Below, piece after piece: positions 1-64,000 of a DNA stretch of 64,000 nucleotides. The translations under genes were made by a program, and so were the position numbers. Where the stretch lies: the IMG/VR virus record IMGVR_UViG_3300044617_000226, positions 14,989-78,988 of that record; one strand, 5' to 3'. Positions within the stretch are counted from its first letter, which is position 1, and each line of letters begins with the position of its first letter. The notes under the pieces were generated by a model, which made no database searches, had not been told where the DNA came from, and saw nothing but the letters and a program-made list of their open reading frames with translations. This DNA is from a virus.

Positions 1-3000
1 TAATCTTCTAAGAGATTCATGTCATCGACCAAACTCTTTAGTTTGTTGACATCGACTAAGAATGTGTCCCCAAACTTCTGCTTATCGCTAGGGAACACAT
101 GCAAATTTTCTTTAGCGAATGGATCGCAGATATATGTCACATCAAAGTTTTTATAGTCACAGACTGAACTACATACCCAGATATAATTCTCTTTATTCGG
201 TTTGACCTTTGCCAATATGTCTTTGAATGTATCGAGGTAACTCTTTCTATATGGCACTGTGAATACATTCTTTCCTGTGGCTTTAGACAATAACTGTTCT
301 TTAATCTTGTCTGTCTCACTGTTGCCATGGTCGATCAGATAGATATCGTACAAGCAGTTAGTCGCTTTGGCACTACGGTTCTTGACAAAGTTTAGATTGC
401 TAAGATGCTCTATGATCTTGATATACTTGGTATCTTCTGGGAAAGTTTCTTTGTTCAATAGATATGTGGTTCCCCAATGGCTCCACTGAGTGCCAAATAT
501 ATGAACCATCTTCATCTGCCAAGGATTAGGATAATACTTGAAATCAAAATTACTATAATCTAATTCGCTGTTGAGTATCCATGCTAACTCAGTGGTGCTT
601 CTATTCAAGCAACGGTATATCGTATCTACCCAACTGTTCAGATATCTAGTCTTTTGTATGTTAGGGAATCGTTCTTGTAATCTCTCAAATCTTTCTTTAG
701 ATTCAATGTTGCCGCGATCAATCATAAACATATCAGGTTGTATGAACAACTCAGCAAGATATTCGTTCTCTGCTTTTATGTCGCCAGTAACGAAATTGTA
801 CTGCGTGAATCCTTGCTTATAGAGTTTGCTATTGACGAAATATGTCTGTGTCTCTTTTGCTTCGGGACTACCGAATACATGAACGAATCGTGCTTGTTCG
901 ATATTAGGACGCCAGCTGAAATTGAAACTGCTGTAATTGATGTTCTTATTCAATGCCCAGAACAATTCGTCACTATGTTGATCGATCAAATCTTCTAATG
1001 TAGTCTGTATGTAATATTTAGGAATCTCTACGAACTCGTCATCGTGCTTTTTAGTCACACGCAACAACTTTACAGCCTCTCCATTGTTCTTTTTAGGAAC
1101 ATAGAGAGGGCCATCTTCGTCATTCAATAATGTACCGAACTGATAGATGTAAGGTGGGCTACCGGGATTAGGTCTCCAGCTAAAGTCGAAATCTTTAATG
1201 TCGATATCTTTAGGTATCATCCAGTTAGTCATATCGCTAGCGACTTCTGCTATGATGTCGTTGACATATTTTCTTTCTGTAGCACCTTCTACAACATATT
1301 CTAATGTTGGTTCTACTTCAGAACTATTCCACTGATTACCGAACACATAGATATATGGAGGGCTAGTGGGGTCTGGACGCCAACTATAATCAAAGTTTCC
1401 CCTAACTTTGATCAATTCACGCCACTTACTATAATCAGGTAATACATTTGCTACTTGCGTCATATATTTGCGCTGTGTAGCATTCTTGACATGATATTCT
1501 AATGTAGGTTCTATCTCAGCATTATTCCATTGATTGCCGAACACATAGATATAAGGATCATCGTGTGGATCAGGTACCCAACTATAGTCAAAACTTGTTC
1601 TGTCTACTGGTATGATCTCTGTGAATCTGTCATAGTTTTGCGCTAATGATGCTTTGAGAGTGTTATCATACTTGTAGTCCGTACCACCGCTGACTCTATA
1701 CAATACTGTAGGCATTTTTTCTGCTGGATACTGCGTGTTGCCGAAAGCATAGATATATGGATCTTCTTTAGGATTAGGTCTCCAACTAAAATCAAAACTC
1801 TCTTCTACGATAGGATGTAGTATCTTAAAGTTTTTCTTGTCAGGTAACACATGTGCTATGATGTCTTCTACATATTTGTATTCTGTAGCACCCGGCACGA
1901 CATATTCTAATGTATGTTCTAGTGTTGCTTTATTCCATTGATTACCGAACACATAGATATAAGGAGGTGCTTTAGGATCAGGCACCCAACCAAAGTCGAA
2001 TTTGTTCTTATCTACTGGTATCTTTTCTACCCAATTAGTCATGTTATTTGCTAACTTGGCTTTGATATCATCTACATATTTGATCTCTGTAGCGTTCTCT
2101 ACAGCATAGCGAACGGTAGGCATGACTTCGCCGGGATACTGATTGTTACCAAACACATATATGAATGGATCATCGTATGGGTCTGGTCTCCAACTGAAGT
2201 CGAACTCATTTTCAACTATAGGCAATAGTATCTCAAATTTTGATTTGTCTTGCGCTACCTTACCTATGATATCATGAACATACTTGTATTCTGTAGCACC
2301 TGCTACATGATATTCAACAGTAGGTTCTTTCTCAGCACGGTTCCACTGATTACCGAACACATAGATATAAGGTGGTGCCTCTGGATGAGGTACCCAACTG
2401 AAATCAAAACTATCAGGTTCTAATCTGATCTTTACTTTGAAATTCTTATTGTTAGGTAATGTCTTTGCTTCTATCTCTTTGATATATTTCTTTTGTGTAG
2501 CATTCTTAGTTTTGTATATAGGTCCGCCCACATCGTTCCATACAGTAGCGAACTCATAATCATATGGTTCTTCTGTGCTATCTGGATGCCAACTAAAATC
2601 GAAACTATCTTGATCTATGTTACTAGGTATGAACCAGTTTTCTTTATTAGGTAACTTAGTGACTTTTTGTATGTCTACATATTTTGTTTCGGTAGCATTC
2701 TCTACGACATATCTAGGGCCATCAGTCTTTTGATGCTGTGTGCCGAACTCATAGATATATGCCGATTCAGTATCATCGGGATGCCAACTAAAGTCAAACT
2801 TGCTAATATCAACATCTATAGGCACTTGCCAATTACTATGGTCGGGCTTTCTAACTGCTCGTTGGCTGTCTACATACTTTGTCTCAGTCGCACCTGCCAC
2901 GACATATCTAGGACCACCTGTCTTCTGCCACTGTGTGCCGAACTGATAGATGTAAGGGGGACTGCCTGGATCAGGAACCCAACTAAAGTCAAAAGACTTT

Positions 3001-5153
3001 GTATCTATGTTATCAGGTATTTGCCAGTTAGTCATGTTGATGTCTAATCTAGCAACAACATCATTGATATACTTGATTTCTGTAGCGCCGGGAGTCACAT
3101 ATCTTATAGTAGGCATCACTTCAGCAGGATACTGATTATTACCGAACACATAGATATATGGTTCTTCTGTATTATCGGGGTGCCAACTAAAATCAAAACT
3201 CTTTATTTTGATATCAGACAACTGCCAGTGTTGTTGAGTAGGACTGGCTTTGACCTTATCACTATGCATGTATTTTGTTTCAGTGGCTCCTTCTACTATA
3301 TACTTAGGTCCACCGTTCTTTTGCCACTGAGTATTGAATTCATAAATGTAGGATTGATCATGCGGATTAGGTATCCAACTATAATCGAATTCATTATCAT
3401 CGATATTATCAGGTACTATCCAATTAGTCTTGTTTTGTTCTAATTCAGCAACGATGTCTGTTATATACTTTTCTTTAGTCGCGCCTTCTACCCTATATTC
3501 TATAGTAGGCATCTGTCTAGCATCGTGGTGCTGATTACCAAACACATAGATGTATGGTTCTTCTGTATTGTCTGGATGCCAACTATAGTCAAAACTCTTT
3601 ATCTTATAATCAGAAACGACATGCCAGTTTTTATTAGTAGGTAATGCTTTTATTTTGTCTGAAATCATATACTTGACTTCAGTAGCGTTAGGCATCTCAT
3701 ATCTAATACCGCAATTCTTTTGCCATTGAGTATTGAACTCATATATGTATGGAGGATCGTGCGGATTAGGGATCCAGTCGAAATCAAAATCTTCTACTGC
3801 TATATTATCAGGTACTACCCAATATTCACGGCTGTTAGTGATAGTCGCTATGATATCATGTACATATTTGATCTTGCTTGCGCCTGGCACATGATACTCA
3901 ACTGTCGCCATGATCTCGGCACTGTAATATTGATTGCCAAACACATAGATGTATGGTTCTTCTGTATCATCTGGATGCCAACTAAAATCAAAATCTTTTA
4001 TGTTAATACCTTCTGGTATCTTCCAGTTATTTGTAGTAGGCAACGCAGTAGTTTGTTGCTCACTGATGAATTTGATTTCTGTAGCATTCTCTACAATATA
4101 CTTAGGACCGCCTGTCTTTTGCCATTGTGTGCTAAATTGATAGATATATGGAGGATCATTAGGGTTAGGCTCCCAACTGAAATCAAAATCTTTAGTATCA
4201 ATGTTGTCAGGTATAGACCAATTAGTCATATCTGCAAGCCTGGTGACTCTATCAGGCATGTATTTGTATTCTGTTGCACCTTCTACTATAAACTGTACAC
4301 TGATCTTGTCTTCAGGTTTATTCCACTGATTGCCCCATGCATAGATATAGGGAGGCGCACCTGGATCAGGACGCCATGTGTAATCCATGTCAGAGCATTT
4401 TTCAAATACATCAAATATCTTACTGTTGGAACTTAGTTTGACATGCCATGCATTGTCGATATACTTTCTATCAGTAGCGCCGTCTACATGAAATTCTATA
4501 GTAGGCATCTCTTCAGCAGAGTAATGCTGATTGCCCCATACATAGATATAAGGTGGGTTGGTAGGATCAGGAATCCATGACCAATCAAAAGTATTCTCGT
4601 CAATATCTTGTAATATCTTATAATTGTTTTTGTTAGGCTTTAACTCTACAAATTTTTCCATGTATTTGTAGTCTGTCGCCCCGGGAACACGATATTCTAT
4701 CGCAGGCTTATGCGTAGCAGGGAAATATCTACAGCCCCATGCATAGATATAGGGAGGATCTGTAGGATCTGGGTGCCAACTGAAATCAAACAGACTCTCT
4801 TCAACATCATAATTCAATACCCAATTATTTGACCTATCTTCAGTTCTTACTAATTCAGGTACATCTTGTCTGTATATCGTATTGCCGCCAGTATTTTTAG
4901 CGCACAACCAAGTACCGCTATCTTTGTTATGCTGACTGGGCCATACATTATCATGCTCGCCTGTCCATACTTGATCGTCCGGCAAGAATTCAAAATCAAA
5001 GTCCCAATCAAAACCTGCATAGTCACAAAACTCGTTGACTATCCAAAAATGTTCAGTGGTGGCTAATGCTCTCGCTTCTTCGAGGTTTTTAGCATATCGC
5101 TCTAGTGGGTGAACATTGGGTTTTTTGCCGAAGTAGAATACATCTCGTATCAT
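1..5153 (-). CDS. Giant tandem-repeat protein (>=1717 aa, 3' end beyond window): ~19 repeats of ~65-68 aa plus degenerate glycosyltransferase-like modules
   Basis: Hand translation from ATG at 5153 gives MIRDVFYFGKKPNVHPLERYAKNLEEARALATTEHFWIVNEFCDY. The frame stays open to the window edge (...LLED). The track lists no ORF in this frame, as expected if there is no stop. The motif FD(F/Y)SWxP(D/N)xxxxPYIYxFG(N/T)Q...GATExKY recurs about every 200 bp. Confidence 0.93.
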   Translation of the reverse strand, partial: MIRDVFYFGKKPNVHPLERYAKNLEEARALATTEHFWIVNEFCDYAGFDWDFDFEFLPDDQVWTGEHDNVWPSQHNKDSGTWLCAKNTGGNTIYRQDVPELVRTEDRSNNWVLNYDVEESLFDFSWHPDPTDPPYIYAWGCRYFPATHKPAIEYRVPGATDYKYMEKFVELKPNKNNYKILQDIDENTFDWSWIPDPTNPPYIYVWGNQHYSAEEMPTIEFHVDGATDRKYIDNAWHVKLSSNSKIFDVFEKCSDMDYTWRPDPGAPPYIYAWGNQWNKPEDKISVQFIVEGATEYKYMPDRVTRLADMTNWSIPDNIDTKDFDFSWEPNPNDPPYIYQFSTQWQKTGGPKYIVENATEIKFISEQQTTALPTTNNWKIPEGINIKDFDFSWHPDDTEEPYIYVFGNQYYSAEIMATVEYHVPGASKIKYVHDIIATITNSREYWVVPDNIAVEDFDFDWIPNPHDPPYIYEFNTQWQKNCGIRYEMPNATEVKYMISDKIKALPTNKNWHVVSDYKIKSFDYSWHPDNTEEPYIYVFGNQHHDARQMPTIEYRVEGATKEKYITDIVAELEQNKTNWIVPDNIDDNEFDYSWIPNPHDQSYIYEFNTQWQKNGGPKYIVEGATETKYMHSDKVKASPTQQHWQLSDIKIKSFDFSWHPDNTEEPYIYVFGNNQYPAEVMPTIRYVTPGATEIKYINDVVARLDINMTNWQIPDNIDTKSFDFSWVPDPGSPPYIYQFGTQWQKTGGPRYVVAGATETKYVDSQRAVRKPDHSNWQVPIDVDISKFDFSWHPDDTESAYIYEFGTQHQKTDGPRYVVENATETKYVDIQKVTKLPNKENWFIPSNIDQDSFDFSWHPDSTEEPYDYEFATVWNDVGGPIYKTKNATQKKYIKEIEAKTLPNNKNFKVKIRLEPDSFDFSWVPHPEAPPYIYVFGNQWNRAEKEPTVEYHVAGATEYKYVHDIIGKVAQDKSKFEILLPIVENEFDFSWRPDPYDDPFIYVFGNNQYPGEVMPTVRYAVENATEIKYVDDIKAKLANNMTNWVEKIPVDKNKFDFGWVPDPKAPPYIYVFGNQWNKATLEHTLEYVVPGATEYKYVEDIIAHVLPDKKNFKILHPIVEESFDFSWRPNPKEDPYIYAFGNTQYPAEKMPTVLYRVSGGTDYKYDNTLKASLAQNYDRFTEIIPVDRTSFDYSWVPDPHDDPYIYVFGNQWNNAEIEPTLEYHVKNATQRKYMTQVANVLPDYSKWRELIKVRGNFDYSWRPDPTSPPYIYVFGNQWNSSEVEPTLEYVVEGATERKYVNDIIAEVASDMTNWMIPKDIDIKDFDFSWRPNPGSPPYIYQFGTLLNDEDGPLYVPKKNNGEAVKLLRVTKKHDDEFVEIPKYYIQTTLEDLIDQHSDELFWALNKNINYSSFNFSWRPNIEQARFVHVFGSPEAKETQTYFVNSKLYKQGFTQYNFVTGDIKAENEYLAELFIQPDMFMIDRGNIESKERFERLQERFPNIQKTRYLNSWVDTIYRCLNRSTTELAWILNSELDYSNFDFKYYPNPWQMKMVHIFGTQWSHWGTTYLLNKETFPEDTKYIKIIEHLSNLNFVKNRSAKATNCLYDIYLIDHGNSETDKIKEQLLSKATGKNVFTVPYRKSYLDTFKDILAKVKPNKENYIWVCSSVCDYKNFDVTYICDPFAKENLHVFPSDKQKFGDTFLVDVNKLKSLVDDMNLLED
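1090..4830 (-). repeat. Coding tandem repeat array, ~19 units of ~195-205 bp
   Basis: Plus-strand ccaact(a/g)aa(a/g)tc(a/g)aa-like motifs (encoding FDFSW) near 1180, 1380, 1580, 1785, 1990, 2190, 2395, 2590, 2785, 2980, 3180, 3375, 3580, 3775, 3975, 4170, 4375, 4575 and 4775. Conserved at protein level with synonymous divergence. Confidence 0.9.
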
Positions 5154-5161
5154 GCATTTAC

Positions 5162-6643
5162 TTATGAAATGACTTTAAGGTTATAAAGTTTTTCAAAGCG
5201 ATCGGCATCCATTCTATCGTTGACCATAGGTTCCCCGCGTATGTTCAAACTTGTGTTCAACAACATGGGGCATCCAGTCTTATCATACCATGCTTCTAGT
5301 AACTGTCGTATCCCAGATCCATCTTTTGCAACTGTCTGTACACGACTGGTATTGTCGTGATGAACGATAGCAGGAAAAAAGTCAGGATGCCTGCACCTAG
5401 CGATGACTTGCATATACCTACTATTACTGAAACCAGCAGGCATGTCAAAATAGTTATCAACATGCTCTTCCAAAATGACTGGAGCAAAGGGTCTGAACTT
5501 CTGTCTTCGTTTGATCTCATTGACTTTATCCTTTATCTCGGGTCCTCTTGGGTCAGCTAATAAACTACGATTGCCTAATGCGCGAGGCCCGAATTCTGCT
5601 CTTCCATTAGCAACCCCTACCATCTTATTTTTCTTTAGTTCTTTGATGATCTTATCTACTGGATATGGCCCTTTGATGTCGTGACCTAAGAATGCATCAG
5701 TCCAGTTGATCTTTCTACCATAACCCAATGCGGCTGCGCCTAGGCTGTTACCTGCATCGCCCGGATTAGGCATTATCCATATGTTATTAAAATACTTACC
5801 TAATAGTCTATTTGCTAGACAGTTTAATGCTACGCCACCACCGTATACTAGATTTTTGCTAGAACCTAAACGAAAGGCTTTGTGCATGACTTTTTCTATT
5901 AGGGTCTCGCATACTAACTGTGCGCTAGACGCGATATCCATATCTTCTGCTTTGTCTAAGAAGTTATTTGGTTCTAAACCTATGTGTAGATTATGCCTGA
6001 AATCTAAGTCGAATAGATTTTCTAGATAATGACTTACCATCCTATTAGCATGTTTAGGTTTACCGTATGCAGCCATACCCATGAGGATATATTCTTCTTC
6101 ATTGGGCTTTAATCCCACACGCTGTGTCATAGCACTATAGAATAGTCCTATGCTGTTGGGATATTTTTTGCTCCATAATTTAGTATAGTGGGCAGTACCA
6201 TTCTTGTCATAACATGCATCCCATATGCTGATGCAATCTAACTCACCTATAGCATCTATGATGACCACTGTAGCATGATCAAATGGACTAGTCTGAAACC
6301 CTGCCGCCGCATGGCTCTTATGATGTGAATGTGTAGTGATAGGTTTGTCACCTAATAGATCGCATAGTTCAGGACCTATGATCTTCTTTGCGCTTAAAGA
6401 ACTCATAGGTTGTCCCGCACGAAATTGTCTGAATGCTTTAAGCCAAGGCTTCTCATAATAATGCAATTCATAATTATATGTTGCATATGATAATGCATCT
6501 TTGATTATGCCTTCACACAAATCAGGATCATGCTTCTTTTTGCTATAGCGTTCGCTATGTCCAGCAAAGAGTATATTTCCGTTATCACTTATGACACTAA
6601 TACCTGCATCGTGAAAGCCCGCGCTTATACCTATATAACTCAT
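5162..6643 (-). CDS. Carbamoyltransferase, NodU/CmcH/TobZ family
   Basis: Kae1-like N-domain (HDAG, SERYSKKKHD, HHKSHAA, DAIGE, GGVALNC, PGDAG) and YrdC-like C-domain (GRAEFGPRALGNRS, KRRQKFRPFAP, SRVQTV, LLNTSLN). Confidence 0.95.
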   Translation of the reverse strand: MSYIGISAGFHDAGISVISDNGNILFAGHSERYSKKKHDPDLCEGIIKDALSYATYNYELHYYEKPWLKAFRQFRAGQPMSSLSAKKIIGPELCDLLGDKPITTHSHHKSHAAAGFQTSPFDHATVVIIDAIGELDCISIWDACYDKNGTAHYTKLWSKKYPNSIGLFYSAMTQRVGLKPNEEEYILMGMAAYGKPKHANRMVSHYLENLFDLDFRHNLHIGLEPNNFLDKAEDMDIASSAQLVCETLIEKVMHKAFRLGSSKNLVYGGGVALNCLANRLLGKYFNNIWIMPNPGDAGNSLGAAALGYGRKINWTDAFLGHDIKGPYPVDKIIKELKKNKMVGVANGRAEFGPRALGNRSLLADPRGPEIKDKVNEIKRRQKFRPFAPVILEEHVDNYFDMPAGFSNSRYMQVIARCRHPDFFPAIVHHDNTSRVQTVAKDGSGIRQLLEAWYDKTGCPMLLNTSLNIRGEPMVNDRMDADRFEKLYNLKVIS

Positions 6644-7491
6644 TGATATACCTGCTGTTCTATTTTATCGACCCAATGTGCATGGTGAGCCATGCCCGGA
6701 TGCATGATATCTCTAGCCAAGTCATCCTGTATGTTTTCTGGAGTAGTCCACTGTTCTAGTAATACCATGTGATTCTTTTTTAAAGTCTTTAATAGTTCAT
6801 ATGTAGGGAGATCCCATGAAGATATGTACAATTGTATATCATTCTTTTTAGCCATATGTTCCATTATGTAAATGTCTTCTTTCATCTTTCTTATAAATTC
6901 AACATCAGGAATATATTTATAAAACATATCATGATTGATGTTATAATTTTCTAGTACAGGAGGTTTATATTGCGGTAGTAGTCCGATTAAACGAACAGAT
7001 TGATTTGACATATTTTCTGCCGCTATCGTAGTTCTCATATATGTAGGGAACAATACTACTGCCTTGTCCATCTTGATGTTGTTAGCCACAATACAGAAAA
7101 CATCAGATATAGTTTTAATGCTCGCGCCCGGCAAACCGAAATTGTATGTACTATATCCTTTTGATTTAGCCAAGAGTTTATGCCATAATGTATCTTCCGG
7201 TAACCCAGTACCGAAAGTATAACTACACCCAAAAGCTGCCAAGTTAATATGATTTATAAGATCAATATCCCTGAAGCCTAATTCAGAAATCTTATAATCA
7301 AAGTCTTTATGTTGCCATCGATATCGATGTGCTTCTTCTAGGGCTGAGAATGTAGAAACTTGCCTTCTAATACTACCATCTTTTAAAATCAAATCAGGCC
7401 TAGTAGCACAAACGGTATAATTCGTGACTTCTTTTATGTCATCACTGTCTAGGACATTTAACTGTAACAAATTGTCAATGGAGTTAATCAC
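6640..7491 (-). CDS. SGNH/GDSL-fold protein (possible sugar O-acyl esterase or transferase)
   Basis: Block I FGCSYTFG, block II NFGLPGAS, C-terminal DxxH (RDIMHPG). GTG start. ATGA overlap with the carbamoyltransferase. Confidence 0.75.
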   Translation of the reverse strand: MINSIDNLLQLNVLDSDDIKEVTNYTVCATRPDLILKDGSIRRQVSTFSALEEAHRYRWQHKDFDYKISELGFRDIDLINHINLAAFGCSYTFGTGLPEDTLWHKLLAKSKGYSTYNFGLPGASIKTISDVFCIVANNIKMDKAVVLFPTYMRTTIAAENMSNQSVRLIGLLPQYKPPVLENYNINHDMFYKYIPDVEFIRKMKEDIYIMEHMAKKNDIQLYISSWDLPTYELLKTLKKNHMVLLEQWTTPENIQDDLARDIMHPGMAHHAHWVDKIEQQVYQ

Positions 7492-7496
7492 TTTTA

Positions 7497-7598
7497 TTAA
7501 TATATAAACGGGTCGCGCTTTTTCATGTCACGCAGTCTTTTTCTATATTGTATCTCTAGTTTGATTTTATTAAACCATTTTTTGATGAATTTGAACAT
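7497..7598 (-). CDS. 33-aa basic peptide MFKFIKKWFNKIKLEIQYRKRLRDMKKRDPFIY
   Basis: Hand-translated; below the track's size cutoff. AAGGAG Shine-Dalgarno upstream, TAA stop, and it fills the gap between two operon genes. Confidence 0.75.
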   Translation of the reverse strand: MFKFIKKWFNKIKLEIQYRKRLRDMKKRDPFIY

Positions 7599-7602
7599 TT
7601 TA

Positions 7603-8826
7603 TCACTCCTTAGTTAATAGACTTGCATCTACCGTCTTGTTATTGTATAGTTTATCTATCGCGGATAGCTCACCGCAGGTCTCTACACAGAATAACAACC
7701 TACCGTCTTCTACTGGTTTACCTTCCCATCCATCTAAAAAGAATTTCTGAAAGTATGGACCCTTCAATATATCAAGCACATTATTTTTACGCAAATCAAA
7801 TTTATCTAAACCCAATTTATTGATCATATCATTAAATTGCCAACGACTATATGTTGTATTATTTGCGCCGAACACGCCACCTAAGAAACAGCAAGGTAAT
7901 AGATAGCCGCCAGCTGAAACATATAATTCTTGTGTATAACTATTAACTGATTTACACTTTATGCACGATTTCTGAGCGAGGTCTTTGCTGAATTCTGTTA
8001 GTACAGGAATATGTTTATTAACATATCCATCAGTTATTCCAGGGCTATGATGTCCTACCGGTATATTTGTTCTCTCGCCTGTGAAATTTACAGGATAAAC
8101 GCTATATTCATATCTTTGATTTTTATCATAGACATTCATGCCTATAGGCTTGCCTTGATATTCACCAAACCCCATTGGATTCTTAGTGACAAAATGAAAG
8201 CCTAACTTGTTTGCTAATTTTTTAGCCTCTTCTACTTGATGCTGGTTATGTTCGAATACTAAAAACTCCCATATACCGAATGCACCTGTACTAGCATATG
8301 CTTCCATGTTAGCGAACAATCTATCCCATTTAACTCCCCTGCGATATATGTGATTAGTATCTTCTAATCCATCAACGCTAAACACTACTGCAGGAAATGC
8401 GAAACTATCATAGTTACTTTCTTTCAATGATTTCCATGCGCTATTATCTCTGTTAGGAACACTTGCAAAAAACTCGCCAACTTGCTTCCAATACGCGGCA
8501 TTTCTCATACCACCATTAGTTCTAACCTGCTGTGCTATATTCTTCTCGCTGTTAGATTGAAAATATTCAAGTATGGGTAGTAAGTCCAATGCTACGCCCG
8601 GATCTCCTAAGTTACCGCAGAAATTGATAGCAGAGATATTTTTAGCAAATCCCGGCGGAAAGAATGTTTTGATATCATCGATAGAAAGTTCGGTCAATAC
8701 TAGATCAGGAACTACTGGTCCGCCGCCGAAATTTCTGCTACAGGCCGGACAACTAGCATTGCATCTAGTAGTCAATTCAATGTGTAGTCTTCCAATTTTA
8801 GATAAGTTGTACATGTTTTCTCTCAA
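7603..8826 (-). CDS. Radical SAM protein with C-terminal SPASM/Twitch-like Cys motif
   Basis: CNASCPAC near the N-terminus, FCGNLGDP, TNGG, FSVDG; C-terminal CIKC...LLPCC...CVETC. Confidence 0.9.
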   Translation of the reverse strand: MRENMYNLSKIGRLHIELTTRCNASCPACSRNFGGGPVVPDLVLTELSIDDIKTFFPPGFAKNISAINFCGNLGDPGVALDLLPILEYFQSNSEKNIAQQVRTNGGMRNAAYWKQVGEFFASVPNRDNSAWKSLKESNYDSFAFPAVVFSVDGLEDTNHIYRRGVKWDRLFANMEAYASTGAFGIWEFLVFEHNQHQVEEAKKLANKLGFHFVTKNPMGFGEYQGKPIGMNVYDKNQRYEYSVYPVNFTGERTNIPVGHHSPGITDGYVNKHIPVLTEFSKDLAQKSCIKCKSVNSYTQELYVSAGGYLLPCCFLGGVFGANNTTYSRWQFNDMINKLGLDKFDLRKNNVLDILKGPYFQKFFLDGWEGKPVEDGRLLFCVETCGELSAIDKLYNNKTVDASLLTKE

Positions 8827-8831
8827 TTCAA

Positions 8832-9572
8832 TTACTTATAACTTTTTATAGTAGGTTCTATCACTCTATTAAAATATATCTGATGTCCTAACTCATTAAC
8901 ATGATTGTCTATTGACCTATACGGTTTTTGTGTTTCAAGACTATGATCATGTTTACCTGAAAAATCATAATTTCTTATGTCAACCATCTGCTGAAATTTC
9001 ATAGGTTTTAGTCCTTTTACAAAATCATATGTCGTGAATTCATAATTTCTTCTACAAAAAGACCAACGAAAATTGTATTTTTGTAGTGTTGCTAGTGCAT
9101 AGGCTGATAATAATGTCATCATTCCTAAATTTTGACCTATACTTTCATGGTACATGTATTTTATATATTGTCTTACTGCATCTCCCATACCATGATCATT
9201 ATGGCTTCCTGCCATCGACAATACATAACTGGCAATTTGTTTTTCGTTATGTGAGGCAATTTCTATTCTATCAGGATTAGTAAGTTGAAAAAATATTAAT
9301 TGTGACTCTTTCTCATCCGTGTCATTTTCACTGTATACTAAAAAATCTCTTAGTATCTGTTGATTTGATCTACCTGGGTTGGCATAATTTAAAACTTTCA
9401 ACTCGGGATATTTTTTCTGTAGTAATGAGCCCCAGCAATATTCGCTAGGTGAATTTTCCGGTAGTACAGGTCCCACCATCGATTGAGTACTAGGATCATA
9501 GTGATATATACGGTCAGGACATCCATGACCATAATTAAAACTATCTCCGAAGATGACCACTTTATTAATCAT
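8832..9572 (-). CDS. SGNH/GDSL-fold protein
   Basis: IFGDSFNYG, NYANPGRSN, C-terminal DNHVNELGH. Confidence 0.75.
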   Translation of the reverse strand: MINKVVIFGDSFNYGHGCPDRIYHYDPSTQSMVGPVLPENSPSEYCWGSLLQKKYPELKVLNYANPGRSNQQILRDFLVYSENDTDEKESQLIFFQLTNPDRIEIASHNEKQIASYVLSMAGSHNDHGMGDAVRQYIKYMYHESIGQNLGMMTLLSAYALATLQKYNFRWSFCRRNYEFTTYDFVKGLKPMKFQQMVDIRNYDFSGKHDHSLETQKPYRSIDNHVNELGHQIYFNRVIEPTIKSYK

Positions 9573-10354
9573 AAACTTTTAATCATTCCAATTTCTCGCT
9601 GAAAATCATATCCCATATCAACATAGCGTTGGGTTATATCTTTACTATATATAAAATCCCCATCTTTAAATAGATCCATCAACACATTTTTACCTTCAGC
9701 GAATCTATCCAATATGATATCAGCAAGTATCCTATTATTTTCATCTGTAAGATGTGTGCTACGAACATCTCCATATCCGCCCATATCCATTTCTTTTTCT
9801 GTGACTTTAAACAAATTATACAGGCAATCACTATGTCTATTGGAAAAATCTAATTCATTGCCGGCGTTATCGATAAAAGGTAATATATTTACTAATTTTA
9901 TATTCTTGTCTTTACATATTTGATTAACATCATCAAACATCTTTTGCTGTACCCAAAAATTGAACTGAAAATCACATAAAAATTTATAACCTAATAATAT
10001 CTGTACGATCTCAGACTGTTCTTCTGCATTGAATTTTTTAAATGTAGATGTTTTGTAGAATGTTTCAACATCTGGAAATCCACTAACTACAGCGTATCGG
10101 TGAGGCATAGTCTGTATCCTATGCACAAATGACCAACAAAATACAATATGGTCAAATCTATGATGATGATCTTTAAAACAAGTAAAAGCATGATTACTAG
10201 CACTACCGCTTAAACCATATGATGATACTTTATGTCCTTTAGACACGATATGCGCCATCCAACTTTCATCTGTTTTAAACTTTGACAATGGTGCAGATAT
10301 ATTTCTATCCGCATAACTGTCGCCGAATACTCCTATATGCAACTTATCCATCAT
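9569..10354 (-). CDS. SGNH/GDSL-fold protein
   Basis: VFGDSYAD, YGLSGSA, DVRSTHLTDENN. Confidence 0.7.
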   Translation of the reverse strand: MMDKLHIGVFGDSYADRNISAPLSKFKTDESWMAHIVSKGHKVSSYGLSGSASNHAFTCFKDHHHRFDHIVFCWSFVHRIQTMPHRYAVVSGFPDVETFYKTSTFKKFNAEEQSEIVQILLGYKFLCDFQFNFWVQQKMFDDVNQICKDKNIKLVNILPFIDNAGNELDFSNRHSDCLYNLFKVTEKEMDMGGYGDVRSTHLTDENNRILADIILDRFAEGKNVLMDLFKDGDFIYSKDITQRYVDMGYDFQREIGMIKSL

Positions 10355-11604
10355 TTAAGTCCTATATATTTTGCTAGATTGTCAGGTTTATTTCTGCGCT
10401 TAGTATACTGCTCAAAAAAGATGTCACTATCTCTACGCATCTCTGCCTGATTCTCTCTTATGAATCCTTCATCCAAAAACTTGATCAATCTATTACAATG
10501 CTCATGTTCTATAGGTAATAGATCATCTTTGATAGTTTCATAAAATTTTGTATATTTGTTAATATAGAAATCTCGCTCACTTCTAGTCAAACAAGCAAAA
10601 CCTTGAAACTCTGGTTTATCTACCATGTTGATAGATATATAAGGCTTGACTTTAGTTCGCTTTCTGATATCAATTATATCCAGATACATCTGATCTAATG
10701 ACTGTAATGCTATCGCGCTTACTGTGGTACTGATGCTAAACTCTTTGACTGTGCTATTACCCAGTCTTTCAATGTTCGTTAACCATTCACTATAAACCAT
10801 ACCTTCCCGTATGAACTCGGCAGTCTCACCCGCACTTTCATTGCTGATGTTCATGCGTAAGTTATTCAATCCTTTGATTTTTTCAAAGAATCTATCCATT
10901 ACTACTGGTTTCTGACATAGATTGCTGTGTATCACAGTCTCAATATTAGGATTGATTCTAGTCATCATAGCGAACAACTGAAACACTTCTTCATGCATCA
11001 ATGGTTCACCTCCGCTTACACGGATGCTCTCAAGTCCGGACATGACTGTCTCAAACCACTTCCAGAACAATTCCATGTGAGGTGGCTTGATCATCTCGTT
11101 CAATTCAGCCATGTCTTTCTGATAATGTCTACGATCATCAGTTTTGATGTTTGTATAGACACCATTGACTCTTATATCATTTATCCAACTAGTGCTAAAT
11201 TGTGGACTGCAATAACTACAGGCTAAGTTACAAGTATTATTGAATGCTAACTCTAATGCTTTGGGCTTGAATACGAAATTAGGATTCTTATAATCTTCAG
11301 CAGTCAAATGATCTTTGAAACTTAAACTCTTTCTAGTTCTGTCGCTAGTCAATCCTAGATTTTCATAGCGCCAGCAACTATCACATGCAGGGGGTTGTTC
11401 GCCTGCTAACATTCTTTTTTGTTGGTCGCGCTTTTCTGCTGGATTATAGAATGTATCTACTGTGTCACCTACTTGCAAGAAAGGGGTATAATGGCAACTG
11501 GCGATCTTGCCGCTATATACCCATATACTTGCCTCATGAAACTTAGCCAAACAGAATGTGGGGCTAGTCTCATCTCTGATTTTTAATAACTTATTCAATT
11601 CCAT
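10351..11604 (-). CDS. N-terminal Twitch radical SAM protein, subtype A
   Basis: FCLAKF...SCHYTP...CDSCW N-domain; CNLACSYC; SGGEP. Confidence 0.9.
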   Translation of the reverse strand: MELNKLLKIRDETSPTFCLAKFHEASIWVYSGKIASCHYTPFLQVGDTVDTFYNPAEKRDQQKRMLAGEQPPACDSCWRYENLGLTSDRTRKSLSFKDHLTAEDYKNPNFVFKPKALELAFNNTCNLACSYCSPQFSTSWINDIRVNGVYTNIKTDDRRHYQKDMAELNEMIKPPHMELFWKWFETVMSGLESIRVSGGEPLMHEEVFQLFAMMTRINPNIETVIHSNLCQKPVVMDRFFEKIKGLNNLRMNISNESAGETAEFIREGMVYSEWLTNIERLGNSTVKEFSISTTVSAIALQSLDQMYLDIIDIRKRTKVKPYISINMVDKPEFQGFACLTRSERDFYINKYTKFYETIKDDLLPIEHEHCNRLIKFLDEGFIRENQAEMRRDSDIFFEQYTKRRNKPDNLAKYIGLK

Positions 11605-12935
11605 CAGTAGTCAAACTCATCGTCTAATTTGTTATGTATCAGATAGTTTTTAATGTTGTTGTGTTCTGGATAGATAGTGAAAAAATCTTCTTCCCTTATC
11701 TCGTCTAATTTCTTCGTGATCTTGCTGAACATCTTTAAAGATTCATGCATGTTAGGAGCACGATCTAATTCAGAGTACATGAACTTTATAGCATTATCAT
11801 ATCTGTGTAATGTATTACTTATTGTGGAATATTGATCCTGGAACTTTTTGAGCCATTCCATCTGATCTAAAAACAATAATTCGATCTCACGCTTTTTCCA
11901 CTCGGGTATGTTTTTAAGGTTATAATATGGTGGAGTATCTAATGGGTTAATCATTATATCGTCTGGTTTTATCAGACCCAATTCCACCCACTCTTTATGA
12001 AATTCTACTAGATTATGCGCATTAGGCCAACTCAATGTGAAGCCGATATTAAAGTCTACATGAGGACATTCTTGCATCAACAACTTTCTGTTCTCAACTA
12101 TAGTAGCCCATTCTGTTCCCTTGCGCCAGTATTCGCCCTTGCTATAACTTCCATCTAAACTAGCATTGATTTGTACTCTAGTAAACTTCTTCCAGTACTC
12201 TAATACATTGTCGAAACCCTTGAGTTTGAAGTTTGAGAAGTTAGTATTATATTGTAATGATACATCTAGTTTATCTAGTTCTATCAATCTGTCAAGCATC
12301 TTATAATGATCTTCTTGCATCAATGGTTCCCCGCCTGCGAAATAGATTAATTCTGCTGTTGCTAGGTGGGGTAATATCTCTTCTAGTGCATGAACCTCAG
12401 TCTTACCGGCAAACTGAAAACCATTATCAGTATCCTTGAACTTATCGCTTGGATATAACTTTCTATTATCTCCTACCCAACTTGTGCTATAATAAGGCCC
12501 GCATGTTCTACATCGTAGATTACATAAATTGTTGAATCTAACATCGATATAAAAAAGTTTATGCTCTGCAAGTGATCCGTCAGGTCTAGTATTTGCTACG
12601 ATGTCTTGCACTACCTTGTTGTCTTTGAAGAACCTGTCATTGTATGCATTATAAAACTGATCACCTATAGTATGACGATTATTGCATATCGCACAGTGGG
12701 GGTGTTTTTCCCCGCGCAAAAACTGCAATCGCATGTTTCTTGTCTCTTCGTTATTCCATATTTCTGCTAATGAGTTTTCTTTCAAATTGCCGATCTGTTG
12801 CTGGTTCTCATAACCATAAACACAGCAAGGTTTGACATCACCTCTAGTTCCTACATGTTGATGTACCCATGGAAAGATGCAAAAAGTCTTGCTAGTCTTT
12901 GCCATCTCTAATGGATTAAATTCTTGATCGCTCAT
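11604..12935 (-). CDS. N-terminal Twitch radical SAM protein, subtype B
   Basis: CIFPW...KPCC...CAIC; CNLRCRTC; AGGEP; YNTN; SLDG. Confidence 0.9.
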   Translation of the reverse strand: MSDQEFNPLEMAKTSKTFCIFPWVHQHVGTRGDVKPCCVYGYENQQQIGNLKENSLAEIWNNEETRNMRLQFLRGEKHPHCAICNNRHTIGDQFYNAYNDRFFKDNKVVQDIVANTRPDGSLAEHKLFYIDVRFNNLCNLRCRTCGPYYSTSWVGDNRKLYPSDKFKDTDNGFQFAGKTEVHALEEILPHLATAELIYFAGGEPLMQEDHYKMLDRLIELDKLDVSLQYNTNFSNFKLKGFDNVLEYWKKFTRVQINASLDGSYSKGEYWRKGTEWATIVENRKLLMQECPHVDFNIGFTLSWPNAHNLVEFHKEWVELGLIKPDDIMINPLDTPPYYNLKNIPEWKKREIELLFLDQMEWLKKFQDQYSTISNTLHRYDNAIKFMYSELDRAPNMHESLKMFSKITKKLDEIREEDFFTIYPEHNNIKNYLIHNKLDDEFDY

Positions 12936-14226
12936 ATTCTATAAAATCCCTGTGTAATTCTGGGAAGAGGATCTTGAAATCTTCATTCCTTATAGTATCT
13001 AGTTTTTGTGTCTCTTTGAAAAATAATGGAATCAATTTAGATTCGTCTTTGCTATTCATCATAGTCATAGCATTTTTCCAAACATCTACATAATGATAGT
13101 AATCGTAATTCTTTACTTGTGTCTGATCTAGAAACTCTAGGTGAGCCAATATTTTTTCTGATACTCTTTGTTTTGTCTTAGGAGGTAATATAGTAGTCTG
13201 CATCCATATAGGTGCATGTAGCACATTCAAGTTAAAGTTGAATTTGTTTCCATTATTGTTAGTGAAAATATCACTCTCGCACATATGTCTGTGTAAGTCT
13301 ATGGCTGCTTCACAATTAAAGATGCTGTATACTGCGCTGACTCCATAATTAGCATTTGGTGCTTGTTCTTTGCTAGCCTTGATCCAATCTTGTGCAAGTT
13401 GCCAGTCAAAGCCTTTGCGTATATATTCTCCTTGCAGGCCCATTGCATCGATGCTGCCTATTATGAATACATTATAGAACTTGTCTAGTAATTTGAATGC
13501 GTTATAATGTTTTAATTCATAGACGCTTAAGTTGGTATTATATCTGATCTTTATATTAGTTTTACCCATGTCTATCAATAGTTGCAAGAATTCATAATGT
13601 TCTTCTTGCATCATGGGCTCCCCGCCACTGAAATGTATCTCTGTATATTCATCACACATATTGACCATATCGATAAGATCAGTAGTCATATGTGGAATTT
13701 TTGTATTAGTCAATAAACTTGCTTTGACGGGTAATCCCATCTTCATCACTTCAACCGCCCAACTTGTGCTAAGACCTGGGCCGCAACTACGACATTTGAA
13801 ATTGCAAAGACTGTTGAATATGATATCTATGGTACCTAACTTTATATTTTTCACACTGCCGTCGGCATTTGTTTGTTCAACTATATCTTTAAATTTATTA
13901 TAACCATTAAAATTGGTATGATCCGGATAATCACGATAACGCTTATTGAATATATTGCGCATACTATCGATGCCGCTATCTTCTTCTTTCCAGCATCGTG
14001 AACATGAATCCGGTTTCTTACCTTCTAAGAAATCTTTCCTCAATTTATTCCATTGATCACCATGAAATATATCTGTGATTTTATTGTCATTCCAATTACC
14101 CAACTGGTGCTGATGATTGTGGCTATAATAACAGCATGGCATCACCTTACCATCAGGTTCGGTGTGTATCTGTAGCCAGGGAAGACTGCAAAAATGCTCG
14201 GGAAAGTTGTCGTTTTCTAATGCCAT
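12916..14226 (-). CDS. N-terminal Twitch radical SAM protein, subtype B
   Basis: CSLPW...MPCC...CSRCW; CNFKCRSC; SGGEP; YNTN; SIDA. Confidence 0.9.
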   Translation of the reverse strand: MALENDNFPEHFCSLPWLQIHTEPDGKVMPCCYYSHNHQHQLGNWNDNKITDIFHGDQWNKLRKDFLEGKKPDSCSRCWKEEDSGIDSMRNIFNKRYRDYPDHTNFNGYNKFKDIVEQTNADGSVKNIKLGTIDIIFNSLCNFKCRSCGPGLSTSWAVEVMKMGLPVKASLLTNTKIPHMTTDLIDMVNMCDEYTEIHFSGGEPMMQEEHYEFLQLLIDMGKTNIKIRYNTNLSVYELKHYNAFKLLDKFYNVFIIGSIDAMGLQGEYIRKGFDWQLAQDWIKASKEQAPNANYGVSAVYSIFNCEAAIDLHRHMCESDIFTNNNGNKFNFNLNVLHAPIWMQTTILPPKTKQRVSEKILAHLEFLDQTQVKNYDYYHYVDVWKNAMTMMNSKDESKLIPLFFKETQKLDTIRNEDFKILFPELHRDFIEYERSRI

Positions 14227-14232
14227 GATGTA

Positions 14233-15525
14233 TTAGTAAATCCATCCATCAAGTTCGGGGAACACATTAGTAAAGTTTCTATCTCTACGATTGTCATATT
14301 CAGTAGTGAACTTCTTGAACTGATCTGTTCTCCATTCACGCTCAGTATCATTCATAGTTGACTTGCGGGCTTTCCAGAAATCATAGACCATAGCCCATGT
14401 TTCTTTCTCTACGCTCTTTATCAAACTATCATTTTCTTTCATGAAGTTGTTAGTATCTTCAAAATAACTATCAGCACTATCTGGTAGTATGCGCAAATCG
14501 AACTGTTTAGGGTCAACTAATCGTGCGCAGTTGAACATGATATCGATACCATCTTTACGAAACTCAATAACTTTCTTAATAAATGTCTTAAAGTTGAAAA
14601 CGCTCAACAATCCAAATGTGACCATGATACGAATAGGTACATGGAATGTTGTGCTGACTTTGCGAACAGTATCTTCCCACTGTGCTACATCTAGACCATC
14701 ACGGATATACTCTGCTTGTGGTCCCCATGTATCCATGCTTGTATATACTTCAAGACCCTTGATAGTTTTAGCATTCAATAATGTCGTAGCCTTCTCAAAG
14801 AACATCTTTAGATTCTTCTCAGGTACGCATAAGTTGGTGTTGATAACTAATGTCAAGTTAGGATTGTGGTTCTGTGCTACGAAATCTAATAGTTTCATGA
14901 AGTTGCGTGTGGCGAGTGGTTCACCACCGGTGATTCTTAGATAACGCAAATCTTTGTATGCGTCGGGTAACCACTTCCAGAATGCATCGATATATGGGTT
15001 ATCATCTTCTGGCAACATGTCGTGCATCTTGTCTTTATGCACAGTAGGATCTTCGATAGGATAACTACCGAATTTACGAACTTCATGCTCCCATCGTGAA
15101 CTCTGTCCCGGACTGCAATAACTACATGCAAAGTTACAAGTGTTTGCGAAACTAATCTCTAAGTAGCTAGGATTGATCGGCTTGTCATAAGGTGCATTCA
15201 ATATTTCTGCTCTGCGCTCAATAGCCCAGGACTCGTTAGTAAAACGCTTTCTATCGCTGATGACATCGGGGTTAATCGCTTCCATGTCAAAACAGTAGTA
15301 GCACTCTTTAGGCTTCTCACCATTCATCATCTGACGGCGTTGCTCAATCTTATGTCCAGTATTATGTAATGCTGAAGGGTCTTTGTCAGTCTCTTCACGC
15401 TTCCAACGATGTATCGGTGGATGATAACAACTGTGGTTCTCGCCCATACCGAAATGCATAGTGACCATAAGCCATTTTGCCGCACAAAAACTGTTTTGAA
15501 TCTTAATTGGAATTTCTACACTCAT
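14233..15525 (-). CDS. N-terminal Twitch radical SAM protein, subtype A
   Basis: CAAKW...SCYHPP...CYYC; CNFACSYC; TGGEP. Confidence 0.9.
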   Translation of the reverse strand: MSVEIPIKIQNSFCAAKWLMVTMHFGMGENHSCYHPPIHRWKREETDKDPSALHNTGHKIEQRRQMMNGEKPKECYYCFDMEAINPDVISDRKRFTNESWAIERRAEILNAPYDKPINPSYLEISFANTCNFACSYCSPGQSSRWEHEVRKFGSYPIEDPTVHKDKMHDMLPEDDNPYIDAFWKWLPDAYKDLRYLRITGGEPLATRNFMKLLDFVAQNHNPNLTLVINTNLCVPEKNLKMFFEKATTLLNAKTIKGLEVYTSMDTWGPQAEYIRDGLDVAQWEDTVRKVSTTFHVPIRIMVTFGLLSVFNFKTFIKKVIEFRKDGIDIMFNCARLVDPKQFDLRILPDSADSYFEDTNNFMKENDSLIKSVEKETWAMVYDFWKARKSTMNDTEREWRTDQFKKFTTEYDNRRDRNFTNVFPELDGWIY

Positions 15526-16700
15526 AATATTTCACCTAATTCTGGTATATAATCTTTGTAACTTAAAGTTCTTGCCTTGTCTACTGCGTTGATGAACTGA
15601 CTTGCCTTCGTCAATAACTTGGGATCATGCTCTATCATTAATTTAGCATACAATTCATTACGCTGCCATTCATGCAATTTATCTTTATAATAATCCCTGA
15701 TCTTGTCTTTATAACTCTCAGGTAATGCGGCGAGACTTAGATAGTCTGGATACAATACATAATTGTGATGAGGTATCTTGTTATAATTTGTTTCTAGCCA
15801 AGTATTTAACACATCCAAATTCAATATGTTTAGTATGCTTACAGTCTGTGTGACATGCCAATATACATTATCTACTTTGTTTAATTTCTCTATGCTAGTG
15901 ACAGTTTCATCCCATTGTGTAGGATATCTGATATAATAGTTTCTAATATCGTAATCATCGATGCTTGCATTGACTGTGACTTTCATGAATGACTTCCACA
16001 ATTCTATCAGATTATCAGGAATGTCCATCATGTTTAGGCTATATACAAGATGTACTTTTTGTGCTGTACCATTATCGATTAGATTTTGCAGATAGCGGAA
16101 GTGTGCTTTGATCAATGTGGGTTCACCACCATTGATGTATATTTCTTCTACACCTTCGCTATACTTTGTCAACTCGTCATAGAACTCTGGATCTTCGAAC
16201 CACTTAAAGTTCTCTACGGGTCTTAGAACGAACCAAGGTAAGTCTTTGCTTATTTTCTTTTCGTCTGGATACCATTTGCTACTACTATAACTGTTACAAG
16301 TCAAGCAGGCATTATTACACACATTGCCTAAACGCAATTCGATATAACGATAATTAGGTCTCTTGATGAAAGATGTTTTCTCAAGTTGATCTATGATGTG
16401 TGCCCAGCGTTTGTTTTCGTACTGTCTTTTGCTTTCTAGTCCTGCATCTTCATCACGCCAGCATCCTTCACATTCGATAGGGCGTCTGCCGTCGATCATA
16501 TCTTGTCTTACTTTGATAAACTTATCGCTGTTGATGACATCATCGAGGCTGTCATTATCTAATGTAACAAGGCTGTTAGTACCTTGTTTCTTAGCCCAAC
16601 TAACTGCATCATTATGATTGCTACGGCAACAAAGGCTGACACCACCGTTAGGGTGTGTCGCTAGATGCATCCAAGGTAGCACACATAATGTTTTACTCAT
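15522..16700 (-). CDS. N-terminal Twitch radical SAM protein, subtype B
   Basis: CVLPW...SLCC...CEGCW; CNNACLTC; NGGEP. Confidence 0.9.
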   Translation of the reverse strand: MSKTLCVLPWMHLATHPNGGVSLCCRSNHNDAVSWAKKQGTNSLVTLDNDSLDDVINSDKFIKVRQDMIDGRRPIECEGCWRDEDAGLESKRQYENKRWAHIIDQLEKTSFIKRPNYRYIELRLGNVCNNACLTCNSYSSSKWYPDEKKISKDLPWFVLRPVENFKWFEDPEFYDELTKYSEGVEEIYINGGEPTLIKAHFRYLQNLIDNGTAQKVHLVYSLNMMDIPDNLIELWKSFMKVTVNASIDDYDIRNYYIRYPTQWDETVTSIEKLNKVDNVYWHVTQTVSILNILNLDVLNTWLETNYNKIPHHNYVLYPDYLSLAALPESYKDKIRDYYKDKLHEWQRNELYAKLMIEHDPKLLTKASQFINAVDKARTLSYKDYIPELGEIL

Positions 16701-18094
16701 ATCTTATCCCACCATTCTAACAATTTAGGATGACGGCTATAGATATCACGCAATGTTAATTTAGCCTCGCGTATCTGTTCTAGTCTATGAACCCAACCTT
16801 TACCGTTCTTAGCTGCCTGGCGGAATGTGTCGGGCCATTCTTCTTCGTGTGTTTTTCTAGTATATTTCAATGCTTCTAAGTTAGCGATCAAAGTACCATG
16901 ACGCCATTCATCTGCTTTAGGTCTGATATAATCAAGTATATCATCGCATACTTCATTCAGTACTTCTCTAGGCCAACTAGTTGGACTCCACATGATGTCA
17001 GGATGGAACGCGAATGTGATCTTTGTCTCAATCTTTACGCCCAACTCATTACTCAAATCAAACAAATCTTTCAATGCGAACATACCGGGTGCTGTGATAG
17101 TCAAATCTAATACCATCTTTTGTCTGCCACCGGGCAATTCACAACCACGCTTGAAGTTTTCTAACCAACGATCCCACTTGATACCTGTGCGTATATATTC
17201 AACGATTTCACCCGTGCCGTCAATACTTGCGCACATCATCCAATCTTTGAAATGCGGTAGATAATCAAATAAGTTCTTATCACCAAATTGAACGCGGCTT
17301 AAGTTACTATTGTATCGCATGAAACAATTCTTTGCGCTACCATTCTTTAACATTTCTTCCAATGTCCACCAATGCACATCATACATCAATGGCTCGCCAC
17401 CTACCCAGTACATTTCTTCAACGATACCGCGACTTACTGCATCACGAAACTCTGGCTCGACAACCTCAGTCTGGAACTTCTCCATAGCAGTCTTGATCTC
17501 TGGGACCATGAATGGTTGATTCTTGGGAGTCCACATATTGTTGATCTTCTTTTCAGATTCCCATGAACTGCTTAACTGCTCACCGCACATGCGGCATTTG
17601 AAATTACATAGATTGCTGAAACGGTAATCGAATGATATAGGTTCCATAGTGGTATGACCTGTATCATCGGTCTTGTCGAATGCCTCTTGTATCTTATGCT
17701 TGAATAGTGTGCCTGTGAACCATCCGCGATAACTGTGACCTTCCATCAATAGATTCTTGTTACAGACATCGCATTGTGGAATCTCTTCTCCGCGCATTAA
17801 CTTTACACGGATATCACGCATATATGGACTGTTCCAATGTTCTTTCAATGACATTGGTCTATATTTGTCTAGTGATGTCTCACTATCCTTTACTGCGCCA
17901 TAACGCTCATCATTACTGCTGTCGATATATTGCTTTTGAAAACTATGTTCTTCACGGCTAGCACAACATAATCTGCGTTCGCTTTGTGGACTTATGTATG
18001 TGTGCGTCCATGGAGCCATGCAAAAGACTTTGTTTTCGCTGTCTTTTGCTGGCTTCGCATCATCACCCCATATCGGAATTATCTTATTTGTCAT
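16697..18094 (-). CDS. N-terminal Twitch radical SAM protein, subtype B
   Basis: CMAPW...RLCC...CDVC; CNFKCRMC; VGGEP; SIDG. Confidence 0.9.
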   Translation of the reverse strand: MTNKIIPIWGDDAKPAKDSENKVFCMAPWTHTYISPQSERRLCCASREEHSFQKQYIDSSNDERYGAVKDSETSLDKYRPMSLKEHWNSPYMRDIRVKLMRGEEIPQCDVCNKNLLMEGHSYRGWFTGTLFKHKIQEAFDKTDDTGHTTMEPISFDYRFSNLCNFKCRMCGEQLSSSWESEKKINNMWTPKNQPFMVPEIKTAMEKFQTEVVEPEFRDAVSRGIVEEMYWVGGEPLMYDVHWWTLEEMLKNGSAKNCFMRYNSNLSRVQFGDKNLFDYLPHFKDWMMCASIDGTGEIVEYIRTGIKWDRWLENFKRGCELPGGRQKMVLDLTITAPGMFALKDLFDLSNELGVKIETKITFAFHPDIMWSPTSWPREVLNEVCDDILDYIRPKADEWRHGTLIANLEALKYTRKTHEEEWPDTFRQAAKNGKGWVHRLEQIREAKLTLRDIYSRHPKLLEWWDKI

Positions 18095-19625
18095 TTTCTA
18101 AGTCAGGGTTGACGAACACTTCCTTGCTAGGATCTTCAGGTGGATGCTCTGGTACTAAGTCCATACCTTCACGATAGTTACCTGTGATGATCTCTGCACT
18201 AGTAGGTACTTCAGTATCGATACTGTCGAACCAATCAACGAATTCCTGGGGGAAAGTCTCACGGAAATTCTTTGCACGGCGTACATCATACTGACTATAG
18301 AACTGTTTGAAGTCTCGTTTATTCTGCTCAGGATCCTTCACATTCTTGTGAGGAGTCTTGATGACGTCAAGATAGTCAATCAATCTTTGAGTCTGCTCAC
18401 GCTCAATAGCAGTCAACAATGGTTCACCGTTTGTAGTCTTCTCGTTGAGATGAACATAATGATTCAACCAATGTTGTAATTTTTCGCTATACTTCTGACG
18501 AATCTCCATAGGCAACATCGCGCAACTCTGGAAACTTGGGAAACGCAAGATGTTCAATGACATAGTTGGATATGTAGAATCATGCTTACGCTTGAAGTTC
18601 ATGATCTCTGTCATGAATTCTGTGATGCTCGACAAGCAGAGGCTATTGATAGTCATCATGATATGTGTGCGCTTGACATTGCCTTCTGTGTGCAATCTTT
18701 CTAGGTTGCGCAACCATATATCCCAATTGAATCCATCGCGGATATACTCAGCATGTTTGCCGGTCGCTTCACAGCTAGTATAAACTTCTAGCCAAGGAAC
18801 ATAATGGCTCAATTCGATAAAACGATCCATGATGTCATCTTTAGGTACGAGGTTACTATTGATAGCATAACGCATGACCTTGCCGTCTGGACGATTCTTT
18901 ACACGCTCTTGATTTGCTTTGAACCATTCGAACAACTTCCATACACCGGCAGCCATTAATGGCTCACCGCCAGTGATACGAATCTCTTCTAGGTTATCAG
19001 CAAGACCATTCTCTTGTTCCCACCAGCGCCAGAACGCTTGTGTGTATGGGTTCACATCATCAGGCAGTGGCTTGGCATGATCTGCTTTGTTGATGAAGTG
19101 ACTACGGGCGTCACCGTTGATGTTACGATATGGTCCGAACTTGACGATATCCTTTACCCATGTCGTGCTGAAACTTGGATTGCAGTATGAACATGCGAAA
19201 TTACAAGTTCTATCGAATGCGATCTCAAGTGTACGCAACATAGTATTTTCTTGCCAGTCTGCTTTGGCAGTCTGTGCGATATACTCTTCTTGGTGTACAG
19301 CAGTCTTATATACACGGTCTGAGATAGATCCGCGACCTAGGTCTTCGATCTTCCAACAATATTCACATTCTTGTGGACGAGTACCTTCCTGCATCATTTT
19401 ACGCATCAATTTCTTGTGCGGAGTATTATGAATAGCAGTTGGGTTATCTTTCAACTCATTAGCATCGATCTGATGTCCTAATGGGTGGTGACAACTTGCT
19501 GTCTGTCCATTGCCTAACCAAATAGTAGCGTTTAGCCACTTGGCTGCACAATAACTATCGCTAACGATGTCAATGACTCGCTTCTTATAGTCTGCGTATG
19601 TTTCTTCCGGTCTTTTACCTGCCAT
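18084..19625 (-). CDS. N-terminal Twitch radical SAM protein, subtype A
   Basis: CAAKW...SCHHP...CEYCW; CNFACSYC; TGGEP; AGGA Shine-Dalgarno. Confidence 0.9.
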   Translation of the reverse strand: MAGKRPEETYADYKKRVIDIVSDSYCAAKWLNATIWLGNGQTASCHHPLGHQIDANELKDNPTAIHNTPHKKLMRKMMQEGTRPQECEYCWKIEDLGRGSISDRVYKTAVHQEEYIAQTAKADWQENTMLRTLEIAFDRTCNFACSYCNPSFSTTWVKDIVKFGPYRNINGDARSHFINKADHAKPLPDDVNPYTQAFWRWWEQENGLADNLEEIRITGGEPLMAAGVWKLFEWFKANQERVKNRPDGKVMRYAINSNLVPKDDIMDRFIELSHYVPWLEVYTSCEATGKHAEYIRDGFNWDIWLRNLERLHTEGNVKRTHIMMTINSLCLSSITEFMTEIMNFKRKHDSTYPTMSLNILRFPSFQSCAMLPMEIRQKYSEKLQHWLNHYVHLNEKTTNGEPLLTAIEREQTQRLIDYLDVIKTPHKNVKDPEQNKRDFKQFYSQYDVRRAKNFRETFPQEFVDWFDSIDTEVPTSAEIITGNYREGMDLVPEHPPEDPSKEVFVNPDLENDK

Positions 19626-19632
19626 ATTATCC

Positions 19633-21198
19633 TCAATTTTGTGTATATGCTTTCACACACTCTTTCCAATAGTTCTTAAACTCAGGAAAGGTGAGTAAAA
19701 AGTTAGTGCCCCGTCTTTTGTCAAACTCTTTAATGAAAAGATAGAAATTTCTTTTATTTATAGACTTTTGATTTTGGGGTAAAGATTCCTTCATCACAGC
19801 CAAATCTCGCTTGACTTTAAGAATCTCATAGGGCTTGAACCCCTCGAATGTCTCAAGGTAATCATCACCCTGTACATTATCTTCCATGAACTTTAAGCAA
19901 CGCTCTACTTCTTCTATCTCTTTCTCCGTCGCATTGGTCACGCTGAACCAAGGAGGGAAACGCAGTATAGGGATGTCAAAGAACACTCTTTGGAACTTCT
20001 TTTGTGTGTAAACTTTATGCACGATTCCATGCTCTTTTTCTGTTTCAGTTTGCTCGGGCGCTATAGTGAATTCTGTCTGCGCACGACCACCGAATTCACG
20101 GCGTAGTTCCAATATCATCTCTAAGAACTTGTATAGGCTAGGGATGCTCAACAAGTTAAAAGTATTGATGAAACTCACAGTGGTATACTTTGTTTCACGC
20201 AAGAAAGTCCTGATATTATTCAGCATCCTATCAAATTCTAGGCCTGTACGCATATATTCTGCTTGTGGGCCTACACCGTCTAGTGATACGAATAACCAGA
20301 AATGCTTGAAGCCTTTGTCTACATACCAGTGATTTCCGCTGAACTCATTGAAGTTTTCCTTGTCTTCATATGTACGCAACTCTTCGATAGCCTTGACCTT
20401 CTCAAGGAACTTGTCGAATAGTTTCTGATCGGGCGGGCACATGTTGCTTGTGATGCTCAACTCAAGTTGACCATGTGGATTATTGTTCACATAGTCTAAT
20501 ACCTTGAATGTGTTCTTATCCATGAGTGGCTCACCACCTGTCATGCGGAACACACGCAACTTTCTATAGATAGTAGGCCACCATTTCCAGAATGCCTCGA
20601 CATAAGGATTTTCCTTCTGTGCTACTCTGATGGGCATGAGTCCCTTTTGTTCTAATGATGGTAGATCATTATGAACATAATTATCTAATACGAATCCGCC
20701 ATACTTTCGTACTTCTTCTTCCCATGATGTTGACAAATGTGGGCTACAATACATACACTTGAAATTACATGCTTGATTAAAGTTCACTTCAACATAGCGG
20801 GGAGTCACATCATAGTCCCAAGGATTACCGGTGACTTCATCAAATGTAGGTGCGTTCCACCATTCACTACTGCGATAATGACGATCACTCAAATGTCCTT
20901 TGGGGTCTTCACTTTGTGCGTCTTCTACTCGCCAGCAATATGCGCAGCCATCAGGGCGTTTGCCCTCAATCATCATCTTGCGCTCTGCTATCTTCTGCGG
21001 CGTGTTGTGTAGTGCGCTTGGTTGCTTTTCTAGTAATTCGACAGGTATCTTGTGTGTAGGTGGATGATAACAACTCTGTGTCAATCCTTGCGGTAAGTGT
21101 AAACTAACCTGTTGCCATTTTGCTAGGCATAAAGAAGGACTGACCGCATTTAAGCGGTCTCGCATGTCCCTAGCAAATTGATCGTATTCTCCTGCCAT
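19633..21198 (-). CDS. N-terminal Twitch radical SAM protein, subtype A
   Basis: CLAKW...SCYHPP...CAYCW; CNFKCMYC; TGGEP; SLDG. Confidence 0.9.
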   Translation of the reverse strand: MAGEYDQFARDMRDRLNAVSPSLCLAKWQQVSLHLPQGLTQSCYHPPTHKIPVELLEKQPSALHNTPQKIAERKMMIEGKRPDGCAYCWRVEDAQSEDPKGHLSDRHYRSSEWWNAPTFDEVTGNPWDYDVTPRYVEVNFNQACNFKCMYCSPHLSTSWEEEVRKYGGFVLDNYVHNDLPSLEQKGLMPIRVAQKENPYVEAFWKWWPTIYRKLRVFRMTGGEPLMDKNTFKVLDYVNNNPHGQLELSITSNMCPPDQKLFDKFLEKVKAIEELRTYEDKENFNEFSGNHWYVDKGFKHFWLFVSLDGVGPQAEYMRTGLEFDRMLNNIRTFLRETKYTTVSFINTFNLLSIPSLYKFLEMILELRREFGGRAQTEFTIAPEQTETEKEHGIVHKVYTQKKFQRVFFDIPILRFPPWFSVTNATEKEIEEVERCLKFMEDNVQGDDYLETFEGFKPYEILKVKRDLAVMKESLPQNQKSINKRNFYLFIKEFDKRRGTNFLLTFPEFKNYWKECVKAYTQN

Positions 21199-22190
21199 TA
21201 CCAGCCTTCGATCCTTCTGATCACATCCATCTCTGTGACAAGCGGTCCTAGATTATGCTTATCACTATTATAATGACGCTTGAAGAATTTGCTTTGCTCA
21301 GGTGACAATGTACAGATAGGCAAGCCTAACTTATTTTCTAAGTGCGCGCCTGCATCTTCCATAGCGACTTTAGGATCTTTACCTTCAGCATATTCTTTCC
21401 ATAACTCAGGATAGTTATCGAACCACTGAACATTTGTGTGATCCCATTCACTCAACATAGTTAAGTATGTTCCCAATCTTGCGCCATACATAGCCCAATA
21501 ACCGTTCTCAACATCACTACCAACATTCTGCCAGATAGTGAGATTATTCAAGTTTCTGCTAGCCACTGTCTCTTTGAATTCTTCTACTGTAGGTACAGCG
21601 CCTTTATTCAAGCACATCTTGACACCTTCACGAAAGCCTGCACGCCATGCTTGAAAAGGTGTATAGTTAGGATATGTTGTTGAATAGCAATCATACATAG
21701 CCCAATAGAGGCTGTCTTTGCTATCTAAACAGAAATCAGCGATTCGTGATACATCGCCTTCAGTCTGATGCTCATGTGTCTTCATCTCACGCACATAAGT
21801 CTTAGTCCAACTGCTCATGCCACCATTGCCATAACGCAGTCCATTGATAGCATTGATCGCTTTCCAGCGAAACTGTGCTAATTTGAATTTAGGATCTTTG
21901 TCTGTGAAGTCTAACTGAATGTTGAAGAAACTCTCGTCAGGCATATTGTCGCCGTCGATCAATATGAATCTTTCTGTGTCGCTTGCTTCACCTGCGGCTT
22001 TGTGTGCGGCATCGCTACCCTTGACACCGTCTACGCGCTTTGCCCAAGGAACCATGTTTTGAATTTGTAGCCAGAATTCTTCTTTCTGTGGCTCATCATA
22101 ACTTAGGTAAATGCAGTCGAGTTCTGCAACATCTACAATATCATAACTCATGTGTATGTAACTTCCATTTTTGTTGATCTGCGTAGTCAC
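21198..22190 (-). CDS. Putative GT-A-fold glycosyltransferase
   Basis: N-terminal strand DCIYLSYDEP; GVKGSDAAHKAA; hydrophobic strand plus DxD (FILIDGDN); QAWRAGFRE resembles the QxxRW-type helix. True start may be the internal Met (MSYDIV). Confidence 0.65.
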   Translation of the reverse strand: MTTQINKNGSYIHMSYDIVDVAELDCIYLSYDEPQKEEFWLQIQNMVPWAKRVDGVKGSDAAHKAAGEASDTERFILIDGDNMPDESFFNIQLDFTDKDPKFKLAQFRWKAINAINGLRYGNGGMSSWTKTYVREMKTHEHQTEGDVSRIADFCLDSKDSLYWAMYDCYSTTYPNYTPFQAWRAGFREGVKMCLNKGAVPTVEEFKETVASRNLNNLTIWQNVGSDVENGYWAMYGARLGTYLTMLSEWDHTNVQWFDNYPELWKEYAEGKDPKVAMEDAGAHLENKLGLPICTLSPEQSKFFKRHYNSDKHNLGPLVTEMDVIRRIEGW

Positions 22191-22497
22191 TATTTACTAC
22201 CACGCTGACATCTGTTTTTGCAGTAGGTTGACCTTCATCGTCTGGCTTGAGTTTAGAGTAAGTCATACCTGGAATGATCTTTTTGATCTGACCATCAACT
22301 ACTTTGATATCGTAGCGCATCTCGGCAAAAGTATTCTTATCGATTATGATATACTTGCCTTCTGGTTTTTCGCAGGTATAAAAGTCTACACTACCATCGT
22401 CTTTGTAGTATAGTCTAAATTCAACGGGTTCTGGTACAGTCTCTTCAGCCACTAGATATTCTACCCCGTTTATCTCTATTACTTTAAGTCTTTCCAT
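22141..22497 (-). CDS. Hypothetical protein (118 aa)
   Basis: Co-oriented ORF overlapping both neighbours; no motif recognised. Confidence 0.75.
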   Translation of the reverse strand: MERLKVIEINGVEYLVAEETVPEPVEFRLYYKDDGSVDFYTCEKPEGKYIIIDKNTFAEMRYDIKVVDGQIKKIIPGMTYSKLKPDDEGQPTAKTDVSVVVNSDYADQQKWKLHTHEL

Positions 22498-23287
22498 ATA
22501 CTTTTTCTATTTTACTACAAAAGTCCTTGATATGATAATGAAAAGGATACATTTGTGGTATAGTATTGACTCTTAGTGTATCAGGTAATATTTCATAGAT
22601 CAACTCATTAGTCCAATCTTCGGTCTTGAGATGGTTGATCATCTGTTTCATATGTACCATACTGAATTCGGTAAACATAGGCATCGTTGTTTTCTCTCTG
22701 CCTATGATATTGCAAGCGATGGCATATACCCAATCAGTAGTCGCTTCTTCGTCTACTTTACATTGCAGTAAAGATTTATAATCATCCCAATTCTCAAATA
22801 TATGTCTGACCAACTTGAAAAAATATTCAGCAGTTTCGCTTTTCTTGAAATAAGTTATGGCATTGTAGCAATCAGGAAGATTGTTATTGTCGATGAATTT
22901 TCTATAATATCTGACATTAGATAATTTCTGATTGTAACTTCTGATGTTAGTGCTGACTACCACATCAAGTTGTGAACAAACATCAAAATAATATTCTATA
23001 TTTTGAGGTATGAATAAGTCTGCTTCTAATTTGATAGTATGATCATATGGACTGGCTTCATATACTTGCCAGTCGTTTATCAGTTTCCACTTGCTATCTT
23101 TTGCTAGATCGCCATATGGTAATGCAATAACACTGTCAAAGTAAGGACTCGCTTCTATATCATCTGTAAGTAATGAAACATGCATGTTTGGCATAGTTTT
23201 CTTTATGCTTCTTGCCAACACTTCTGCGCATTTGATATAATCGACATCAGTGGTGTTTTGTGCTAAGACTAAAAAGCCCTTGTTCAT
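22484..23287 (-). CDS. Putative glycosyltransferase (GT8-like GT-A fold)
   Basis: Likely start MNKGFLVLAQN at 23287 (ATGA overlap with the upstream stop), not 23380. YEASPYDHTIKLEADL (ExD variant of DxD). Paralog of the neighbouring gene. Confidence 0.7.
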   Translation of the reverse strand: MNKGFLVLAQNTTDVDYIKCAEVLARSIKKTMPNMHVSLLTDDIEASPYFDSVIALPYGDLAKDSKWKLINDWQVYEASPYDHTIKLEADLFIPQNIEYYFDVCSQLDVVVSTNIRSYNQKLSNVRYYRKFIDNNNLPDCYNAITYFKKSETAEYFFKLVRHIFENWDDYKSLLQCKVDEEATTDWVYAIACNIIGREKTTMPMFTEFSMVHMKQMINHLKTEDWTNELIYEILPDTLRVNTIPQMYPFHYHIKDFCSKIEKVYGKT

Positions 23288-24096
23288 TTTGTTAACTCCA
23301 CAAATATGTCTTTGTTTATCACATGGAAGTCCATGTCTTTTAATATGATGTATTCTTTTTTGATCTTGCCGCGCATCCACTTGTCATAAATGACTGTGTA
23401 TTCTGTGCAAAATTCATCATCGTTATTTTTATAAACGAATGTCTTGGGACCTATATGTGTAAGATTCCAAGGTATGATATCTGATCTAACATCGCTATGA
23501 CCATTCACGATCCTGTGTGCTAATGTCAATCCATAATCGTTGCGGTATGTGTCGCAGGAGAACTTATGTATATTTCCATAATGACGATAGTTCTCTTGAA
23601 CCATCTTTAAACATTCAAAGATGTTTTGTACTCGTTTTGTCTTTTTGAAGCCTACTACTGTAGCCCATAATGCAGGTATCGTCAAATCATTTGAGAAATC
23701 TAAATGTTCTTTTTTATCATACCCATTCATCAAAAAATTTATTGATTCGTGGCAACAGAAATCATCCATGACATCAAAAACTTTTAATAATGAATCGCTG
23801 TTTACTACATAATCCACATCTAACAATATTGTCTCATCGTATGGGCTAAGTTCATAACTGCGGTAACGACCTTTGTTCAACCATACTCTTCCCTGAAAAG
23901 TATTATTGGGATCGCTGTCTATCGTATACACATTATCGAATTTATAACCAGTGTTAGTTGCTACAGAATTGTTATCTGTTACTATGCTTACTGGAAGATT
24001 GAGGAAGTGGTTCACACGCTTTGCAGTGAATTCTGCCATGTGATAGTAATTGTATTCTGGAGAATTGAAGGCGAAGAGCAGTACACCTTTAGTCAT
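23284..24096 (-). CDS. Putative glycosyltransferase (GT8-like GT-A fold)
   Basis: KGVLLFA; YELSPYDETILLDVDY (DxD); WATVVGF; YRNDY. Confidence 0.75.
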   Translation of the reverse strand: MTKGVLLFAFNSPEYNYYHMAEFTAKRVNHFLNLPVSIVTDNNSVATNTGYKFDNVYTIDSDPNNTFQGRVWLNKGRYRSYELSPYDETILLDVDYVVNSDSLLKVFDVMDDFCCHESINFLMNGYDKKEHLDFSNDLTIPALWATVVGFKKTKRVQNIFECLKMVQENYRHYGNIHKFSCDTYRNDYGLTLAHRIVNGHSDVRSDIIPWNLTHIGPKTFVYKNNDDEFCTEYTVIYDKWMRGKIKKEYIILKDMDFHVINKDIFVELTK

Positions 24097-24398
24097 CGTT
24101 TAGTCTCTGTCTCTTTAAACTCTTTAAGATATGCTGCCATATTTTCTTGATAAACAGATTTTAGTTTATCTAACAGAGAAAGTCTATCGACTTCTACAGG
24201 TCTATTATGCGTGTCTAATAATACAACCTTTTCACTATCAAAACTCTGTAAAAAGGTAATGGTCGTGGCGTCTGCTATCCACAAACCATTTTGATCGGCT
24301 ACTAGAAATTTGTTTTTGTATTTTTCCCTAAGGTAATCTTTAGCGGAATTATGTGCGAATCTTGCTTTTGCTTCAGATAGAAGACTTTGGATATCCAT
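24093..24398 (-). CDS. Hypothetical protein (101 aa), first gene of the tailoring operon
   Basis: AGAGG Shine-Dalgarno, late promoter directly upstream, ATGA overlap downstream. Confidence 0.8.
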   Translation of the reverse strand: MDIQSLLSEAKARFAHNSAKDYLREKYKNKFLVADQNGLWIADATTITFLQSFDSEKVVLLDTHNRPVEVDRLSLLDKLKSVYQENMAAYLKEFKETETKR

Positions 24399-24416
24399 AT
24401 AAACCTCTCTTCCGAG

Positions 24417-24424
24417 TATTTATA
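24417..24424 (-). promoter_or_regulatory. T4-type late promoter TATAAATA
   Basis: Exact gp55 consensus on the minus strand, in an intergenic gap 18 bp upstream of the 24398 start. Confidence 0.8.
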
Positions 24425-24454
24425 TGGTGCTAGACTACGCTAAAAATTAGGTGA

Positions 24455-25402
24455 TCAGGATACTACGTTAGAGCCGGCTAATGTGATAGTGCCCCAGCTA
24501 TTTGCAATATTAGTTGTTGATGGAGGAACTAAAGTACAAGTGACGCTTGATCCGCTACCTAAAGTACCGTTACCGCTGATCTTGTCGAACAAGCAATGTA
24601 CTGTAACTACTGAACCGTTGTCACCATTTGAACCTTGTACACCATTAGTTCTTGCTAGATATTGAATCTGAACAGTAGTAGTGTACGGCGCTGTACCTGA
24701 ATCTTGGTCAAAGATTGTTGTGTTTCCAGTGCTTAGTCCGAAATAACCTGAGTTAGTTGAGACTGTTGCTGAACCGCTACCGCCTGTCTTTGTTACACCG
24801 GTGTATGATGTACCTGCGATTGTGCGTGAACCTGAGTTTTGACCGCTAATGTTCAATGTACCACATGCAGTTGCCAATGTATTCATGGCTGCATTGATAC
24901 CTGCTTCAGTATTTGAGTGTGAAGCTGAAAACTTCAACTGACCGCCTGCATTAAAGAAATAACGAGCGGCATCACCGTTTGCGAATGTGCAAGTGAATGT
25001 GAAGTTCGCATAGTCTGTCCATGCTGAAACTGTTGTCTGTGTGTTTGAACTTGTAGTACCTTGAGCAGCGGCGTTGCCTTTGCTTGCCCAAATTGTTTGT
25101 AAGTTTGTAGGAATTGCGGCGATATAAGTTACTAGACCACCTGCTACCGGAGCAGTTACGCTTGTGATGCTACTGCCTTGGTGTGCCGCGGCGCTTGCTG
25201 TGTTGTTTACTAGGCTAGCCCAACTAGTAGCGGCGACCACTTGACCAGTTGCGACGTTTGCTACAGCAGTCTGACCATACCCGCCCTGACCGCTACCCGT
25301 TGCCCAAGTAGCATTCAATGTATTAGCAGTACTGGTAGGGTTACCTCCAACCAAGGTGTTAAAGTCTGTTGCTTCAATCAAATTAAATTGTGCGTAGCTC
25401 AT
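24455..25402 (-). CDS. Thr/Ser/Gly/Asn-rich virion structural (fibre-like) protein
   Basis: Composition and position in the tail block; own late-promoter motif. Confidence 0.65.
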   Translation of the reverse strand: MSYAQFNLIEATDFNTLVGGNPTSTANTLNATWATGSGQGGYGQTAVANVATGQVVAATSWASLVNNTASAAAHQGSSITSVTAPVAGGLVTYIAAIPTNLQTIWASKGNAAAQGTTSSNTQTTVSAWTDYANFTFTCTFANGDAARYFFNAGGQLKFSASHSNTEAGINAAMNTLATACGTLNISGQNSGSRTIAGTSYTGVTKTGGSGSATVSTNSGYFGLSTGNTTIFDQDSGTAPYTTTVQIQYLARTNGVQGSNGDNGSVVTVHCLFDKISGNGTLGSGSSVTCTLVPPSTTNIANSWGTITLAGSNVVS

Positions 25403-25430
25403 GTTTTAAATTCCTATCAATCTATAGTTT

Positions 25431-25438
25431 TATTTATC
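25431..25438 (-). promoter_or_regulatory. Late promoter-like GATAAATA
   Basis: Upstream of the 25402 start; same octamer precedes several structural genes. Confidence 0.6.
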
Positions 25439-26384
25439 TTATTATGACGATTGCTTCGACCTCACCCAAGTCTTGGGTAGCCTTGTCTTCTAGACTTCGT
25501 CCTATAGTGTTAAATGCTGTGGCCTCACCATTTTTAGCTGATCTTGCGGTACCTTCGCCCGCGCTTACTAGACGATCACCCTTGGCTACTGTGCCTATAA
25601 CTTTGACTTTTACTCGTCCGGATACTGCTACAGCAGGGTGTGTCTTATCTGATCCTGCCCCTGCGTTCATGAGATATGCGGCTGTGTTTGATATAACCCC
25701 GAACACATCTTCACTTAATTCATAGCGTACTGCTCTGATCTCTTTTTGACCGCCCAATTCTACTACTGTACCCGGAGACAATTCTGTTTCTGATTCAAAT
25801 CTCTCAGCCAAGTCAGCGTATGTCGCTTCCATTCTGGAGTTTCCTACTAAAGACCATGTACCTGTGATAGTACCTGCAGTAGTGTTTCCGCCGGTCGTAA
25901 TCACAGAAGTCAAAACTGTAGTAGCATTTGCTATCGTGCAATTGATGTTACCTGCGTTGACATTTCCTGATGCTGTAAGACCTACAGTTGCGATATTACC
26001 TGAAACAGACAGATTACCGGCTGCGGACATGTCACCGCCTACCGTCAAGTCTGAACCTATCGATACATTACCGAAACTTGTAGTACCAGTTGAACTAGTT
26101 GCAGTCAATACTAACCAGTTGCTAGTAATTGTTTCGCCATCTGATGGGCATACGCAAAGAGTATTGTTGTTGGTATTAAACCATAACTGACCGCGTATTG
26201 GATTTGGGGGAGGGGTGCTGTCTGCGAAATTCTCTAAGACATGCACGAAATTAGTGTCAAGCACTTGGCCGTATCCTGCGTAGTTACGACCAGGAAGCCC
26301 TAAAGAAGTACTTGTTGTGTTAATTTGTCCGTCAGCGATGGTTGTAAGTACTTGTCCGTCGCTTTTAACAATCGTATATGCCAT
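25434..26384 (-). CDS. Tail fibre-like protein with C-terminal intramolecular-chaperone / peptidase G2-like domain
   Basis: N-terminal LPGRNYAGYG...ENFA...PPNPIRGQLWF fibre motif; glycine-rich beta repeats; C-terminal YADLAERF...GTVV...GVIS...SGRVKVKV...KGDRLVS...IGRSLED. Confidence 0.7.
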   Translation of the reverse strand: MAYTIVKSDGQVLTTIADGQINTTSTSLGLPGRNYAGYGQVLDTNFVHVLENFADSTPPPNPIRGQLWFNTNNNTLCVCPSDGETITSNWLVLTATSSTGTTSFGNVSIGSDLTVGGDMSAAGNLSVSGNIATVGLTASGNVNAGNINCTIANATTVLTSVITTGGNTTAGTITGTWSLVGNSRMEATYADLAERFESETELSPGTVVELGGQKEIRAVRYELSEDVFGVISNTAAYLMNAGAGSDKTHPAVAVSGRVKVKVIGTVAKGDRLVSAGEGTARSAKNGEATAFNTIGRSLEDKATQDLGEVEAIVIIR

Positions 26385-26404
26385 AGTTTATTATCCGCTA
26401 ATTT

Positions 26405-26412
26405 TATTTATC
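26405..26412 (-). promoter_or_regulatory. Late promoter-like GATAAATA
   Basis: Intergenic, upstream of the 26384 start. Confidence 0.65.
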
Positions 26413-26413
26413 A

Positions 26414-27028
26414 TCACAAAGTTATCTGATTTGTGAGGCTTTGTATTCTCACTGTATAGTCAATCTGTATCTGACGGTTCAATGATTTCTGCACTGGGTG
26501 GAATATGACATGGGTCAACAATCGTGTTATGATGTTTCCATCACTGTCAGTTCCATAATTTGCAAGTAATCCCAATTCGTCAAAAATGTAATCTGAGTCA
26601 GTCTGTGTGCTGTTATCGAATGCTCCTTGACCTGAAGGCTCACCGTAATCTAACAAACACTGCACTAAGATATCTGTGTACAATCTACCTGAAGTATGAT
26701 TGACAGTCATCTTGTTTCTTGTAGGGTCTTGGTTGAAGACGCTGGTATCGTCAACGATCTTAGCATAGGTTTCGTTATAAAGAGCGGCGTTTTGCCCTGT
26801 TGTATTGGGCGGCAGATATGTAATGATACCTGTTTCGTCTACGCTAGCACCACCGTTGCCGAAGGCCATTTGATAAATCTCGCCGAACCCGCGATTGCTA
26901 AGTGTGTCGGCAAGAGCCTCACTCATATTTTCATAATTGATGGCATTTTTCTTATCTACGAATACTTCCAAACTATTTGGATCATAGATTTTCAAAAATC
27001 CCTCAATCTTATAAGATAGTGTTATCAT
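26414..27028 (-). CDS. Baseplate/tail-fibre attachment-type structural protein
   Basis: MAFGNGG...FDELGLL...LLTHVIFHPVQKS...IDYTVRI resembles tail-fibre N-terminal/collar domains; position in the tail block. Confidence 0.6.
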   Translation of the reverse strand: MITLSYKIEGFLKIYDPNSLEVFVDKKNAINYENMSEALADTLSNRGFGEIYQMAFGNGGASVDETGIITYLPPNTTGQNAALYNETYAKIVDDTSVFNQDPTRNKMTVNHTSGRLYTDILVQCLLDYGEPSGQGAFDNSTQTDSDYIFDELGLLANYGTDSDGNIITRLLTHVIFHPVQKSLNRQIQIDYTVRIQSLTNQITL

Positions 27029-27192
27029 TAATCGTCAGCCCTCTTTTGCACAAAAACTTCCTTTGTGTTAGGATCATAAATCTTTATATGTGACGACAGA
27101 TAAACCCCGTTATTTTCATTGGGTTTCTTGGGCTGGATTTCCGGCTTTTTATCGTCTGATTCCGATTTTTTTCCTACAGAATTATTTATCAT
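27028..27192 (-). CDS. 54-aa protein MINNSVGKKSESDDKKPEIQPKKPNENNGVYLSSHIKIYDPNTKEVFVQKRADD
   Basis: Hand-translated. Starts immediately after the giant gene's stop and ends in a TAATG overlap with the next gene, whose N-terminus it resembles. Confidence 0.7.
   Translation of the reverse strand: MINNSVGKKSESDDKKPEIQPKKPNENNGVYLSSHIKIYDPNTKEVFVQKRADD
27183..27190 (-). promoter_or_regulatory. Late promoter-like GATAAATA
   Basis: At the junction after the giant gene, overlapping the first codons of the small ORF. Confidence 0.5.
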
Positions 27193-30100
27193 TTAAGTAA
27201 CATCCACTTTTAAGAATCTTGCCCCTGCAGTATCAGCGATCTGCAATGGATCTCCTTGTGTCTCGTTATATATGCCCGGGATAGGGTTCCATACACTAAT
27301 ATAGTTAGATTCTGTCATCTTGTTGTATTCAAGCAAACCAAACACAGTCGTGTATATCGGTATATTTGGACTGATGATCGATCCTAATACGCCTCTTTGT
27401 ACGCTTATTATGTTGGCTTCTTCATCGACATTCAATATCTGCATATATTCACCGTTGACATATAACAATTTACCTTCCAATGAAGTGATGGTTAAATTAT
27501 CGCCGGTTTCTATCCAGATACCTGCTTGTATCGATACGAATGCTCCTTGACCGCTTGAACTCAATATCAGATAATCTTGATCTATATACTGACCCTTAGT
27601 GTCGTTATATACCGTGACTTGTATTAAGTCTAGTCTGTTAGCGATCAACGGTACCTTATGATATCCATATTCTTGAGCAGGAGTTACTGATTCCTGAGTC
27701 ACAGTATTTGTCAACTTTGAAGCATCCCCTACTTTTATAGAAGTGCTATATTCACCTACTGCCTCACGCAACCAAGTTCTTGTCTCTGTGTTTGCGCGGT
27801 ATACATCTGCTTGTCCTGCAACATTGACGATCTGTAGATAAGTCTGTTGATCAGGTGTTGATGAAGGCATCATGCTTGTGATGATGACATCATCGCCGGG
27901 CAATACTTCAGTCAATATGCATACTTCGTTAGCATCATGGAGTTTTAGATTACTGCTTGCAACGCGCTTGCCGTTAACAGTTACCCACAATCTGTCAACA
28001 TTAGTCTGCTCCCACTGTGTGACCTTGATGTTCAAACCACTTTGTACTGACAATGTTTTTGTGACACCGTTTCTAGTCTCAGAGATGCTAAACTTATCAT
28101 CGAGGCTATCGATCTCAACAACCTGTTTGATATAATACTTCTGACCAGCAATGATTTGCGGTATGTTTGTTGGCTTACCAAGATCGATACCATCTTCTGT
28201 GAAGTATACCGGAGTGCCTTCTACTAATCCTGTCACTTTACCAACTGTTATGAACTCGCTATCGCTGGCAGTTGCTGTCTTATTGTACAACACATAACTT
28301 TGATGTAATGAAACATAACCGCCACTCACATAAGTGTTGACATCAGTTAATGGAACTGATGCAGTATATGGTACATCTGCGATATACTCGTACAATGCAA
28401 ATTCGTTAGGACCTAATACATTGATAGTAAACATTTGACCGTTCAACTGTACAGAACCCTGAACTCCTTCGATTCTCACTACATCGTTATCTGATAAGTT
28501 GTGAGGTATGCTTGTAGTTACTGTTGCAGGTATCACTACATTATTGACATATGATATAGGTGATACTTGTTGTCCTGTATATTCATTAGTAAACAAGTAT
28601 TGTCTTTCTGTATCATTGTAAGTAGTCACAGCGATAGTATCTGATATACTTGGAGCCAATGAATTGAACACCAATGTTGATGTTGTATAGTTTACATTAT
28701 ATTCTGTAGGACTTCTTCTTTCGCCATTTACTTCAACGATAGCATTTTGCGGATTATCGCCTTCTAGATTATTGACTAATGTGTATGGTCCAACTGTACC
28801 ATTACCTAAGAACTGCTGTGTCTGAGGTACTGCATATCCATACTGTACAGGTTGTGTCTCACCAAAGAATGAATATGAGATATAATCTGTCTCTGGATCA
28901 TAATGATCTGCAAATACGATCTTAGCATTGATCTGATTATCAGCAGGCATAGCCGCATAGTCTTGTGTGACGAATACTGCTGTTCCTGTAGCACCTGTCA
29001 ATGTCACAGGATTACCAAACTGATCCTTGATAGTGAATGTAGTTGGTGACAACACTTGATCGATATAATAACTTGTCAATGGAGTGATATCCCCGAATAT
29101 AGTATCGCTGAAAGTGACTCTTTGATCAGATGCTAAACCAACTGTGCTGAATACTGTGACGGAGTTATTGACTGCGCTAGTAGCGATAACATAGTTCGCT
29201 AATCCAGGTACTAACTTCTGTCCGTTATAGAATACTGCTGGTTCTGTATAAAACACACCATCAGTATCAACTTGTACGATACCACCACCGTTGTAATCTA
29301 AATTAGTATAATTGCAATCAAGTGAAATCTCATCAAAACCTGTAGTTGTATTGATCTCTATAGGATCGTTGTCAGTATTTGATTTGACTAACTGATCGCC
29401 ATTGCCGATCTCGTAAACATCTATGCGTAATTGCTGTCCTGATGTCAATGGATTGATCAATGTGACAGTCTTGTTATACCAGTTAACTGTATAATCATTG
29501 TTTTCATATAGTGTCACGCTCAAGCCGTCTATCAACAAGAACACATTGATCTGCGCAGGAGTCTGCGTGGCAGAACTGAAATCATATTCGTTTGATGTTT
29601 CTAAATCTAATTCAAGTGATACAACTTTATAACCAACATGTGCATATTCACTTGCTGGCCAGTTAGTGCCAGGTCTTGTGTTTACAGTCATCACTAATTG
29701 ATCTGATACGATGCCAGGAACCATTTCTTCTGGACCATAACCGAACATGAATGGATCACCTTGTACAACATATTCACTCTGTCTTTCTTGGAACACATTA
29801 GTGTTGCTCCAATATACGGGAGTACTTGCTATATCGCCGGTCTGCAATACTGTGTTATTATCTCCGACTATAGTATATTCATTCTTTTCTTGTACATATA
29901 TCACGCTGTTCAAGTTTTCTGTTACACCAGTGGTTACAGTCGTGAAGTTTAATCCATCACTTGATCTCTTTACGACACCGTTGTTTCCTGCAAGAACTAA
30001 TACACCGTTTGCAAAGTATACATCATTGTAAACTATACCTGTCTCTGTTATGTCAGTCCAAGTAGTACCATTAGTACTATAAGAGATTATCTGGTTACCT

Positions 30101-33100
30101 ACAGCATAGATTCTACCAAACGCAGAAGTTACCGCATTGTATGCTCTGTTGAATGTACCTGATACCTGATTCCAATTTAGTCCATCTAGACTTCTATAGA
30201 TTATACCACCTGTTGCTGTGCTACCTACAGTGATGAATCCATTGAATCCTGAAGCCGTAACATAAGAAACATCATTCAAACTATTTGTGGATACTACAGC
30301 AGGCAATCTTGCTTGCCAGTTTACTAAATCAGTACTTGTGACAATATTTGGATTTACTGCTATCCATAAACCATTGTGATAAGTTACTGCCTTGAATGCC
30401 TGATTTGCGGAGATCATCTTTATCTTGAAGAAATCGATCAAATTCGCACTAGTACCAAACGGTATATAGAATGAATCTGTTCTCCATGTCATTTGATCAT
30501 CACTAGTGAATAATGGAATCGCGCTATTTGATGATGTCATAACATAATTGTTATCTTGCTTGACGATATCAGTTATAGATAAAGTCTCGTCTGCCAATTT
30601 GAACAATGACCAATCATTTTGTATCTCAATGTCAGCGATCACACCTGAGTAATTAGGTAGATTTGCAGGTGCTACATAATTCGTACCATCAAATGTTATA
30701 GCAGGTATGTTTACATTAGTTGCATTGAATGATTGATTGATGAGTTGTGTATCTAGTGGATACTGCTCATCAGGATTGAATTCATTGCCCTTGTATGTAG
30801 TGTTAGGATAGACCAATCCAGTGAACAACTGTGTCAAATCACGACCAGGCATGTTGATGCTAGGTGCATACCAACCTTCTGCTCTGTCAAGTGCATTCAA
30901 TCTGCGATCACCTGCGTTCAATTCTTCCCACTTACCAAACACGAATGTTGGATCATTGTTTGATACTACGCAGATATAGACTCTATTATTGTATCTAACA
31001 ATGCTTGGATCGAAATAGAACGGTTCTGGCAACGTCATGAATGAGCCTGCTCTTGCTACAGTCATATTTGTGAGTTGTCCGCTTATTATAGTTAGCGGTG
31101 CGCCGCCCGGGTTAGTTGTGATAGTTATAGTGTTTAATAATGGCGTGTCAACCGTCTTCACATAGTAAACAACACCCATCTCTATTTCTGTCGGTAATGT
31201 TGTTCCAGTAAAGACGACTGGATCATTGACTGAGAATCCTGCAGTGCTTGTCACTACTATAGCGTTACCTGAAGTAGTGCTAGATGATGTAGTCAATGTA
31301 TAACCATTATATGTGAAATCATCCCCGCTGACTGGTACTTGGAACAACGGATCATTATAAACTTCTAATGTGTTCGCGTTGATTACCTTCAAGTAGTATT
31401 CAGCAGTTTCACCTATAGGTGTTCCTTCAGTAATTAACTTAGTGATAGCACCGTCACTAGTGACCGGCAATGACCAACTATATGCGCCTGGCACTATAGG
31501 ATTGATTCTTGATACAGTCAAAGTCAAATCGTTTGTTGGGCTAGTTCCGCCTAAATCATTACCTAGTATAGTGATAGTATTATTCTGAGTGAATCCTAGA
31601 CCACCTGAACCTATCAATACATTATATCCGCCTAGAACATAACCAATATCGAATATAGGATCTGCTATGATCTCTTGTGTCATAGTGACATTGCCTGATT
31701 CATCATTCAATATAACTGTTGCTTGTCCTGTGCCTGTTTGTGCGACATTGTTGCAAGTAAAGTTTGCAACATAGGCATCGCCAGTACCTGAACCAATTCC
31801 TGTAGCTACGAATATTACATCAATCTCATTTGCTTCTGCACCTATAGCGGTGAAATCAGTATTACCTAAACTGTTGATGATATAAGTATTTCCGATTACG
31901 AACGACCCAGCATTAACTAATGTTGAACCAACATCGTCCCAGTTACCTGTACCTACTTGCTTGATCTGATAATCTTTGTTGAATACTAGATCGCCCATGT
32001 TTTGATAAACTTTGAACGATGCGCTGCCTTTAGCAGTCAATGATCCTGCGCCTGTGACTAGGTTCAATGCGCCTTGATTCTTTTGCTCAGAGATAGTGAA
32101 TGTTGAGCCATTAATGATATGTCTCACATAATAATCCGTATCCAGTTCTAATCCACCGAATACTAGACCACCTGTGAATGTGAATGGCATACCTACATAT
32201 ATGTTATCTGTGTTATAATCTGATGACAATGTTACTATGCCATTATCTGCGGCTAGGTCTGTTCCTAATGTTGATGGTAGATATGGTTTGTTTATGATAT
32301 AGTCACCGTTTCCACCTGGACCTGACAAGATATAAGTATTATCTTCTATCTCTGTTCCCGTGAACACACTTCCTGGATATAGATTTCCACCACTGATGTT
32401 AGATACTGACATCACATTTCCATTAAATGTAGCATCGAAAGTTACAATACTATCTGTGCTTAATGTACATACGAATGGGATCTTACCCACATCATAAGCA
32501 TAGTAAGTATTATTAGTTTCTAACTCACCTATGTTATCGCTAACTGTGAATGAGAATCCATTATAAAGTTGGCTAGTGTTTCCAGTTATTGCTACTGTGT
32601 TATCTACCAATGTCTGTTCTATAGTCTTGGTCGCAAGATTACCATAAATCAGTTTAGATCCCGTAATATCAGCATAATTGTTTGATGATGGGTAGAAAGT
32701 GAACTTCTGACCATTCACTTGACCAGGGCTTACTGGTAATGATATATTGACTATCATGCTACCGCTAGCCGCTGATAGATCAACGACTTGTGATTGACTT
32801 GTGATGAAGCAATAGTTACCAGAACCTGCTGTCTGAGTAGTGGTTGTGAATACTGCTCCGCCCGGTGTAGTGCTGATAGTGATCGTGTTGTTTACACCGA
32901 TCTCCTTGACATAGTAAATCGTCTTAGGACTGATTCCACCAAAACTAGTTACCGCTATATTATCGACATACATCGTGTCAAATACTATAGCATCTCCTAC
33001 TTCTAATCCATTAGTAGTCTCGACACCAATATTGCCGAATGCGTCAGTAGCAGTAACTCTGATATATGTTGAATCTGTGTTCTCGCTAATAGTAAATGAC

Positions 33101-36100
33101 TCAGCACTTAGTACCGATACTACATAATAAATCTTGTTTTCTTCGATACCGCCGAACACATCACCTGTGAACACTACTGGTGCATTTAAGTATAGACCAG
33201 TCGCGCCACCTGTACCTATAGGATTCAATGGGACGATCACAGTATTGTTGCTTGAGTTAGTACCTGTGACTGTTCTAATACCAGGATATGCTGTAGTGAT
33301 TCTGGCAGCATTAGTGACCTTGGCAGTATAGCATTTCATATCTGCAGGACCTGACGGACCTAATACTAATGGTGCACCATCAGGTGTTGCGCTGACAAAG
33401 AATCTTGTTAGACTTGTGATAGAACTCACATAATAGACAGTATTCGCTGATAGACCACCGCTAGCACTAGAGAACTTCACTGGCATATTGACTGTCATGC
33501 CTAATGTAGAACCTGAAGGATTGCTTATGCTTGGTTCTACTGCAAGTTCTATACCTAACGGACCGGTGCTTGCTACTCTTCTTTCAAATCCTGACCATAC
33601 AACACCTGCGCTATCTGAAGTAGTGATCGTTGTAGGATTATTAGACACCGAGATGATTGGGAATACGGTCCCGCCTGCGCTTGACAATATGTTATTGATA
33701 TCTGGCTGTGTGCTTGACATCAACATGCTTGAGCCAGAACTATCTTGGTAATAACCTACGAATTCGCTAGCATAGAATGAGTTTGGAGCCCAGTCTGTGA
33801 TTTGAGTATCATAACTTGTTCTATCAAATTTGATAGTGATATTGTTTTCTCTTACAGGACTACTTGATGTTACTGCTAATGCTCTAGCACCAACCTTGAA
33901 ACTCTGCGTGCCTGAACCTTGAGAAGAATACTCAACTCTGTTTTTATCTTCTATAGCATCTAGGTAACTATCATATAGTGCTATGATTGTGACTGGACTT
34001 GAATCTAATACATTGATATAGTAATATTCATTGTCAGCGAGGTTACCTATGTTAGTAGTACCTTCTACATATCTTACCATATCACCAGTAACGAATGTAG
34101 GTGCATCCAATGTTATAGTGTTTGTTTCTATGTTGACATTACCACTAGCAAATGTATATGTGGCTGCTTCTTCGATCACAATATCAGGTGTTACTGCATA
34201 TCCTTCACCTGGATTTATGATGTTGATCGTAGATACTTTGTCAAGGCTCATAGTAACTTCTAACTGAGCCTGAACTCTTGGTTCTGGATATATACTTGTA
34301 TCTATGATCGCCAATGCTCTTGGTGGGTTAGCATAGTTCTTACCGCCATCCAACACTATGACAGGAGGTAAATCCATGTATACATTAGTGCCAGGCAAGT
34401 GTACTGCTACAGTTGTCTGGTTTATACCTCTCGTTAATCCTGATAGTTCGCCGGTAGCTCTGTTCACGCTAGCATAACTTATCAATTCATCGTTGATCTT
34501 GATAGTACCGTTGATTGGATATCCTTGAGCATTATCAACAATGATAGAATTGCTTACCAAAGTAACATAAGATAACAATTCGCCCATGAGATAATCTGGT
34601 TGACCTGTGAGGCTTAATCCATAATTGTTAAACCATTCTTTATATTTTTCAGTCTTCCATATTGGGCTGTCTGGTAAGAATTCGTATTCTGTATCAGCAT
34701 TGTTGTAAACTAATTGTGGGCTTACAAACTTATCTATGTTAGTATCATATTCTGCAGGAACATCAAAGTCTGTGATAGTACCTGGATATACATCGCCACC
34801 TGTGTAATCAAACAAGAATTCTTTGATAACCACATGATATGGCTTAGTCTCATTGACATAGCCACTTAAGAACTCTTGATTGTCTGATATGAAATTCTGC
34901 AATGGTTTCAATTCACGAATCTTATGTGAGACATCTACTAATGATGTCTTGTTTAGCCATGGCAGATAATTTTGATTTTCAATAGTCTCTTCTTGGATGT
35001 ATTCAAACATCAATATGAGGCTCTTGTTTCTATGAATCAACAATTCATCAGTATAAATCTGTTCGTTCAATGATCTAATGATCCAGCGTGTAGGCTGACT
35101 TGGGAACACATCATAACTGTCTGTATCGTAGAATGTGCCACCGAATCCAAATCCACCTGCATCATAGTCATATAGTTCAGATTTAAATCTGATAGTGCCG
35201 TTTTCAAGGCCTATTCTAGTCCAAACATTGTCACCATCATAAATATAAGTTTCACTTAAACCTAAACCGTTCTTAGATACTGTTACTATAGTACCTGCCG
35301 CAACATTCAATGTTGATAGATCGGCGTATACAGGCACTTGCAATACTGATCGTGTGTTGTTGTCAAAGCCGACTGCCCACCAGTTTACATATTCCCAGTA
35401 ATCTGCTGTGTCATAATATGTGCCTGATTCGAATAAGAAATCAAATGAACGAATCTCGGCTATAGGATATTGCTCCATTATGCTGTTAGCATACTGCAAG
35501 TAATTCTTTAATGCCGCGAATCTGTCATAGAAGAAAGTCTGTCTTGGTCTTGCTAATACACCTGACTGTACAGCCTTAGGTAAGAACGGATCAGGTACTG
35601 AGTTGCCTGATTCATCTACACCGCTGAAACTATCTAAGAATCTATCATATAATGATTCTGGTTGTGTGATACCAAATGAGCCGGGTACGCCAGGCAAGAA
35701 ATCATCAGCAAAGTTGCTTCTAATCAAATCAAACTGCTGGTGTGCTGGATTGTTTTCTTGACCTGTAGTGAATCCAACATGCAATACACTACTGTTAGCG
35801 TTGATGAACGGTTTGCAATTATAGATAGCAAATATGTTTGTTGACAATGTGGCAAGATAACTTATACCGGAACCTTGTGGGTTGCTGATATAGTTGGCGA
35901 TATTGATATCTGCTAGATTTTTGTTAGATGCTATCACCCCAGTATTTCTAGCCCAGAAATAGTACACAGGAACAACAGTGTTATTTGAATTTAATGCTGT
36001 TTGTACTGTGAATCTTGATATATCTTTTGGTATGCCAGGACCTTGATATGCTGTAGGAGGTACAGTACTTGCTACCCATGTGCATACTGCAACATCACTG

Positions 36101-39100
36101 CCTGGGAACAATTGTCCCCAATATCTTGCATTATATTCATTATCATTTTGATGATAGTTTAAGAATCTAATGTTAGTTGTGTCGAACCATATCTTACCAA
36201 CTTGATCTGCACCCCATACTAAGTTAGGTGCTACTGCGTTAGTATTGTTATAACCTGCAGGATCAATGTTGCTGATATAATCTATGTTTTGTCTTACAGC
36301 ACCTAAGATTTTGCCTTGTAATGGGTCGATATAATCTAGGTTTATTAAAGTATTATTAGTCTCGGCGTCGAATATCTGTAGATTCTCAACACGGTCGATA
36401 TCAACGACCGGGCTAGTTTGTCTAAACACTGTCCAGTTTTGTTCACCTACATTGTTGATGTAAGTCACTACTTGACCATCTATCACAGTAGGTCTGAAAC
36501 CAGGCGCACCGATCACAATTCTATCTTCGTTCCAGTCTAACGCATAACCATAAGTTGGTTGTGCGCCGTATACTAGATTCTTAGCATTAACACTTTGACC
36601 ATATGTATATGATCCTATGTTGTTCAACGATTCGTTGTAATTGCCTAGATAATCGAAAATGTATACTGCGCCAGCATTGTCGAATACATCAGTAAATTGT
36701 GTTGAGTTGTTATCAAAGATAGTATCGTTGTCGTTTATATTGTCATCAACGAAATCAAAAGTAGTTAATGTATATCTGTCACCTACTGGTGCGCTTACTG
36801 CTACACTGTTGAATTCATTGAATTTAACTGTCGTACCAAACTGGCTAGCACCCACTGGATGTGGGCAACTTATGATTTGAGTTTGAGTGTAAAGTTTTAA
36901 TCCAAGTTCAGTTAATGTGACTGGATTATTAGTTGATACTAACAACTCTTGATTGATATTTGCAAGATTTTGATTTGCTAGTGTGATCACTAATCTGTTT
37001 TCTTGAGCCGATGCGATAATATTAGGTACATTGGCTGTGTTGATTGCTGTCGCCGCTACAGTAGCATTACCTGCAGGTATAGTGACTAAGAAACCATTTA
37101 TCAATATTTGTCTGGTTGCAGTAACATCGACTTCTTCGACACCTATCACAGTGCCGAATCTCGCGCCACCACAAGTATATCTAAACACAGCACCTTCTGC
37201 GTTAGTTGCGCTCAAGTAGAAAGGAGCACCTACTAATATCTCAGTACCGAAATTGTTAGCATCTAGGCTATATCCAAACTGTACACCTATTCTTGGTGTC
37301 TGCTCGTTAGTCAATGTTTGTACTAATACAAATTCATTGCCGCCGATAGTTAATATATCACCGTAATCAAACTCGCCACTATATGTGAAAGTAGTACCTG
37401 ATACTGAGTATAATGAAGTGTCTACTAATATACCATTCTTAGTTACTGTCAATGGTAATAGAGGATTTGGGCTCCATATCAAAGTGAATGTAGCAGGAGT
37501 ATCTTCATCGTATGCTTGATTGATCTCAATGTTTTGTACCAATCTGTCATAGATATAACTGTTACCATAATTTGCTAATGCACCTTCATCAACATTTGGT
37601 GCGCCGACAACTAATGTTGTACCATAATGATTTGTACTAATTGAGTGGCCGAACTTATCAACAACTGTTGAAGGGCCGTTTATAGTAGTCATGTACTGAT
37701 AATCACACTGTGTAGCAGAACCAGTACCTGAGCCAACTCCAGTGGCTCTGAAGTATATACCTACTTCGTTTGATACTGCGCCTATCGATGTAAATTGAGG
37801 GTTGCTTCCTAATGAAGTTATTTGATATGTGGCTCCAGATACAAAACTTCCAGCATTTGTTTCTACATTTCTTCTACGATAAACATGAACCTTGTTTCTT
37901 GCAACAGGTGTTGTTTCATTATAATCGCTGATGTATAACCAATTCAAATCACCAGACAATGCTAGACTGCTACCGAAATTAGTTGAACCTGATGTTGCTG
38001 ATTCTGATGAAGCAGATATCAACTGATACAACTCTAATTCGTCACTTACTGTTGTGTTGTTTAATGTATAAATCTCTACCTTAGGGCTTGTAGTAGGTTG
38101 GCTGATGACATACAAATTGTCTTGATGTATGACCGCTGTACCAAAACTTGCACTGCCTGATAATGTTTCGGTATTTGTATATTCATTTGTGATGACATCT
38201 AGGCTATATCTGTAAACATCGCCTTCACCGCTATCAGCGAATAGATAACCAACATCTGAATCATATGCCACTGCATTACCGAAATTGATACTGCTTGGCT
38301 GATAATATTCATTATCATACAGATAATTGATGCTCTTCAAATATACTGCCCAGCTACCGTCAGTATTAGTATCTACCCAAACTTTGTTCTTGACGAATTC
38401 TGTGTCAGTCAATGGTAGTGAGTTCACATCGCCGGGTTGTTCTACTCGTTGTGTGCCAAATTTCAATCCTATACCTTGACCAGTCAATATTTTAGTTGAT
38501 CCTGGCAATGATAGTGTGATTAATATCTGTCTAGGATTGATGATAGTATTCGCTACAAAGTATCCGTTCACCGCAGTATCAAAGTTGATGATAGCAAAGA
38601 TATCATACTGTGATAGATTATGTTCTTCTTTGAATGTTACCGTGCAAGTACCGTTTAAGTTGCTACGAACTTGTAATACTTGTCCAACGCTAGTAGGAGT
38701 CAATACTTGCCAGTTTGACTGATAATCAGCGATCCATATAAAATCATTGACATAAAGATTACCTAACGGTACGACTATGCCATTTTTATCTACAGCAGTC
38801 GGTAAATTGCTGTAGAAGTATGCTGACATCTTGACATCATCGATGTTTACATATCCTGCGTTTGGATATACTCTGTTAGGTGTATCTAACGCTAAAGTAG
38901 GTAATATGTAAGGGGTCGTTATCGGTCTACCATAGTTATATAAACTGTATAGAGGAACTAATTGTTGTGCATCAGGCACATCATTACCATTAGTCAATCC
39001 TATGATACCTGGATTACCGGTTAACTGACTCTCATTCAATTTGAATTCAATGAAATTATCGTTTAGTGTACCACCGAATGTACCTTGCAATATAGCCCAG

Positions 39101-42100
39101 TTTTCATAGACATCGTAATCGATACCGCCCTGAGGCAAGTTTGCGCCCTTGAATGCTTTGACAGAATTCAAAGTACCTTTTTCTTTGATTAGGTTCTTAT
39201 AAACATTGACCTGAGTGATGTCTGTCAAGTCTGCGCTTGCCATGTATTCTCTTGGTCTGAAACCGATCAAACTAAATGATAACAGATCGGCATCTGTCTC
39301 TAAATTGGCTGAATCACTGTTATAGTACAATGCGCTTTCGAAACTGCGTGTGCTACTGTTAGGCAACAATCCTTTTTGTATCTCATCATAATCAGTTACC
39401 TTCCACTGATTCTGATTGAACTTAGGATTAGGCTGAATTATCTCTAGTGCTGTGAAATATTTGTTCTTGTACTTGACGATCTCGCCCTTAGTATATTTGA
39501 GATCACCAGTCCATTCTTGTATATTATCCTGATTGTATATGAAGCCGCTAGCAAACACAGTGCCGTTCCACTCTGCGCTCTTAGTTCCGCGAACAAATAT
39601 ACGGCTCTGTCTCAAACCTGATACTAGATTATAGATCACATCATTGAACAATGTCTCGTTCTGGAACACGATACCATGTTCGATGTTGCTTAGATTGAAT
39701 TGTCCATAACCTATAGCGTCGCCCTCGTTCAATGGTTTGATAGAAAAATATGTTGAATCTCTTTCAATACACAAATCTTTATTTTGTATTGGATATAAAT
39801 TATTATTCAACACAAAATTTGTTTGATTGTAAGTCAACGGTTGAACAATATAATTTTCTTTATCGATTGATAACTTCTTGGCAGAAGGATTTAATGTTAT
39901 CACGCTACCTGAAGTGAATCCTATCTGTGTCCAATATAGGAACTCAGCAGCCATCTGATTCCAGTTGATTACGACATCTTGTATTTGATCATCAAATATT
40001 GCACCTCTGCTAGTTAACCATGCACCATAATCGATCAAGAATTGACATACATCATTTATTGTATAATAAGTCGTTCCATATGGTACTAATATTTCAGACT
40101 GATAATGATCTATTGCGACCTGCACAGTCAAATCTTGTACTGTGATTTTGTCTTTAGGTCCGCTGATGATAGGACGCAATGTTCTGAAATAGGCGCTGTT
40201 CTGACTATTGCCGAATACAGAATATCCGTTAGTAGTTTTTTGTACGACTACTCCAGAATATACAAGTTTGAAACTTGGTTGATTTTCATACAACAACACC
40301 TGATAACTTTCATCAGGAATCATCAAACTACTGTTATTTGAGCCCGGTGTGCCTTTTTCAACAAAGAACTTCAACAAGGCTTTATCACTAAAGCCTGCAA
40401 GTCTGTGTACTAGTCTTACATCAAGGTTGTTGAGCAACTTAGTGATATTATCAGTAGCATTTATACCTAATTGTTTTGTATAATCTACTATCCAATTGAT
40501 ATAACTCGTCTTTGCTGTGCCATTACCATATATCTGAATCTGATTTGGAACGAGGTGAGTTCTACCATTCACTAAGAATTGGTTGAATTCTGCATCGTAT
40601 TTGTAATTGTCTAGGTCAACACCTAAGTTATAAAAGTCTGCTGGCTTCAATAATGATTGCAAGCGCATCAAGTCGAATGGATATGTAGAACTCTTTCTAT
40701 ATGAGAATTCTACGGGAGCATCATCACCTACAATCCAATCACGCTTGAATGTCAATTGATTGTAATTTGCGATCAATGTTTCTAGTGGTGCTTTAAGATT
40801 TCCTTGATCATCTACTGGGATGATGTTCAGCAATCCAGGTCTTGCATACAATGGTCTTACTACAGGGTTGCCGCCGTTATAGTCTATACCATCCTGTAAA
40901 TCATTCCATAATATCAAGTTTTGATTTGTCCATGGTGCGGGACCATAACGATCTACCCACCAGTCAGGTTGAATAGCATAACCGATCATTGCCCATGGCG
41001 TCAAGTTTGGAGTAGAAGTATCATATACATACTGGTATATGCCTCTCCAATTGCCTTGCAATACTAAACTATTATCAAGTTTTAATGTGCTTTCTCTATA
41101 GTTGTAAGTATACTCATCGGTCGATCTATATAATTGAGTCTTGTAATCTAATCTGTTCTGTCCTACCCAATCAAGGAAATTTTTGCTATAAATTTCTGTG
41201 TATTCGACATAACTCAATGTGTTAGTTCTGAAATAACCAGGAGTAGTCAATGCAAGATCGATAGGTAATGATCTGCTTAATTTAATATTATTGTAAACTC
41301 TAGTCTCATATTCAAGCAATGCTTGATCTCTAAAGTCTAATGGCATTCCATATACTTCGCTATATTCTCCGTATAGTTTATTATATGAACCATCGTGTCC
41401 TTGTATGAAATAAGTAGGCTCAGAGTAAGTATCGTCTATCAATACTTTTGGTGTATATAGAGGATATAAGCCTAACTTAGATGGTGTGTTTGGTATATAA
41501 GAACCATAAGTCTGATTATACTCTTTAACGATGATGCTATCGTTCGCCTGCAAGAATACATTCACTCTAACGCTTGGGCTATCTGTGCTGACCACATATT
41601 CTGTGCCGCGCAACAACTGTTTTATGACTGATACTCCATTTATCTTTCTAGAAAGATAAACTAACACACCGTCATAATTTGCAGTAGTAAAATCATAAAT
41701 CTTGCTTAATGGGAAGTTGCTTACTTCTGCTTGGTTAGCAAAATTATAACTATTGGTTGCGAACGGTGCCTTGCTTGGTATCATGTCTGACCAGAAGAAA
41801 GGTTGTTCTTGATTCTTTACACTTGTAATAATATCGATGGCTTCGTCAAGCAACATTGCAGGATCGAATTTTTGATCTGCCGCTATCTGATTTACTGTAT
41901 CAACTAACAAATTCTTAAACTTGATGTATTCTCTGCTGTTGAATAGTAATGCATCTGATAGATTATATTGAGGATCGCGCAAGAATGCGCCGGGTAATAC
42001 AAGGCTCGCGCTATTCTGTATGATCGCTGTTCCCCATGGTACTAAGTTTCCTAGATCACGGAAGTTGTTAGGACCGAATACAGGACCTGTAGTATCAGGG

Positions 42101-45100
42101 TTATTTTGGAAAATAGATTGATATTGACCTCTGATATCTCCGATGTCTACACTTGTTGGATCAGTATTGAATGGGTTATTAGCGAGGTTGATAGGTATAG
42201 TGTAATATGCGTTCTCACTAGTCTCGTTGCTTAATATCAATACTTCAATAGGAGTATCGACATCTTCAGTCAACTTGATAGTGATGATAGTTTCTGTCGC
42301 AGTATTTTCTACAGTATAATCTGTGCCTAAAGTTAATATATTATTATTATTGAATACTTGCAAACTAGGCCAAGTAGTATCTTCTACACTTGCTTGAGGA
42401 ATATCGACTACAACTGTATAATCTATGCTTTCATCAGCATTCAATATTAATGGAGGATTATTGGCTGTATAATCAAATTGGAATACTTGATATTGGCCGC
42501 TTTGTGCTACGGCAGTCTGCCAGCCGGTTAATCTTGTATATTCAGTTCTTGAACTATAATCATAAACGAAACCATTCTTAACATCGCTAGTGATTGAATT
42601 ACCACCGGTCACATAATCAAATTGTTGTGTATATAATGATATTTCAAAACTTATATCACCCACATTGTTGATAGAACTATAACTGATAGGGAAACCTAAT
42701 ACGCTATCACTTATACCAACACCTAATTTATAATTGAATAATTTGCAACCATCAAATGTAGTTGATGGATATACAGAATTATTTCCATAACTAATTCCGT
42801 TTTCATCGAACAAGTCAAATCTTGGTGCTTGGTTTACAGTAGTCTTTTGCTGTGCCTCAGCAAAATCGTTTACTGTACCTGAATAGTATTCGCCGTTAAA
42901 GTATACTACTAGACCTTCAAAATTAAATCCATTTTTAACTGAGAACTGATCATCTATTAATACTGGGCTATCCACAGCTTCAGTCAATGTGATTACCGGA
43001 AAACTTGCTGCACCGGTATTATTGAACTCAGCGACATATATTTTGTTTCTTACATTTAAGTTAGTATCTTTTGCGAAAACAACTCTTGCTCCCGGGAACA
43101 ATTGCAAATCTGCATTATCTCTTGGGTTCGCTATAAAAGAAACATTTGCGCTTGATGATACTGAATCGCTAGGTATAGGCCAATATACAGTCATCTCAAA
43201 GTTAGGACTGGTATCTTGGATAGATAGTATTCTTGTGCCTGTTGGTAATACACTAGCGGCATCGATCTTTACATCGTTGATCCATAACCCTTGACTAAAT
43301 GTACCTGAAACAATATCGGCAGCAGGGATAGTCACTGTTGTAGTAGTCTTTTGTAGTACTTGACCAGTACCTTGAGTTGCTAGGCCTGTACCATATACAG
43401 TTAATGTTGTTCCTAAACCTATAGGCCAATTTGCAGTAAATGTATCACCTACTTGAGGTGCATCACCGGGATAGTCCGCTATCCATCCTATATTTGTCCA
43501 TAATGTGTTGCCTACTTCTGCGATAGTATATTGATAACCATATACGAAAGTATTTTGAGTGTAGCCTTGACCTGTTGCTTTAAACAATAACTTGAATGCT
43601 TCGCCGTCGCCGACAGTATCACCTGTTGGTGCGCCGCAAGTGAATATCTCGTCTACAACATAAGGGCTATACCCTACTGCTGTATATCTTTTAACTTTAC
43701 CTGTTCCCCCTGCAGGGCCGGTCGCTTGGAATCTAACGCCGGGAGCAGGAGTAGTAAAGCATCCAGCAGATGTCCAATCTGTGCTGCCTACGATCAATAT
43801 CTCATACCATACTCCGGCAACGATCTCATCACTGAATATATTGTTAGTACCGGCTATAATGCTCCAGTCATCTTGTGTTGTAGTGCCTAGATTATAGATT
43901 ACATATTCAGTGCCGGTTAAAAAGTTACCATCAACATCTAATTCTGCGCCTAGATTTAACCAAGTATCTTTTTGTGTATTTCCTAGACTATCAATCTGAT
44001 AATATTGATCTTGTAATATACCTGATAGACCTATAGATGCTGAGTTTGAATTTACTGTGCCTGTATATTCAGTATATGTCTGAACATCAGGGTAATAAGT
44101 CTGCTGACCTTCTACGAAATCGAAAGCATTCTCAGTTCTATTATCTAAGAAATCGATGTTATCTTTACCGATTATACCATTGTTGAATAATCTTAAGTTA
44201 GGATAAAATTCAATGATAGGTCTTTTTGCTTTATTTTCAGGCAATGCTAAATCAGTCGCTATTTGCGGATTATTATTATAATCTGCGGTCGCATTGATGA
44301 CATCAATATGGAACCAGCGATTACTTCTTGACCATGCATTTTTATTGATACTATTTCTTGCTATAGTGATATAGTCAGGTGTTGTAGGAATATTCAAGCC
44401 TTCATCATAAGGACCAATATCATAGTTCAATATGTCATATGGGCTTGCTGCCTGAGTAGTGAATGGTTCTGGCACATTCAATGATTCTACTGGAATCAAT
44501 TCAATCGCGGTGCCTACACCTTCTACATAATATTCACCTTGCAAGTAACTTACAGGTATCACATCACCGTCAAATTCAACTTTTAAACCATTAGTGAATA
44601 CTACACCATTTTTACTTGTATAATTCTTTTTACCTAATATGTCATTGTTGACATCAATAGTATTTGTTTCGTTGTTTTCAATTAACTGTATAGTGCCAAC
44701 TCTATTAGCATTAGTACCGTCTTGATAATACAAGGTATCTAGTACTGCTGATATATAAGGAACCTGTGTGATAACACCGGCTGCTGATTTGTAGAAATTC
44801 AATCCAGCGTAATCATTACCATATAACACAGTTATTTTTTGTTCTGTCGGTATCAATCCCGCCGGGGTGATGAATGAGAGCAATCCTCCGAACACTCGTA
44901 TAGTAAAGAAATAATCACTGACTTTATAATCTATACCGCCTATAGTTACAACTTCATCGGGATCTCCTGTGTTATAGAACATCACTGTTCTTAAGTTAAG
45001 GAAGGTTACTCCATCGATACCGTCACCTACAGGTTGACCAATCAGTTCACTATATGGTTTAGTGCTGACTAAACCTACAGTATTGTTCCCTGGAAAATTG

Positions 45101-45843
45101 TATTCGTCTTGCGCATCTTTTTCGGGAACAGTAAATGTCACTACCCCTTGGCTTGCGCCGTTATTAGTGACCCCGAACACATCTCTTACATATAGATTTT
45201 CTTGAGTGGCGCTATAACCGCTTAATCCTGGTTCACCTTGTATCCAAAATTGACTATCTTGATCTACTATAAAGTTATATGTACCGCCACGCAATAATAC
45301 AAGATTAGGATTGTTTGTAGCCTCTGCACTACCTAAGGCCTTGATGCTGTATGAACTGGCTTCAGGCGTGACTATGAAATCATCAGTGTTATAAACTGTT
45401 GATGCTGACACACTTACTGCGGGAGGTCCTGTTGGAATCCAGTAGTACTGGTTGTAATTAATGATCTTATCAAGATCAGTGAAACTATCCCAACTATAAA
45501 ACTGGCTAGAAAATAGATTGGTGTTGTTAGTTGTTATAGAACCTTGCTGTTGTAAAGCGTCTAGTATTCCTGGATAACTTATGAAATCTTTAGCAGTAGT
45601 CTCATTTTCTTTGACAAAGACTACACCAGGATCTAACTGATAATCGCGTCTGACTTTGTTTGGTTCTGTTACATAATAATCTTTGGCATCTACGCCATAA
45701 CCAACTTTACTTCCTATGAAACCTTGTATCTTTTTAGTGACTGGTGGATTGACCAATTGGTCAAGAGTCGCGCCCAAGAACTGACTATTTGTTTCAGTCT
45801 GGAATATCTGCGGTAAAAACTCAAGTGTTCTTATTCTAGTCAT
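27193..45843 (-). CDS. 6216-aa mosaic baseplate wedge/fibre protein (FG-GAP propeller, Asp-box propeller, many small beta-domain repeats)
   Basis: Single open frame directly after gp6-like. The N-terminus (LEFLPQIFQT...FLGATLDQL) and internal KPYH motif are wedge-like. Repeat motifs are visible in the translation. Confidence 0.85.
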   Translation of the reverse strand: MTRIRTLEFLPQIFQTETNSQFLGATLDQLVNPPVTKKIQGFIGSKVGYGVDAKDYYVTEPNKVRRDYQLDPGVVFVKENETTAKDFISYPGILDALQQQGSITTNNTNLFSSQFYSWDSFTDLDKIINYNQYYWIPTGPPAVSVSASTVYNTDDFIVTPEASSYSIKALGSAEATNNPNLVLLRGGTYNFIVDQDSQFWIQGEPGLSGYSATQENLYVRDVFGVTNNGASQGVVTFTVPEKDAQDEYNFPGNNTVGLVSTKPYSELIGQPVGDGIDGVTFLNLRTVMFYNTGDPDEVVTIGGIDYKVSDYFFTIRVFGGLLSFITPAGLIPTEQKITVLYGNDYAGLNFYKSAAGVITQVPYISAVLDTLYYQDGTNANRVGTIQLIENNETNTIDVNNDILGKKNYTSKNGVVFTNGLKVEFDGDVIPVSYLQGEYYVEGVGTAIELIPVESLNVPEPFTTQAASPYDILNYDIGPYDEGLNIPTTPDYITIARNSINKNAWSRSNRWFHIDVINATADYNNNPQIATDLALPENKAKRPIIEFYPNLRLFNNGIIGKDNIDFLDNRTENAFDFVEGQQTYYPDVQTYTEYTGTVNSNSASIGLSGILQDQYYQIDSLGNTQKDTWLNLGAELDVDGNFLTGTEYVIYNLGTTTQDDWSIIAGTNNIFSDEIVAGVWYEILIVGSTDWTSAGCFTTPAPGVRFQATGPAGGTGKVKRYTAVGYSPYVVDEIFTCGAPTGDTVGDGEAFKLLFKATGQGYTQNTFVYGYQYTIAEVGNTLWTNIGWIADYPGDAPQVGDTFTANWPIGLGTTLTVYGTGLATQGTGQVLQKTTTTVTIPAADIVSGTFSQGLWINDVKIDAASVLPTGTRILSIQDTSPNFEMTVYWPIPSDSVSSSANVSFIANPRDNADLQLFPGARVVFAKDTNLNVRNKIYVAEFNNTGAASFPVITLTEAVDSPVLIDDQFSVKNGFNFEGLVVYFNGEYYSGTVNDFAEAQQKTTVNQAPRFDLFDENGISYGNNSVYPSTTFDGCKLFNYKLGVGISDSVLGFPISYSSINNVGDISFEISLYTQQFDYVTGGNSITSDVKNGFVYDYSSRTEYTRLTGWQTAVAQSGQYQVFQFDYTANNPPLILNADESIDYTVVVDIPQASVEDTTWPSLQVFNNNNILTLGTDYTVENTATETIITIKLTEDVDTPIEVLILSNETSENAYYTIPINLANNPFNTDPTSVDIGDIRGQYQSIFQNNPDTTGPVFGPNNFRDLGNLVPWGTAIIQNSASLVLPGAFLRDPQYNLSDALLFNSREYIKFKNLLVDTVNQIAADQKFDPAMLLDEAIDIITSVKNQEQPFFWSDMIPSKAPFATNSYNFANQAEVSNFPLSKIYDFTTANYDGVLVYLSRKINGVSVIKQLLRGTEYVVSTDSPSVRVNVFLQANDSIIVKEYNQTYGSYIPNTPSKLGLYPLYTPKVLIDDTYSEPTYFIQGHDGSYNKLYGEYSEVYGMPLDFRDQALLEYETRVYNNIKLSRSLPIDLALTTPGYFRTNTLSYVEYTEIYSKNFLDWVGQNRLDYKTQLYRSTDEYTYNYRESTLKLDNSLVLQGNWRGIYQYVYDTSTPNLTPWAMIGYAIQPDWWVDRYGPAPWTNQNLILWNDLQDGIDYNGGNPVVRPLYARPGLLNIIPVDDQGNLKAPLETLIANYNQLTFKRDWIVGDDAPVEFSYRKSSTYPFDLMRLQSLLKPADFYNLGVDLDNYKYDAEFNQFLVNGRTHLVPNQIQIYGNGTAKTSYINWIVDYTKQLGINATDNITKLLNNLDVRLVHRLAGFSDKALLKFFVEKGTPGSNNSSLMIPDESYQVLLYENQPSFKLVYSGVVVQKTTNGYSVFGNSQNSAYFRTLRPIISGPKDKITVQDLTVQVAIDHYQSEILVPYGTTYYTINDVCQFLIDYGAWLTSRGAIFDDQIQDVVINWNQMAAEFLYWTQIGFTSGSVITLNPSAKKLSIDKENYIVQPLTYNQTNFVLNNNLYPIQNKDLCIERDSTYFSIKPLNEGDAIGYGQFNLSNIEHGIVFQNETLFNDVIYNLVSGLRQSRIFVRGTKSAEWNGTVFASGFIYNQDNIQEWTGDLKYTKGEIVKYKNKYFTALEIIQPNPKFNQNQWKVTDYDEIQKGLLPNSSTRSFESALYYNSDSANLETDADLLSFSLIGFRPREYMASADLTDITQVNVYKNLIKEKGTLNSVKAFKGANLPQGGIDYDVYENWAILQGTFGGTLNDNFIEFKLNESQLTGNPGIIGLTNGNDVPDAQQLVPLYSLYNYGRPITTPYILPTLALDTPNRVYPNAGYVNIDDVKMSAYFYSNLPTAVDKNGIVVPLGNLYVNDFIWIADYQSNWQVLTPTSVGQVLQVRSNLNGTCTVTFKEEHNLSQYDIFAIINFDTAVNGYFVANTIINPRQILITLSLPGSTKILTGQGIGLKFGTQRVEQPGDVNSLPLTDTEFVKNKVWVDTNTDGSWAVYLKSINYLYDNEYYQPSSINFGNAVAYDSDVGYLFADSGEGDVYRYSLDVITNEYTNTETLSGSASFGTAVIHQDNLYVISQPTTSPKVEIYTLNNTTVSDELELYQLISASSESATSGSTNFGSSLALSGDLNWLYISDYNETTPVARNKVHVYRRRNVETNAGSFVSGATYQITSLGSNPQFTSIGAVSNEVGIYFRATGVGSGTGSATQCDYQYMTTINGPSTVVDKFGHSISTNHYGTTLVVGAPNVDEGALANYGNSYIYDRLVQNIEINQAYDEDTPATFTLIWSPNPLLPLTVTKNGILVDTSLYSVSGTTFTYSGEFDYGDILTIGGNEFVLVQTLTNEQTPRIGVQFGYSLDANNFGTEILVGAPFYLSATNAEGAVFRYTCGGARFGTVIGVEEVDVTATRQILINGFLVTIPAGNATVAATAINTANVPNIIASAQENRLVITLANQNLANINQELLVSTNNPVTLTELGLKLYTQTQIISCPHPVGASQFGTTVKFNEFNSVAVSAPVGDRYTLTTFDFVDDNINDNDTIFDNNSTQFTDVFDNAGAVYIFDYLGNYNESLNNIGSYTYGQSVNAKNLVYGAQPTYGYALDWNEDRIVIGAPGFRPTVIDGQVVTYINNVGEQNWTVFRQTSPVVDIDRVENLQIFDAETNNTLINLDYIDPLQGKILGAVRQNIDYISNIDPAGYNNTNAVAPNLVWGADQVGKIWFDTTNIRFLNYHQNDNEYNARYWGQLFPGSDVAVCTWVASTVPPTAYQGPGIPKDISRFTVQTALNSNNTVVPVYYFWARNTGVIASNKNLADINIANYISNPQGSGISYLATLSTNIFAIYNCKPFINANSSVLHVGFTTGQENNPAHQQFDLIRSNFADDFLPGVPGSFGITQPESLYDRFLDSFSGVDESGNSVPDPFLPKAVQSGVLARPRQTFFYDRFAALKNYLQYANSIMEQYPIAEIRSFDFLFESGTYYDTADYWEYVNWWAVGFDNNTRSVLQVPVYADLSTLNVAAGTIVTVSKNGLGLSETYIYDGDNVWTRIGLENGTIRFKSELYDYDAGGFGFGGTFYDTDSYDVFPSQPTRWIIRSLNEQIYTDELLIHRNKSLILMFEYIQEETIENQNYLPWLNKTSLVDVSHKIRELKPLQNFISDNQEFLSGYVNETKPYHVVIKEFLFDYTGGDVYPGTITDFDVPAEYDTNIDKFVSPQLVYNNADTEYEFLPDSPIWKTEKYKEWFNNYGLSLTGQPDYLMGELLSYVTLVSNSIIVDNAQGYPINGTIKINDELISYASVNRATGELSGLTRGINQTTVAVHLPGTNVYMDLPPVIVLDGGKNYANPPRALAIIDTSIYPEPRVQAQLEVTMSLDKVSTINIINPGEGYAVTPDIVIEEAATYTFASGNVNIETNTITLDAPTFVTGDMVRYVEGTTNIGNLADNEYYYINVLDSSPVTIIALYDSYLDAIEDKNRVEYSSQGSGTQSFKVGARALAVTSSSPVRENNITIKFDRTSYDTQITDWAPNSFYASEFVGYYQDSSGSSMLMSSTQPDINNILSSAGGTVFPIISVSNNPTTITTSDSAGVVWSGFERRVASTGPLGIELAVEPSISNPSGSTLGMTVNMPVKFSSASGGLSANTVYYVSSITSLTRFFVSATPDGAPLVLGPSGPADMKCYTAKVTNAARITTAYPGIRTVTGTNSSNNTVIVPLNPIGTGGATGLYLNAPVVFTGDVFGGIEENKIYYVVSVLSAESFTISENTDSTYIRVTATDAFGNIGVETTNGLEVGDAIVFDTMYVDNIAVTSFGGISPKTIYYVKEIGVNNTITISTTPGGAVFTTTTQTAGSGNYCFITSQSQVVDLSAASGSMIVNISLPVSPGQVNGQKFTFYPSSNNYADITGSKLIYGNLATKTIEQTLVDNTVAITGNTSQLYNGFSFTVSDNIGELETNNTYYAYDVGKIPFVCTLSTDSIVTFDATFNGNVMSVSNISGGNLYPGSVFTGTEIEDNTYILSGPGGNGDYIINKPYLPSTLGTDLAADNGIVTLSSDYNTDNIYVGMPFTFTGGLVFGGLELDTDYYVRHIINGSTFTISEQKNQGALNLVTGAGSLTAKGSASFKVYQNMGDLVFNKDYQIKQVGTGNWDDVGSTLVNAGSFVIGNTYIINSLGNTDFTAIGAEANEIDVIFVATGIGSGTGDAYVANFTCNNVAQTGTGQATVILNDESGNVTMTQEIIADPIFDIGYVLGGYNVLIGSGGLGFTQNNTITILGNDLGGTSPTNDLTLTVSRINPIVPGAYSWSLPVTSDGAITKLITEGTPIGETAEYYLKVINANTLEVYNDPLFQVPVSGDDFTYNGYTLTTSSSTTSGNAIVVTSTAGFSVNDPVVFTGTTLPTEIEMGVVYYVKTVDTPLLNTITITTNPGGAPLTIISGQLTNMTVARAGSFMTLPEPFYFDPSIVRYNNRVYICVVSNNDPTFVFGKWEELNAGDRRLNALDRAEGWYAPSINMPGRDLTQLFTGLVYPNTTYKGNEFNPDEQYPLDTQLINQSFNATNVNIPAITFDGTNYVAPANLPNYSGVIADIEIQNDWSLFKLADETLSITDIVKQDNNYVMTSSNSAIPLFTSDDQMTWRTDSFYIPFGTSANLIDFFKIKMISANQAFKAVTYHNGLWIAVNPNIVTSTDLVNWQARLPAVVSTNSLNDVSYVTASGFNGFITVGSTATGGIIYRSLDGLNWNQVSGTFNRAYNAVTSAFGRIYAVGNQIISYSTNGTTWTDITETGIVYNDVYFANGVLVLAGNNGVVKRSSDGLNFTTVTTGVTENLNSVIYVQEKNEYTIVGDNNTVLQTGDIASTPVYWSNTNVFQERQSEYVVQGDPFMFGYGPEEMVPGIVSDQLVMTVNTRPGTNWPASEYAHVGYKVVSLELDLETSNEYDFSSATQTPAQINVFLLIDGLSVTLYENNDYTVNWYNKTVTLINPLTSGQQLRIDVYEIGNGDQLVKSNTDNDPIEINTTTGFDEISLDCNYTNLDYNGGGIVQVDTDGVFYTEPAVFYNGQKLVPGLANYVIATSAVNNSVTVFSTVGLASDQRVTFSDTIFGDITPLTSYYIDQVLSPTTFTIKDQFGNPVTLTGATGTAVFVTQDYAAMPADNQINAKIVFADHYDPETDYISYSFFGETQPVQYGYAVPQTQQFLGNGTVGPYTLVNNLEGDNPQNAIVEVNGERRSPTEYNVNYTTSTLVFNSLAPSISDTIAVTTYNDTERQYLFTNEYTGQQVSPISYVNNVVIPATVTTSIPHNLSDNDVVRIEGVQGSVQLNGQMFTINVLGPNEFALYEYIADVPYTASVPLTDVNTYVSGGYVSLHQSYVLYNKTATASDSEFITVGKVTGLVEGTPVYFTEDGIDLGKPTNIPQIIAGQKYYIKQVVEIDSLDDKFSISETRNGVTKTLSVQSGLNIKVTQWEQTNVDRLWVTVNGKRVASSNLKLHDANEVCILTEVLPGDDVIITSMMPSSTPDQQTYLQIVNVAGQADVYRANTETRTWLREAVGEYSTSIKVGDASKLTNTVTQESVTPAQEYGYHKVPLIANRLDLIQVTVYNDTKGQYIDQDYLILSSSGQGAFVSIQAGIWIETGDNLTITSLEGKLLYVNGEYMQILNVDEEANIISVQRGVLGSIISPNIPIYTTVFGLLEYNKMTESNYISVWNPIPGIYNETQGDPLQIADTAGARFLKVDVT

Positions 45844-45844
45844 T

Positions 45845-48800
45845 TTATGCTACTTGCAATTGGTCTGGTGTTAAAGCTGCGATAACTCTAATGTCATTCG
45901 CTGTTGCCGCGTTTACAAAAATCTCAAATGGTTTACATTTGATCTCATATAATGTGCCGAATGGTTCTGTTGGATCGTTAGGTACTAATACAGCACTACT
46001 GATGATATCACCTAATTGATTGTGTAGATAGGCGCTGAGTTCACTAAAGAAGAATGTATCGCCGAAATTCCAATTATTGATATCAAAATAATTATTCATG
46101 GCTGTCAATACCGCACTCTTAATGTCACTGTCACTGGCAGTAGTATCGCTGGTCTTGATGACTTTGATAGTACCACGCAATGCGCTTTGTGCTTTAGGAC
46201 CAAATAATGGTTTAAACACTACACTATTTAATACCACAGAATCACTCAACATTTTGTAATCTTGCAATTGTCCATACTCTGCATTCAACTCATTGATAGT
46301 TGGTCTGCTTGGCATAGGCACAGTGTTTGCAGTGTCTTGAATATAATTTTGATATGCGGTATAATATGCCTGTGTCACTACATACAAATCGATTATGTTT
46401 GTAGTCGATGGATCTATTCGTGTAGTGTTGTTACTATTATGTCTATATAGGTAACTCAAGCCTTGTCTACCTGGCTTGACCGAATAATTAGTCTGTTCTA
46501 CAAGAGTGTAACTTGTTTGTGTTACTGTAGCATCTTGAACTGACTTATAGAATTTATTATCTGTCGTAGCATAGTACAATTGTCCGACAGGATAATCATA
46601 CTTGATCACTTCGATTTGACTCTTGATGGCATATGAATATATGATATCGGTGCTAGGAACTATCTGCTCTCTAGTTAGATTTACTGCATCTTGTATAGTT
46701 TCAAAGAACACATATTTACCAGTATTTGCTGATCCCGGAACTACTCCTGTTATCTCAGTAAAGAAATCAGGATTCACAACAAGCAAATTATTGTTTACAT
46801 CTGTGCTTGCTACTTCAACTTCAAAATCATTTACATAACCGTCACTTTGTGTTGTTTGACCAATGATGTTTACTGGTATGTCATTGCCCAATGCAGTAGC
46901 ACTATTTGGTTGAGTGTTTATACCCAATACATTAATGAAGTCTTGTAAAATCTTACCAGAGAATGGATCGTATACAAGTTCGTTCAATGCATATGTAAAG
47001 CGTGTCTCATCTACGCTACCAAAATAATAACGCAATGAACGGAACTGTACCACATATGTATTGTCTGCTATATTATTAAAATATACGAACCAGTCACTAT
47101 CTTGCCCCAACTCGATAGACCAGCGACCATTGTCGATTCTGCTATTGTTATATACCAAACTAAAATCTTGTTGTAACTCTATTCTTAATATGGCTTCTTG
47201 TATGATGCTAACAGGTAAACTGTTATCCCAAGCAGGTATCACGCTATTGAGTACTGAACCGTCAGGCACATAACCATTTAGTGTCACAGGACCTACTCCA
47301 TTACTGAAGTTACCTTGACCAGTATTGCTACCATCACCTGATACATTTAATACAGTAGTCCATATATAAGATTTATTTGTGGCGCTTGCTGTAGTAGTCA
47401 ATCTATTATTCTGATCGAAACTATAACCTATAGGTGCTACAAATTTACACAAAGCACCCTTAGAGATATACTTTCTGTTGCTATCTGTATTTGCGCCTAG
47501 CATAACAGGAGTTTCGATAGTATTATCTAAAATATAGAAATAACCATTGACGCTATTTCCATTTACATTACTAGTATTGAAATAAGTGACATTAGTTCCT
47601 GATGGGAAACTATAGCGTTTATACCAAGTCTGTGAAGAATCTGCGGTAGCGTTTATATAATATTGTATAGTTCTGTTGTCAGATAATATAGCAGCCAGAG
47701 TTTCTGTAAAGAATGATATGACGCTACTTGAGTTTAAAACATTTAAGTTTACTGACCCAGGAGTATCATCTTCCCATAATCCACCGTCATTGCCTAGATT
47801 ATTGATGCTACTATATTTGCCAGTTGGATCTAATAGATCAAGGTTCTTGCTGACACCTATACTTGAGCGATTTACTGCTTTTGATTTGATGATTGATGAA
47901 TATAATGTGAATGGGAAGTTATTATAATCTTCACCATTTACCATTCTATTCTGTGTATAATATCTTGTAGGTGCTCTTTGCTTTATGCTAGCGATACTTT
48001 CACGCGCCTGACCATTACTTACAGGCTGTGTCAAAGATAGACCTAAAGTCAAAGTCTCTGATCTACCTGTGCGGCTGATGTAAGTGAACGCCACGCTTAT
48101 ACCTTGCATCTCATTGATGTCAATAGTATATGTCAAGCCATTACTTGCACGAACATATGCTCTGAAAGTACCTACTGGGATATTGCTGAATACGCCATCT
48201 CCAAACACATATGTTACTTGATCGTTGAATCGTGAGTTGACGCTAAAAATATTCTTTTTGCTTGTCTCAGTTTGTAGATATGCGTCGGCATAAACATTAT
48301 CGACCTTTTCCCAAACTAATCTACTGTTGTTATTGAGATTCAATTGATATAACCAAGTATCTGTATTATTGATACCTTCGATATCAATATTCACAGCCTG
48401 GTTGCTAATCTGCTGTTCTAATACAAAATCATAATTATTCAATATACCTTGCTTGAAGTATACGAAATATCCTGTGTTACTACTAGCAAAACCCAACTTA
48501 TCATTCTTATATAAGAAATTAAATTTACCTGTTGGTGCAGGTGGAATCTCATATAGATAGTCCTCATCAACACTAGTCACGCTGACAAGTTCAAAATTCA
48601 TAGTCGTGCCATCTACTGTGCTAGTGAATGGTACGATAGGTAAACTTCCGTCCGGTATCTGCATACTATATTCAGCAGTAGTGACTCCTAATATATCAGA
48701 AACATTGCTAGGGCGACCTATTCTCTGAGAACTGATTAATGTAGCATTTAAAATAGTGTTGAACTGTTCGAACCAGTTAGCATTAGCAGGGTCATTCCAT

Positions 48801-49228
48801 AATATAGGAACATTGCTTAGATTGACCCCATTGAAATCTGTGATATCCTGACTAGTCTGTATGCTAGTGATCTTCAGTGTGCCCTCAGCACATATATTTC
48901 TTTTAGGTGTATAACTGACAAGATTGGCTAACTTGATCACGCTATCACGGCGTTCGGCAGTGTCTATAAAGTTTTCACGCGCATTCAAGTCATTTCTAAA
49001 AGCAAGACCTTGACCCATGAACGCCATGACATCAAGCAATGCGATGAATTCTGACGATTCGATGTAGTCGTTATAAGTTTCGGGATAGTAGACACGCAGG
49101 TAGTCGATGAAACTCTTGCGTAGTGTCTCGTAGTCGTAACTTCGGAAGTCTACTTCACGGAATGTTTGGTAGATTGCTTTCCAATCGTTGACCCCGAATA
49201 ATGCTGCCTGTCTTGAACTTTTAGCCAT
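45845..49228 (-). CDS. gp6: Baseplate wedge subunit, T4 gp6-like
   Basis: DYETLRKSFIDYL...ENFIDTAERRDSVIKLANLVSYTPKR; FGDGVFSNIP; ESIASIKQRAP...QNRMVNGEDY. Confidence 0.85.
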   Translation of the reverse strand: MAKSSRQAALFGVNDWKAIYQTFREVDFRSYDYETLRKSFIDYLRVYYPETYNDYIESSEFIALLDVMAFMGQGLAFRNDLNARENFIDTAERRDSVIKLANLVSYTPKRNICAEGTLKITSIQTSQDITDFNGVNLSNVPILWNDPANANWFEQFNTILNATLISSQRIGRPSNVSDILGVTTAEYSMQIPDGSLPIVPFTSTVDGTTMNFELVSVTSVDEDYLYEIPPAPTGKFNFLYKNDKLGFASSNTGYFVYFKQGILNNYDFVLEQQISNQAVNIDIEGINNTDTWLYQLNLNNNSRLVWEKVDNVYADAYLQTETSKKNIFSVNSRFNDQVTYVFGDGVFSNIPVGTFRAYVRASNGLTYTIDINEMQGISVAFTYISRTGRSETLTLGLSLTQPVSNGQARESIASIKQRAPTRYYTQNRMVNGEDYNNFPFTLYSSIIKSKAVNRSSIGVSKNLDLLDPTGKYSSINNLGNDGGLWEDDTPGSVNLNVLNSSSVISFFTETLAAILSDNRTIQYYINATADSSQTWYKRYSFPSGTNVTYFNTSNVNGNSVNGYFYILDNTIETPVMLGANTDSNRKYISKGALCKFVAPIGYSFDQNNRLTTTASATNKSYIWTTVLNVSGDGSNTGQGNFSNGVGPVTLNGYVPDGSVLNSVIPAWDNSLPVSIIQEAILRIELQQDFSLVYNNSRIDNGRWSIELGQDSDWFVYFNNIADNTYVVQFRSLRYYFGSVDETRFTYALNELVYDPFSGKILQDFINVLGINTQPNSATALGNDIPVNIIGQTTQSDGYVNDFEVEVASTDVNNNLLVVNPDFFTEITGVVPGSANTGKYVFFETIQDAVNLTREQIVPSTDIIYSYAIKSQIEVIKYDYPVGQLYYATTDNKFYKSVQDATVTQTSYTLVEQTNYSVKPGRQGLSYLYRHNSNNTTRIDPSTTNIIDLYVVTQAYYTAYQNYIQDTANTVPMPSRPTINELNAEYGQLQDYKMLSDSVVLNSVVFKPLFGPKAQSALRGTIKVIKTSDTTASDSDIKSAVLTAMNNYFDINNWNFGDTFFFSELSAYLHNQLGDIISSAVLVPNDPTEPFGTLYEIKCKPFEIFVNAATANDIRVIAALTPDQLQVA

Positions 49229-49247
49229 AATTACTCTCTGATTTGAT

Positions 49248-49255
49248 TATTTATC
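49248..49255 (-). promoter_or_regulatory. Late promoter-like GATAAATA inside an 8-bp inverted repeat
   Basis: gatttgat-tattt-atcaaatc (49240-49260), upstream of the gp6-like start. Confidence 0.65.
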
Positions 49256-49281
49256 AAATCCTAAAACCGTGGTTTTTAAGA

Positions 49282-49731
49282 TTATTGGAGGGCGGCGGTA
49301 TTAGTCGTGCTATCGAGGAACACGCTTAAAAGTGAGGCTTCATTGAAAGGCTGTACGGCCAATTCTACTTCAAGCAATATACCATTCTCTTGCGGATAGG
49401 CTCTGACATAGTTTAACACTATTCTAGGGTCTTGGCTAGCGATTCTTGCTATCTCATTTTCGAGGCTAAATTGAACATCAGGAGTGTTAGGTTCGAATAC
49501 AAAGTTCCACAATGTGGTGCCATAATCAGGTTGGCCTACTTTTTCGCCTTGTCTGATGTTCAAACTATTCACAAAATCTTGAACTACTAGATTTTCGTCT
49601 GTCAATTTAAACTTTTTACCGGGATATACAGGATTGACCAAAGATCCTACACCGCCGTCAATGCCCGGAAATGCATTTGTTGTTTTTGGTTTGCAAGCGT
49701 TAAGTGTAGTGAATCCGTTATATTGTGCCAT
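49282..49731 (-). CDS. gp25: Baseplate wedge protein, T4 gp25/GPW-like
   Basis: LNIRQGEKVGQPDYGTTLWNFVFEP...DPRI. Confidence 0.9.
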   Translation of the reverse strand: MAQYNGFTTLNACKPKTTNAFPGIDGGVGSLVNPVYPGKKFKLTDENLVVQDFVNSLNIRQGEKVGQPDYGTTLWNFVFEPNTPDVQFSLENEIARIASQDPRIVLNYVRAYPQENGILLEVELAVQPFNEASLLSVFLDSTTNTAALQ

Positions 49732-49736
49732 AATTA

Positions 49737-49744
49737 TATTTATA
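49737..49744 (-). promoter_or_regulatory. T4-type late promoter TATAAATA
   Basis: Exact consensus 5 bp upstream of the gp25 ATG. Confidence 0.75.
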
Positions 49745-49751
49745 GTTTAAA

Positions 49752-52700
49752 TTATGCGTTGCCTGTCACTACCCTAGTGGTTATTGAACTAACCGTAGTA
49801 TTGCTTGTGCTTGCAGAATTCGTGTTTGACGATGCATTACCATATATAGCCAATGCCACAGCAGGGAATTCTTCATTTAGTTTCACTATCTTATCTTGTG
49901 CCGCTGTATATTCTGCGATTGCTGAGTCATATCCTGCTTTGGCTATATCGATTCCCGGATCGCCTGCAGGAAGATTTTGCTGGGCCTTGAGATATTTGTC
50001 TAGTTCATCTATCATTTTGCTTTCTGCTTTGTTAGATTCTATCAACAATTCACCTTGTTTTACGATATAATCAAACTTTTGCTTTTCAAAATCTTCGATC
50101 TTGCTCTTAGCGGCCTCACTCACTTCTCCGAAATTAGGAGCAGGTATATCAGGATCTCCCAACTGACTTGTTATAGCCCCTGTTATGCTACTTCTATCTG
50201 TAGTATTGAGTGCAATGCTAGGTACCTTGATTCCAGATCCGGCGCTTGCTATAGATCCTAATGCACTTTGCAATTCAGCGGCTGCGCCAGCCGGTAAGCC
50301 TGATGTGACTAATGATGTCAATGAGTCTGCGGTACCCTGTGCTTTAGCAAGTAAGTCATTTGCTTTACCAGTCAATCCACCTGCTATATTATTAAGTTTG
50401 TCTGTTGATGCACCTGCTATGGCTGACTTCAAATCACCTATACCAGGCATGCTAGGTACCGCTCCTTTAGCGAGATTAGTGATGCTTGATACGGCTGCTT
50501 GCCCGCCCGGTAGATTTGACAAACCGCTAGCAATTGTTGATGTTGCCGCGGCTACTGCTCCACCCTTAGCAGCCGCAGCCGAAGTCAATGCCGCGGCTCC
50601 GGACGATATTGATCCAGCAAATGCTGTGGCTGCTGTCTCTACTGATTTGCCTGCGCTTGATAATAAGTCTTTACCGGATCCTATTAATGATGATGTAGAT
50701 GTACCACCACTAGCGGCTTGCATTAAACTATCTGCAACACTGCCTGCTGATGGTAACAATTTACTAGCGCCTCCCAAGATGCTACTTGCGGCACCACTGG
50801 CTGCTCCGCTTATCACACCACCTAGTGCGGGGCCTACGGCTTTGCTTACTGCTCCACTTACAGCAGAAGATATGGCTGAACCAACTTTTCCTGTAGCCAT
50901 GCTAGCAAGTTGACTACCCGACCCTGTTAGTCCCTGAGATACTGCATCTTTTAAGCCTGATGCTTTGCTTGCTAATGAACCTGCGGCTTGTGACAACTCA
51001 TTCGTTGCGCTTGATGCGCCTGCTTCAACAGTGGCTTCTGCGGCCTTCTTAGCCAATGCTGTTAAGTTTTGTGGCACTCCTGCTTCCATAGGCTTGAATG
51101 AAGAGGCTATCGCGCTGAATGCCCCTGCTGCCAAGCCTTTCGCTTGATCAGCCACTGCCTCAAGACTAGGTGATTTGACTGCGGCTTCTACAGAACTTTG
51201 TAATCCAGACAATGCGCCGGATATTCCTTCGCCTACTGAGGCAGCAAAATTACCTGCTGATATATCTTTCATCACTGAATCTAATTTTCCTGCAGGTAAG
51301 TTTGGTAGTCCTGGTATAGAACCTGCCGCACTCTTGATGGCATCGACTGTTGCGCCTACACCATTCTTTGCGGCGCTCATGACCATACCGCCTAGTTGAC
51401 TTGCCGTCTCATTACCTGTTATAGCGCCACTTCCTTGTAGAGCAGTTTGTGCTTGTTGTAAATTAGTAGTCAAAGCCTTAGCCTGTGCCTCTACACTACC
51501 TACTAAACTTCCTAAATCTTTGGCTCCATCTTTTCCGGTAAACAAGTTGTTTGGCATGCTTGCCGCTATATTACCAGTAGCCGATGCCAAACTAGTTACT
51601 AGCGCGGCAGAGCCTTGTTTGATAGTGCCTGCTTGTTCTAAGGCTTTAGAAGTTAGAGCAAATTTACCTACACCTACTTCTGTTCCGGCGGCTGTTTGCG
51701 CAATTGCTGTGCCTTTACTTACCGCATCTTTTAATGGTCCGGCAGCAGCCGCTTGTGCTACTGCTCCTGAAATTGCCTGAGTCGCTTGAGGAGTTAATGC
51801 CTTACTTGCTCCACCAACTGATGGAGCAGTCGCGGCTGATGCTGTGGTTACAGGGTTATCTAGAGATGCAGCCGCGACAGTATTTGTTTGTTGTACGCTT
51901 GTGGCAGGTGATGCCGGCAATGCGCTACTTGCATTCAAGTCGGTCTTGACATCTACGCCTTGACCTGCATTAGCCCATGGTGCATGAGCAGGTGCTCTGC
52001 TTGTGATACTGACTAATTTTGCAGGAGCCGCTAAGAAACCTTTTTCTTGATCGAATAATGTATCTGTGTGCAATGTCTTATCGATAGCAGGAACTTCAGC
52101 AGGCTGTGTTGATGTTTTACCGCTATTCAAATTAACTTTGCTACCATTGACAAACGCTTCTGCTCCACTTGCCATACTTGCTTGTCCACCTGAGTTGACA
52201 CTATATGCCCCACCCACTTTAGTAGTATGTTTACCAGTAGTGAAAGTCTGATGATCTGCGCCAGTTCTTTGTTTAAATTCTTTTTCACTATTGATGTGAA
52301 TATTCTCGCCTTGTATGTTTAGATTTTTTGTAGCATGTATGTTTACATTGTTATCGGCATGTAAATTTAAATCACCTTGTGTGCGCAAGTTGATTGAGTT
52401 AGTCGAATAGATATCAACAGTTCCTTCTTTACCTAATTCGATATAACTTTGTCCATTACTATGAAGTACCATCAATGTCTGACCGTCATCGCTCATCAAT
52501 ATCTGATGACCAAGTGCTGTTCTTATTCTTACTAGTTGGTCGCGACCAATTATGTCACCGTCATCCATGACGATGCTATGACCACCTCTGCGTGATACTA
52601 CACGGAGTTCTTTGCTTTTATCTGCCTTTAAGTTTTCTGCTACAGATGTATCATCAAATCCACCTTCATAGATAGGACGACCCGGAGTGCTGACACCCCA

Positions 52701-53360
52701 ACCAACTCTTGAGGGACTTTCACGCTGGCTACTAGAACTGATGGGGCCGCGAATAGGATCACGCAATATACCCTGCTGGAACATTATAGTTGCGCTATAA
52801 CTATGTACAGGCTTGGCTGCTGTCAAATATTCACTGCTATCAGCAACATCTTTATTGTTAGTATTGATGTTTGTTACTGGTAATCTTTTAGCACCACCAT
52901 AACTTTTTGCTTCGCCTTCGTTTGGTATGATATTATCAGTAGCACCTATAGCAGGAACCATTTGCAATGCCTCTGGTTGCATGACGCAACCAACATAATA
53001 GCCATAGTTCATGTCACCATCAACGAACAAGCATAATACAGTTGTTCCAATATCAGGTGGACTCATCCACATACCATAACTGCTTGGATTAGTCTTAAAT
53101 GTACCTAATTCAGTGTCGCCTGCGTCCGGTCTCGTCACACCATAGAAGGGACTGAGCATAGTGACTGGGCGCCAGTTATCTTTGTTCTCAGGGTCAAGAC
53201 CACTATTGTCTGTGATATAGACCATGATCTGACCGCTACGCTTAGGATCGACATTATCTTTGACGATGCCTAATGCAGGCACCATGCGTGGGTTGGCACC
53301 ACCTGCGTCAGGACTACTTCTCTTAAGAGGACCTTTTGGTTTGATTACATCTTGTGCCAT
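49752..53360 (-). CDS. gp5: Baseplate hub/central spike, gp5/VgrG-like, with long Ala/Gly/Ser-rich C-terminal extension
   Basis: OB-fold GIVKDNVDPKRSGQIMV...PPDIGTTVLCLF; beta-helix start SRRGGHSIVMDD...RTALGHQILMSD...HSNGQSYIEL. Confidence 0.8.
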   Translation of the reverse strand: MAQDVIKPKGPLKRSSPDAGGANPRMVPALGIVKDNVDPKRSGQIMVYITDNSGLDPENKDNWRPVTMLSPFYGVTRPDAGDTELGTFKTNPSSYGMWMSPPDIGTTVLCLFVDGDMNYGYYVGCVMQPEALQMVPAIGATDNIIPNEGEAKSYGGAKRLPVTNINTNNKDVADSSEYLTAAKPVHSYSATIMFQQGILRDPIRGPISSSSQRESPSRVGWGVSTPGRPIYEGGFDDTSVAENLKADKSKELRVVSRRGGHSIVMDDGDIIGRDQLVRIRTALGHQILMSDDGQTLMVLHSNGQSYIELGKEGTVDIYSTNSINLRTQGDLNLHADNNVNIHATKNLNIQGENIHINSEKEFKQRTGADHQTFTTGKHTTKVGGAYSVNSGGQASMASGAEAFVNGSKVNLNSGKTSTQPAEVPAIDKTLHTDTLFDQEKGFLAAPAKLVSITSRAPAHAPWANAGQGVDVKTDLNASSALPASPATSVQQTNTVAAASLDNPVTTASAATAPSVGGASKALTPQATQAISGAVAQAAAAGPLKDAVSKGTAIAQTAAGTEVGVGKFALTSKALEQAGTIKQGSAALVTSLASATGNIAASMPNNLFTGKDGAKDLGSLVGSVEAQAKALTTNLQQAQTALQGSGAITGNETASQLGGMVMSAAKNGVGATVDAIKSAAGSIPGLPNLPAGKLDSVMKDISAGNFAASVGEGISGALSGLQSSVEAAVKSPSLEAVADQAKGLAAGAFSAIASSFKPMEAGVPQNLTALAKKAAEATVEAGASSATNELSQAAGSLASKASGLKDAVSQGLTGSGSQLASMATGKVGSAISSAVSGAVSKAVGPALGGVISGAASGAASSILGGASKLLPSAGSVADSLMQAASGGTSTSSLIGSGKDLLSSAGKSVETAATAFAGSISSGAAALTSAAAAKGGAVAAATSTIASGLSNLPGGQAAVSSITNLAKGAVPSMPGIGDLKSAIAGASTDKLNNIAGGLTGKANDLLAKAQGTADSLTSLVTSGLPAGAAAELQSALGSIASAGSGIKVPSIALNTTDRSSITGAITSQLGDPDIPAPNFGEVSEAAKSKIEDFEKQKFDYIVKQGELLIESNKAESKMIDELDKYLKAQQNLPAGDPGIDIAKAGYDSAIAEYTAAQDKIVKLNEEFPAVALAIYGNASSNTNSASTSNTTVSSITTRVVTGNA

Positions 53361-53364
53361 TTAA

Positions 53365-55755
53365 TTATCCACCCCCTCTCGGGTTACCATCTAAGCCTTT
53401 CAAAGTTCCTTTTTCTAAACCGGTGTTAGGATTTTGATCGTCATTTGCCGGAGAAGGAGTTGCTGTAGTTGGACTTGAGCCTGAAGGAGTATCATCAGTG
53501 ATATCCTCTGCTGTATCAAACTGTGTACCTCCTAAATCTAAGACCTGTTCGAATTTACCATTGCTAAATGTGCTATGAACTTTCAGAACTTCCCAGATTA
53601 ATGCTCCTTGCACCATATCTTTTATGTATTGCGGATAATTCAAGAAAAATATATTTTCATTGATTTCCATCAATCCTGTGCTATGTTTATAATCAACTGC
53701 CTCTTTAAATGCAACTTCAATGAAGACTTGTCCACCATTGGCACTTATCGTATATCCATCAGTGTCGTAAAATTTATTGTATAATTCTTGTATCGATGTG
53801 GTAGCATCACGCACTAAGAAATCGGGATCACCCAATATTTTAAGTTTGCCATTTGAATAAGCACCTATATCGTGCAAACTAGTGACTATGCTATTCTGAA
53901 CTTCAAGACCAACTGCTAATGTTCCTGTTCTATCTCCGGGAGATTTCACTCCTGTTTTTACAGAAGTACCACCTGCTTTCGCTGTACCTGCACTAGTATC
54001 TTTTTGTCCCGGCGGCGGGGCATCTGCTTTTTGTCCTGTATTTCCCGCAGTAGTCTTGGTGTTGCCTGTAGATGATCCAGATGAAGTTGGTGTGGCTGTT
54101 TGCCCTTCTCTTTCTGCTCCAGGATTAGAACTCTTTGCTAAACTAGTAAAGTCTTGTTCTTCAATACCTAACACGGTATTGAAATAAAGATTATCGAATG
54201 TCAATTGATAATCAAGTATCTCGCTATTTTGTCCGGTGAACCAATAATCATATCTTTTATGACAACCATAATATCTTGACATGTTAGGTGCGTATGGTGT
54301 CGCTACGCTAGGTATCTCGTATACTGCTATGATGAATTCTTGCTCGTAAGCCCAATCACCTATTTTTGTGTCCCAAGTGCATTTCACTATATTAGAATTA
54401 ACGCTGAACCATGCTAACGGTAAAGGATTCTCTCGCTTGACTTGAGGGTTATTCTTTTGTTTAATGTCTGGTTCTTTGGTGTTTGCATATATCGTCTTCA
54501 AAGCATTTGCCATATATGCGCTTCTTTTAATAATGATCTCAATGGCTTGCACTATTGAAGTATCGTTATTGACGACTATCATGCGTTCATTTGGATCAGG
54601 TGGTTTAGCACTTTTAGCATCAGTTGATTCAGATGTTGTGGCAGCGCCTGAACCCGGCCATTTGATCTTGTCTAAATCTGCTTGCGTGACCATGCTGGCT
54701 TTACCGATCCTATTCTCAGCATCACCTACATATTTGATAGAATATTTGTTTGGCACCATAGCATCAGCAGGATTCTTGTTGGTCTTTTCTATTTCCATTT
54801 GATTTAATTTTGTTATTAAACCATCAGGACCCTGCAATGCATCATTTACTGATTTGCCTTGCACTTTAACACCAGTGGGTATTCTGCCTCTTTTTGTACC
54901 TAATAATGCCTGTGCGTTGATACTCACCGCTTCAACATTGTATACTACGGTCTTACCATCAAGTTTAAACTTGATGTTAGAGATTTCCATATCATAATAA
55001 TTTTCGAACAATGCGTCTGAACCTGCAGGATCTATGGGTTCACCGAACACCTTATCTTGAGGTTTGATAAGATTTCCATTAATATCATAGCCGTAGAATC
55101 TTATACCTAATATAAAAATGTTTTTAAACTGATTACTTTGATCTTTATATGAAGTGCTATCGCTATATGCTTTTAATGCGTCACCTGCTCGTTTAAGATT
55201 GGTTAAAAAACTAAATCCATATGGTTCAGTGATTTGAAAATTTATAGTAGAGACTGCGCTAGTATCTGTGCCTGTTCCTTTTGAACCCATCAATGTCTCA
55301 AATCTTAGATTATCAATATAATAATCTAACTGAAAGCCAGGTGCTCTGCGCTGTGTGGTGTTGTTTATGCCACCGCTTTGTGCTATCACATATGCTCCTG
55401 CTCCTGCGCCTGTAGGATTCGCATCGCTCACAGGACCTGCAGTTTTTAATGCGTCGATGTTCTTTCTACCAGTATTGACAAACTCTGCATAAGCGTCCGG
55501 AGTTATCATATACCAAGATATCTGATAAGTGTAACTTGCTAATTTAGATAGTGGGTTGTATAATCTTTTTCCGGGTCTCTCAGAACCGCCCATGCCAGCG
55601 GGGCCAGGACTTGCGGCAGTGCCAGTGGCTACTCCTGTACTAGAAATATTAGTTGCTACTGACGATCCTGCAGGAATAACATTTTGTTTTTGATTTAAGT
55701 ATGATACTGCTAGGTTATTAAGATCGTCATCAACCTGATTAACACTTATTGCCAT
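53365..55755 (-). CDS. Probable baseplate hub protein (gp27-like)
   Basis: Position between gp53-like and gp5-like; NPLSKLASYTY, FQITEPYG, ILGDPDF, C-terminal VHSTFSNGKFEQVL. Confidence 0.6.
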   Translation of the reverse strand: MAISVNQVDDDLNNLAVSYLNQKQNVIPAGSSVATNISSTGVATGTAASPGPAGMGGSERPGKRLYNPLSKLASYTYQISWYMITPDAYAEFVNTGRKNIDALKTAGPVSDANPTGAGAGAYVIAQSGGINNTTQRRAPGFQLDYYIDNLRFETLMGSKGTGTDTSAVSTINFQITEPYGFSFLTNLKRAGDALKAYSDSTSYKDQSNQFKNIFILGIRFYGYDINGNLIKPQDKVFGEPIDPAGSDALFENYYDMEISNIKFKLDGKTVVYNVEAVSINAQALLGTKRGRIPTGVKVQGKSVNDALQGPDGLITKLNQMEIEKTNKNPADAMVPNKYSIKYVGDAENRIGKASMVTQADLDKIKWPGSGAATTSESTDAKSAKPPDPNERMIVVNNDTSIVQAIEIIIKRSAYMANALKTIYANTKEPDIKQKNNPQVKRENPLPLAWFSVNSNIVKCTWDTKIGDWAYEQEFIIAVYEIPSVATPYAPNMSRYYGCHKRYDYWFTGQNSEILDYQLTFDNLYFNTVLGIEEQDFTSLAKSSNPGAEREGQTATPTSSGSSTGNTKTTAGNTGQKADAPPPGQKDTSAGTAKAGGTSVKTGVKSPGDRTGTLAVGLEVQNSIVTSLHDIGAYSNGKLKILGDPDFLVRDATTSIQELYNKFYDTDGYTISANGGQVFIEVAFKEAVDYKHSTGLMEINENIFFLNYPQYIKDMVQGALIWEVLKVHSTFSNGKFEQVLDLGGTQFDTAEDITDDTPSGSSPTTATPSPANDDQNPNTGLEKGTLKGLDGNPRGGG

Positions 55756-55758
55756 TTA

Positions 55759-56073
55759 TTATATACCCAATGCTTGTTTCAGTGTATCCATAGTAGGTAC
55801 ATATAACTCAGTACCAGTAACAAAATTAAAATATGGATCTGGCCCTAATCGATTAGGGTTTCTAGCGGCGAACACCCACCACAAACGAGGATCACCATAC
55901 AAATCAAAGGCTAACATATCAGGACGATATTGATAAACTTCTGCTAGTATGATTTGTATATCGCTAGGCTGGCTAGGTATAGGTCTGTTGACCATGAAGT
56001 CTAAAAACTTTTTATTAAAGATTTCAGTTTCTTTATATGGGCTAGTTCTAGGATATATCGCATTGCTTGCCAT
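55759..56073 (-). CDS. gp53: Baseplate wedge protein, T4 gp53-like (LysM-like)
   Basis: YRPDMLAFDLYGDPRLWWVFAARNP; likely ATG start at 56073 (TAATG overlap). Confidence 0.8.
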   Translation of the reverse strand: MASNAIYPRTSPYKETEIFNKKFLDFMVNRPIPSQPSDIQIILAEVYQYRPDMLAFDLYGDPRLWWVFAARNPNRLGPDPYFNFVTGTELYVPTMDTLKQALGI

Positions 56074-57578
56074 TACCAAATTCCTCCGCCTGCGTTCTTG
56101 ACGCCATTTAACAATTTACCGCTAGCATAATCTTTGACGCTGAATCTATTGCTAATGTCATATCTACTTACTATCGGTACTGCGCTTATGCTAATATTAA
56201 TCTTTGTAGGTACATAAGTAGGATCTTTAGTACCTGGAGGCACAGTTGAATTAAATCCTGTATCATTCTGTGACCCGTTGAAAGATGGACCTGCTAATAT
56301 GCCGCCGGGAATAACTTTCTTCAATATACTCTGTGCTGTACCACCCAATTTACTTACTGCGTTTTGTGCTAATCGTTCTGCTACTGCTTGAAATGGACCT
56401 GATCTTTTAGATTTTTTAGGGTCACCGCTCGGTGCTCTGTTGACCCCGGCACCTGCTGTTATCGCTCCGGCTCGAATATAATCAACATCAGTAGGTAAGT
56501 TATAACTAAAACTTGTTATGGCTAATGGATGTGCATTGAATTGAAACTCACCCAATCCAAAAAGATAACAGAGCGGAGGTGGTGTGCCTGGTTTTGGAAA
56601 TTGATCTTGTCCATAAAACATCTTTGTCACGCTACGGAAAAAATGAATTACTGCTAGTACATAATTTGCTTCTTCAGTATCCTGCGCTGTAAAGTCGCAG
56701 GTTATGCTAAGTGAATCTACTGAACTACCTTCATATTGAAATAATTTATAGTTGCTATGCGCCGGTTGAGTTGGACTATAACTGGCAGCATAGTTAACTG
56801 AGATAGCAGGAGTATATGGAAATATCACTCCGTCAGTAGCAGCCAACGGTGCTAGTATGCCCGGGGTGTCTGAATAGTATAGATATTTTGCTTGCGCCGC
56901 GCCAGGACTCAATGCTAGTCTAACACGCCAGTCTTTACGCTGTTTGAAGTTAGTAGTATCTTGTAATGTAGCCTGCGCTCTTGTGTTTTTGATGTCACCA
57001 GAAAGACCTCTATTAGTATTACCTGCGGCAGGGTCTGTTGCTGGTACCGGGGTATATGGTTCACCTGTCTCAGGGTTGATCGCTTGTCCGGTTTTTACAC
57101 CGGGATCTGTTTTTATGTTTAACTTTTCAGGTGTTGATTTGGCTAGTGCTTCTTGTTTAGCAATTTCATCAGGATCGGTTGGTACTGCTACAGGTGCGGG
57201 CACTGTTGTTGTGGGCTTGGTTGCGGCTTCCCCCTCACCTGCTGTTCCGGGAGTACCTGTGCCTGAGTTATTCTCTTTCTTGGTTGCTTCTTCTGCTTCA
57301 AATCTTTCTATTAAATTTGTAAAATTACTTACTCTAGTATTTTGCTCATCTCTCTGTAACAGTAAATTTGTCTTTTCAGCAGATAATCCTGCTATCTCAG
57401 CATCCCTAGCTAGGTTTATAGGATCGTTAGGATTGTAATTAGGTGATTCCTGGTCTCTTGCTCGTTGTTTTCTTAATTCTAGAACTCTTTTTTCCAGTGC
57501 TGAATACTGGGCTCCATATTCGGCGGCTAATTGTTTAGCCTCCGCCAAGAGTTTTCTATATTCATCTAAACTGGCCAT
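56073..57578 (-). CDS. Baseplate tail-tube cap/initiator-like protein (gp48/gp54-like) with N-terminal coiled coil and Pro/Thr linker
   Basis: FPYTPAI...FTAQ...FRSVTKMFYG...PGTPPPLCYL...ITSFSYNLP tube-fold motifs; first gene of the late block. Confidence 0.6.
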   Translation of the reverse strand: MASLDEYRKLLAEAKQLAAEYGAQYSALEKRVLELRKQRARDQESPNYNPNDPINLARDAEIAGLSAEKTNLLLQRDEQNTRVSNFTNLIERFEAEEATKKENNSGTGTPGTAGEGEAATKPTTTVPAPVAVPTDPDEIAKQEALAKSTPEKLNIKTDPGVKTGQAINPETGEPYTPVPATDPAAGNTNRGLSGDIKNTRAQATLQDTTNFKQRKDWRVRLALSPGAAQAKYLYYSDTPGILAPLAATDGVIFPYTPAISVNYAASYSPTQPAHSNYKLFQYEGSSVDSLSITCDFTAQDTEEANYVLAVIHFFRSVTKMFYGQDQFPKPGTPPPLCYLFGLGEFQFNAHPLAITSFSYNLPTDVDYIRAGAITAGAGVNRAPSGDPKKSKRSGPFQAVAERLAQNAVSKLGGTAQSILKKVIPGGILAGPSFNGSQNDTGFNSTVPPGTKDPTYVPTKINISISAVPIVSRYDISNRFSVKDYASGKLLNGVKNAGGGIW

Positions 57579-57627
57579 AAGTTATCCTGTAGTAAAAAGA
57601 GACCGCATAAATAGCATGTCTGTGTAT

Positions 57628-57635
57628 TATTTATC
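57628..57635 (-). promoter_or_regulatory. Late promoter-like GATAAATA heading the baseplate block
   Basis: In the divergent intergenic region, upstream of 57578. Confidence 0.7.
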
Positions 57636-57667
57636 GCCCTGAAAATCACCGTTTTTGTAATATAGGC

Positions 57668-57696
57668 TTGACATAATCTGCCAGGCCGTGTATCAT
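57668..57696 (+). promoter_or_regulatory. Sigma70-type promoter TTGACA-N17-TATCAT
   Basis: Perfect -35 (57668-57673), 17-bp spacer, -10 TATCAT (57691-57696), upstream of gp55. Confidence 0.8.
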
Positions 57697-57723
57697 TTAC
57701 GCAACACAATTACAAGAGGAACT

Positions 57724-58623
57724 ATGTCTATAACAACAAAGAAGCCAGTCAATTATCTAAACAATAAAGATATCTTAAAAGAGATACATGCCAGCAAGTC
57801 AAGTTACTGCTGTTTTTCAAAGCAAGAGTATCATCAATATGATCTAATCGTAGATACCCCGCAGAATTCATTAGAAAAATCATTAGAGCAAATCACAAAG
57901 CCCAAAAACATCAAGGCTGCTAAAGAAATCAGAGCCGCACGAATTTTGGCACAGACCGGCGAAGAAGTAAAACTCAAAGACATTCCAGTAACAGATTTAG
58001 TTTTCCGTGTCATGACCTGGGAACATATCCCCATGAATCCAAAGCAACCAAGAAAAGTCGTAGTAAAGAAAACCGCTAAAGATATCTTGGAATTTGATGA
58101 TATAGATGAAGATAGCCTCTTTGCAGACTTGGAAGACGAAAAGACCAAAGATGAAGTCGATGACATGGTTCATGTCAAGGTTAACTTCCCGCCATTCCAA
58201 CATTATAAGATTGATGAAACCGGTAGCGCAGTATGTGTTGGCAAGAGCCACTGGACAGGTGGTGTCAAGACCGGAGAATTCAGCAAGGATCATGGTAAGA
58301 TCACAGACAAACTAGCCCGTATGTTCATCATGCTTTGTGAAAAGTATGCCATGAAATATAATTGGCGTGGCTACACATACAATGATGAAATGCGCAACAG
58401 TGCCATTCTACAGTTGACTTATGTTGGATTGCGTTTCAATGAAGCGAAATCGGCAAACCCATTCGCTTACTACACAGCCGCTATCACAAATAGTTTCTGC
58501 CGTGTATTGAATACCGAAAAGCGTAATCAAAACATCCGTGATGACATCCTTGAGATGAACGGCTTGAACCCAAGTTACACAAGGCAGATGTCCGGTGCCA
58601 AGTTTGATAGTTACGAAGAATAA
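57724..58623 (+). CDS. gp55: Late-transcription sigma factor, T4 gp55-like
   Basis: NYLNNKDILKEI; NWRGYTYNDEM; FNEAKSANPFAYYT. Start moved to ATG 57724 after the AGAGGA Shine-Dalgarno; the track's GTG start lies inside the promoter. Confidence 0.9.
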   Translation: MSITTKKPVNYLNNKDILKEIHASKSSYCCFSKQEYHQYDLIVDTPQNSLEKSLEQITKPKNIKAAKEIRAARILAQTGEEVKLKDIPVTDLVFRVMTWEHIPMNPKQPRKVVVKKTAKDILEFDDIDEDSLFADLEDEKTKDEVDDMVHVKVNFPPFQHYKIDETGSAVCVGKSHWTGGVKTGEFSKDHGKITDKLARMFIMLCEKYAMKYNWRGYTYNDEMRNSAILQLTYVGLRFNEAKSANPFAYYTAAITNSFCRVLNTEKRNQNIRDDILEMNGLNPSYTRQMSGAKFDSYEE

Positions 58624-58632
58624 CCATAACAA

Positions 58633-58661
58633 TTGCTATTTTAACATAAACGATATAAAAT
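58633..58661 (+). promoter_or_regulatory. Sigma70-type promoter TTGCTA-N17-TAAAAT
   Basis: Intergenic, ends 6 bp before the gp47 ATG. Confidence 0.55.
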
Positions 58662-58667
58662 ATCTGA

Positions 58668-64000: not shown

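What the first reader, a model, noticed from the sequence alone, without database searches (positions are those of the whole stretch)
1..5153. Giant aromatic-repeat protein missed by the ORF track
Seen: a >=1717-aa open frame with ~19 repeats of consensus NWxIPxxIDxxxFDFSWxPDPxxPPYIYxFG(N/T)QW...(P)xxxYxVxGATExKY, as the last visible gene of the tailoring operon. I do not recognise the repeat family. Inference: either a multivalent scaffold or sugar-binding array that organises the enzymes, or a repetitive substrate. The spaced aromatics (F-x-F-x-W, Y-x-Y-x-F) recall residues crosslinked by SPASM/Twitch peptide maturases. The folded-looking 66-aa unit argues more for a scaffold.
Basis: partly seen in the sequence, partly recalled or inferred. 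Interest (0 to 1): 0.82.

Follow-up and report, generated by a model that had tools for sequence, protein, structure and literature searches.

The report
Phage giant protein of half-glycosyltransferase repeats
A 2048-residue protein of an uncultured lake phage is built from 19 copies of a piece cut out of a sugar-transferase fold, strung in front of one well-conserved sugar-transferase-like domain; this repeat has not been described before and is most likely a stiff, length-variable arm of a glycan-tailoring enzyme, not a target of the neighbouring radical SAM enzymes.

Summary
Window 3..5153 (-) is the first 1717 residues of a 2048-aa ORF that ends 994 bases beyond the window's left edge. It holds 19 tandem 64-68-aa units with the stated consensus. 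No Pfam, PHROG, NCBIfam or PDB sequence match exists.

Structure prediction and profile comparison show what it is made of. The last 650 residues hold three GT-A (nucleotide-sugar transferase) fold modules. The last module is highly conserved but carries A-K-L where DxD normally sits. Each 66-aa repeat is homologous to the C-terminal half of such a module. Four repeats fold with pLDDT 95 into an all-beta array. Its only PDB matches are single repeats aligned weakly to halves of GT-A enzymes.

The architecture is virus-restricted. 515 viral contigs carry it, and repeat number runs from 2 to 31 in orthologues. A carbamoyltransferase lies directly upstream in 45 of 54 loci, and N-terminal-Twitch radical SAMs are frequent neighbours.

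Best reading: a glycan-tailoring enzyme of the late operon with a non-catalytic arm (spacer, ruler or acceptor binder). The crosslink-substrate idea is not supported, because the aromatic motif is inherited from the parent fold.

Another first-stage note on this same DNA (e1-6096895) had already guessed "DxD-less glycosyltransferase pieces". I tested that here and it holds.

The parts
4833..5153 (-). N-terminal mini-module (residues 1-107). It starts MIRDVFYFGKKPN and carries a first copy of the W-I-V-N...DY..FDWDF motif.
   Evidence: Translation. The same N-terminus (M-x-x-D-V-F-Y) opens nearly all full-length family members. This module was not modelled here.
1038..4832 (-). Array of 19 tandem 64-68-aa repeats (residues 108-1372). 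Each is a truncated, C-terminal-half GT-A-like module: a strand, an aromatic FDFSWxPDP loop, then three strands.
   Evidence: Searches give the units, alignment and identities. One search is the four-unit model (pLDDT 95.5, all-beta, four strands per unit); hhalign against full modules gives probability 95% and E about 1e-8; only 8 of 48,161 PDB chains reach Z>=2, all are GT-A enzymes, and each aligns one repeat to the second half of its GT-A domain (Z 2.1-3.0); the repeat HMM finds 174 cluster representatives among 1.84 billion.
744..1037 (-). Transition segment (residues 1373-1470). It holds a degenerate copy of the motif (FNFSWRPN...VHVFG) and a low-confidence stretch.
   Evidence: pLDDT is 44-79 over model residues 1-75.
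357..743 (-). First complete but degenerate GT-A / nucleotidyltransferase-like module (residues ~1471-1599).
   Evidence: model residues 76..204 align to MobA (1fr9) with Z 9.9, rmsd 2.9 over 127 residues. Model numbering plus 1395 gives protein numbering.
3..356 (-). Second complete degenerate GT-A-like module (residues ~1600-1735), cut by the window edge at residue 1717. The rest of the protein lies left of the window at G000:C1:13995-14990: a spacer (about 1736-1824) and the conserved DxD-less GT-A-like domain with its helical tail (about 1825-2048).
   Evidence: model 205..340 matches IspDF, TarI and MobA with Z 10.2-11.0. Model 430..570 matches B4GALNT1, a Leptospira GT, WrtF, ThuS and PBCV-1 A64R with Z 9.6-12.0. 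Model 430..653 matches Chlorella virus hyaluronan synthase with Z about 10; 2753 homologues of the last 368 residues; many invariant residues, with A-K-L at the DxD position.
5162..6643 (-). NodU-type carbamoyltransferase, 8 nt upstream of the repeat gene. It is the most constant neighbour.
   Evidence: Carbam_trans_N and Carbam_trans_C, E 1e-36 and 3e-49. NodU; directly upstream in 45 of 54 related loci.
21198..22190 (-). Stand-alone 330-aa paralogue of the C-terminal domain that keeps a D-G-D (DxD) motif.
   Evidence: 27% identity, E 2e-9, with ILIDGDN aligned to FTVFAKL; at least 8000 homologues at about 80-89% identity, all unnamed.
10351..21198 (-). Eight tandem N-terminal-Twitch radical SAM genes of the same co-directional gene run.
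   Evidence: NF033640, E 2e-72 to 2.5e-105, above the curated cut-off for all eight; relatives are present in 20 of 31 loci that have at least 7 kb of upstream DNA.

Best explanation
The gene encodes a 2048-aa cytoplasmic protein of an uncultured freshwater phage. The phage has T4-like baseplate genes and is probably a jumbo phage. The protein is assembled entirely from modules derived from the GT-A (nucleotide-diphospho-sugar transferase) fold.

Its order of parts is:
- one N-terminal mini-module;
- 19 copies of a 64-68-aa unit that is only the C-terminal half of such a module (strand, aromatic FDFSWxPDP loop, beta-hairpin, extra strand);
- two to three complete but degenerate modules;
- a spacer;
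- one strongly conserved GT-A-like domain with a helical extension, in which the metal-binding DxD is replaced by A-K-L.

Shown here: the repeats, their homology to the half-module, the GT-A folds of the C-terminal modules, the virus-restricted distribution, the variable repeat number, and the constant neighbourhood of sugar-tailoring-type enzymes.

Inferred: the C-terminal domain is the working part. It would be a glycosyl- (or related nucleotide-activated group) transferase that uses a basic residue instead of a metal, acting in the operon's glycan synthesis or tailoring pathway. The repeats lack the nucleotide-binding half and cannot be catalytic. They would form a stiff, elongated arm whose length is set by unit number. 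This arm would position the enzyme or hold its polymeric acceptor, acting as a spacer, a ruler or a multivalent acceptor binder. The target glycan (virion protein, cell-surface polymer or other) is not known.
For: Architecture. The full ORF is, and the 19 units. Three GT-A or nucleotidyltransferase-like modules appear in a model with pLDDT 87. Foldseek's best hits are tandem GT-A enzymes (mimivirus R699, chondroitin polymerase K4CP, LH3), and VIA gives Z 10-12 per module.

Repeat equals half-module. hhalign of the repeat profile against the 110-125-aa modules of distant family members gives probability 95% and E 1e-8. It aligns the repeat to the module's second half. Strand order matches between the two models. 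The only eight PDB chains with Z>=2 for the repeat model are all GT-A enzymes, matched over one repeat.

Folded, rigid array. The four-unit model has pLDDT 95.5 and pTM 0.81.

Conserved C-terminal domain. It stays 57-89% identical across the 80 fetched loci while repeat number runs from 2 to 31 in the full-length ORFs. It has many invariant polar residues and a basic residue at the DxD position in nearly all members aligned (K in the close orthologues and most distant members, R in one). A DxD-bearing paralogue lies in the same operon.

Context. A carbamoyltransferase is adjacent in 45 of 54 loci. An SGNH/GDSL-like protein, N-Twitch radical SAMs and a SpeD-like protein are in the same gene run. 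From established knowledge, the characterised Twitch radical SAMs BtrN and BlsE act on sugars or sugar nucleotides, not peptides.

One architecture only. 26 of 33 long HMM hits carry the C-terminal domain, and the others look 3'-truncated.
Against: No activity, donor or acceptor is known for any member. The family has no sequence match to any curated glycosyltransferase family. The DxD motif is absent from the conserved domain, so it could be a pseudo-enzyme or catalyse another reaction. Nucleotidyltransferases such as MobA, IspD and TarI score as well as glycosyltransferases on the inner modules.

The single-repeat fold matches are individually weak (Z at most 3.0). Rod-like geometry is inferred from confidence values only, because no coordinates could be inspected. 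Late expression rests only on gene order next to baseplate genes and one intergenic TATAAATA; that motif is not enriched in the window.
Confidence: 0.6

Rival explanations
1. Docking scaffold. The repeats each bind one of the operon's enzymes (radical SAMs, carbamoyltransferase, SGNH proteins) and so organise an assembly line.
For: The units are folded and regular. There are two alternating unit subtypes. The tailoring neighbourhood is constant.
Against: Repeat number (2-31) does not follow the number of radical SAM genes in the locus (r = -0.14). Radical SAMs are absent from 11 of 31 loci that have enough flank. No interaction was tested. The conserved positions of the unit are those of the parent fold, not an obvious added surface.
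Confidence: 0.15
2. Virion structural protein. The array is the shaft of a fibre or decoration filament, and the GT-A-like end is a glycan-binding or glycan-modifying tip.
For: The gene lies in a co-directional run that follows baseplate genes (gp25 and a gp5-like gene) and a Peptidase_G2 fibre-type domain. Length variation by unit number is typical of fibres and surface proteins.
Against: The N- and C-terminal parts are enzyme folds. The immediate neighbours on both sides are enzymes, not structural genes. There is no match to any fibre or tail family in PHROGs or BFVD beyond its own relatives.
Confidence: 0.15
3. Repetitive substrate. The spaced aromatic residues of the repeats are crosslinked or otherwise modified by the eight Twitch radical SAMs, as in peptide maturation.
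For: Radical SAMs with an auxiliary-cluster domain lie in the same gene run. The repeats are rich in aromatic residues.
Against: The aromatic motif is shared with every non-repeat module of the family, and in weaker form with the stand-alone DxD-bearing paralogue, so it predates the array. The units are confidently folded 66-aa domains, not leader-core peptides. One third of the related loci have the array without such radical SAMs nearby. NF033640 is a family of cellular genomes, whereas the repeat family is virtually absent from 185,579 species genomes.
Confidence: 0.05
4. Functionless expansion. The array is a tolerated by-product of unequal recombination within a multi-module enzyme gene.
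For: Unit number changes between close relatives: 19, 23 and 27 units in loci whose best segments are 86-91% identical to the C-terminal 653 residues.
Against: Units are old and diverged, yet every one keeps the roughly 25 consensus positions and an open frame. No DNA-level tandem repeat is detectable. All 59 full-length orthologues keep at least 2 units and most keep 9-30. Flanking units are orthologous one-to-one at 62-96% identity. All this argues for purifying selection.
Confidence: 0.05

Closest known systems
Multi-domain GT-A glycosyltransferases and polymerases (E. coli K4 chondroitin polymerase K4CP, Pasteurella heparosan synthase PmHS2, LARGE1, human LH3, mimivirus R699)
   Same: They have several GT-A fold domains in one chain. 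They are the best Foldseek hits for the C-terminal 653 residues. Viral examples exist.
   Different: Those enzymes have two catalytic domains, each with DxD. Here only one domain is well conserved and it lacks DxD. The others are small degenerate modules. A 19-unit array of half-modules has no counterpart. There is no sequence similarity.
Single-domain GT-A enzymes B4GALNT1, Leptospira GT 6p61, WrtF, SunS/ThuS, PBCV-1 A64R, STIV A197
   Same: They give the best per-domain structural matches to the conserved C-terminal domain (Z 9.6-12.0, rmsd 2.8-3.8 over 131-143 residues). B4GALNT1, 6p61 and A197 are also among the few chains that align to a single repeat.
   Different: Sequence identity is 6-13%. 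The DxD motif is replaced by A-K-L. No curated family model matches.
Metal-independent GT-A enzymes such as GT14 C2GnT-L (recalled from the literature, not tested here)
   Same: GT-A fold without DxD, in which basic side chains take over the role of the metal in holding the diphosphate. The basic residue that nearly all aligned members carry at the DxD position would fit this.
   Different: No alignment to this family was obtained, and the analogy is an inference only.
Molecular rulers of glycan chain length such as the WbdD coiled coil of E. coli O9a (recalled from the literature)
   Same: A rigid element of variable length attached to a glycan-processing enzyme.
   Different: WbdD uses a coiled coil. 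Here the element would be a beta-rich domain array. No link between repeat number and product length has been shown.

Membership tests
GT-A fold nucleotide-diphospho-sugar transferase superfamily (fold level) | Rossmann-like alpha/beta/alpha domain with the GT-A strand order | tested here: met
   Three modules of the C-terminal model match GT-A enzymes or nucleotidyltransferases with Z 9.6-12.0 and rmsd about 3 over 125-143 residues. All Foldseek hits with E<=1e-3 are GT-A enzymes.
GT-A fold nucleotide-diphospho-sugar transferase superfamily (fold level) | DxD (metal and diphosphate binding) motif at the end of strand 4 | tested here: not met
   The conserved C-terminal domain has F-A-K-L at this position, with a basic residue (K, or R in one member) in nearly all family members aligned. 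The stand-alone paralogue at 21198-22190 has D-G-D there. The repeats keep at most a vestige (P-D-N-I-D in some units).
Curated glycosyltransferase sequence families (Pfam Glycos_transf_2 and others; NCBIfam) | Score above the family's curated cut-off | tested here: not met
   No Pfam, NCBIfam or PHROG family matched the whole protein or its C-terminal 701 residues. A profile search of PDB sequences gave nothing below E 0.3.
Glycosyltransferase (function) | Transfer of a sugar from an activated donor to an acceptor | not testable with these tools
   This needs a biochemical assay.
Any described protein repeat or carbohydrate-binding module family | Sequence or fold match of the 66-aa unit to a described repeat or CBM | tested here: inconclusive
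   No Pfam or PHROG hit. Foldseek against PDB gave a best E of 2.1. VIA-wide gave no chain above Z 3.0. BFVD gave only two unnamed relatives. A missing match does not prove that the fold is new.
Radical SAM (SPASM/Twitch) modified peptide precursor | Short precursor with leader and core, or repeated short core motifs, co-distributed with its maturase | tested here: not met
   The units are folded 64-68-aa domains in a 2048-aa protein. The motif is inherited from the GT-A module. The array occurs without nearby radical SAMs in 11 of 31 loci.
Radical SAM (SPASM/Twitch) modified peptide precursor | Mass change (-2 Da per crosslink) on the substrate | not testable with these tools
   This needs co-expression and mass spectrometry.

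The most novel reading that the evidence does not exclude
The half-GT-A unit is a new autonomous protein domain. It was created by truncating an enzyme fold to its acceptor-side half. Phages string it into rigid rods of 2 to 31 units that act as a molecular ruler or as a multivalent acceptor clamp. The rod would set the length or spacing of a virion-associated or surface glycan made by a metal-independent GT-A enzyme at its tip, together with carbamoyl, acyl and radical-SAM tailoring. That would be a phage-encoded, length-programmable glycan-decoration machine with no described counterpart.
Probability: 0.25. Interest if true: 0.85.

Novelty: new variant of a known kind. Interest (0 to 1): 0.62.

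Why it matters
It gives a structural identity to a large, unnamed protein family that is common in lake and other aquatic viromes. 515 viral contigs carry the repeat protein's C-terminal region, and thousands of metagenome proteins match it or its stand-alone paralogue.

It shows an unusual route of domain birth: a fragment of an enzyme fold becomes a self-standing repeat unit.

It also removes a tempting but wrong lead, that the repeats are a giant radical SAM substrate. Attention moves instead to a phage-encoded glycan pathway that sits next to the tail genes. If the arm measures or holds a glycan, the natural range of 2 to 31 units is a ready-made experiment on how length is encoded.

Tried and rejected
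- Family libraries. Pfam, PHROGs and NCBIfam on the whole protein and on the C-terminal 701 or 368 residues gave nothing meaningful.
- PDB by sequence, single sequence and profile: nothing below E 0.01.
- tblastn of the repeat region against 50,697 phage records: no match. The C-terminal domain matched only one hypothetical protein of Ralstonia phage RsoM2USA at 30% identity, among unnamed genes.
- tblastn of a baseplate-region protein: no cultured relative.
- ESM Atlas: only unnamed viral clusters.
- Foldseek PDB on the repeat model: no match.
- Homotrimer co-fold of four repeats: no verdict, score 0.00. This is not evidence either way.
- Cellular genomes: only six loci, all MAG contigs. The one on a 2.5-Mb contig has an uninformative neighbourhood.
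- Sequencing runs: no RNA holder is listed, so nothing can be said about expression.
- Contig 'joints' inside the array have sides of only 20-36 letters at 90% likeness. I read them as cross-mapping of related repeats, not as evidence of repeat-number polymorphism.
- P0268, an Ig-domain protein among the weak HMM hits, is a false positive.
- Literature searches found no description of this family. A 2025 paper on aquatic 'moraphages' reports four core glycosyltransferase groups (PMC12619734). I could not establish whether this phage belongs to that lineage.
- Two early tblastn calls failed on a frame error and were repeated.
Full report
**Observation.** The window is bases 14989-78988 of a 78,988-bp linear IMG/VR virus record that CheckV rates as 23% complete. 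Window 3..5153 on the minus strand is open for 1717 codons from an ATG at 5153. With the DNA to the left of the window the ORF is complete: 2048 aa, G000 13995-20141, protein P0002.

A motif scan finds 19 canonical units of 64-68 aa at residues 108-1372, at a constant spacing. Units are 20-66% identical. A short-loop type (QWQKxGGP) and a long-loop type (NQxYxAExMPT) alternate in the middle of the array, so identity is higher at lag 2 than at lag 1. Tandem Repeats Finder sees nothing at DNA level, so the units are old and are kept by selection on the protein. Contigs from other lake metagenomes tile the stretch without a single difference, so the array is not an assembly artefact.

Two corrections apply. 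The gene is not the last of the operon: a SpeD-like gene and another radical SAM gene follow 13 nt downstream on the same strand. The last ~680 residues are not repeats.

**What the protein is made of.** No Pfam, PHROG or NCBIfam model and no PDB sequence matches any part. Structure does give an answer.

Residues 1396-2048 were folded with an alignment of 47 homologues and gave pLDDT 87. Foldseek's significant hits are all GT-A glycosyltransferases. Enzymes with tandem GT-A domains lead the list: mimivirus R699, chondroitin polymerase K4CP and LH3.

The VIA second look resolves three modules:
- Model 76-204 and 205-340 match MobA, IspD, TarI and a galactosyltransferase with Z 9.8-11.0.
- Model 430-570 matches B4GALNT1, a Leptospira GT, WrtF, ThuS/SunS, PBCV-1 A64R and STIV A197 with Z 9.6-12.0 and rmsd about 3 over 131-143 residues.
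- The helical tail up to residue 653 aligns along hyaluronan and cellulose synthases.

The last module is the conserved one. The final 368 residues have 2753 homologues in metagenomes, with dozens of invariant polar residues. At the position of the GT-A DxD motif it reads F-A-K-L, and nearly all aligned members carry a basic residue there (K, or R in one). A 330-aa stand-alone paralogue in the same operon (window 21198-22190) has I-D-G-D-N at that place (27% identity, E 2e-9).

**What the repeat is.** Distant family members were found with the repeat HMM. They share the same N-terminus and the same C-terminal domain. In place of 66-aa units they carry tandem modules of 95-125 aa that read strand-helix-(R..G)-helix-W-V-x-x-x-x-DY..FDF.W.P......H.W....GG.T.L. 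Profile-profile comparison aligns the 66-aa repeat to the second half of these modules with probability about 95% and E about 1e-8.

The same motif closes the degenerate modules of this protein and its catalytic-type domain (FDWNWQPD...KHYIF). Secondary structure agrees. In the complete module the order is strand (YIWVCS), a 20-residue aromatic loop, then a hairpin (LHVFPS / GDTFLVDV). In the repeat it is a short strand, the FDFSWxPDPxxPP loop, then YIYVFG and two further strands.

Four repeats fold with pLDDT 95.5 and pTM 0.81 into an all-beta array. Foldseek finds nothing like it in the PDB. An exhaustive VIA search of 48,161 chains finds only eight with Z>=2. All eight are GT-A enzymes (B4GALNT1, 6p61, CesA, FKRP, a cyclic glucan synthase, STIV A197, LARGE1, Chs1). 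Each aligns one repeat to the second half of its GT-A domain (Z 2.1-3.0). Each match is weak alone, but the set is coherent and agrees with the sequence evidence. BFVD holds only two unnamed relatives.

The unit is therefore a GT-A module stripped of its nucleotide-binding half. It cannot bind a donor by itself.

**Distribution and dynamics.** The repeat HMM finds only 174 cluster representatives among 1.84 billion. Of the 33 true hits of 800 aa or more, 26 carry the C-terminal domain and the other 7 look 3'-truncated. The repeat therefore exists in one architecture only.

IMG/VR holds 515 contigs with a relative of the C-terminal region, on contigs of up to 364 kb. In the 80 best loci, full-length ORFs run from 841 to 2784 aa with 2 to 31 units, while the C-terminal domain stays 57-89% identical.

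The two closest relatives have 23 and 27 units. Their outer units are one-to-one orthologues of ours (62-96% identity). The extra units sit in the middle and are not recent copies, because their best match within the same protein is only 50-63% identical.

Among 185,579 species genomes only six loci match. All are on MAG contigs, and several are probably mis-binned phage DNA. The gene recurs nearly unchanged in lake-water metagenomes of several studies from 2015 to 2025.

**Context.** The gene sits in a long co-directional run. Its members include:
- a NodU-type carbamoyltransferase 8 nt upstream;
- a GDSL-like protein;
- a radical-SAM-like 407-aa protein;
- eight tandem N-terminal-Twitch radical SAMs (NF033640, all above the curated cut-off);
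- the DxD-bearing paralogue;
- a Peptidase_G2 fibre-type domain protein.

Further upstream lie a 6216-aa ORF and the gp25 and gp5-like baseplate genes.

In related loci the carbamoyltransferase is directly upstream in 45 of 54 cases. Radical SAMs are present in 20 of 31 loci with enough flank, and no locus lacks both. Repeat number does not follow the number of radical SAMs (r = -0.14).

The tie is to sugar-type tailoring in general rather than to the radical SAMs in particular.

**Mechanism.** What is shown is the modular anatomy, its origin and its evolutionary behaviour. What I infer is as follows.
- The C-terminal domain is the active part of a glycosyl-type transferase that uses a basic residue in place of a metal, as in known DxD-less GT-A enzymes (recalled from the literature).
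- The array is a non-catalytic, stiff arm whose length is tuned by unit number.
- Because it derives from the acceptor-side half of the fold, it may bind the polymeric acceptor many times over.
- Because it is long, regular and variable, it may equally act as a spacer or ruler.

I give 0.6 to this package, about 0.9 to the anatomy alone, and low odds to the substrate idea. The rivals are an enzyme-docking scaffold, a virion fibre and neutral expansion. They are listed with their tests. The homotrimer co-fold gave no verdict and counts for nothing.

**Comparison and novelty.** The protein works most like multi-domain GT-A enzymes, but it fails two membership features: no curated family match and no DxD in the conserved domain. 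It can therefore be filed only at fold level. An array of half-GT-A units is not described in any library searched here. I rate it a new variant of a known kind. The more novel reading, a length-programmable glycan-decoration machine, stands at about 0.25.

Another first-stage note on the same DNA (e1-6096895) had guessed 'DxD-less glycosyltransferase pieces'. The tests here bear that out.

Noticed in passing
window 10351-21198 (-): Eight consecutive paralogous radical SAM genes all score above the curated cut-off of NCBIfam NF033640 (N-terminal Twitch domain). A ninth, truncated-looking relative lies at 7603-8826. A classical C-terminal-SPASM radical SAM lies at 62112-63125 (+). One more radical SAM lies downstream of the repeat gene at G000 12574-13605. 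Weak relatives occur in Vibrio jumbo phages and in Ralstonia phage RsoM2USA.
   Followed up: partly
window 21198-22190 (-): A 330-aa protein with no family match is a DxD-bearing paralogue of the repeat protein's C-terminal domain. It looks like a core gene of an abundant aquatic phage group.
   Followed up: partly
window 27193-45843 (-): A 6216-aa ORF lies between the baseplate genes and the tailoring operon. Its only Pfam hit is a 70-aa E1_FCCH-like segment near residue 5800. It may be a giant fibre or baseplate-attached protein, and it is a candidate acceptor of the tailoring pathway.
   Followed up: partly
L009 13607-13981 (-), i.e. G000 13607-13981, just left of the window: A 124-aa S-adenosylmethionine-decarboxylase-like (SpeD) gene lies 13 nt downstream of the repeat gene (PHROG 3125, E 5e-15). 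Relatives follow the repeat gene in several related loci.
   Followed up: no
window 59681-60355 (+): A sulfotransferase-domain protein lies on the opposite strand next to SbcCD-like genes (Metallophos and AAA_23). It is another possible glycan-tailoring activity in this phage.
   Followed up: no
window 6914, 19755, 24417, 49737 (-): All four TATAAATA (T4 late-promoter-like) sites are on the gene-bearing minus strand. Two are intergenic: upstream of the operon's first genes at 24417-24424, and 6 nt before the gp25 start at 49737-49744. The motif is not enriched overall (4 found, 8.2 expected).
   Followed up: partly
L092 (MAG Haliscomenobacter sp., contig of 148 kb): A family member with 52% identity lies near the end of a contig binned as Haliscomenobacter (Bacteroidota). 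This may be a mis-binned phage contig and therefore a weak host lead.
   Followed up: no

What the first reader, a model, noticed from the sequence alone, without database searches (positions are those of the whole stretch)
10351..21198. Eight tandem radical SAMs with the Twitch domain at the N-terminus
Seen: eight consecutive genes, each with a Cys-rich auxiliary-cluster domain before CxxxCxxC, GGEP, and mostly a shared C-terminal D..R...F...(F/Y)PE helix motif. Known: SPASM/Twitch domains are normally C-terminal. I recall an N-terminal-Twitch family of unknown function (NCBIfam N_Twi_rSAM; to be verified). Keeping eight diverged, intact, Fe-S-costly paralogs implies distinct sequential reactions (inference).
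Basis: partly seen in the sequence, partly recalled or inferred. Interest (0 to 1): 0.85.

Follow-up and report, generated by a model that had tools for sequence, protein, structure and literature searches.

The report
Phage array of N-twitch radical SAMs
A widespread, uncultured giant lake phage carries eight old, intact and different copies of a catalogued but never-tested iron-sulfur "radical SAM" enzyme in one late operon. The operon also holds sugar-transferring, esterase-like and carbamoyl-adding genes, so the enzymes most likely edit a sugar structure by chemistry that is still unknown.

Summary
Eight adjacent, mostly overlapping minus-strand genes (10351-21198) all match NCBIfam NF033640 (N_Twi_rSAM) at 244-353 bits against a cut-off of 170. 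All eight keep CxxxCxxC, GGEP and four N-terminal cysteines. Those cysteines align with the four cluster-binding cysteines of BtrN's C-terminal Twitch domain.

- **Paralogs:** they are 19-34% identical and fall into two deep types (A: R1, R4, R7, R8; B: R2, R3, R5, R6). Most have orthologues in other phage contigs. dN/dS is 0.02-0.07 for seven of the eight.
- **Source:** a T4-like freshwater phage fragment, about 23% of the genome.
- **Related phages:** 81 related phage loci carry 2-11 copies, with a fixed R8-R7-R6 core and a variable tail.
- **Sugar context:** three GT-A-like proteins usually precede the array, and 18 loci have a UDP-glucose-dehydrogenase-type gene inside it. Bacterial relatives sit in glycan clusters, and one is fused to a GT2 domain.

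Best reading (about 0.5): a late-expressed, multi-step radical sugar-tailoring cassette, probably for a virion glycan. Neither the substrate nor any reaction is shown. Modification of proteins or of DNA/nucleotides remains possible.

This scan has reported the same kind of array before on other phage DNA. I found no paper on the family.

The parts
24417..24424 (-). TATAAATA, a T4-type late-promoter-like octamer in the 56-bp gap upstream of the first gene of the operon
   Evidence: The position fits, and a gp55-type late sigma factor is encoded at 57688-58623. The count of this octamer in the window is not above chance (4 found, 8.2 expected).
24093..24398 (-). 101-aa ORF with no family match; first gene of the unit
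23284..24096 (-). 270-aa GT8-like putative glycosyltransferase (family A4) with a DxD motif
   Evidence: Homologues in 61 of 81 viral loci. Paralogous to A3 (hhalign 99.7%).
22484..23380 (-). 298-aa GT8-like putative glycosyltransferase (family A3)
   Evidence: Found in 62 of 81 loci. Its profile weakly matches glycogenin (GT8), E 0.002-0.06. The Pfam GT8 model itself finds nothing.
22141..22497 (-). 118-aa ORF, unknown
21198..22190 (-). 330-aa protein (family A2) with an N-terminal GT-A / nucleotide-diphospho-sugar-transferase-like fold and an invariant D79-x-D81 (DGD)
   Evidence: Found in 64 of 81 loci. AF2 model pLDDT 75.9. VIA Z 8-10 to B4GALNT1, CHSY3, a Leptospira GT, STIV A197, WrtF and PBCV-1 A64R, and also to nucleotidyltransferases.
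19633..21198 (-). R8, N_Twi radical SAM, type A, 521 aa; core member
   Evidence: NF033640 289 bits. Orthologues in all 81 loci at 33-97% identity. dN/dS 0.024.
18084..19625 (-). R7, N_Twi radical SAM, type A, 513 aa; core member
   Evidence: 296 bits. At least 228 viral relatives. 49% identical to a gene of Ralstonia jumbo phage RsoM2USA. dN/dS 0.020.
16697..18094 (-). R6, N_Twi radical SAM, type B, 465 aa; core member
   Evidence: 312 bits. Orthologues in most loci. dN/dS 0.03-0.04.
15522..16700 (-). R5, N_Twi radical SAM, type B, 392 aa
   Evidence: 341 bits. More than 120 clusters at 61% identity or more. AF2 model pLDDT 93.8. dN/dS 0.03-0.07.
14233..15525 (-). R4, N_Twi radical SAM, type A (sister lineage of R8), 430 aa
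   Evidence: 295 bits. Tree. dN/dS 0.02-0.04.
12916..14226 (-). R3, N_Twi radical SAM, type B, 436 aa; variable tail
   Evidence: 342 bits. Only 59-64% identical where R4-R8 are 88-98% identical.
11604..12935 (-). R2, N_Twi radical SAM, type B, 443 aa; variable tail
   Evidence: 353 bits. dN/dS 0.04 among relatives.
10351..11604 (-). R1, N_Twi radical SAM, type A (sister lineage of R7), 417 aa
   Evidence: 244 bits. dN/dS 0.05 among relatives.
9569..10354 (-). 261-aa SGNH-like protein (FGDS motif), putative
   Evidence: Read from the sequence only. No Pfam hit.
8832..9572 (-). 246-aa SGNH/GDSL-like esterase or acyltransferase, putative
   Evidence: Lipase_GDSL E 1.2e-4, just under the cut-off. 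GDS and DxxH motifs are visible.
7603..8826 (-). 407-aa radical SAM with the usual order: CxxxCxxC at residue 22 and a C-terminal Twitch/SPASM-like cysteine motif
   Evidence: Homologues in 18 loci.
6640..7491 (-). 283-aa SGNH-like protein (GCS motif), putative
   Evidence: Read from the sequence only. Homologues in 13 loci.
5162..6643 (-). 493-aa NodU/CmcH-type carbamoyltransferase
   Evidence: Carbam_trans_N and Carbam_trans_C, E 1e-36 and 3e-49. Found in 17 viral loci and next to N_Twi genes in 7 bacterial loci.
3..5153 (-). C-terminal 1717 aa of a 2048-aa repeat protein, last visible gene of the unit; candidate acceptor or fibre
   Evidence: A homologue at about 40% identity sits in the same position in L085.

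Best explanation
The eight genes are true members of the uncharacterised N_Twi_rSAM family. These are radical SAM enzymes in which a one-cluster Twitch domain, homologous to BtrN's, precedes the catalytic barrel instead of following it.

They form the middle of one long transcription unit, probably late, inside the baseplate/fibre module of a T4-like jumbo freshwater phage.

My reading is that the unit is a carbohydrate-building and carbohydrate-editing cassette that works in four steps:
1. Three GT-A-like transferases assemble or attach sugars.
2. Each N_Twi enzyme uses a 5'-deoxyadenosyl radical to abstract a hydrogen from a sugar or nucleotide-sugar. The Twitch cluster serves as electron conduit. 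Different paralogs perform different steps, for example epimerisation, oxidation or dehydration, deoxygenation, or decarboxylation.
3. SGNH-like proteins and the carbamoyltransferase finish the product.
4. The product probably decorates a virion protein, perhaps one of the giant proteins encoded at either end.

**Shown:**
- family membership
- intact motifs
- antiquity and purifying selection of the paralogs
- conserved synteny with GT-like genes
- sugar-gene context in phages and bacteria

**Inferred:**
- the carbohydrate substrate
- the kinds of reaction
- sequential action of the paralogs
- the virion as target
- late timing of expression
For: **Family and cofactor sites**
- All eight match NF033640 above cut-off.
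- The invariant cysteines and GGEP are present in all eight.
- The N-terminal domain aligns with BtrN's Twitch domain, including all four cysteine ligands.
- A confident rSAM-barrel model for R5 has its nearest solved folds in BlsE, anSME, viperin, SkfB, SuiB and MoaA, all at Z about 12.

**Non-redundancy**
- Pairwise identity is 19-34%.
- Each paralog sits in a separate clade, and orthologues of R5, R6, R7 and R8 occur together in a Bacteriovoracaceae chromosome.
- dN/dS is 0.02-0.07.
- Natural fusions join an R2/R3-like unit to an R5-like unit, both with intact motifs.

**Sugar link**
- A2, A3 and A4 are present in 61-64 of 81 viral loci, directly upstream of R8.
- A3 weakly matches glycogenin, and A2 has a GT-A-like fold with a DxD motif.
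- A UDP-glucose/GDP-mannose-dehydrogenase-family gene (E 1e-18 to UGDH) lies inside the array span in 18 of 18 viral loci that have one.
- An NAD-dependent epimerase/dehydratase is encoded at the end of this same contig.
- One family member is a GT2-N_Twi fusion (P0209).
- A Crocinitomicaceae chromosome has three N_Twi genes among a UDP-sugar dehydrogenase, an epimerase, a carbamoyltransferase, a UbiA-GT4-GDSL fusion, a sulfotransferase, a GDSL protein and PhyH.
- The commonest Pfam families among 119 ORFs flanking N_Twi genes in 20 bacterial loci were PhyH (8), GT2 (5), methyltransferases (3), GDSL (3), DegT (2) and GT1 (2).

**Operon and timing**
- The genes are tightly packed on one strand, with no excess of promoter-like or terminator-like sites inside.
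- TATAAATA lies in the upstream gap, and gp55 and baseplate genes are nearby.
Against: - No member of the family has a tested function, and I found no paper on it.
- Structural neighbours acting on sugars or nucleotides (BlsE, viperin, MoaA, DesII) and those acting on peptides (anSME, SkfB, SuiB, CteB) are tied.
- Family members are also fused to TPR, Sel1 and ankyrin repeats, which usually bind proteins.
- The largest bacterial array (L105) and L086 have no recognisable sugar genes beside them.
- The GT assignments are weak: E 0.002, Z 8-10, and the Pfam GT8 model finds nothing.
- The contig has no canonical GT1, GT2, DegT or NDP-sugar pyrophosphorylase, though it covers only about 23% of the genome.
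- The neighbour tally has no background control.
- Late timing rests on one octamer whose count is not above chance.
Confidence: 0.5

Rival explanations
1. The enzymes modify proteins. Like RiPP/SPASM maturases or anSME, they would act on side chains or backbone of virion proteins, for example the 2048-aa repeat protein or the 6216-aa giant protein. Possible reactions are cross-links, epimerisation or oxidation. The GT-like and finishing enzymes would then act on the same protein.
For: - Peptide-modifying SPASM/Twitch enzymes (SkfB, anSME, SuiB, CteB, ChlB, EpeE) are among the nearest folds, at Z 11-12.7.
- The Twitch region also scores against the sactipeptide, dynobactin and WgkB maturase models.
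- Family members are fused to TPR, Sel1 and ankyrin repeats.
- The operon is framed by giant proteins of no known family, and the repeat protein keeps its position in a distant relative.
Against: - No RRE/PqqD-like domain and no leader-bearing small precursor was found.
- The array also occurs in bacterial glycan clusters and as a GT2 fusion.
- UGDH-type genes lie inside 18 phage arrays.
- The repeat protein was seen in only 5 of 81 loci, although the locus flanks limit that count.
Confidence: 0.2
2. The enzymes act on nucleotides or on phage DNA, as part of a base or nucleotide hypermodification pathway. The GT-like proteins and the carbamoyltransferase would decorate a modified base.
For: - The core domain matches viperin at E 2.5e-8 and MoaA models at up to 37 bits.
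- From my own knowledge: phage DNA hypermodification pathways are known to use glycosyltransferases and at least one radical SAM enzyme.
Against: - The genes lie on the structural strand between baseplate and fibre-like genes, behind a late-type promoter motif.
- Bacterial homologues sit in chromosomal glycan clusters.
- No hydroxymethylase or DNA-modification gene was seen in the 79 kb, which covers only a fragment of the genome.
Confidence: 0.1
3. The cassette makes a free or lipid-linked small molecule, or remodels the host envelope. The product would be a glycolipid, a secondary metabolite or a surface polysaccharide, rather than a virion decoration.
For: - A bacterial cluster includes a UbiA-GT-GDSL fusion, a sulfotransferase, PhyH and a WelO5-like oxygenase, which looks like natural-product or glycolipid tailoring.
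- PhyH is the commonest neighbour family.
Against: - There is no transporter, flippase or polymerase in the phage unit.
- Late expression in a lytic T4-like phage leaves little time for envelope remodelling to matter.
- The position inside the tail module fits a virion role better.
Confidence: 0.15

Closest known systems
NCBIfam NF033640, N_Twi_rSAM (twitch domain-containing radical SAM protein)
   Same: All eight proteins match end to end above the curated cut-off. They share the domain order, the cysteine pattern, GGEP and the C-terminal D-R-E-PE signature.
   Different: - The family has no characterised member.
- Type A paralogs (R1, R4, R7, R8) score lower, at 244-296 bits, and Pfam's SPASM model does not detect their Twitch domain.
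- In my sample type A appears only in multi-gene arrays (phages and Bdellovibrionota), while bacterial singletons are type B.
BtrN (butirosin 2-deoxy-scyllo-inosamine dehydrogenase), the founding Twitch-domain radical SAM enzyme
   Same: The Twitch domain is homologous at E 1e-7, with all four auxiliary-cluster cysteines aligned and the same C-x18-C ... C-x2-C spacing. BtrN's substrate is sugar-like.
   Different: In BtrN the Twitch domain is C-terminal, here it is N-terminal. The cores are only distantly related. The N_Twi proteins have an extra conserved C-terminal helical segment.
BlsE, DesII, viperin and MoaA (radical SAM enzymes acting on nucleoside-sugars, nucleotide-sugars or nucleotides)
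   Same: They are among the best structural and sequence neighbours of the core: BlsE Z 12.8, viperin E 2.5e-8, MoaA up to 37 bits. They offer models for radical chemistry on activated sugars.
   Different: Identity is at most 18%. Their Z-scores are tied with those of peptide maturases. None has an N-terminal Twitch domain, and none occurs in multi-paralog arrays.
SPASM/Twitch peptide maturases and anSME (SkfB, CteB, SuiB, ChlB, EpeE)
   Same: Comparable fold scores (Z 11-12.7) and auxiliary Fe-S domains of the same superfamily.
   Different: Most of them bind two auxiliary clusters in a C-terminal SPASM domain (SkfB has a Twitch domain), and they usually carry a peptide-recognition domain. 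They sit beside precursor peptides. None of this is seen here.
Virus-encoded virion glycosylation (chlorovirus PBCV-1 A64R; mycobacteriophage capsid and tail glycans, cited in PMC12619734)
   Same: The virus encodes its own GT-A-type transferases next to structural genes. A64R is among the fold matches of A2.
   Different: To my knowledge those systems have no radical SAM enzymes. Glycosylation of this phage's virion is not shown.

Membership tests
Radical SAM superfamily | CxxxCxxC motif that binds the SAM-cleaving [4Fe-4S] cluster | tested here: met
   C125, C129 and C132 are invariant in all eight. PF04055 matches at E 1e-9 to 3e-4, above Pfam's cut-off in five of the eight.
Radical SAM superfamily | GGEP-type SAM-binding motif and a partial TIM-barrel core | tested here: met
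   GGEP is invariant. The AF2 model of R5 (pLDDT 93.8) aligns with rSAM barrels at Z about 12.
Radical SAM superfamily | Reductive cleavage of SAM to a 5'-deoxyadenosyl radical | not testable with these tools
   Needs anaerobic reconstitution and an assay for 5'-deoxyadenosine.
NF033640 N_Twi_rSAM | Full-length match above the curated cut-off of 170 bits | tested here: met
   244, 353, 342, 295, 341, 312, 296 and 289 bits for R1 to R8. Re-found on the contig.
NF033640 N_Twi_rSAM | Twitch domain placed N-terminal to the radical SAM core | tested here: met
   The auxiliary cysteines lie at residues about 6-110 and CxxxCxxC at about 125-165. Pfam SPASM lies N-terminal to Radical_SAM in R2, R3, R5 and R6.
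Twitch domain (one auxiliary cluster) as opposed to SPASM (two clusters) | Homology to BtrN's Twitch domain with its four cysteine ligands, and no second CX2CX5CX3C motif | tested here: met
   The profile aligns with BtrN residues 162-261 at E 1e-7 with the four cysteines in register. Each N-terminal domain has only 4 (type A) or 5 (type B, 'CC') cysteines.
Twitch domain | Actual binding of an auxiliary [4Fe-4S] cluster | not testable with these tools
   Needs iron and sulfide quantification, and EPR or Mossbauer spectroscopy.
GT8 glycosyltransferases (for the 298-aa and 270-aa proteins) | Match to the GT8 model, or to glycogenin, with a DxD motif | tested here: inconclusive
   The A3 profile matches glycogenins at E 0.002-0.06 over about 100 residues, and the aligned DxD is invariant. 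PF01501 finds nothing on the contig at E <= 1. The A4 profile alone finds no solved relative, but A4 is a paralog of A3.
GT-A fold glycosyltransferases (for the 330-aa protein) | Rossmann-like GT-A fold with a DxD motif | tested here: inconclusive
   The model has pLDDT 75.9. Z is 8-10 to several GT-A enzymes over residues 18-176, but the same range matches nucleotidyltransferases. D79-x-D81 is invariant.
RiPP radical SAM maturase systems | A peptide-recognition (RRE/PqqD-like) domain and an adjacent precursor peptide | tested here: not met
   No such Pfam or NCBIfam domain occurs in R1-R8. No recognisable precursor gene is present. The only small ORF (7497-7598) has no cysteine and was not examined further.

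The most novel reading that the evidence does not exclude
The array is a modular radical 'sugar-editing line' of a kind not yet described. A fixed core (R8-R7-R6-R5) would make a rare sugar or glycan scaffold by several successive C-H activations. A fast-swapping tail (R1-R4 here, up to 11 or more copies in relatives) would diversify the phage's surface glycan between strains, much as tail-fibre tips vary. This would also mean that oxygen-sensitive Fe-S chemistry is run on a large scale by abundant phages of oxic lakes.
Probability: 0.25. Interest if true: 0.85.

Novelty: new variant of a known kind. Interest (0 to 1): 0.62.

Why it matters
Radical SAM enzymes that act on sugars are few, and each one found so far has revealed new chemistry. 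This is a large family: about 1,070 clusters at 50% identity score E <= 1e-30 against R2. It has a permuted Twitch domain and no tested member.

The family is concentrated in multi-copy arrays in abundant freshwater and marine jumbo phages, and in glycan clusters of Bacteroidota and Bdellovibrionota.

Finding the substrate would:
- open a new set of radical carbohydrate (or protein) modifications
- show what these phages display on their virions
- explain why a virus of oxic water keeps eight to thirteen costly Fe-S enzymes under strong purifying selection

Tried and rejected
- **Close DNA relatives among cultured phages:** none by megablast. By protein search, only Ralstonia phage RsoM2USA carries a close R7 homologue (49%), and its region is annotated as all 'hypothetical'. 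Vibrio phages K566, K567 and D479 match R2 at 23-24%.
- **Literature:** no paper names NF033640 or an N-terminal Twitch domain. Searches for radical SAM plus Twitch, epimerase and polysaccharide, and for radical SAM plus carbamoyltransferase, phage and glycan, gave nothing relevant. The 'moraphage' paper (PMC12619734) describes another jumbo lineage and does not mention radical SAM.
- **The search for related loci with the eight-paralog alignment:** failed because the alignment is too diverged. Single proteins worked.
- **The fetch from genomes:** busy, so the full 2048-aa protein was examined only as its window part.
- **Giant proteins:** Pfam on the 6216-aa protein found only an E1_FCCH-like domain. 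Pfam on the repeat protein found nothing meaningful, and the ESM Atlas search on the repeat protein gave no usable hit.
- **A2 and A4 profiles against PDB sequences:** nothing meaningful.
- **Complex prediction of R5 with R2,** prompted by natural R2-like/R5-like fusions: no verdict, score 0.00.
- **Sequencing runs:** no RNA holder listed, so expression was not tested.
- **Canonical sugar families on the contig:** GT1, GT2, GT8, DegT, NTP_transferase, GDSL_2 and UGDH Pfam models found nothing on the 79-kb fragment.
- **Promoter and terminator scans inside the unit:** equal to shuffled expectation.
- **Other ORFs of the contig:** L001 4002-5330 and 8738-11635 have no solved relative. L001 6066-7160 is an AAA+ (midasin/MoxR-like) ATPase.

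Full report
**What is there.** The window is bases 14989-78988 of a 78,988-base IMG/VR viral contig that CheckV rates about 23% complete, which implies a genome of roughly 340 kb.

The contig is T4-like. It encodes:
- a gp55-type late sigma factor
- SbcCD-type gp46/47 homologues
- a gp6-like baseplate wedge and a gp5-like hub
- a Peptidase_G2-containing structural protein

Near-identical DNA occurs in lake and freshwater metagenomes of well over ten studies.

On the minus strand, eight ORFs of 392-521 aa fill 10351-21198. They either overlap by 1-20 nt or are separated by 6-7 nt.

All eight match NCBIfam NF033640 (N_Twi_rSAM) over the full model at 244-353 bits, against a cut-off of 170. Fourteen control genomes have no match above the cut-off.

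The eight-way alignment has invariant C18, C37, C74, C77, then C125-x3-C129-x2-C132, GGEP, and a C-terminal R and P. Pfam places a SPASM-type domain before the Radical_SAM domain in four of them.

A profile of 56 family members aligns its first 90 positions with the C-terminal Twitch domain of BtrN at E 1e-7. BtrN's four auxiliary-cluster cysteines fall on the four conserved family cysteines, with the same C-x18-C spacing. Each N-terminal domain has only four or five cysteines and no second CX2CX5CX3C motif. It is therefore a one-cluster Twitch domain, not a two-cluster SPASM domain.

The same contig also holds three radical SAM genes with the usual order (CxxxCxxC first, a 'PCC'-type cysteine domain last). 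They lie at 7603-8826, at 62112-63125 and upstream of the window. The fragment therefore encodes eleven radical SAM genes.

**The paralogs are old, different and maintained.**
- Pairwise identity is 19-34%.
- A tree of 114 phage and bacterial members splits them into type A (R8 with R4; R7 with R1) and type B (R6; R5; R3 and R2). Each sits in its own well-supported clade with orthologues from other phages. This is a FastTree analysis with several long branches, so the deep order is unsure.
- Against the two closest relatives, dN/dS is 0.02-0.07 for R4-R8.
- Among relatives, dN/dS is 0.04-0.05 for R1 and R2 orthologues.
- R3 is saturated at synonymous sites but intact.
- Contigs from four independent lake samples show only substitutions and one compensated +1/-1 pair.

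The refuting condition of relaxed selection or decay is therefore not met.

**The array is a lineage trait with a core and a variable tail.** R7 has at least 228 relatives in IMG/VR, and R5 has over 120 clusters at 61% identity or more. In 81 fetched loci there are 2-11 family members each.

The usual order begins R8-R7-R6, often followed by an R5-like gene. R4 and R1-R3 are recognisable only in close relatives, and other relatives insert further paralogs. Where R4-R8 are 88-98% identical to the window, R2 and R3 are only about 65% identical. That pattern points to mosaic exchange at the tail.

The only cultured phage with a close homologue (49% to R7) is the 344-kb Ralstonia phage RsoM2USA.

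**Context in phages.** Directly upstream, three proteins are conserved in 61-64 of the 81 loci.
- Two are paralogs of each other (hhalign 99.7%). They weakly resemble glycogenin-type GT8 enzymes and have an invariant DxD motif.
- The third has a GT-A / nucleotide-sugar-transferase-like N-terminal fold (Z 8-10) and an invariant DGD motif.

Downstream lie two or three SGNH-like proteins, a conventional radical SAM, a clear NodU/CmcH-type carbamoyltransferase and a 2048-aa repeat protein. A homologue of that repeat protein keeps the same position in a distant relative.

Eighteen related loci carry a UDP-glucose/GDP-mannose-dehydrogenase-family gene (E 1e-18 to UGDH). In all eighteen it lies inside the span of the array. 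This contig ends in a truncated NAD-dependent epimerase/dehydratase gene on the same strand.

A TATAAATA octamer sits in the 56-bp gap before the first gene. Its count in the window is not above chance, and no internal promoter or terminator signal stands out. 'One late operon' is therefore likely but not shown.

**Context in bacteria.** An exhaustive search gives about 1,070 clusters at 50% identity with E <= 1e-30, and about 4,900 with E <= 1e-10.

Genome hits come mainly from Bdellovibrionota, Bacteroidota and Elusimicrobiota. Others come from Acidobacteriota, Gemmatimonadota, Verrucomicrobiota and Pseudomonadota. Arrays of up to eight occur there too. One of them, next to an Obg GTPase gene in a Bacteriovoracaceae contig, contains partners of the R8, R7, R6 and R5 clades.

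A Crocinitomicaceae chromosome has three members among:
- a UDP-sugar dehydrogenase
- an epimerase/dehydratase
- a carbamoyltransferase
- a UbiA-GT4-GDSL fusion
- a sulfotransferase
- a GDSL protein
- PhyH and a WelO5-like oxygenase

A carbamoyltransferase accompanies family members in seven bacterial loci. Over 119 flanking ORFs of 20 bacterial loci, the commonest Pfam families were PhyH, GT2, methyltransferases, GDSL, DegT and GT1. That tally has no background control.

Fusions occur in three forms:
- GT2 + N_Twi
- N_Twi + N_Twi, commonly an R2/R3-like unit followed by an R5-like unit, both with intact motifs
- N_Twi with TPR, Sel1 or ankyrin repeats

**What it most likely does.** The R5 model is confident (pLDDT 93.8). 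Its nearest solved folds are BlsE, anSME, viperin, SkfB, SuiB and MoaA, all near Z 12. Structure alone therefore cannot separate sugar or nucleotide substrates from peptide substrates.

Gene context tips the balance towards carbohydrate:
- GT-like genes fixed upstream
- nucleotide-sugar enzymes inside or beside the arrays
- the GT2 fusion
- bacterial glycan clusters
- the same finishing enzymes (SGNH, carbamoyltransferase) in phages and bacteria

I therefore read the unit as a late, multi-step radical sugar-tailoring cassette, probably for a virion glycan, at about 0.5.

| Rival reading | Confidence |
|---|---|
| Protein modification of the giant virion proteins | 0.2 |
| A free or lipid-linked product, or envelope remodelling | 0.15 |
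| Nucleotide or DNA modification | 0.1 |

The repeat-domain fusions, and the two bacterial arrays without sugar neighbours, are the main reasons for caution.

**Novelty.** The family is catalogued, so this is not a new kind of protein. I found no publication on it or on phage arrays of it. Earlier agents of this scan reported the same kind of array on other phage DNA and reached the same reading. My analysis was independent of theirs up to that point and agrees.

New here:
- the residue-level match to BtrN's Twitch ligands
- the core-plus-variable-tail structure, with the type order A-A-B-B-A-B-B-A running from R8 to R1
- UGDH-type genes inside 18 arrays
- R2-like/R5-like natural fusions
- the Bacteriovoracaceae chromosomal array with partners of four phage orthogroups

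Noticed in passing
window 7603-8826 (-), 62112-63125 (+); L001 12574-13605 (-): Three further radical SAM genes have the conventional order (CxxxCxxC at the N-terminus, a 'PCC ... CxxxC/CxxC' cysteine domain at the C-terminus). The 79-kb fragment therefore encodes eleven radical SAM genes. Both domain orders coexist, which is consistent with the N-twitch form arising by permutation.
   Followed up: partly
window 27193-45843 (-): A single 6216-aa ORF lies between the baseplate wedge gene and the cassette. It has no Pfam family except one E1_FCCH-like domain near residue 5800. Homologues were seen in 19 of 81 related loci.
   Followed up: partly
L085 and L092 (two contigs of a MAG labelled Haliscomenobacter sp.): These 'bacterial' contigs carry close homologues of the three GT-like genes (up to 59% identity), the carbamoyltransferase (60-62%) and five N_Twi genes each. 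L085 also carries homologues of phage structural genes and the repeat protein. They are probably phage contigs binned with the MAG, which is a weak hint at a Saprospiraceae host.
   Followed up: partly
L109, L118, L141, L146 and about a dozen more contigs of one Elusimicrobia MAG: One MAG holds dozens of N_Twi genes in tandem. In the four examined, long TPR arrays are fused to the N-terminus, giving proteins of 950-1130 aa. This is an extreme expansion of unknown meaning.
   Followed up: partly
window 11604-14226 versus L003, L005, L009, L012: R2 and R3 are only 59-69% identical to their counterparts in relatives whose R4-R8 are 71-98% identical. This suggests recombinational exchange of the array's tail.
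   Followed up: partly
window 11825-11830: In one lake metagenome a contig has a 1-base insertion and a 1-base deletion five bases apart inside R2. The frame is restored, so this is a natural compensated variant or an assembly artefact.
   Followed up: no
L001 6066-7160 (-): An AAA+ ATPase resembling midasin/MoxR domains (E 1e-9) is encoded downstream on the same strand.
   Followed up: no
window 7497-7598 (-): A 33-aa Lys/Arg-rich ORF ending in KRDPFIY lies in the only gap of 100 nt or more inside the unit.
   Followed up: no
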